This document shows positions 1 to 29,644 of a DNA stretch of 29,644 nucleotides, piece by piece (position 1 is the stretch's first letter; every line of letters starts with the position of its first letter). Source of the DNA: Candidatus Methylomirabilota bacterium. Lineage in GTDB: Bacteria > Methylomirabilota > Methylomirabilia > Rokubacteriales > CSP1-6. The position numbers were made by a program, and so were the translations under genes. The stretch is taken from assembly GCA_046726415.1 (NCBI GenBank), contig JBKPAK010000059.1, positions 1-29,644 on the forward strand, given 5' to 3'. The notes beneath the pieces were generated by a model. It made no database searches and was not told where the DNA came from. It worked only from the letters and a program-made list of their open reading frames with translations.

Positions 1-1
1 C

Positions 2-583
2 TGGCGGACGTTCCTGCGGGCCCACTGGGGCGAGATCGCGGGGGCCGACTTCTTCACCACCGAGGTCTGGACCCCGCGAGAACTCATCACCTACTACACG
101 CTCTTCGTGCTCGACCTCCGAAGCCGACGGGTTCACGTGGCAGGCTCGACGCCCATCCCGGATGGCTGCTTCATGGCGCAGACGGCCCGTCGACTGACCG
201 ATGCGGTCGATGGGTTCCTGGTGGGCCATCGCGTTCTCATCTGCGATCGCGACAGCAAGTGGACCGATGACTTCCGCCCTATCGTCCGAAGCGCCGGGGT
301 GCGGATCGTGCTGATGCCCGTCCGGGCGCCGAATGCCAACGCCTACGCGGAGCGCTTCGTGCGCTCGATCCGAGAGGAGTGTCTCGACCGCCTGATCCTC
401 TTCGGGGAGCGTCGCCTCTTCCGCGCCCTCGCCGAGTTCGTCGCTCACTACCATGGCGAGCAGAACCATCAAGGGCTCGGCAACGAGTTGATCGACCCGG
501 CAGCCGCCGTCGCGGACGCGACCCGGGTACGCTGTCGGGACCGGCTAGGAGGGCTGTTGCGCTACTATCACCGCGCAGCGTGA
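2..583 (+). CDS. DDE transposase / integrase core domain protein, 5'-partial (runs in from the window edge)
   Basis: Frame 2 is open from base 2: WRTFLRAHWGEIAGADFFTTEVWT...LICDRDSKW...NAYAERFVRSIREECLDRLILFGERRL...HQGLGN...RLGGLLRYYHRAA*. The motifs D(FF), DRD and AER fit the rve-type DDE triad. Confidence 0.85.
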   Translation, partial: WRTFLRAHWGEIAGADFFTTEVWTPRELITYYTLFVLDLRSRRVHVAGSTPIPDGCFMAQTARRLTDAVDGFLVGHRVLICDRDSKWTDDFRPIVRSAGVRIVLMPVRAPNANAYAERFVRSIREECLDRLILFGERRLFRALAEFVAHYHGEQNHQGLGNELIDPAAAVADATRVRCRDRLGGLLRYYHRAA

Positions 584-722
584 GCATACGACGAGTTTTC
601 GGACAGTACGGGCGGGAGGCAAGGTATGAAACTTCCAGCCACGATACATATGATCGCCATTGGCGAATCGTATCGCTGACACAAAGACGACCGAGGAAGA
701 AAGAGATAGGAGGCGGTTAACT

Positions 723-1199
723 ATGAGAAGAGCACTGAGCACCGTATTAGTTACCCTGCTGGCCGGTATCACTCTGTTATCAGAGTTGGGGGAAACGGCT
801 GTCGTCCAGCGCAGTCTGGAGCAACTAAGCCAGGAGGCGGATACCATCGTAATCGGCACTGTTACGATGCAACTTAGCACTTGGAACGTTCAGCATACCG
901 CGATTCAGACCGATGTGACTGTGACAATCGAGGACAATATTAAAGGATCGCGGGGAGCAGACGTCACCTTCAGGATCGCCGGGGGCATTCTTGGTGATGT
1001 GGGCATGCGTACTTCCAACGATCCGGTGTTCCAAAATGGGGATCGTGTAATTCTCTTCCTAGATACCACGAGTGTCCCGTTCAGCCTTGTCGGCCAGCAT
1101 CAGGGCGTCTATAAAATACACCACGGCCTGGTGACGCGACACGGCCACCGAGTGGCAGTTGATGACTTCGTCGACGCTGTTCGTGCCGCATCCCGGTAG
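723..1199 (+). CDS. Secreted hypothetical protein (signal peptide), of the type found next to or fused with matrixin proteases
   Basis: AGGAGG upstream of ATG 723. N-terminus MRRALSTVLVTLLAGITLL is signal-peptide-like, followed by SLEQLSQEADTIVIGTV...PVFQNGDRVILFL. Confidence 0.75.
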   Translation: MRRALSTVLVTLLAGITLLSELGETAVVQRSLEQLSQEADTIVIGTVTMQLSTWNVQHTAIQTDVTVTIEDNIKGSRGADVTFRIAGGILGDVGMRTSNDPVFQNGDRVILFLDTTSVPFSLVGQHQGVYKIHHGLVTRHGHRVAVDDFVDAVRAASR

Positions 1200-1231
1200 T
1201 GGGGAGACGGGTCGACAACGGGAGAATGAGG

Positions 1232-2734
1232 ATGAGACCGTGGAGAGTAGCCCTTGCGACGTGGTCCATCGTGTTAATGATACCCAGTGCCGGGTTTACG
1301 TATGTTCTGCTGGGACCGGACTGGTCCTATCAAGCAACACCGATGAGCGAGAACTGGATTGTCTGTGGTACGGGAGTACCCGGCAGCGGAGTGCAGCGGA
1401 CCAAGGATGGCGCTGCAGAATGGAACTACGCACACTTCACCTTTGCCTTTGGGGCCGATGCGTGTCAGTCGGCAGGGGTCTATCCGTCGCTCAACAATGT
1501 CAACCAGGTCGACTTTGGCGGAGGTCTCGAAGCGGGGGTGCTTGCGGAAACCACCGTGTGGTTCTTTCGTAGCAATCCCGCCAATATCATTGAATGCGAC
1601 ATGCGCTTTAGCAACACTTTCAGCTGGTACACCGGCACGGGTACCCCTCCGTCGACGCAGTACGATTGGCAGAGTGTGGCCATCCACGAAATGGGGCACT
1701 GCCTGGGCCTCGGCCACCAGGATGGTATCACGCCCACACCGGTGATGGCGTCTACATTGGCACGCGGCGAGACGCGACGGGCGCTAACGTGCGACGATAT
1801 TGCTGGCCGTGACGCTATCTATGATAGTACGCCTGGGTCGGAGAACTTCGAGCTGGTAGTGCCGTTGGTCTCGGGTGGCCTAGCGCACTACTACCGGCGG
1901 AACAATCCGATACGCTTTTGGTCCTGCGCTACGGCGGTCTTCGGGAGCGGCATGTATGAGGCGGTGACCTTCATCCAGAGTGATTTTGGAGGAGGGAACT
2001 TTGAGGTAATCGCTCGTCAGGGACAACAGTTGGTGACGTTCTATCGAGACCACTCGACCGGGACGTGGCATGGGCCCTTCTCCCTCCTCGCCTCCGGAGT
2101 CGCCGGAAATCCCGTGCTGATTCAGAGCCGTGATGGGAGCCCTGGAAACTTCGAGCTGGTGGTGCCGTTGGCCTCGGGTGGTCTGGCGCACTACTACCGT
2201 CCGAACAATCCGATAGGTCCGTGGGCGGGGCCCACGGCCGTCTTTGGGAGCGGTGTGTATGATGCGGTGACCCTTATCCAGAGTACTTTGGGCGGGAACT
2301 TTGTGGTAGTCGCTCGCCAAGGGCAGCAATTGGTGACGTTCGATCGAGACCACTCGACCGGGACGTGGCATGGGCCCTTCTCTCTCCTCGCCTCCGGAGT
2401 CGCTGGGAATCCCGTGCTGATTCAGAACCGTGATGGGACCCCTGGGAACTTCGAGCTGGTGGTGCCGTTGGCCTCAGGTGGTCTGGCCCACTACTACCGC
2501 CCGAACAATCCGATAGGTCCGTGGGCGGGGCCCACGGCCGTCTTTGGGAGCGGTGTGTATCATGCGGTGACCCTCATCCAGAGCAATTTTGGCGGGAACT
2601 TTGAGGTAGTTGCTCGCCAGGGGCAACAGTTGGTCATGTTCTATCGAGACCACTCGACCGGGACGTGGCATGGGCCCTTCTCTCTCCTCGCCTCCGAAGT
2701 CGCCGGGAATCCCGTGCTGATTCAAGGGGAGTAA
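1232..2734 (+). CDS. Secreted matrixin-family (M10-like) zinc metalloprotease with C-terminal beta-propeller repeats
   Basis: Signal peptide MRPWRVALATWSIVLMIPSAG; metzincin motif HEMGHCLGLGH; Met-turn PVM; then three ~100-aa repeats. Start is ATG 1232 (GGAG at 1221) or 1226; the ORF track starts at GTG 1199. Confidence 0.85.
   Translation: MRPWRVALATWSIVLMIPSAGFTYVLLGPDWSYQATPMSENWIVCGTGVPGSGVQRTKDGAAEWNYAHFTFAFGADACQSAGVYPSLNNVNQVDFGGGLEAGVLAETTVWFFRSNPANIIECDMRFSNTFSWYTGTGTPPSTQYDWQSVAIHEMGHCLGLGHQDGITPTPVMASTLARGETRRALTCDDIAGRDAIYDSTPGSENFELVVPLVSGGLAHYYRRNNPIRFWSCATAVFGSGMYEAVTFIQSDFGGGNFEVIARQGQQLVTFYRDHSTGTWHGPFSLLASGVAGNPVLIQSRDGSPGNFELVVPLASGGLAHYYRPNNPIGPWAGPTAVFGSGVYDAVTLIQSTLGGNFVVVARQGQQLVTFDRDHSTGTWHGPFSLLASGVAGNPVLIQNRDGTPGNFELVVPLASGGLAHYYRPNNPIGPWAGPTAVFGSGVYHAVTLIQSNFGGNFEVVARQGQQLVMFYRDHSTGTWHGPFSLLASEVAGNPVLIQGE
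1844..2725 (+). repeat. Intragenic tandem repeat, 3 x ~300 bp (units start at 1844, 2147, 2447)
   Basis: AACTTCGAGCTGGT recurs at 1844, 2147 and 2447, and long stretches are near-identical (e.g. CGAGACCACTCGACCGGGACGTGGCATGGGCCCTTCTC in all three units). Confidence 0.95.
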
Positions 2735-2996
2735 CGCTTCAGTGGCAGTTGGCAACAAGGGGCTACTCTTGCAAGAGGAGCGACCCACGTCCGTTGCGGA
2801 GCTCGCCCGCGCAGTGGGGCGGAATCCGTCACAGTTGACTTAGAGCTGCTCGCCCGCGCGGGCGGCGTGAGCCTTGAGAGCCCGACATGACGAGCCAGGT
2901 GCGCGTGCCACGCGTTGGCTACGACCGCGTGGAGATCCGGCTCGAGCTATGAAGCGCATGTCACCGCGGACCTGCTGCATGGCCCCGACCCGGTGG

Positions 2997-4280
2997 TGTC
3001 CCGGTCAAAAACTCGACGTTCAAAAGCCCGATTTAGAATTTCGGCCAGCCCTTTATCCCCTCACCGTTAGGGAGCTGCAATGATCCTCGTCCTGGGCGTC
3101 TGGACCTTCCTCCGCGCCCTTCTGGGCCGCTCCACCGCCGTTACCCTCGAGAACGTTGCCCTGCGCCATCAATTGACGGTCCTGCCGCGGTCGAGCCCGC
3201 GCCCGCGGCTCCGCCGCCAGGACCGCATCCTATGGGTGTGCCTCTCACGGCTCGGGGCGAACTGGCGGTCCAGCCTCCTCATTGTCCAGCCCGCCACTGT
3301 TGTCGCTTGGCACCGCCAGGGCTTTCGACTCTACTGGCGTTGGAAGTCCCGGCTCCGCTCACCGGGTCGTCCGCCGATCGACCTCGAGATCCGCAGCTTG
3401 ATTCGACGCATGGCCCGCGAAAACCCCACCTGGGGCCGGCGCCCGGATTCAGGCCGAACTCCGCTTCCTCGGCTATGAAGTCGCCGCCCTCACCGTCGCC
3501 AAGCACATGCGCCGTGCCTCCCGTCACCCGTCGCCTCCCTGGCGGGCCTTCCTGGCTGCTCACCGCCACGACATCGCGGCCATCGACTTCTTCGTCGCAC
3601 CGACCCTGACCTTTCGCCTGCTCTTCGGCTGTGTGATACTCCGCCACCACCGCCGAGAACTCCTCCACATCGGCGTCACCAACCAGCCCACCGCCGCCTG
3701 GGCGGCTCAACAGATCGTCCACGCGTTCCCGGACGAGACCGGCCCCGCCTACCTGCTCCGCGATCGCGACGCCATCTACGGCGTGATTTCCCGCGCCGGG
3801 TCGAGCGCCTGGGCATTCGCCAGGTCGTCACCGCACCTCGCGCTCCCTGGCAGAATCCCTTCGCCCAGCGCGTCATCGGCTCGATGCGCCGCGAATGCCT
3901 CGATCTCGTCATCGTGCTCAACGAACGCCACCTCCGACGCGTGCTTCGCACGTACCTCGCCTACTACAACGTTACGCGGCCTCACCAGAGTCTCGGTAAC
4001 GATAGCCCGCGCCGGCGCACAGTACAGTCCGTCTCATCCGGGCATATCGTCACCGTCCCCGAGGTCGGCGGGCTTCATCACCGCTACCAGCGCGCGGCCT
4101 GACCGCCCGCGATCTCCGCCTGCCAGCCCACCCCGCAATCATCTGCTTCGACAGGTCTGTGATGCCGATACCGTCATCGGCGCCGCAGCCCGTGTTGGCA
4201 CTCGAGTCAGTTCCAGCGCGAACGTTCTCGGAGCCGACGCGAACGCTTTGCCAGCTCGTAGTACCTCTTTGACCGGGACA
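2997..4280 (+). mobile_element. IS-like element (~1.28 kb) with perfect 13-bp terminal inverted repeats
   Basis: TGTCCCGGTCAAA at 2997-3009 and its reverse complement TTTGACCGGGACA at 4268-4280 bracket a DDE transposase; ends are TG...CA. Confidence 0.8.
3080..4102 (+). pseudogene. DDE transposase (integrase core domain), frameshifted
   Basis: Reads ENVALRHQL...VQPATVVAWHRQGF...MARENPTWG, shifts near 3443 to RIQAELRFLG...AAIDFF...LLRDRDAIYG, shifts near 3785 to PWQNPFAQRVIGSMRRECLD...EVGGLHHRYQRAA*. The expected AER glutamate reads AQR. Confidence 0.85.
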
Positions 4281-4574
4281 GGAAACACCCAGCAGGTCGG
4301 GGCCCTGCCCGCCCGCGCGATCAGTCGCCGCAGGACGACCTCCACCTCCTCGATCATTGCCACATGATATGTGACCGCCCGAGCTTCCGATCAGCCAACA
4401 CTGACACCCGCCCGGCGGGGTCAGAGTAAATAGAGATGACCCGCTTGTCCCGTTGCACGAAATCGCCGCCGCGCTCGCCCACCGGTTGTGCTAGCCTGGG
4501 CCACTTGATGGACATGCACGTGGCGGTTGATTGCGGCTATGCGTAGGTTTCCAACAGAAGGAACAGAAAGGACC

Positions 4575-4777
4575 ATCACGTGCTCGTCCTGGGCGAACGA
4601 CACCTGCGCCGCATCCTGACCCGGTACGTCGCCTATTACCATCAAGCGCGCACCCACCTCGCGCTCGACAAGGACGCACCCGACCTCAGGGTTATCGAGC
4701 TTCCCGCAGCGGGCAAGATTGTGGAGGTTCCCGAAGTCGGCGACCTGCACCACCGCTACCTCCGCCAGGCCGCCTAG
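4575..4777 (+). pseudogene. C-terminal relic of a related integrase-core transposase
   Basis: HVLVLGERHLRRILTRYVAYYHQARTHLALDKDAP...VPEVGDLHHRYLRQAA* matches the C-terminus of 3080-4102; no N-terminal part. Confidence 0.8.
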
Positions 4778-5055
4778 TCCCCCGCCGGCCCGCACGGATC
4801 ACAACCACGACCGCTCCACGAGCACGCTCATCCAGCCGACAGTTCTCCGCCCCTCAGAACCCTACCGTACGGTTACCGGCTGGTCGATAATCTCCGGTCG
4901 TCGACGGTGCTCCCTCACCAACCCTCACGTGTTGGAGCCCGTCAGGCGAATCCAAAAGTCCGCCAAACGAGTCGGACGAGGTTATGGCGAAGGACAGCCC
5001 CCCGGCGTCCTGGCTGACCGCAGGCGCGCCTAGCTGCGATCCGACCCGGACCTGA

Positions 5056-5092
5056 CGCTCGGACGCAGCTGGGCTTCAGCTGCGTCCGAACG
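5056..5092 (-). terminator. Stem-loop just downstream of katG (terminator-like)
   Basis: TCGGACGCAGCTG (5059-5071) pairs with CAGCTGCGTCCGA (5077-5089) around a 5-nt loop. The stem extends through a G-U pair only on the minus strand. No clear U-tract. Confidence 0.6.
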
Positions 5093-5106
5093 CCCTTCCG
5101 CCGACA

Positions 5107-7491
<2,385 letters not shown>

Positions 7492-7519
7492 TCAGGCGGT
7501 GGGTCCTGCCGTCGCTCCC

Positions 7520-8298
7520 TTGGATGAGAATGTCACACCCTTGGCGAGCCCACTCGGCCAGCGAGCGCACGTCGTCCTGGACGAGGGCACGCGCCTCGTC
7601 CACCGCCCCGCCGTCGAGGTACGGCATGCCGCAACATCGCTGGGTGGGCAGGGTCACCGCCACTCCGTTCTTCTCGAGCACGCGGACGGCTGCGCGGCCC
7701 ACAGCGGGCTGGTGATACTCGACCTGACAGGTGGCGAAGAGGGCCACCGTTCGCGCCGGCGCGGGGGTCCGCGGGCGCCGGCGAAACCAGGTTGAGAAGG
7801 TCGGCCGCTGAAAGCGCGTGAGATTGCGGTCCTTGTGAATGCCGAGAACGGCCTGCATGAACGCCCGGTGCACGGACACCTCGTTCATCCAGTTCGACAG
7901 GGGCGCAGTCAGGCTGCCCAGCTTACCCACCAGCTCGGTGTTGCCGAGGACGCGATCTTGCAGACTCACCCCGCCGGCGCGGGTCTGGGCGGCGCGAGCC
8001 CGCAGCATCAACCGGGGAAAGTCGCCCTCCCAGCGATGGGGCGGCGTGTACGGGCAGTAGTTGTAGCAGAGCTTGCACTGGTAGCAGAGGTCCACTACTT
8101 CCTTGACATCGGCGGCGGGCAGATTCTCGACGTCCCCGTCGACGGCGTGCACGTCCAGCCGGTCGAACAGCACCTTGAACGATGGACAGAGGGGCAGACA
8201 GCGACGGCAGCCTGCGCAGATGTCGTAGACGCGGCGCAACTGTGGTCGGCCTTGTGGGGCTCCCAGAACTCGGCCGCCCGAAAGTCCAGCGTTCCCAT
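7520..8298 (-). pseudogene. GlpC/heterodisulfide-reductase-like Fe-S oxidoreductase (4Fe-4S + CCG domain), frameshifted and 3'-truncated
   Basis: ATG 8298 gives MGTLDFRAAEFW; frameshift near 8243 into LRRVYDICAGCRRCLPLCPSF, CYQCKLCYNYCP, QRCCGMP. Family-like sequence is lost after GCDILIQG (~7520); the ORF continues in low-complexity sequence to 7292. Confidence 0.8.
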
Positions 8299-8395
8299 GC
8301 CATCTCTGCTAATCTTCGCTACCCATCCGAGGCCATCTCGGCGCGCGCCGCCTGGCCGGTCCCCTCCCCGGGGACAGGCGACCGGCGGGCTCGCG

Positions 8396-8845
8396 CTAGA
8401 TCGCCTCCGCCGGCTCCTTGCCCTTGATCTGCGTAAGTCCCTTGTTGAACCGCCCGGCGTGCGACTTCCCGGCCTTGGCGAGCGTCTCGAACCACTCCGA
8501 CAGCTCGGCGAAGCCCTCATCGCGCGCAGTCTTGGCCATGCCGGGATACATCTGGGTGTATTCGTACGTCTCCCCCGCCACGGCCGCCTTCAGATTGAGC
8601 TCCGTCTTGCCCATGGGCTCGCCGGTGGCCGGATCGCCCACTTCCTTGAGGAAGTCGAGGTACCCGAAGGCGTGCCCGGCCTCGGCGTCCGCCGTGTCCT
8701 TGAACAGGCCGGCGATGTCGGGAAAGCCCTCGATATCGGCCACCCGGGCGAAGTAGAGGTAGCGGCGGTTCGCCTGCGACTCCCCGGCGAACGCCTCCTT
8801 CAGGTTGTCGAGGCTCTTCGTGTTCTTGAGCGACTTCCCGGCCAT
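8396..8845 (-). CDS. rbr: Rubrerythrin-family di-iron protein (short form, no rubredoxin domain)
   Basis: AGGAGG RBS; MAGKSLKNTKSLDNLKEAFAGESQANRRYLYFA...EAGHA...GETYEYTQMYPGMA...ETLAKAGKSHA. The last ExxH appears as GKSH. Confidence 0.9.
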   Translation of the reverse strand: MAGKSLKNTKSLDNLKEAFAGESQANRRYLYFARVADIEGFPDIAGLFKDTADAEAGHAFGYLDFLKEVGDPATGEPMGKTELNLKAAVAGETYEYTQMYPGMAKTARDEGFAELSEWFETLAKAGKSHAGRFNKGLTQIKGKEPAEAI

Positions 8846-9315
8846 GACGACGCCTCCTGTGAGGGGTTGCGGCGGCGACAGGCCCCGCAGCGGCCGTAGA
8901 ACTCGACGCGATGGCTCAGGATCTCCAGCCCGGGAACGGGAGCCGCCGGCGCCGGCGTTGGCCGCCGGCGCGGGACGTCGAGGACGCGCCCACAGGCCAC
9001 GCAAGTGAAGTGGTCGTGCGGGGCGAGGTTGCCGTCGAAGCGGAGCCCGGTGGGTTCCGCGCGCTCCCGCACGAGGCCCTCGGCGGCCAGCCGCCGGAGG
9101 TTCCGGTACACCGTGCCCAGGCTCACCCGGGGCAGGCGCCGCCGCACCGACTCGTACACCAGCGAGGCCGAGGGGTGCGCGTCGGTGGCGCGGACCACTT
9201 CGAGAATCACCCGCCGCGGTCGGGTGAGGCGCAGGCCGCGGGCCCGCAGGGCATCGCTCGGCGAGCCGGCGTCGGCGCGGGAGGGGGGCGGGAGCTTTTT
9301 AGGAATCATTCTCAA
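8800..9315 (-). CDS. Fur-family transcriptional repressor (PerR/FurA-like)
   Basis: RLTRPRRVILEVV..HPSA..VSLGTVYRNL..HDHFTCVAC..EFYGRCGAC with two CxxC zinc motifs. Start uncertain (TTG 9315 or ATG 9309). The C-tail overlaps the rubrerythrin start. Confidence 0.9.
   Translation of the reverse strand: MRMIPKKLPPPSRADAGSPSDALRARGLRLTRPRRVILEVVRATDAHPSASLVYESVRRRLPRVSLGTVYRNLRRLAAEGLVRERAEPTGLRFDGNLAPHDHFTCVACGRVLDVPRRRPTPAPAAPVPGLEILSHRVEFYGRCGACRRRNPSQEASSWPGSRSRTRRASTT
9299..9315. promoter_or_regulatory. Fur/PerR-type operator
   Basis: TTAGGAATCATTCTCAA is an imperfect AT-rich palindrome in GC-rich DNA; the minus strand reads TGAGAAT-G-ATTCCTA, matching the Fur 7-1-7 pattern. Confidence 0.7.
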
Positions 9316-9330
9316 AATTTTCTCCGTCCG

Positions 9331-9359
9331 ATCCTACCCCACCGGAAGACGGCGGTCAA
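9331..9359 (-). promoter_or_regulatory. Sigma70-type promoter of the fur-rbr-katG operon
   Basis: Minus strand TTGACC (9359-9354), 17-nt spacer, TAGGAT (9336-9331). Confidence 0.7.
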
Positions 9360-9366
9360 GCGCTCG

Positions 9367-10040
9367 ACGCCGCTTGCGCTGGCGCTACCAGCACTACGGC
9401 TATGACGGCTTGCTCGATCGCCGCCGGCAGATTCCCGCGCTGCGGCGGGTGCCCGTCGCGGAGTTGCAGCGAATCCTGCGTACCGAGTGCGTAGCGCTAC
9501 CTCGGCTTCAATGTGCGGCACTTCTGCCACGTCGCCCGCCGCGAGCACGGCCTCACCTTCTCCTACACGCTGGTCAAGACGGCTCTGCAGGGGCGGGCCT
9601 GGCGCCCAAGCGCCGCCCGCGGGGCCGTCACCGCCGGCGCCGCGAGCCCCGGCCGTGCTTCGGTGAACTGTTCCACCTCGACGGCAGTCGCCACCCCTGG
9701 CTGGCCCTCGTCCCGGACGCCATGCTGCCCCTGCTCGTCGTGGTGGACGACGCCACCAAGCACCTGCTCTACGCCCAGCTCGTGGAGGGCGGGGAGAGTA
9801 CGGCGGCCATCATGACGGCGTTGCGCGAGGTCCTGACGACCGTGGGCCTGCTGGGAGCGCTGTACACCGACCGCGCCGGCTGGGCCGTCTACACGCCGAC
9901 CTCCGGCACCGCCCCCGACCGCACCCAGCTCGCCCAGGTCGGCCGCTGCCCTGGCCCGGCTCGGCATCGAGCACATCCTCGGGCACTCCCCGCACGCCCG
10001 CGGCCGCCGCGAGCGGGCCAACGGCACCCTGCAGGGCGTG
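9367..10040 (+). pseudogene. ISNCY/IS481-like transposase fragment with multiple frameshifts
   Basis: Pieced across frames: RRLRWRYQHYGYDGLLDRR..FNVRHF..SYTLVKTALQ..RRREPRPCFGELFHLDGSRH..VVDDAT..LYTDRAG..QVGR..LGIEHI..SPHARGRRERANGTLQG; truncated at both ends. Confidence 0.8.
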
Positions 10041-10351
10041 TCCCTTCATTTGCCGACCATCAATTTCCTGAAGCAGAACACCGACGAGCGGATGACGATT
10101 ATGGGCAGCTCCGCGATGGGTTTCGCCTTGGGTTTTCCGGATAACTTTGTGGATGACGGACGCTTCGGTTACGCGAGCGGGAGGAAACCGGAAATCATAG
10201 TTTTTGCGCAGGAAAGCGAGCAGTCGGTGCAGGAGGCACCTGCTTTTCTACCTTTCTACCCCCGCTTCCGCCCTACATACGCAGACTGCTGGCGGAAGAG
10301 TACCGGCGTGTTTATGAGAATCCGGGGTTTAAGGTTTATGCTCGACGATGA
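10040..10351 (+). pseudogene. C-terminal fragment of a protein, possibly a GT39/ArnT-like membrane glycosyltransferase tail
   Basis: LPTINFLKQNT..IMGSSAMGFALGFPDNFVDDGRFGYASGRKPEIIVF, then in another frame YIRRLLAEEYRRVYENPGFKVYARR* (TGA 10349-10351), convergent with the next gene. Family call is from recalled similarity only. Confidence 0.4.
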
Positions 10352-10357
10352 GCGAAG

Positions 10358-11368
10358 CTACAAGATAGACTGTGTCCTGGTCTTTTGGATGACGAGCGAG
10401 AGATTCGGCACCAGCGTCATTCCTGAAATCAACTTAAAACCCTTGATGGATGCTTTGAGCAGGCGTTTCAACGCGATCAATCTGGTTTGATTGAGCGCGG
10501 AATACCAGAGGTCTATGCGGTCGCGCAGGCCCTGTTTCGATGGCTCTAACAGCACCGGATGCTGAGCTGCCCCTTCGCGCTCAAGGATGCTTAAGATTTC
10601 CCGCTCGGTGCCGCCGCGGATGCCCCGGCGCAGGAGCGTCTGCCACGGCTCGGTCTTGTCAATCCGTTTTGAGAATGTCCGCGCGGCGGCCAGAGCCAGC
10701 CGGTCTGGCATGTAGTTAATCAGGGGCAATCCGGTCGTGTGATGTTCGATGGGGAAATAACGATGCGGAGTCATGTTCAGAAACAGATAACCATCGTCGC
10801 TGATGGCATCCCAGATTTTGGGAATTATCATCAGCCGTTCGTCCGGCAAGAGATGCTCGTAAACTGCGCTCAGGATGACCCAAGCGAATTTACCGATTCC
10901 TGCCGGAAGTTCTGAGCCGGCAGGCGACTGTAGTAATTTGACGTTCGTGCACTGGTAGTGAGCGGCACGCGCACGCGCCACACGCAAGAGCGTTTCATCA
11001 AGCTCCACGCCAACAATTTCCGTTTGCGGAAACAGACGATGCAGAATCATTGAGGACGCGCCGCTGCCGCAGCCGAAATCAAGAATTCTTTTATTCTCAA
11101 AATCGCTCACGTCGAAATACGCCATCAGGTCTGTTTCCAAATCCCTGCGCACATACTCGGCGTCTTCTTCGCGCGCCATCTCGTCGCACAGATAGGCCGG
11201 GCCTTTCACTTCGAGAATCAGACGGATGAGACTTACCGGATACGAGGTCTGCCAGCTATCTCTGGGCATGAAAAGATTTCTGTGAGGAACGACCTTGACG
11301 CGCTTCATGCCTCCGGGCAACGCTTCAATCCGTATCTCTGCATCCGTATGATTCAAGGTGGTTGACAT
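10358..11368 (-). CDS. Class I SAM-dependent methyltransferase
   Basis: Motif I ILDFGCGSG, then IVGVELD and SAVYEHL; 336-aa intact ORF. Confidence 0.9.
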   Translation of the reverse strand: MSTTLNHTDAEIRIEALPGGMKRVKVVPHRNLFMPRDSWQTSYPVSLIRLILEVKGPAYLCDEMAREEDAEYVRRDLETDLMAYFDVSDFENKRILDFGCGSGASSMILHRLFPQTEIVGVELDETLLRVARARAAHYQCTNVKLLQSPAGSELPAGIGKFAWVILSAVYEHLLPDERLMIIPKIWDAISDDGYLFLNMTPHRYFPIEHHTTGLPLINYMPDRLALAAARTFSKRIDKTEPWQTLLRRGIRGGTEREILSILEREGAAQHPVLLEPSKQGLRDRIDLWYSALNQTRLIALKRLLKASIKGFKLISGMTLVPNLSLVIQKTRTQSIL

Positions 11369-11377
11369 CTATACTTC

Positions 11378-12235
11378 TCAATCTTTCACGAACACGAACT
11401 CGTTGCAGCCCAATCCGACGCCGCCGCATTTCAGCTTGGTCAAAGTAAACCCGCGCGTCCGGTAGAAATCAAAAATCTCTTCGGGTCGAGCCACCTCGTA
11501 AGGATGGCCGCCGACCCAATCAATGATGTCGCGCCAGCGGTTCATGCCTCTCGACTGGTCGTAATTTGTCCATGAGCGCCAGTAATCCTGCGGGCGCAAG
11601 CTAAGGAGCGAGCGCAGCAGCGCCTTCCCTTCTTCGGGGGCGATGACGAGGGCGGCAAACGGAGTGCGCAAGGGTTTGGGCAACTCGTTGTATTTTCGTT
11701 TAATCCATTTCCGGCGCGCGCTCTGGCGGCCCGTGTCGTTATAGATGGCGATGAATAATTTTCCGCTCCGCTTGACCGGCAGCCTGGCATTATCGAGCGC
11801 CTGCCACATCTGCCCGGTGTGATGCAGCACGCCCCATGGATAAACGACATCAAACGTGCCCAGAGATGTCAGGTATTCACGATGCAAGGCGGACTCTTCG
11901 GCAATCGTCCAGCTCTCATCGTCCGGAAAGTAGCGTCGCCGCAGCTCGGTCGTGCAGGCGACCGAATGCGGGTCGAAATCAAAGGAATGGACGCACGCTC
12001 CCAAACGACGCGCCGCCAGGCTGAAGAGGCCGCTGCCGCTGCCGATGTCGAGAAAACTCTTTCCCGTGAGGTCTTCGGTCTCCAACATCTGCCTGAGTGA
12101 TTTCTCGGCTTCCGTGATGCGCTTGTCGTTTAAGAGCGAGAGGAAACGAGACCAGCTTTTCCCAAACTCGAACCTGTCGCCGCGCGCAACTGCATCGGCG
12201 TGCAGGCCCTTTTCACTTGTGATTTCAGATACCAT
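11378..12235 (-). CDS. Class I SAM-dependent methyltransferase
   Basis: RFEFGKSW, FLDIGSGSGLFSLAA, HSFDFD, FDVVYPWGVLHHTG, CNEFVF. ATG 12235 preferred over the GTG at 12277. Confidence 0.88.
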   Translation of the reverse strand: MVSEITSEKGLHADAVARGDRFEFGKSWSRFLSLLNDKRITEAEKSLRQMLETEDLTGKSFLDIGSGSGLFSLAARRLGACVHSFDFDPHSVACTTELRRRYFPDDESWTIAEESALHREYLTSLGTFDVVYPWGVLHHTGQMWQALDNARLPVKRSGKLFIAIYNDTGRQSARRKWIKRKYNELPKPLRTPFAALVIAPEEGKALLRSLLSLRPQDYWRSWTNYDQSRGMNRWRDIIDWVGGHPYEVARPEEIFDFYRTRGFTLTKLKCGGVGLGCNEFVFVKD

Positions 12236-12400
12236 TTTGGGTCTTGGCCTAAGCCAGGTAGATAATCCGTTGCCCACCCTGCGAGTTTTTCCTGGCGCTC
12301 TTTGCGGTTAAGTTCTTATTTTAAACGCAAAGGAAATCCCGCCGGTGGGCGCAAACAACTTTTTATGCTCTGCCTGCTCTCTTCATCTCCTTTTTACCGT

Positions 12401-12625
12401 TTAGCGTCCTCGTCCAACGAGTTGAGGGTCAAGGTTCGCGCCGAGGTCTCCGAGCCCGGCCTTTTTGAGCGGGCTATCGGGACGCAAACGATAGTCGCCG
12501 TGTTCCGGATCAACGAATCGGAGTTGCTTGAGCGAGACGGGATACACGTTGCGCCTGGTGAGCCGCGTCGCATCGCCTCCGATGATAGCGTTATTCATCA
12601 CCACGCCGTCCGGGAAATACATTTC
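12401..12625 (-). pseudogene. C-terminal relic of a parallel beta-helix (pectin-lyase-fold) protein
   Basis: YFPDGVVMNNAIIGG..FVDPEHGDYRLRPDSPLKKAG..DLGAN carries the typical FVD..GDYRL..DSP..G..DLGA terminal cap; the 5' part is cut off at a transposase relic. Confidence 0.6.
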
Positions 12626-12699
12626 CGGCGGCGGGGCGAAGCGAGGGGACGGGGCCACGGGCGGAGCCGTCGCCCGGGTCGTTGGGTTCTCAGAGTGAG

Positions 12700-12897
12700 A
12701 GTTCTAGGTGGGCGGCGCTGCTGCGCCGGGTCTTCGCCCTGGACGTCTTTCAGTGCCCGCGCTGCGGCGGCCGGCGGCGGATCGTGGGGGTCCACACCGG
12801 CGGCGAGAGCCTGCGGGTCTTGCTCGAGCGGCTCGGGTTGGTGATCGCCTCGCCATCCGCGGAGCCGTCGCGCTCGCCGCCGCGACGGGGAGCGTAG
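12700..12897 (+). pseudogene. IS91-like (IS801/IS1294, Y2) transposase C-terminal relic
   Basis: SRWAALLRRVFALDVFQCPRCGGRRRIV..LLERLGL..PSRSPP. Confidence 0.75.
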
Positions 12898-13699
12898 CCG
12901 AACACGCCACTCGTCCCGGCATTCACTCGCCGGATCCGGCCTCGCGCCGTCGTCTGCCTCCCGGCTTCGTTCTGGCTCTGGCCGCTCCCGGCTTCTTCTC
13001 TACGAATGCACGGTTCTCGACAGATCGCCGCCCTTCTGAGCACCTCCGAGGGTCATCGCCCTTCCCGGACGCTTGACTTCGCCCTCCGGGGAGCGCGATC
13101 GTGGCCTGCGGCAGGGGGCAAGGGGGAAGGGTTGGCGGCGCCGGCCTTTCACGCGTCAGGTTCACCGGGGCCCGCTTCCGGAGCAGATCCGAGCCGAACT
13201 CGTGGAGATGCCGGCAGAAACGCTGGTCTCCGCCGTGCTCTCCCGCCCGACTTCCACGGTCGTAACCCCGTGGAAAAACGCCGGTGGTCCGAGCAAAGTG
13301 CTGTCGTGATTGACAAACCCTCGATTCATCACGGGGCTTGCTTTCACCTCACGACCCGGTGGCAACTACGGCGGACATCGGGTCTTCGCTCGGGGATCAA
13401 GTACGACGCTCTTTGCCATCCATCGGCCATCGAGCGCGTGGAGGCGGTGGCCGGACTGGCCCTGGAAGCCGTCAGAAAGGAGCCCTGATGGGCGGCCACC
13501 GACCCCCGCGCCGACAGGGAACGGATGCTTGGCGCCTCGTCTGCCGCAGACCGCCGTGAGTTTGGCCACGCCTGGCGTGCGCTGGCTGCATCGTCGCCCC
13601 TCGCGAAGTCTGGGCCGCTCTGGGACGTCTACCACCGCTATTTCGGAAAGGATGACGATCGCGTCCTGGTCTGGCGCGCGCGCCGTCACGCGTGATAAA

Positions 13700-13975
13700 T
13701 CCAACCCTGCCCGAACGGATTGTTCCTGCTTCTCCCGGAGCCACGCCGGCAGATGCAGCCCGCGGTCGCCGACCTCCGCGATGGCCCGGCCGACCCAGCG
13801 CCGCCACTCCGCCCAGTGGTACTCGTTGAGCGCAGCCGTCACCAGCACGCGGCTCACCAGGTCCGGGAGCCCCGCGGTCCGCCGGCCCGAGCGCCGGTGA
13901 GATGCGCACGATCTCCACCTTCTGGTCGCGGATCTCGACGAGAAACGCGTCCAGCGAGTCGAAGAGGAGCTTCAT
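13700..13975 (-). pseudogene. Small hypothetical protein (paralog A), frameshifted near 13890; 3' end uncertain
   Basis: MKLLFDSLDAFLVEIRDQKVEIVRISPAL then (new frame) TAGLPDLVSRVLVTAALNEYHWAEWRRWVGRAIAEVGDRGLHLPAWLREKQ; aligns with 14310-14674. Confidence 0.6.
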
Positions 13976-14018
13976 CGCGTGTGCGTCCTTTCCGCGTGCT
14001 CACTCGCCTGGCGGCGGC

Positions 14019-14273
14019 TCACAAGCGCCGGCCCTCGCGCTCCAGCGCCCGGGTCAGGGTCTCGATCGTGACGGCCAGCCGCTCGGACGCCGTGGCGTTT
14101 CGCTCGATCACGTCGAGCAGGCGCTCCTCGCGCTTCGCCTGCTGCTCGCGCTCGGCCTGGTGGTTGTGGCGCTCCCGGAGAAAGTCCAGGCGGTAGTAGA
14201 TGAAGATCACGCACGCCAGCAGCCCGCCGACGCCAAGCGGCGACACCATCTTGATCAGGTCGAGATCCGGCAT
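14019..14273 (-). CDS. Small membrane protein, BhlA/UviB holin-like architecture
   Basis: 84 aa: MPDLDLIKMVSPLGVGGLLACVIFIYYR (one TM helix), then a charged coiled-coil tail with KREERLLDVIERN. Confidence 0.6.
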   Translation of the reverse strand: MPDLDLIKMVSPLGVGGLLACVIFIYYRLDFLRERHNHQAEREQQAKREERLLDVIERNATASERLAVTIETLTRALEREGRRL

Positions 14274-14309
14274 CAGCGTGGCCTCGCCGAGCTGGTCGTC
14301 GGCATCGCG

Positions 14310-14674
14310 ATCACTCGACAATCCCGTTCATCGCCTCGGCGTCGTGGGCGAGGATTCCATCGCGCACGCCGAGGCCGGCCTCAGTCACGCGCGCGAATCT
14401 CCCTGGTCTTCTCCTTCTGGAGCTCGGCGAGCCGTGCCGGGACGGCTGCCCCGTACTCCGTCACCTCCGCGCAGCCTCGCCCAACCAGGAGACGCCACTC
14501 CGTCCAGAGGTTCCAATCGAGCCGCGCCGTCACCACCACCCACGCCGTGTAGCGCGGGATGCCGTTCGAGACGAAGTCGCTGCTCTGCAGGAACGCGGCG
14601 ACGCGCACCGCCTCGACCTTTCGCTCCTTCACCTCATGCAGCAGCGCCGTCAGCGAACCGTGGACGATCTTCAC
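14310..14674 (-). CDS. Small hypothetical protein (paralog B), possible frameshift near 14390
   Basis: GGAGG upstream of GTG 14674; VKIVHGSLTALLHEVKERKVEAVRV..GIPRYTAWVVVTARLDWNLWTEWRLLVGRGCAEV. In-frame stop at 14381, but an alternative frame continues RVTEAGLGVRDGILAHDAEAMNGIVE* to ~14310. Confidence 0.6.
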
Positions 14675-14731
14675 GGCCCTCACGCCTCCCGGCGCCCATC
14701 TCGACGAACACCGCGCCGATGGGAGAGACAA

Positions 14732-14747
14732 GGCAGAGGTGATGCCA
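14732..14747 (-). promoter_or_regulatory. Candidate sigma54 (-24/-12) promoter
   Basis: Minus strand TGGCATCACCTCTGCC has GG-N10-GC spacing and lies ~60 nt upstream of GTG 14674. Confidence 0.4.
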
Positions 14748-14837
14748 CGGTGACGCGACGGCGAGCGGGAGGGCAACTCCGCGAGATATGGAAGCGATCG
14801 GGGCGTGAGGCGTGCCGCAGAATGGCCCGCGGACCGT

Positions 14838-14866
14838 TGTCGTTTCGTGTCGTTTCGTGTCGTTTC
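14838..14866. repeat. Three tandem 10-bp repeats TGTCGTTTCG
   Basis: TGTCGTTTCG TGTCGTTTCG TGTCGTTTC in the intergenic gap between divergent genes. Confidence 0.85.
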
Positions 14867-14994
14867 TCACGGGTCGCGGTCGCGCGGTGTCTCGGAAACC
14901 GCGCACCGTCAGGGATCGCGGCACCACGTCTGGCGCGGTCTGCTCTTTGCACTCGCTAGCGCGACAAGATGGACGCGCGGTCCGGCGTAGCCCT

Positions 14995-15495
14995 GTGATC
15001 GATGGCGCGAAGTCGGATCTCGTGCGGATTCTGCTTGAGCCTCAGCGCATCGCCGGGCTCGCTGCCGCCGACGTCCCGACGCTCCTTGGCGATCTCGAGC
15101 GAGTGAGGGCTGCCTTGTGGGACCGGATGCTTCGAGGCTCCAGAGCGGAAACCCCTACCGCAGCCGGCGACGCGGACGAGGTTCTCACCGTCCCCGAGGT
15201 GGCCCTCGAGCTGAGATTCACCCGCGCCTACGTCTATGAAGCCATCCGCCGCGGCGATGTCACCGCCGTTCGCAAGGGAAAGTACGTCCGGATCCGGCGG
15301 GCAGATCTCCGCGCGCGGCTCGAGGGGCGGTGGCCGAACGGGCTTGACCCGCGGCCGGCGCGCGCCGATAGTTCACGACATGCTGCTGTGCGTGCCGTCC
15401 CGAGATCTCGGGCGCGCGTGGCCGCAGGTGTATCCACGGAGATACACACCAGCAGGCAAGCCACCGCACACACGCCCCGGAACGCTGACGTCTGA
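14995..15495 (+). CDS. Excisionase-family (HTH_17) DNA-binding protein
   Basis: EVLTVPEVALELRFTRAYVYEAIRRGDVTAVRKGKYVRIRRADLRA, directly upstream of the integrase; start GTG 14995 is tentative. Confidence 0.8.
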   Translation: MIDGAKSDLVRILLEPQRIAGLAAADVPTLLGDLERVRAALWDRMLRGSRAETPTAAGDADEVLTVPEVALELRFTRAYVYEAIRRGDVTAVRKGKYVRIRRADLRARLEGRWPNGLDPRPARADSSRHAAVRAVPRSRARVAAGVSTEIHTSRQATAHTPRNADV

Positions 15496-15507
15496 GAGAC
15501 GACGCTG

Positions 15508-16784
15508 ATGGCGTCGATCCGCCGGCGCAAGCGTGCCAAGCGCGATGTTTGGTGTGTGGACTACCGGGACGGCGCTGGCGTACGCCGCCGCATGAACGCT
15601 CTAACGCGAGAGATTGCCGAGGATCTCCTCGCCGAGAAGATCCGCGAGAGCCGTCAGGCGGCTCCGGAGGTGATCGATCGCGAGATCACCCCCGCCGCGT
15701 ACGCCGCGCGCTGGCTCGCCCAGATCGAGACCGACATCAAATACCGAACGCACGTCTCCTACTCGGAGACCCTCGACCGCTACATCCTGCCCACCCTCGG
15801 GCGTGTGAAGGTGCGTGCGCTCCATCGCGGCGTCATCAGGGATCTCCTTGGGCGACGGCGAGGTCAGGGCCTGAGCAAGAACACGGTCCGTCTAATCCGC
15901 GGAAGTGCTGTCGGTGCTCCTCGGCGACGCCGTCGACGATGGAATCATCCGACGAACCCGGCGCTCCAGATGGGACGGCGACGGCGGAAGCGGGCGGACT
16001 CGCTCAGCCAGGCAGAGCGCCTCAGGAGGGTTCGCCCAATGTCGAGCGAGCAGCTCGCTGCCTTCCTAAAGGCCGCGCTGCGTCCAGAGCACCACCGGCT
16101 TTACCCGCTCTTTCTCACGCTCGCACGTGCGGGCCTGCGCCCGGGCGAGGCCTTTGGCCTCCAGTGGGACGACGTCGACTTCGTCGAGCGGACGCTCCAG
16201 GTCGAGCGGAGCTACTCGCGCGGGTCGCTGGACACGACGAAGACCGGCGAGAGTCGCCACGTCGACATGCGCCAGGAGCTCGCGCGCGTGCTCCGCCGGC
16301 TCGAGGTCGACCGCGCCGCGGAGACGCTCGCCGCGGGTGGAAGGCACGGCCGCCGTGGGTGTTCTGCTCCGAGGTCGGCACGCCGCGGGACCTCTACAAC
16401 GTGACGCGCGTCTTCAAGCGCACCCTCAAGGCGGCGAGCCTGCCGAACTTCCGGCTCTACGACCTCCGCCACACGTTCGCCACGCTTCTCCTAGCCCAGA
16501 GCGCGCCGATCACCTACGTCGCTGCGCAGCTCGGCCACAGCAAGCCGACGACCACGCTCCAGTGGTACGCGCACTGGCTGCCAAGCGGCCGGCGCAGCTT
16601 CGTGGACGCGCTGGATGATCCGAGCGTGGTACCGGAGGGCACGGTGGTCGGCCTCGAGGCCCCCGTGGTGACGATCGAGAACCCGGTCGTCAAACTGCCA
16701 CCGCGGCGCGGTGGCACGCCACGTGGCACCAATTTGGCGCCCCATTTTCAGAATCTTCGAATGGCGAGTGCCAAGTGGGCGTGA
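15508..16784 (+). pseudogene. Phage-type tyrosine integrase, frameshifted
   Basis: WCVDYRD..GLSKNTVRLIR; compensating shifts near 15903 and 15948 hide VLSVLLGDAVDDGII; AGLRPGEA, TTKTG; shift near 16330 to RLYDLRHTFAT..QLGHS..TLQWY. Confidence 0.88.
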
Positions 16785-16788
16785 GTGT

Positions 16789-16835
16789 TGGCTCCCCAGG
16801 CAGGTCTCGAACCTGCGACATCCTGATTAACAGTC
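16789..16835 (-). other. 3' half of tRNA-Asn(GTT): integration (att) core remnant, not an intact tRNA
   Basis: Minus strand GA-CTGTTAA-TCAGG-ATGTC-GCAGG-TTCGAGA-CCTGC-CTGGGGA-G-CCA gives the anticodon loop, T-arm, 3' acceptor strand, G73 and CCA. No 5' acceptor strand or D-arm upstream. It lies 4 bp from the integrase stop. Confidence 0.9.
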
Positions 16836-17370
16836 CCGCGCCAGGCCCGAATTGCGGACACGCGTCGCGCTCTATCCGCACACATAGCGCAACGACCGCT
16901 CCATCCCACTGCGGGGAAGCATCATGGTGGATTCCGGTGTGTTGGAGCCACCGTGGAGCCAGGCCTCCGACATCATGGCCCACCCAGCCCGGAGGGCTCT
17001 CATGAATCCTCGGTACCCCTCGCGCCTTCCACGCGCCAGGCGCCCTGACCACCGTAGTAGGCAGTGCCACGAGGTCACCCGTCACCCGATGCTCGTGAAC
17101 TTTCGGGCCCTCGTCCTCGTCGGCGCCGCTCACTCAGGCACCCCCGGCTGCAGAGGGCAGAACATGCTCGGGGGGGTGCATCGACCTACCGGCGTGTCAG
17201 CCAGAGGGCTCCGTCCTCTACCGCACCGTCCGGGGGGAACGCGCCCGTGGCGCCTGCGCTCAAGGGCGGCGTCCTGTCCGCGTGCGATAATACCGTCATG
17301 GCGTGGTGAGAGGGCTTTGCATAGCTGAGCTCCTAGCGATGACAGCCAACGCGGCGGACTCACAAGTCCG

Positions 17371-17489
17371 TCACTCGATCCTTGATAGCCCGCAGCAGGA
17401 GTGGTTGCGAGATAGTGAGGCCGAGCGTCTTGGCGGCTCTGAGGTTGATCACGAGCTCGAACTTCGTGGGCTGTTCGACCGGCAGATCG
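17371..17489 (-). pseudogene. C-terminal relic of an ABC-type substrate-binding protein
   Basis: [34 protein letters not shown] is the stereotyped C-terminus of this family. Confidence 0.8.
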
Positions 17490-17660
17490 ATGGGTCGAAG
17501 CTCACCTTTGTGTCTCCCTCGAACCTCGGCGCGGTCAGGACCACCGGCGCCCACGCCCCGACGCGGACGATCAAATCGAAGGCGGCATAGTACTCCGCAA
17601 CGGGCGCGAAATGCAGTTCCACGCCCACGCTTGTCGCCGGTGAGATCCGTAGTATCGCTC

Positions 17661-18149
17661 ATGCAGGTCCAGGTCGCGGCGATGCTGCTGCTGGCCATCG
17701 GGCTGGGGGCGTGCGCTTCCAGCTCGCCGACCCTGCCCTATCAACCCGCGGCGCAGCCGGCGGGCGCCACCGTCTCTGCGGGTTACACCATCGTGGCCGA
17801 CCGCCTGCGCGTCGAGGTCGACGGCGGCGGCCGGCGGCTCGAGCGGGCCCAGATCGTCAAGCCCGACGGGGCCGTGCTCGAGGCCCAGACCATCGAGTAC
17901 ACCGCGCCCCGCGTGGTCGGCGGGGGCCCGGCCAGCATCGGATTCGGGATCGGCAGCTTCGGAGGCTGGGGCGGTGGTGTCGGCACCGGCGTCGGAGTCT
18001 CGACCGCCACCACCGTGGGTGGCTGGGGCGGCGGGAGCGCGACCGCGATCGCGTCGTTCCCTCTCGCGCAGGCGGGGCCCCGCCCGTGGCGGGTGCGGGT
18101 TAGCCTCGAGGCCGTGGAGCCCACCGACATCCTGGTCGGCGAGCCGTAG
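17661..18149 (+). CDS. Predicted lipoprotein with a glycine-rich segment
   Basis: [18 protein letters not shown] lipobox; [23 protein letters not shown]. Confidence 0.75.
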
Positions 18150-18169
18150 TCGAAGGGGACCTACGAGGG

Positions 18170-18245
18170 ATGGGATCAGGTACTCGATGACCTGTTGTTG
18201 GTGGCGGTTGACCCATCCAGCGAGGGTCACGAGCAGCAGCAAGGG
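18170..18245 (-). pseudogene. N-terminal relic of an integrase-core transposase
   Basis: LLLLVTLAGWVNRHQQQVIEYL is the characteristic N-terminus of the family whose C-terminus is seen at 2-583. Confidence 0.6.
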
Positions 18246-18493
18246 GGAGAGATCGGCTCTCGCCCGATCTCGCCTTCGCCAGCCGCGCTGACGGTCACGA
18301 CCCCACCGCAGCCCTTACCGCTGGCCGTTGCGCAGCGCCAGCCGGAGCACGGCCGTGGGGAAGGAGCGCCGCCCCCCAGTGCCTTTCGACCGCCTGCGCT
18401 CTCGGGCCGCTTCTTGACCCTGCCCGTGACCGAGGCTAACGTCACCGCAACCGTCTCGAGCTCCGGCCCGCGGAGCCGTTAGGGGAGCCGCTA

Positions 18494-21400
18494 ATGAGGT
18501 GTCCGGTGTGCGCGCACGAGAATCCGCCGCCGGCGAGGTTTTGCCGGGAGTGCGGAGCGCGCCTTGCCCCTCGGTGCGCTGAGTGCGATGCCGAGCTTCC
18601 GGCGGCGGCAAAGTTCTGTGCCGAGTGTGGGCACCCGGTCGGTGGACCATCCACGGTGCAGAGCCGCTTCAGTTCGCCCCAGTCCTACACCCCCAAGCAC
18701 CTTGCCGAGAGGATCCTCACCTCTCGGTCCGCCCTCGAAGGCGAGCGCAAGCAGGTGACCATGCTCTTCGCCGACGTACGGGGGTCCATGGAACTGCTCG
18801 CCGGCCAAGACCCCGAGGAGGCGCGGACGATCCTCGACCCGGTCCTCGAGCTGATGATGGAGGCCGTCCACCGGTACGAGGGCACGGTCAACCAGGTGAT
18901 GGGCGATGGGATCATGGCGCTGTTCGGCGCGCCCATCGCCCAGGAAGACCACGCCGTTCGCGCGTGCTACGCCGCGTTGCGGATGCAGGAGGCGGTCAAG
19001 CGGCACTCGGAGGGCGGACGCCGTGTCACGGGGAGTCCAATCCAGATCCGCGTCGGACTCAACTCCGGTGACGTCGTCGTCCGCTCGATCGGTTCCGACT
19101 TGAGAATGGACTACTCCGCGATCGGGCAGGCCACGCATCTCGCCGCTCGCATGGAACAGCTGGCAGCGCCGGGCTCGATCCTGATGACCGCCCACTCGCT
19201 GCGCCTGGCCGAGGCCTACGTCGAGGTGAAGCCGCTCGGCCTCGTTCACGTGAAGGGGATGAGCCAGCCCGTGGAAGTCTACGAGCTCACGAGGGCGAGC
19301 CGGGTGCGGACGCGTTTCCAGGCGTCGGCGGCGCGCGGCCTCACGCCTTTCGTGGGGCGCGACGTGGAGGTCGACGAACTTCATCGGGCGCTCGAGCGTG
19401 CCCGCGAGGGCCACGGACAGCTCTGCGCAATCGTCGGGCAGCCGGGCGTCGGCAAGTCCCGCCTCTTCCACGAGTTCATCCATTCCCCGGTCACCGCCGA
19501 CTGGCTGGTGCTCGAGAGCGAGTCGATCTCGTACGGGAAGGTCCGGCCCTACCTGCCCTTCATCGATCTGCTGAAGGGCTACTTCCGCATCGAAGATCGC
19601 GACGACGAGCGAAAGATCCGCGAAAAGGTCACCGGTCGGCTTCTCAGCGCCGACGAGGCCCTCCCCGCCTCGCTGCCCGCGTTTCTCGCGCTCCTCGACG
19701 TCGCCGTGGTCGATGCGCGGTGGCAGACGCTCGATCCCCCCCAGCGCCGCCACGAGACTCTCAACGCCGTCCGGCGGTTGCTCCTGTGGGAGACGCGAAT
19801 TCAGCCGGTCCTGATCGCGATCGAGAACCTTCAGTGGATCGATTCCGAGAGCCAGACCTTGCTCGACAGCCTCGTCGAGTGCGCGCCCACCGCCCGCATG
19901 CTCCTCCTCGTCAATTATCGCCCCGGGTATCGGCACGCCTGGGGTGACCGGACTTACTACAGTCAGATCCGGCTCGATCCGCTGCCTCCGAAGAGCGCCG
20001 AGGAGTTCCTGGACGCCCTCGTCGGCGACGACGCCGGGCTCCAGCAGCTCAAGCAGGTATTAATCGAGCGCACGGAGGGCAATCCCCTCTTCCTGGAGGA
20101 GAGCGTTCGCGCGTTGATCGAGACCCACGCGCTGATCGGGGAGCGCGGAGTGTACCGCGCGGCCAAGGACGTCAGCGCCCCCGAGGTGGCCCCGACGGTG
20201 CAGGCCGTGCTGGCCGCGCGCATCGACCGTCTGGCCAGCGCCGACAAGCACCTGCTCCAATGCGCGGCGGTCATCGGGAAGGAGGTTCCGTTCACCCTGC
20301 TCCGAGCCCTCGCCGACGAACGTGACGACGAGGTCCGTGGCGGCCTCCGGCGACTGCAGGACGCCGAGTTGCTGTACGAGACGGCGCTCTTTCCCGAGCT
20401 CGAGTACACGTTCAAGCACGCGCTCACCCACGAGGTCGCCTACGGTAGTCTGCTCCACGACCGTCGGCGCCTGCTCCACGCCCGGATCGTCGAGGTCATC
20501 GAGGCGCTCTATCCCGACCGCGTGGCCGAGCATGTGGAGCGACTGGCCAGCCACGCCTTCCGGGCGGAAATGTGGGACCGGGCGTGGACCTATCTACGGC
20601 AGGCCGGCACGAAGGCGTTGTCGCGCTCGGCCAACCGGGAGGCGGCTGCCTACTTCGAACAGGCCTTGATGGCCCTCCCGCATCTGCCGGAGACGACGGA
20701 GGGGCTCGCCCAGGCGATCGATGTGCGCTTCGACCTGCGCAATGCCCTCTTGCCCCTCGGGGAGTTCGACCGCTTCTATGGCTACCTCCGCGAAGCAGAG
20801 GCGTTGGCCCTCAAGCTGGACGATCGGCGGCGGCTGGGTTGGGTCTCGGTCTACGTGTGCCACTACCTGTGGATGACGGGACGCTCGACTGAGGCCCGCG
20901 CGGTCGGTCAGAGCGCGTGTGACATCGCGGCAACCCTTGGTGATTTTCCGCTCACCGTCGTGGCGAACTTCTATCTCGGCCTGGCCTGCTTCGCGGGCGG
21001 CGACTACCCCCGGGCCGCGGGGCTTCTGCGAAGCGCCTTGCGGTCGCTCGAGGGTGACCTGAGTCGAGAGCGCTGTGGCCTGGCCGGGTTTCCGGCTGCC
21101 ATGTCGCGCTCCTACCTGGGGCTGGCGGTGGGGCAGCTCGGCGACTTCGATGAAGGCATCGCGCACGTGGAGGAAGGTGTGCGGTGCGCCGAGGCGGCCG
21201 ATCACCCGTACAGCCTCATCGTCGCGTGCTGGAGTCTCGGATCCCTCTACGGCATCAGGGGGAATCTCGGCGACGCGGCCCGCGTGCTCGAGCGCGCCCG
21301 TGCCCTGTGCCGCGAGTGGAAGCTTGCCGTGCTGTCGCCGCTCGTCACCGGCCCCCTGGGCTACGTGCACGCGCTCTCGGGTCGGCTCGCGCAAGGCTTG

Positions 21401-21859
21401 AGTCTGCTCCGCGAGGCCCGCGACGCCATGGAGTCCATGGGCCGGGGCGCCTACCACTCGCTGGTCGTCGTGCAGCTCGGCGAGGCGGCGGCGCGCGCCG
21501 ATCGACTCGACGAGGCGCTCGGCCTGGCCGAGCGGGCCCTCGCGCTCACGCGCGAGCGCGGTGAACGGGGCGGCGAGGCTCTCGCCCTCCACCTCCTCGG
21601 CGAGATCGAACGGCATCGCGCTTTCCCCGACGTGGAAACGGCGAGGGGCCGCTACCGCGCGGCGCTCGCGCTGGCCGATGGTCTCGGCATGCGCCCGCTC
21701 GTCGCCCGCTGCCACCTCGGTCTCGGTGCCCTCCATCGGCGGGCCGGACGGCCGCGCGAGGCCGGCGCGCATCTCGCCGAAGCCGCCGGGATGTTTCACG
21801 CGATGCAAATGCCCTTTTGGTCGGAGCTGGCGGAAGCCGAGCGGCGAGCGCTGGCGTGA
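18494..21859 (+). CDS. Class III adenylate/guanylate cyclase with double zinc ribbon, STAND AAA ATPase and TPR repeats
   Basis: Four CxxC at the N-terminus; GERKQVTMLFADVRGS, MGDGIMALFGAP, THLAARMEQ; FVGR; Walker A GQPGVGKS; GNPLFLEE; YTFKHAL; helical TPR C-terminus; 1121 aa. Confidence 0.93.
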   Translation: MRCPVCAHENPPPARFCRECGARLAPRCAECDAELPAAAKFCAECGHPVGGPSTVQSRFSSPQSYTPKHLAERILTSRSALEGERKQVTMLFADVRGSMELLAGQDPEEARTILDPVLELMMEAVHRYEGTVNQVMGDGIMALFGAPIAQEDHAVRACYAALRMQEAVKRHSEGGRRVTGSPIQIRVGLNSGDVVVRSIGSDLRMDYSAIGQATHLAARMEQLAAPGSILMTAHSLRLAEAYVEVKPLGLVHVKGMSQPVEVYELTRASRVRTRFQASAARGLTPFVGRDVEVDELHRALERAREGHGQLCAIVGQPGVGKSRLFHEFIHSPVTADWLVLESESISYGKVRPYLPFIDLLKGYFRIEDRDDERKIREKVTGRLLSADEALPASLPAFLALLDVAVVDARWQTLDPPQRRHETLNAVRRLLLWETRIQPVLIAIENLQWIDSESQTLLDSLVECAPTARMLLLVNYRPGYRHAWGDRTYYSQIRLDPLPPKSAEEFLDALVGDDAGLQQLKQVLIERTEGNPLFLEESVRALIETHALIGERGVYRAAKDVSAPEVAPTVQAVLAARIDRLASADKHLLQCAAVIGKEVPFTLLRALADERDDEVRGGLRRLQDAELLYETALFPELEYTFKHALTHEVAYGSLLHDRRRLLHARIVEVIEALYPDRVAEHVERLASHAFRAEMWDRAWTYLRQAGTKALSRSANREAAAYFEQALMALPHLPETTEGLAQAIDVRFDLRNALLPLGEFDRFYGYLREAEALALKLDDRRRLGWVSVYVCHYLWMTGRSTEARAVGQSACDIAATLGDFPLTVVANFYLGLACFAGGDYPRAAGLLRSALRSLEGDLSRERCGLAGFPAAMSRSYLGLAVGQLGDFDEGIAHVEEGVRCAEAADHPYSLIVACWSLGSLYGIRGNLGDAARVLERARALCREWKLAVLSPLVTGPLGYVHALSGRLAQGLSLLREARDAMESMGRGAYHSLVVVQLGEAAARADRLDEALGLAERALALTRERGERGGEALALHLLGEIERHRAFPDVETARGRYRAALALADGLGMRPLVARCHLGLGALHRRAGRPREAGAHLAEAAGMFHAMQMPFWSELAEAERRALA

Positions 21860-21932
21860 GGGGGCGCTCGGTCTCATCGACGGTCGTGCGTCTGGTCACT
21901 ACCCGCTAACCGGAATCGTCCGGGAGGGGCCC

Positions 21933-23189
21933 ATGGACAACCGCGTGGGAATCGTCGCTTACGACTGCCTGTCCCCCCTCGGCAGCACCCTGCCCGCCAC
22001 CTGGAAGCAGCTCGTCAACAACCGCAGCGGCGTGACGCTCATCGATCGCTACGATCCGAGCCGGGAGACGCTTGTCGGCGTGTCATCGATCGCCTTTGCC
22101 GGGCAAGTGCCTCTGACGTACGCTGAGATGGCGGGCTCGCGCGAGCGATACGCGCGATCCCCCGAACCGTCGTCGCACTGCGTGCGGACCGTGTGCGCGC
22201 GCGTCCTCGCCGAGATCGGGTTCGATGTCTCCCGACACGATCCCCAGCGCATCGCGCTCTTCGGCGCCACCGCCCTCACCGCCCAGATCTCCCAGCACGC
22301 GCTCACCACGACGGGCCGCCCGTACGTCAACTTCATCCTGAACCAGTGCCACAACATCCCGCTGGCCATGGTGGCCCGGGAGTTTGGCCTCCAGGGGCCG
22401 TCCTTCAGCATCGGGGGCGCCTGCGCCTCGGGCAATCACGCCTTGTTCCTGGCCTACCACTTCATCAAGGCCGGTCTCGTCGACTGCGCGCTCGTCGCCG
22501 GCTTCGAGTTTCCCCTCTTGCCGATCTGTGTGGGGGGGTTCGAGTGGCTGCGCGCGCTCTACAAGAGAGACAAACGCGATGACCGCGCCTACGACCATCC
22601 GGAGGCGGCGAGCCGGCCCTTCTCGCGAGACCGGCGGGGCTTCGTACTCGCCGAAGCGGTGGGCGTGGTGTTCCTCAGTGGGCTTGAATACGCGCGGCAG
22701 TCGGCGTGGCCGGTGAAGGCCATCATCGAAGGCGGGTACATGAACTCGGATGGCGATCATCTGACGCGAATGTCGCCGCGCAATATCGTCATCTGCATGC
22801 GCGAGGCCATCAAGGCGGCTGGCCGCCGCCCCGATGACATCGAGTGCGTCAACGCGCACGCGACGTCGACTCCGGTCGGCGATGCGGCGGAACTGCGGGG
22901 CCTCCACGAAGTGTTTGGCCATCGGCTGACGGAGATCCCCGTGGTGGCCAATAAGTCGCAGCTGGGCCATTCTCTGGGCGCGTCGGCCGTGCTGGAGCTG
23001 ATGTTCGCCGTGGAAGGGATGAACGCGGGCGTGGTGCTGCCGACGCTCAATCACGTGCGGGATCCGGACTTGCCCGATGCGTTCATCCCCCCGTCGGCGA
23101 TAGAGTACGAGCATCGAGCAACGCTTCTGAACTCGTTCGGTTTCGGTGGCACGAACGCATCGCTGGTGGTGGGAGCGGTCGGCGGGTGA
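21933..23189 (+). CDS. Beta-ketoacyl-ACP synthase (FabF/KAS II-like, divergent)
   Basis: GGAGG RBS; catalytic Cys in GACASG, His in NAHATST and KSQLGHSLGA; SRPFSRDRRGFV; NSFGFGGTN. Confidence 0.93.
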   Translation: MDNRVGIVAYDCLSPLGSTLPATWKQLVNNRSGVTLIDRYDPSRETLVGVSSIAFAGQVPLTYAEMAGSRERYARSPEPSSHCVRTVCARVLAEIGFDVSRHDPQRIALFGATALTAQISQHALTTTGRPYVNFILNQCHNIPLAMVAREFGLQGPSFSIGGACASGNHALFLAYHFIKAGLVDCALVAGFEFPLLPICVGGFEWLRALYKRDKRDDRAYDHPEAASRPFSRDRRGFVLAEAVGVVFLSGLEYARQSAWPVKAIIEGGYMNSDGDHLTRMSPRNIVICMREAIKAAGRRPDDIECVNAHATSTPVGDAAELRGLHEVFGHRLTEIPVVANKSQLGHSLGASAVLELMFAVEGMNAGVVLPTLNHVRDPDLPDAFIPPSAIEYEHRATLLNSFGFGGTNASLVVGAVGG

Positions 23190-23229
23190 CCAGCTCCGAG
23201 AGAAGGACCGGACGAAAGGAGCCTCGGGC

Positions 23230-23514
23230 ATGATGCGGACACGGGATGAGGCGCAGGTGGTATGGGATCTCTTGTGGTCGTCTCTGGCCGGCGGCAACTA
23301 CGATGTCGAAGCCCTCAAGAGGCAGGCGGGCGACGGGTCCCACTTCGTGGAGGACCTGCACATCGACAGTCTGGATCTGGTGGAGTTCTACGTCCGAGTC
23401 CAGGACCATTTTCACGTCGATTTCGAGGGGGACGAGTATCCGAATCTGACCTCGGTGACGGCCATCACGACCAGCCTGCAGGCCAAGGCGGACAGCCCCA
23501 CAACCTCGCCCTGA
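23230..23514 (+). CDS. Acyl carrier protein
   Basis: AAGGAG RBS; FVEDLHIDSLDLVEF contains the phosphopantetheine Ser; acidic, ~94 aa. Confidence 0.88.
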   Translation: MMRTRDEAQVVWDLLWSSLAGGNYDVEALKRQAGDGSHFVEDLHIDSLDLVEFYVRVQDHFHVDFEGDEYPNLTSVTAITTSLQAKADSPTTSP

Positions 23515-23532
23515 GCGACGGGAGATGGCGCC

Positions 23533-24612
23533 ATGAGCCTTGCGGCGTTCCTGCAGGTCCCCGAGCTGGAAGCGCGGTACCGGAAGATCAAGAAGTTCTT
23601 TTTCCTCCGCGAGTCGGCTTACGACGTGACGAGTGCTTGTCAGCTCCGGTGCGACGGCTGCTACTACTTCGCGGGGGAGCGAGCGAACGTGGAGGACGAC
23701 CGAAACCCGGAACGCTGGCGGGCGTTGCTGGAGGGGGAAAAGGCACGAGGAATCAACTACGTCAACCTCGCCGGCGCCGAGCCGGCGCTGGTGCCCCGGG
23801 TGCTCCGCGCCTGCTACGAGACGATTTCCCTCGGCACGATTTTCACCAACGGGCTGAGGCGGATTGATTCCGACGTCCGGTATCGAGTCCAGATCTCCGT
23901 GTGGGGCGACCACACCGGCGACCCGAAGTATCGGAAATACGCCAGCGGCAAGGAGGGCCCCTACTGCCTGCCCCTCCAGTTGAAGAACTACCGGAACGAC
24001 GACCGGGTGATCTTCGTCTACACCTTCAACAGCGAGAACGTGCAGCAGGTGGACGAAGTCCTGCGGGCGGTCGGGGGCGAAGGTCACCGGATCACCTTCA
24101 ACATCTTCAGCACTCCTCTGGGGAGCCAGTCCGGCCTCACCCTCCGCGAAACGCTGACGCGGACCCGGGAGAAGATGCTCGAGGCGAGCGAGATGTACCC
24201 GCAGACGGTCGTCTACTCCGAGTACAACGCGGAGGTCCACACGCAGGAGGCGAGTTTGCGCCAGCAGTTCGGCTGCCCGTACCCGCGCGCCGCGAAGGAG
24301 GAGGGCCGGAGGTTTGGCATCGCCACGACCTTCAGGAACTACCGCGCCGACCTCACCGATACCGCCGACTCCTGCTGCGTTCCCCACACCGACTGTTCTG
24401 ACTGTCGGCACTACGCCGCCGGGAGCGCGATCGTGACCTCGAGACTGGACCGCCACGTGCAATCCGAGACCCGCTTCCGGGGTTGGCTGGACTACGTCGA
24501 CACGTACCTGGCGATCTGGATCCTCGGTTACCAGAAAGGCGCGAATCTCTATCGACAGCTCTTCACGGGGACCGGGGACACCTCGGGCGTCATTCGGCAC
24601 CCGGTCGAGTAA
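23533..24612 (+). CDS. Radical SAM enzyme with a C-terminal Cys cluster (SPASM/twitch-like)
   Basis: CQLRCDGCYY (CxxxCxxC), LAGAEP, FTNG; C-terminal GCP and CCVPHTDCSDC. Confidence 0.9.
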   Translation: MSLAAFLQVPELEARYRKIKKFFFLRESAYDVTSACQLRCDGCYYFAGERANVEDDRNPERWRALLEGEKARGINYVNLAGAEPALVPRVLRACYETISLGTIFTNGLRRIDSDVRYRVQISVWGDHTGDPKYRKYASGKEGPYCLPLQLKNYRNDDRVIFVYTFNSENVQQVDEVLRAVGGEGHRITFNIFSTPLGSQSGLTLRETLTRTREKMLEASEMYPQTVVYSEYNAEVHTQEASLRQQFGCPYPRAAKEEGRRFGIATTFRNYRADLTDTADSCCVPHTDCSDCRHYAAGSAIVTSRLDRHVQSETRFRGWLDYVDTYLAIWILGYQKGANLYRQLFTGTGDTSGVIRHPVE

Positions 24613-24694
24613 GCGCCACGCGAGGCTAGATCCCGGCCAGCGAACTGCCGAAGAGGATGCGGCCGTCCCTCCCACGACATCTCGTCCGGCCCAG

Positions 24695-24826
24695 CGACTG
24701 CCACGCGGCATGCGGCGCCAGCAGGCCGTGATACCTCAGCAAGTGCGTGCGCGGGGCGAGGATCAAGACGCTGAGCTCCTGGAGCAACTCCGGCGGATCC
24801 AGCAACAAGTGCGTCGCGCCATCGGC
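24695..24826 (-). pseudogene. IS91-like (Y2) transposase internal relic
   Basis: DGATHLLLDPPELLQELSVLILAPRTHLLRYHGLLAPHAAW. Confidence 0.7.
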
Positions 24827-24859
24827 CCGGAGTGACGTCACATACTGCACAGTCTTCCC

Positions 24860-25350
24860 CGTCGTCGTCACCGTCCATTATTCATGGCACCCACTGGCCG
24901 GCCAGACGCTGAGCTGTAAGGGGCAGCAACCGCTGCCCACCGGTGAGCGCGCTTTCCTGTGTCTTCTGCCCGACGGCACGTGGTCCCTGCTGCCGGAGTG
25001 GATGACGTCGCGGGAAACGCTGCGCGCGGTGCGAGTTGGGTGTCCGAGCCCCACGTCTCCAGCGAGGCCCTGAACGAACTGGTCACCTTCCTGCGCGCTC
25101 TCCGCGGGCCGCATCAGACAATCGCAGCCGAGACGACGACTCCTACTGACAAGGGGGCGCGGCCCGATGAGACGACGCGGCACGAGACGGAGCGAGCGGC
25201 AACGGGAGCTCGAGTGGACGGACAACGCTTCGCTGGGCCGAGCTGCCGGCCGACCTCCGCGACCAGCTCGCCGCCGAGCTGAGAGTCCTGCTGGAGCGCG
25301 CGGCGACGCGACAGGCCGGCCGGGTCGCCTGGAGCGGGCGCGATGAGTAG
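24860..25350 (+). pseudogene. Small accessory ORFs that precede large serine recombinases (DUF5372-like ORF + short ORF), frameshifted
   Basis: VTVHYSWHPLAGQ..LPDGTWSLLPEWMT / EPHVSSEALNELVTFL, then RWAELPADLRDQLAAELRVLL..DE*, whose stop overlaps the recombinase ATG (ATGAGTAG). Family call from recall. Confidence 0.5.
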
Positions 25351-26420
25351 CGAGAAGATCCGGGCCGAGCACCTGAGCCGGCGGGCATTCGTGTACGTTC
25401 GCCAATCGTCCCTCGGGCAGGTCCGTCAGCATCGGGAGAGTCGGCAACGCCAGTACGACCTGGAGCAGCACGCCCGCGCGCTGGGCGGGGTGGACGTCGT
25501 GGTGATCGATGAGGATCAGGGCAAGTCCGGGGCGACCGCCGTCGGACGGGCCGGCTTCCAGCGCCTGGTGGCCGACGTGAGCCTGGGCCGCGTGGGCGCG
25601 GTCGTGGGCTTGGAAGTCTCCCGTCTGGCCCGGAACAATCGCGACTGGTACCAGCTCCTGGATCTATGTGGCTTGATGAACACGTTGATCGTGGATGCCG
25701 AGGGCGTCTACGATCCCCGCCAGCTCAATGACCGGTTGCTGCGCGGGCTGAAGGGGACGCTGAGCGAGGCGGAGCTGGGCTGGATCCGGCAGCGGGCGTG
25801 GGAGGGGGCCTTGACGAAGGCGCGCCGCGGCGAGCTGGTCATCGGCTTGCCGGTGGGCTACGTGCGCACCCGCGAGGGCCGGACGGACAAGCATCCCGAC
25901 CAGCGGGTGCAGCACGCGGTGCGGCTCGTGTTCGAGAAGTTCACGGAGCTCGGCAGTGTGCGGCAGAGCGGGTTGTGGTTCCGGCAGCAGGAGATCGCGC
26001 TGCCCGGCAACGATCGCGACCCCGCCTGGGGCGAACGAGTGAAGTGGCGATTCCCGACGTACAGCGCGGCGCGGCGGATCCTGCGTAATCCCTTCTACGC
26101 TGGCGCCTATGCCTTCGGCCGCACGACGAAGCAGATCACCATCGTCGAAGGCGTGGCGCGCGCCAGGCGGATGCCGCGCGGCGGCCGTGCCGACTGGATC
26201 ACGTTGATCCGGGATCACCACGAGCCGTACATTGCCTGGGACGTCTATGAGCGCAACCAGGCACTGATCGCCCACAACGCTACGATAAAGGGGGCCCGCG
26301 GGCGCGGAGCGATTCGCGGAGGCCCGAGTCTCCTGCCGGGCCTGCTGCGCTGTGGGCACTGTGGCCGGAAGCTGCACGTGCGGTACGGCGGGTAAGGCGG
26401 CCGGGTCCCGCGCTACGAGT
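25343..26420 (+). pseudogene. Large serine recombinase (resolvase + recombinase + zinc ribbon), truncated
   Basis: AFVYVRQSS (catalytic Ser), DEDQGKSG, EVSRLARN, ILRNPFYAG, LLRCGHCGRKL; in-frame TAA at 26393-26395, then GGRVPRYE, then homology ends. Confidence 0.88.
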
Positions 26421-26442
26421 CCATCTGTCAGCCCCTCGGCGA

Positions 26443-26480
26443 ACGCTGAGTGGTCAGCGGAATCGCGGACCACTCAGCGT
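26443..26480. repeat. Inverted repeat / stem-loop with a 13-bp perfect stem
   Basis: ACGCTGAGTGGTC (26443-26455) and GACCACTCAGCGT (26468-26480). Confidence 0.8.
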
Positions 26481-26651
26481 GGCGCTCAGGCTCGCACGAA
26501 GCGCCGGGCGCCGTCAAAGGACCGAAGCGAGGCGTGTCGGGAGCCCCATGATTTGACCGGTTCCCGGCGCGTCACCCGGCCAAATGCCTCTGTGGTATCG
26601 CAACGCTGGGCAAAAATGCCCTGCACAGCGCCCGCAAAACCGGGAGGCCGC

Positions 26652-26985
26652 ATGAGCAAACGACTCGCCTTCATCGACCTCGACGGCACGCTGCTCGGAT
26701 CGGATAAAACCGTGAGCGCCGCCAATCGCGCCGCTCTCGACCGCCTGCGGGCGGCGAACGTGCAAATCGTCATTGCCTCCGGCCGGCACCATCGCAATAT
26801 CGCCGCACTCGCCGGCATCGGCGAACCGGGCTGGATCCGCTCGTCGCAAGGCGCCGTCGTGCGCAATGAACAGACGGGCGCGACCCTGCTCGAGCTCTCC
26901 ATGCAGAGCGACCGCATAAAGGGAATCTGCGAACGCGCCCGAGCCGGGGGAATGACTGTGATCGCCTATCACCGATCGGGCGTCA
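26652..26985 (+). pseudogene. Cof-type HAD-IIB hydrolase, 3'-truncated
   Basis: GGAGG RBS; FIDLDGTLL (motif I), IASGR (motif II), SQGAVV; motifs III/IV are absent and the ORF runs into the 3' end of the opposing integrase. Confidence 0.85.
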
Positions 26986-28225
26986 GGCTATGGCCCGTTT
27001 CTGCCTTCAAATTCGATGAGTCAGCGCAGACAGGCTTCTCGACGTCATCGGCAGCGTTGTGATTAGCGTTGGGAGTCGAGTGCGCATTTTCCCTCTGTTC
27101 TTGGAGGCGCTTCGCCCACAGTCTGTCGGCGGTGGGCAGCCACCGCGAGTACACCGACAGCGTGATGGCGGGCGAGGCATGGCCGAGCATTGCGCTCACG
27201 TACGTAATCGGCGCCCCCGCAGCGAGCAGATGGGAGGCGAAACTGTGGCGGAGGTCGTACAACCGGTGCGGTGGCAGGGGAGGCTTCGCTCTCCGTAGGC
27301 CCTGAAAGGCCCGCCGCACGCCAGACACGCTCCGCGTGGCGCCAGACGGCGCCGGGAAGATCCACGAATCGTCGCCAGCTTTGCAGCGTGCCTCCTGCCA
27401 AATCCGCCACTGTGTGAGCGCTGACGTGAGCCGGGGCGTCAGCTCGACGTCTCGCTCCTCACCCGTCTTTGTGCCTTTGATCTCCCCGCCGTCCGCCAGC
27501 GCCCTCTCGATGCGTAGGATCTGATCGGCAGGGTTGAAGTCCGCCCACTTGAGCGCGAGCGCTTCCTGCGGGCGAAGGCCCGCATCGGCCAGGGTGAGGA
27601 ACAGCGGGCCGAGGGCGCGCACCCGTCCCGCTCGGGTCAGGAGTGCCTCTAGGTCAGGGACCGTCAGGGGGCGGATGACCTTCGCCGTGGCGACATTGTT
27701 CCTACCGCGACGCTTCTTCCGCCGCTGGCGTCGTGGTGCGAGCGCTCGGACCGGATTCGCGCTGATCTTCCCGTCCTCGACGGCGCCCCCGAGCACGACG
27801 CTCAGGGTGGCCTTCACGAGCCGTACGGTGTTCCCGCTCAGGCCAGCCTGCGCCTTGTCGGTCAGGAGTGCCTTGATTGCGGCGACGTCGATACTCACGA
27901 GCGAGCGATCGCCGAGCGCTGGCAGGATGGTCCGGTTAAGGTGTTGCCGGTAGCTTGCCACCGTTGCCGACTCCAGCTCCGGGGCGTTCCGCTCCAGCCA
28001 CTTTGTCGCGTAGTCCTTCAGAAGGACAACGGGCAAGGGCGCCTTCTCCACGGCGATCCCCGCTTCCCCGCGCAGGATCTTCGCCCGCTGCACGCTGGCC
28101 AGCTCCCTGGCGACCGTACGCGAGATGTTACGGCCCAGACGGGCGACGTGCCGCCGCCCTTGGTGGTGGAAGTCGAGCCACCATGTCTTGCCCCGCTGGT
28201 AGATGCCGTCGCCTGGTCGGGCCAT
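26969..28225 (-). CDS. Tyrosine integrase, intact
   Basis: GIYQRGKTWWLDF arm-binding domain; AGLRPQEA, GTKTG, RLYDLRHSFAS, MLGHAS, TLSVY; 418 aa. Confidence 0.93.
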   Translation of the reverse strand: MARPGDGIYQRGKTWWLDFHHQGRRHVARLGRNISRTVARELASVQRAKILRGEAGIAVEKAPLPVVLLKDYATKWLERNAPELESATVASYRQHLNRTILPALGDRSLVSIDVAAIKALLTDKAQAGLSGNTVRLVKATLSVVLGGAVEDGKISANPVRALAPRRQRRKKRRGRNNVATAKVIRPLTVPDLEALLTRAGRVRALGPLFLTLADAGLRPQEALALKWADFNPADQILRIERALADGGEIKGTKTGEERDVELTPRLTSALTQWRIWQEARCKAGDDSWIFPAPSGATRSVSGVRRAFQGLRRAKPPLPPHRLYDLRHSFASHLLAAGAPITYVSAMLGHASPAITLSVYSRWLPTADRLWAKRLQEQRENAHSTPNANHNAADDVEKPVCADSSNLKAETGHSLTPDR

Positions 28226-28226
28226 T

Positions 28227-28397
28227 TCAGTCCCCCTTCTCGCTTGTATGGCGCAGGTACTCTTTGATCAGTCGCCGGATGATCGCCGCCGCTGTCACGC
28301 GGGACCCCGTCCGTACCGTCTCTTGACGGGCAAGGCGTTCTAGCGCCCGCACATCTTTAGGGTCCAGGCGCAGTGAGGTGACTGGAAGCTTTTTCAT
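28227..28397 (-). CDS. Ribbon-helix-helix (CopG/Arc-like) protein, 56 aa; not in the ORF track
   Basis: MKKLPVTSLRLDPKDVRALERLARQETVRTGSRVTAAAIIRRLIKEYLRHTSEKGD*: beta-strand TSLRL plus two helices. Its stop is 1 nt before the integrase ATG and its end supplies the RBS (AAGGGGG). Confidence 0.8.
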   Translation of the reverse strand: MKKLPVTSLRLDPKDVRALERLARQETVRTGSRVTAAAIIRRLIKEYLRHTSEKGD

Positions 28398-28414
28398 CGG
28401 CCGCCCTGATGATT

Positions 28415-28444
28415 ATCGTAACACCTAGGTATTACCAGTGGCAA
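28415..28444 (-). promoter_or_regulatory. Sigma70 promoter with an embedded 18-bp palindromic operator
   Basis: Minus strand TTGCCA-N18-TACGAT with extended TG. GTAACACCTAGGTATTAC (28418-28435) is palindromic except for one pair. Confidence 0.7.
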
Positions 28445-28681
28445 TGGCCGAAATTCGAAACCAGGGATCCAGTACACGCCCGGGCTGGAAACGGTGCCCT
28501 CGGCCAGGGCAAGCTGGCGGTGGCCGCCGCAGAGGAAGGGCAAGAGACGGAGCAGGTTGAGTCAGGAGGGTGATCACTGAGCTGAGATTGTCCCGAGATC
28601 AGCGTCGGATCAACCTTCGTCCGCCGGCCGGGTTTTCGCGAACGACGAGGTGCGTGCCACGAGTCTCCCAAGGCAGGGGCC

Positions 28682-29234
28682 ATGAGACTGGTCAAGAAGA
28701 CCTCGATGGGAATGGCAGTGGTGGCGGCGGTTGGGGCTCTTTCGCTCTTGTCGGCGAGTCCAGTACTGGCCGCGTCCGAAAGGGACGTCATCGTGGTGAA
28801 CACTCCAGCGGCGCCGGTGCCCGTCACCGGCGGGGTGGAGGGTCGTGAATGACGCTCTATACCAGCCCTACATCAGGCTGGCTTCCGTTTTCCTCACGGG
28901 GGGAACCATGCGCGAAGTGAGCTTCGATGTTCCAGATGGGAAGTGCCTGGTCGTCGAGACCGTGTCCGTCCAGGCAGACGTGCCAGCGGGCCAGAAGGTG
29001 CGCGTGATGCTCGACGTCCTGGAGGGCATTTCGCCGGTGTTGAGCGTGGTGCCGGTCCAGTCCCCAGGACCGATTCTCGGAGTCGAATACTACGTCGCCA
29101 ACCTGCCCTTCAAACTGCGGAAGGATGCGATGCCAGGGACCACCGACGAGATCCGCGTCCGAATGATCCGCGACTCGTCGGCCGGCGATGCCGGACTGGC
29201 GGCGACGATTCACGGATATCTGGTCGATCGTTGA
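28682..29234 (+). pseudogene. Secreted hypothetical protein with one frameshift (~28841)
   Basis: MRLVKKTSMGMAVVAAVGALSLLSASPVLA signal peptide, DVIVVNTPAAPVPVTGGVE; after a +1 shift, VVNDALYQPY..FDVPDGKCLVVETVSV..IHGYLVDR*. Confidence 0.65.
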
Positions 29235-29467
29235 TCGACGTGGGGTCCGAGACTCGGCGGCTGGCGAGAGCGGGGGCGACGGAGTGGACCCCGCGCCGCG
29301 GTGGCGCAAGCGAGAAGGAGCGTCATGGTGTTGAGCGTAGATTAGCCGGCCATCGGGCCCTTCACTGCCCTCATGGATTTCGTGGTCCATGCGGAAGCCA
29401 TCGGCCTCCACCCGCCCGTTGCTCGGGCCGGAGGCAATCCTGGATGGGTCTGGCAAGATGATGCCTG

Positions 29468-29644
29468 GTGGCCCGCTTTATCCCCTTCGATGTCATCCCC
29501 CTTCAGCCGACGCTCGTCAAGCCCTTCCACCGCCCCGGGTGGGTCTACGAGGAAAAGGTCGACGGTTGGCGCATCGTCGCCTACAAGGCCGGAGGCAACG
29601 TGCGCCTGGTCAGTCGTAAGGGCGTCGAGCACACTTCCCGCTTT
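29468..29644 (+). CDS. ATP-dependent DNA ligase domain, 3'-partial
   Basis: GTG 29468: LQPTLVKPFHRPGWVYEEKVDGWRIVAYKAGGNVRLVSRKGVEHTSRF, with motif I KxDGxR and SR.G. Confidence 0.8.
   Translation, partial: MARFIPFDVIPLQPTLVKPFHRPGWVYEEKVDGWRIVAYKAGGNVRLVSRKGVEHTSRF

Follow-up and report, generated by a model that had tools for sequence, protein, structure and literature searches.

Three genes, for a FabF-like beta-ketoacyl synthase (KS), an acyl carrier protein (ACP) and a radical SAM enzyme (rSAM), stand close together among mobile-element genes in the 29,644-nucleotide stretch of DNA analysed here (the window). So short a set raises the question of whether it could be a complete module for modifying an acyl chain, or is what remains of a longer cluster.

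Layout and composition of the trio

The KS, ACP and rSAM genes were confirmed as an intact, compact module (Table 1). All three share one orientation, with gaps of 40 bp (KS–ACP) and 18 bp (ACP–rSAM), and purine-rich sites resembling ribosome-binding sites lie 3 to 9 nt upstream of each ATG. The earlier note on this DNA had given the coordinates and spacing exactly and was right about co-orientation, intactness and ribosome-binding sites, a Shine-Dalgarno-like site being found for each gene. The KS start (ATG 21933) is backed by a database protein of 418 aa that is 100% identical. As had also been claimed, no reductase, dehydratase, chain-length factor (CLF), acyltransferase or thioesterase was recognised within the window, nor was a phosphopantetheinyl transferase (PPTase) gene, and scans of the window or operon for tRNAs, Rfam families, promoters and terminators returned nothing useful.

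Table 1. Positions of the trio, its putative ribosome-binding sites and nearby mobile-element genes in the window.
Feature	Position	Strand	Remarks
Integrase, split over two frames	15508-16784		
Shine-Dalgarno-like GGGAGGGG	21922..21929	+	3 nt ahead of KS ATG; read from sequence
FabF-like beta-ketoacyl synthase (KS), 418 aa	21933..23189	+	PF00109, PF02801; member of distinct rSAM-associated KS clade
Shine-Dalgarno-like AAAGGAG ahead of ACP start	23215..23221	+	Read from sequence
Dedicated acyl carrier protein (ACP), 94 aa	23230..23514	+	PF00550; S47 at 23368-23370
Shine-Dalgarno-like GGGAGA ahead of rSAM start	23520..23525	+	Read from sequence
Radical SAM enzyme (rSAM), 359 aa, uncurated family	23533..24612	+	CxxxCxxC 23638-23661; C-terminal Cys motif 24373-24405
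IS91-type (Y2_Tnp) transposase C-terminal fragment	24626..24871	-	PF04986 E=1.4e-4, profile positions 128-178 of 183; bounds module, not part of it
Serine recombinase, short	25343-26395		
Integrase, looks whole	26969-28225		

Both ketosynthase domains are present in KS (N-terminal PF00109, 106 bits; C-terminal PF02801, 92.5 bits), and the Cys-His-His set noticed at first inspection is kept, with Cys164 (22422), His309 (22857) and His346 (22968) aligning with the triad of E. coli FabF. The score against the FabF equivalog TIGR03150 was 249.3 bits, below its cut-off of 493.75. Segments that had been singled out as atypical proved to be real and clade-conserved: at the FabF motif columns, nine related trio KSs carry Y-D/E-C-L/I-S/T, ILNQC(H/Q)N(I/V)PL and (L/F)(D/E)W(L/V)xALY(R/K)RD in place of the FabF motifs, with single deviations. 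In a tree with one FabF reference, KS grouped with nine trio KSs separately from E. coli FabF (SH-aLRT 100), and at a deeper node, again with SH-aLRT 100, the trio KSs joined both KS clades of the sister clusters, leaving E. coli FabF outside. For L001, the KS ORF (579 aa when counted from a start further upstream) was left out of the KS alignment, tree and identity correlation, and the KS and rSAM trees sampled every third locus of the sister clusters (Group B). Judged by these alignments, KS stands outside housekeeping FabF, in its own clade. It is the single KS of the window, with no triad-less partner of the kind that would make a type II PKS KS/CLF pair; both KSs of the Group B pairs have Cys-His-His.

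The ACP scored 21.6 bits against PF00550 (cut-off 20.8) and far below the cut-offs of all NCBIfam ACP models (best 31.1 bits versus 76). Its phosphopantetheine serine, S47, lies in a DSL motif whose residues (D46, S47 and L48) are invariant in the trio ACP alignment, and the protein bears the signature ILW..GGxYD..DSLD..FFLR. The tryptophan of the first helix that had been noted as unusual (W16) is present in 10 of the 11 aligned trio ACPs. The ACP is placed by this signature outside housekeeping AcpP, in a group of its own.

Co-inheritance and genomic setting

To place the trio in context, 79 genome loci were examined, all from metagenome-assembled genomes. The order KS-ACP-rSAM recurred in all 11 of the closest loci (Group A; rSAM 61-70% and KS 49-69% identical), and the trio is therefore not a chance neighbourhood. 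An ACP gene lay directly upstream of rSAM on the same strand in 66 of the 73 loci with at least 400 bp upstream (seven lacked one there), and a KS gene lay within 5 kb of rSAM in 51 of the 53 loci with at least 3 kb on both sides. Because the rSAM homologues are so tightly linked to ACP and KS genes, the trio is taken to be a functional unit, as the earlier note had proposed while naming unlinked rSAM homologues as a finding that would speak against it. Pairwise identities of KS and rSAM were correlated (r = 0.83, 45 pairs; none of 5000 permutations as high), although such co-inheritance statistics reflect shared ancestry too, not function alone. The best 120 rSAM and best 120 KS metagenome matches had 38 identical longest-contig values in common (counted by hand), the genomic context of these proteins being taken from matching longest-contig values only. 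The module recurs in uncultured bacteria of several phyla.

Distant members of the rSAM family keep a thioester or carrier context, which was counted as support. One (P0196) carries a TubC docking domain and a thioesterase as fusion partners, and in another (P0195) a single ORF runs on past the rSAM domain to take in the beginning of an AMP-binding domain. Plasmid homologues lie between ACP-TauD and NRPS genes or beside PaaI/MaoC thioester enzymes; the protein search of plasmids returned only rSAM relatives of 26-31% identity, and in a megablast search of plasmids with 25 kb of the window katG was the sole match.

The description of the trio as “minimal” suits the lineage of the window but does not carry over to all relatives. 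Among nine related loci with usable flanks, five (L002, L004, L005, L006 and L008) are enlarged by a second ACP, a B12-dependent rSAM (B12-rSAM), a fatty acyl-AMP ligase, a desaturase and a second KS, with FabH and SnoaL genes in some, and two more (L007 and L009) add FabH only. A rival reading is that a longer cluster once stood here and lost its second ACP, B12-rSAM, fatty acyl-AMP ligase, FabH, desaturase and second KS when the IS91 element inserted, leaving a stump that no longer makes the product. This would agree with the extra genes adjoining the trio in the enlarged loci, with the Y2_Tnp fragment, whose ORF begins 13 bp past the rSAM stop, and with the last ~19 residues of rSAM, an unconserved, lineage-specific tail beyond a conserved core that ends near residue 340. 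However, L001 and L003 carry the trio alone amid unrelated genes for 8-10 kb on each side, and DNA similarity between the window and L001 is limited to 21926-23170 and 23529-24551, which correspond to KS and rSAM alone. A single rSAM subclade (SH-aLRT 95) unites the window with L001, L003 and L010 and takes in the loci where the trio is alone, so that this state is a trait of the lineage. None of the three genes is broken, moreover, and an rSAM that is 98% identical and likewise 359 aa long exists elsewhere. We consider a stump unlikely. With two other genomes in which the trio occurs by itself, the gene loss tentatively ascribed to the IS91 relic is an unnecessary assumption.

No further transposase remnant was found beside the IS91-type fragment, and the neighbouring ORFs had no Pfam match. 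The impression that most mobile genes of this region are broken was right for the split integrase and the short serine recombinase but not for a second integrase, which looks whole. A gene for a cyclase-AAA-TPR STAND-type protein adjoins the trio in the window; it was not counted in the module because its counterpart in L001 points the other way and shares just 28% identity with it.

The radical SAM enzyme and its probable substrate

The rSAM scored 21.8 bits against PF04055, under the gathering cut-off of 29.5, and no NCBIfam family came near its own cut-off, leaving the enzyme outside every curated rSAM family; ESM Atlas likewise returned generic “radical SAM” clusters only. At E≤1e-3, its family had 378 representatives in a set of 1.84 billion. 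The CxxxCxxC motif (C36/C40/C43) is kept in 57 of 59 family rows. The additional C-terminal cysteines recorded in the earlier note are present as C248 and C281-C282-x5-C288-x2-C291, and the last four make up a candidate auxiliary Fe-S site; of the same 59 rows, 58 retain C281, 56 C288, 56 C291 and 41 C282, and C248 and C145 are limited to the close subfamily. An AF2 model built from 128 sequences (pLDDT 93.6), replacing one from 18 sequences (pLDDT 73.3), matched many rSAM structures with a Foldseek probability of 1.00, in keeping with the partial TIM-barrel core of the radical SAM superfamily. The best matches were CteB, anSME, SkfB, SuiB and BlsE (TM ≤0.52, identity 11-21%), with ChlB also among the top PDB fold relatives, and the nearest PDB sequence relative was SkfB (profile E=1.7e-17) over residues 33-185 only, which is the rSAM core. 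The hallmark of SPASM domains is a seven-Cys motif; here three or four C-terminal cysteines are conserved, and no SPASM Pfam family matched at E≤0.01. A twitch-like single auxiliary cluster may follow the core: C281, C288 and C291 (plus C282) are conserved, and SkfB and anSME are among the closest relatives.

The substrate of LipA, an rSAM with an auxiliary cluster, is an acyl chain attached to a small carrier protein, and the auxiliary motif of LipA is N-terminal. By analogy, the window rSAM might be a sulfur-inserting or cluster-sacrificing (LipA/BioB-like) enzyme that thiolates the ACP-bound chain, its C-terminal three-Cys cluster serving as donor or open-site anchor. That only C281, C288 and C291 are near-universal would be compatible with a cluster in which one iron is left free, and M. 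tuberculosis LipA was met at fold rank 24 with the weaker first model and MoaA at rank 45 with the better one. Yet both ranked far under the SPASM/twitch-type enzymes, the LipA, BioB and MiaB families of NCBIfam returned no score, and the auxiliary motif of the window rSAM sits at the opposite end from that of LipA, so that we hold sulfur insertion to be quite improbable. A RiPP-type peptide maturase, with KS and ACP merely supplying the lipid of a lipopeptide, is suggested by SkfB, CteB, SuiB and ChlB as best PDB relatives, but this likeness is confined to the core. The stretch ahead of the Cys motif is only 35 residues long, leaving no room for an N-terminal recognition domain. A precursor gene would not fit into gaps of 40 and 18 bp, and the Group A maps have no conserved small non-ACP ORF beside the trio; we judge such a role very improbable. 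It is scarcely credible that the module is anti-phage or other mobile-element cargo (for example with viperin-like nucleotide chemistry) rather than a lipid or metabolite pathway: the surrounding integrase, recombinase and transposase genes, the STAND-type neighbour and weak pVip matches (27.6 bits, PADLOC) would suit it, but the pVip match is limited to the generic SAM-cluster region (residues 30-109), PADLOC gave no match for KS or ACP and no defence assignment, and trios of Acidobacteriota belong to plain lipid-type clusters.

The best explanation of the locus as a whole, to which we give a probability of about 0.6, is that the trio is a self-contained, horizontally mobile acyl-modification module, and rSAM most likely modifies an acyl chain that KS builds on the dedicated ACP. 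Host PPTase and malonyl transacylase would activate and load the ACP, and KS would condense a primer (a host FAS II acyl chain, or acetyl from decarboxylated malonyl-ACP) with malonyl-ACP to give a beta-ketoacyl chain on it. The rSAM would then cleave SAM and abstract a hydrogen from the tethered chain, its second Fe-S site perhaps used in electron transfer or substrate binding, and the chain would be modified by C-C bond formation or cyclisation, desaturation or oxidation before host enzymes release or incorporate the product. With no recognised gene for an acyltransferase, thioesterase, reductase or PPTase in the window, priming, loading and release fall to assumed host functions. This counts against the mechanism, as do the seven loci without an ACP gene directly upstream and the nearest solved rSAM relatives, which share only the core and modify peptides or small molecules, not lipids.

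A bolder proposal, which we advance tentatively and with the odds somewhat against it, is that this family would be the first rSAMs shown to work directly on chains tethered to the ACP of a type II system (free-standing KS and ACP), the trio acting as a self-sufficient, horizontally transferable “plug-in” by which fatty-acid intermediates of the host are drawn off into a structurally new acyl product (e.g., carbocyclic, cross-linked or otherwise radical-modified). If true, it would give the easiest experimental access to the tandem rSAMs around which the widespread ladderane-type clusters are built. With KS, ACP and rSAM as sole parts, the trio is the smallest system for reconstituting the ACP-linked rSAM family. 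A reaction, once found, would annotate roughly two thousand database proteins and constrain the products of larger clusters in sulfate reducers, myxobacteria, spirochaetes and Acidobacteriota.

Comparison with known systems

As the earlier note had stated, the trio matched no characterised pathway among curated NCBIfam and Pfam families or the lipid rSAM headings in the available part of PMC13459092. No paper characterising the rSAM family or a KS-ACP-rSAM trio was found in the openly accessible literature searched. SPASM/twitch-type enzymes (SkfB, CteB, anSME, SuiB and BlsE) provide the closest solved sequences and folds and share a second, C-terminal, Cys-ligated Fe-S site, for which the window rSAM has a candidate. 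They differ from it by the low TM scores and identities given above; the window rSAM has no RRE domain or SPASM Pfam match, its C-C-x5-C-x2-C pattern is different, and its genomic partners are an ACP and a KS, not peptides or sugars. With LipA it may share the combination of an auxiliary cluster and a carrier-tethered acyl substrate, but there is no sequence-family match, the fold rank is low and the auxiliary motif is C-terminal. In jawsamycin biosynthesis, Jaw5 is likewise an rSAM proposed to act stepwise on a carrier-bound growing chain, alongside the iterative PKS Jaw4; however, it is a HemN-like class C enzyme with two SAM, whereas HemN-type families gave no score for the window rSAM, and its partner is a type I PKS rather than a free-standing KS and ACP (available part of PMC13459092).

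The wider relatives of the trio are the ladderane-type clusters. The pairing of FAS II-like genes with rSAM was noticed in 2009 in anammox bacteria and Desulfotalea (Rattray 2009, PMC2649909, in the part available), and antiSMASH “ladderane” calls have since been described in non-anammox phyla, with products unknown in all non-anammox cases (PMC9902471, likewise in part). Despite such reports in many phyla, the available portions of PMC2649909, PMC9902471, PMC10139942 and PMC13459092 establish no product or rSAM reaction, and in a heterologous attempt with anammox genes the tandem rSAM proteins were not detected (PMC4790861, accessible sections). Anammox Cluster I, as far as the accessible text of 10.64898/2026.05.19.726425 describes it, resembles the trio in having a specialised ACP and a specialised FabF homologue (amxACP/amxFabF2-amxFabFmut) with adjoining rSAM genes, and its FabF homologue can start chains by malonyl-ACP decarboxylation; it differs in its KS/CLF-like heterodimer with a triad-less partner, where the window has a single KS with intact triad, and in the B12 dependence of its rSAM.

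The tie to these clusters runs via Group B and would extend only putatively to the anammox and Desulfotalea rSAMs (Kuste3342/3343, DP1853/1855); no anammox or Desulfotalea record occurred among the 79 loci, the named database matches or the cluster look-up. The first rSAM of Group B (rSAM1; 45-50% identity) is the sister lineage of the window enzyme (joint SH-aLRT 99 for Group A and Group B rSAM1, in a tree whose “B_rSAM2” row L020_9985_11067, with a branch length of 10, is a mis-framed ORF to be disregarded) and forms the core of larger ladderane-type lipid clusters in Desulfobacterota, Myxococcota and Spirochaetota. Of the 67 loci in Group B, 32 have a match to NCBIfam TIGR04072 (rSAM_ladder_B12) that reaches the 360-bit cut-off; the window has none, and none of the five Group A B12-rSAMs reached E≤1e-70. 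The trio and the ladderane-type clusters both unite a dedicated ACP with FabF paralogues and rSAM enzymes in a single operon, and the window rSAM corresponds to the first of the two tandem rSAMs that follow the ACP (67 loci). The differences are one rSAM rather than two, the order KS-ACP-rSAM rather than DH-ACP-rSAM-rSAM-KS-KS, and a window without B12-rSAM, phytoene-desaturase-like enzyme, FabZ/FabG, thioesterase, LolA-like protein or acyltransferase. Set beside these relatives, the trio looks like a novel, compact form of a cluster type that has been noticed before but still awaits characterisation.

Conservation of the three-gene unit

The ketosynthase (KS), acyl carrier protein (ACP) and radical SAM protein (rSAM) are encoded by three co-oriented ORFs (table), separated by 40 bp (KS-ACP) and 18 bp (ACP-rSAM), each with a purine-rich Shine-Dalgarno-like site ahead of its ATG. 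The ACP barely passed the Pfam PP-binding cut-off (21.6 against 20.8 bits) and the rSAM fell below that of Radical_SAM (21.8 against 29.5 bits, residues 32-101). No curated NCBIfam family was assigned to any of the three (KS: 249 bits against fabF TIGR03150, cut-off 494; ACP: 31 bits against its top ACP model, cut-off 76; rSAM: 27.5 bits against its top rSAM model, SkfB, cut-off 300). Alignment to E. coli FabF showed the KS triad Cys164-His309-His346 to be kept, as is the serine of the ACP DSL motif (S47), and the rSAM carries C36-x3-C40-x2-C43 and a C-terminal C281-C282-x5-C288-x2-C291. Given these ORF coordinates, domain scores, aligned catalytic residues and cysteine motifs, the earlier note was accurate in its positions, spacing, ribosome-binding-like sites, Cys-His-His triad and extra cysteine set. 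It was likewise right that the window holds no recognisable reductase, dehydratase, acyltransferase or thioesterase; no PPTase was recognised among the window ORFs either, and scans of window and operon found no tRNA or Rfam family.

Features of the window and of related loci
Sequence	Feature	Position	Strand	Remarks
Window	rve_3 integrase fragment	window start
Window	katG (catalase-peroxidase)	5107-7305	-
Window	Rubrerythrin and CCG/4Fe-4S protein genes	7292-9004		adjoin katG
Window	SAM-dependent methyltransferase	10358-11368	-
Window	SAM-dependent methyltransferase	11378-12277	-	adjoins the preceding gene
Window	Tyrosine (phage-type) integrase	15508-16784	+	two overlapping frames
Window	Zinc-ribbon/nucleotide-cyclase/AAA_16/TPR protein	18494-21859	+	1121 aa; immediately 5' of KS
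Window	KS	21933-23189	+	418 aa; both KS domains found by Pfam
Window	ACP	23230-23514	+	94 aa; PP-binding domain by Pfam
Window	rSAM	23533-24612	+	359 aa; sub-threshold Pfam Radical_SAM match
Window	IS91-type Y2_Tnp fragment	24626-24871	-	13 bp past rSAM stop
Window	Short serine recombinase	25343-26395	+	350 aa; Resolvase and Recombinase domains
Window	Integrase, apparently whole	26969-28225
L001	Zinc-ribbon/cyclase/AAA_16/TPR protein	3193-6606	-	adjoins L001 KS
L002	Cys-Gln-His KS	17752-19152
L004	Cys-Gln-His KS	17588-18865
L005	Cys-Gln-His KS	8802-10073
L008	Cys-Gln-His KS	11416-12675
L076	rSAM remnant	9722-10165
L080	ACP-TauD dioxygenase-rSAM-NRPS	7362-16154		Methylomagnum plasmid
L081	Small rSAM cassette	8240-11046		Burkholderia stagnalis plasmid
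L082	Small rSAM cassette	8174-10529		Alteromonas plasmid

When the rSAM family alignment (A1) was used to scan GTDB, each species being represented by a single genome, 79 loci were found, all in metagenome-assembled genomes (MAGs); they were sorted by tblastn of the window KS, ACP and rSAM. Group A, the closest loci (L001-L010 and L078; rSAM 61-70% and KS 49-69% identical to the window), keeps the order KS-ACP-rSAM in 11/11. Group B (n = 67: 33 Thermodesulfobacteriota, 20 Myxococcota, 5 Spirochaetota, 2 Pseudomonadota, 1 Bacteroidota and 6 unassigned) comprises larger clusters, usually ordered ACP-rSAM1-rSAM2-KS-KS, in which rSAM1 is 43-50% identical to the window rSAM and rSAM2 is a paralogue (25-30%). 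A further locus, L076 in an alphaproteobacterial MAG, is a decayed module remnant, holding only the 3' end (last ~50 codons, 76% identical) of a Group A-type rSAM; the piece is joined in frame to the 3' end of a gene for a Rieske-type oxygenase. Of 73 loci with a full-length rSAM match and ≥400 bp upstream, 66 have an ACP-like ORF immediately 5' of the rSAM on the same strand, at a gap of ≤371 bp (the others are L023, L025, L026, L041, L043, L053 and L062). Of 53 loci with ≥3 kb on each side, 51 have a KS no more than 5 kb away (exceptions L023 and L050). Together with the invariant Group A order, these counts uphold the linkage proposed in the earlier note: the trio is real, beyond chance.

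Among 5.8 billion proteins the rSAM query had 1962 matches (E ≤ 0.001), the best 120 of which were 98-58% identical and bore generic names only; the KS search returned a 100% identical 418-aa protein. Thirty-eight longest-contig values (counted by hand) were common to the top-120 KS and top-120 rSAM match lists, implying that both genes lie on the same contigs and therefore that their linkage reaches metagenomes. Two rSAMs (P0047, P0113) and two trio-type KSs (P0451, P0504) all list the same 123,991-bp longest contig, and one genome may therefore hold two module copies. Pairwise KS and rSAM identities were correlated (r = 0.83; 10 loci, 45 pairs, KS of L001 left out; 0/5000 permutations as high), as expected under co-inheritance, with shared ancestry alone adding to r.

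In a KS tree of 45 rows (Group A minus L001, every third Group B locus and E. coli FabF), the window KS and nine trio KSs formed one long-stemmed clade (SH-aLRT 100), united with two Group B KS clades (SH-aLRT 100) apart from E. coli FabF; other FabF-like genes of the loci also fell outside this grouping. KS segments previously considered atypical turned out to be signatures conserved in the trio clade. Trio ACPs share ILW..GGxYD..DSLD..FFLR (W16 in 10/11 rows). By sequence, KS, ACP and rSAM are each a distinct lineage.

Completeness and mobility

In L001, from an Acetobacteraceae MAG, and in L003, from a genome labelled delta proteobacterium, the trio has no further recognisable lipid gene in the flanks inspected (8.3 and 10 kb in L001; 10 kb either side in L003, where Pfam matched only one of four flank ORFs searched). 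L007 and L009 add a FabH-type KS III only. Five acidobacterial loci (L002, L004, L005, L006, L008) add an extra ACP, B12-rSAM, fatty acyl-AMP ligase, desaturase and second KS, some also FabH or a SnoaL-like protein; L010 and L078 were too short for this comparison. The second KS has a Cys-Gln-His triad rather than Cys-His-His, and the Cys-Gln-His KSs form a separate, strongly supported clade near FabF.

From the rSAM tree, which joined the window to L001 (84), then L010 (86), then L003 (95), these four form a non-acidobacterial, trio-only subclade within Group A. DNA similarity between the window and L001 (71%) was confined to 21926-23170 and 23529-24551, and an integrase fragment lies immediately 5' of the L007 module. 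Taken together with the L076 remnant, these observations point to a three-gene unit moving between phyla. They also point to the IS91 relic as a boundary mark rather than a deletion; the earlier suggestion that it removed further genes is unneeded, since L001 and L003 carry the trio alone, share one rSAM subclade with the window and, for L001, show gene-confined similarity. That the trio is a truncated larger cluster, with the extended acidobacterial loci on one side and L001 and L003 on the other, is unlikely.

Pfam places the module within a mobile-element-rich stretch. The N- and C-terminal domain halves of the tyrosine integrase fall in separate ORFs, which suggests a frameshifted gene, and the serine recombinase runs into an ORF with a partial HAD-hydrolase domain (to 27062), which looks like a truncated recombinase against another gene fragment. 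The gene ahead of the KS encodes a STAND-like protein of ~1120 aa whose cyclase part is a class III nucleotide cyclase; its counterpart in L001, the nearest related locus, has the same architecture on the opposite strand (28% identical), and a TIR-AAA/NACHT-TPR protein lies near the L009 module. This neighbour could be a regulator or coincidence. Between 10000 and 12300, around the methyltransferase genes, GC drops to 0.55 from about 0.68-0.72, likely a foreign island. The sole close plasmid-collection DNA match in the first 25 kb was katG (about 80%, on Rhizobium, Sinorhizobium and Methylocystis plasmids), a hint that the host may be alphaproteobacterial.

The rSAM family and a proposed reaction

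An exhaustive phmmer search of 1.84 billion representatives returned only 378 matches with E ≤ 1e-3, of which 189 reached 1e-10 and 56 reached 1e-30, so the rSAM family is small and clearly set off from the remainder of the superfamily. Of 59 full-length rows, 57 retain the SAM-cluster cysteines, 58 have C281, 56 have C288, 56 have C291 and 41 have C282; C145 and C248 are restricted to a subfamily. A confident AlphaFold model from 128 sequences (pLDDT 93.6, pTM 0.92) had CteB, anSME, SkfB, SuiB, ChlB and BlsE as top PDB matches (TM-score ≤0.52), and the family profile matched SkfB over the core only (E = 1.7e-17), placing the rSAM closest to the SPASM/twitch neighbourhood but outside any described family.

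Among distant relatives, P0196 combines the rSAM domain, a TubC-type docking domain and a thioesterase in one naturally fused protein, and in P0195 the start of an AMP-binding domain follows the rSAM domain (profile positions 2-95 only); the two put such relatives in thiotemplate assembly lines. Plasmid relatives from cultured bacteria (L080-L082) are 26-31% identical. In the Burkholderia and Alteromonas cassettes the rSAM comes after a PaaA-like protein and before either a PaaI thioesterase or a MaoC dehydratase; several plasmids carry the Alteromonas cassette next to a Tn3 transposase.

The sequences establish the catalytic residues, the linkage of the genes, the clade structure and, even for distant rSAM relatives, a carrier/thioester context. 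In the reaction we propose, the ACP would be phosphopantetheinylated and malonylated by host enzymes, the KS would use it to assemble a chain at the beta-ketoacyl stage or longer, and the rSAM would take hydrogen from the tethered chain, its second Fe-S site serving to finish the reaction. Three near-universal cysteines and one variable cysteine would allow a fully ligated electron-transfer cluster, resembling anSME-type dehydrogenases, or an open-site cluster; that the rSAM, with this additional cysteine set, is instead a sulfur insertion enzyme seems improbable. A peptide maturase, with SkfB and SuiB among the structural matches, is very improbable for an ACP-linked rSAM without an N-terminal recognition domain. 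Defence cargo, in a mobile-element-rich setting, can be given hardly any weight.

Ladderane-type clusters and other known systems

Pfam and NCBIfam searches of Group B cluster representatives found a FabA/FabZ-like dehydratase ahead of the ACP, a YbgC-type thioesterase and DH/PPTase protein behind the KS pair, and FabG, ApeI/ApeP-like dehydratases, a LolA-like protein, an acyltransferase, a KS-KS fusion, a phytoene-desaturase-like oxidase, a polysaccharide deacetylase and a B12-binding rSAM. When 70 B12-rSAM ORFs were scored against TIGR04072 ([quoted passage not shown]), those of 32/67 Group B loci reached the cut-off (360), L073 falling slightly short (345.8); none of the five Group A B12-rSAMs matched at E ≤ 1e-70. 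In gene content Group B matches the Kuenenia and Desulfotalea clusters of Rattray et al., which contain the run FabZ-ACP-FabG-rSAM-rSAM (kuste3339-3343, PMC4790861) as well as FabF paralogues, phytoene-desaturase-like enzymes and a protein resembling polysaccharide deacetylases (PMC2649909). Both Group B KSs keep Cys-His-His, unlike the anammox KS/CLF-like pair described in bioRxiv 10.64898/2026.05.19.726425. According to PMC9902471, antiSMASH calls "ladderane" clusters of unknown function in phyla other than that of the anammox bacteria, among them Desulfobacterota and Myxococcota.

The headings of a 2026 review of lipid rSAMs cover Tes, Mss, Gms, GrsA/B, Gmm, Cds, HpnH/J/P/R, Jaw5 and still unidentified ladderane enzymes (PMC13459092); going by their names and by NCBIfam and PDB searches, none of these enzymes corresponds to this family, and literature searches found no characterisation of the rSAM family or trio. 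Among clusters of the ladderane-type FAS/rSAM kind, the trio is a compact variant not described before, centred on an uncurated, ACP-linked rSAM family.
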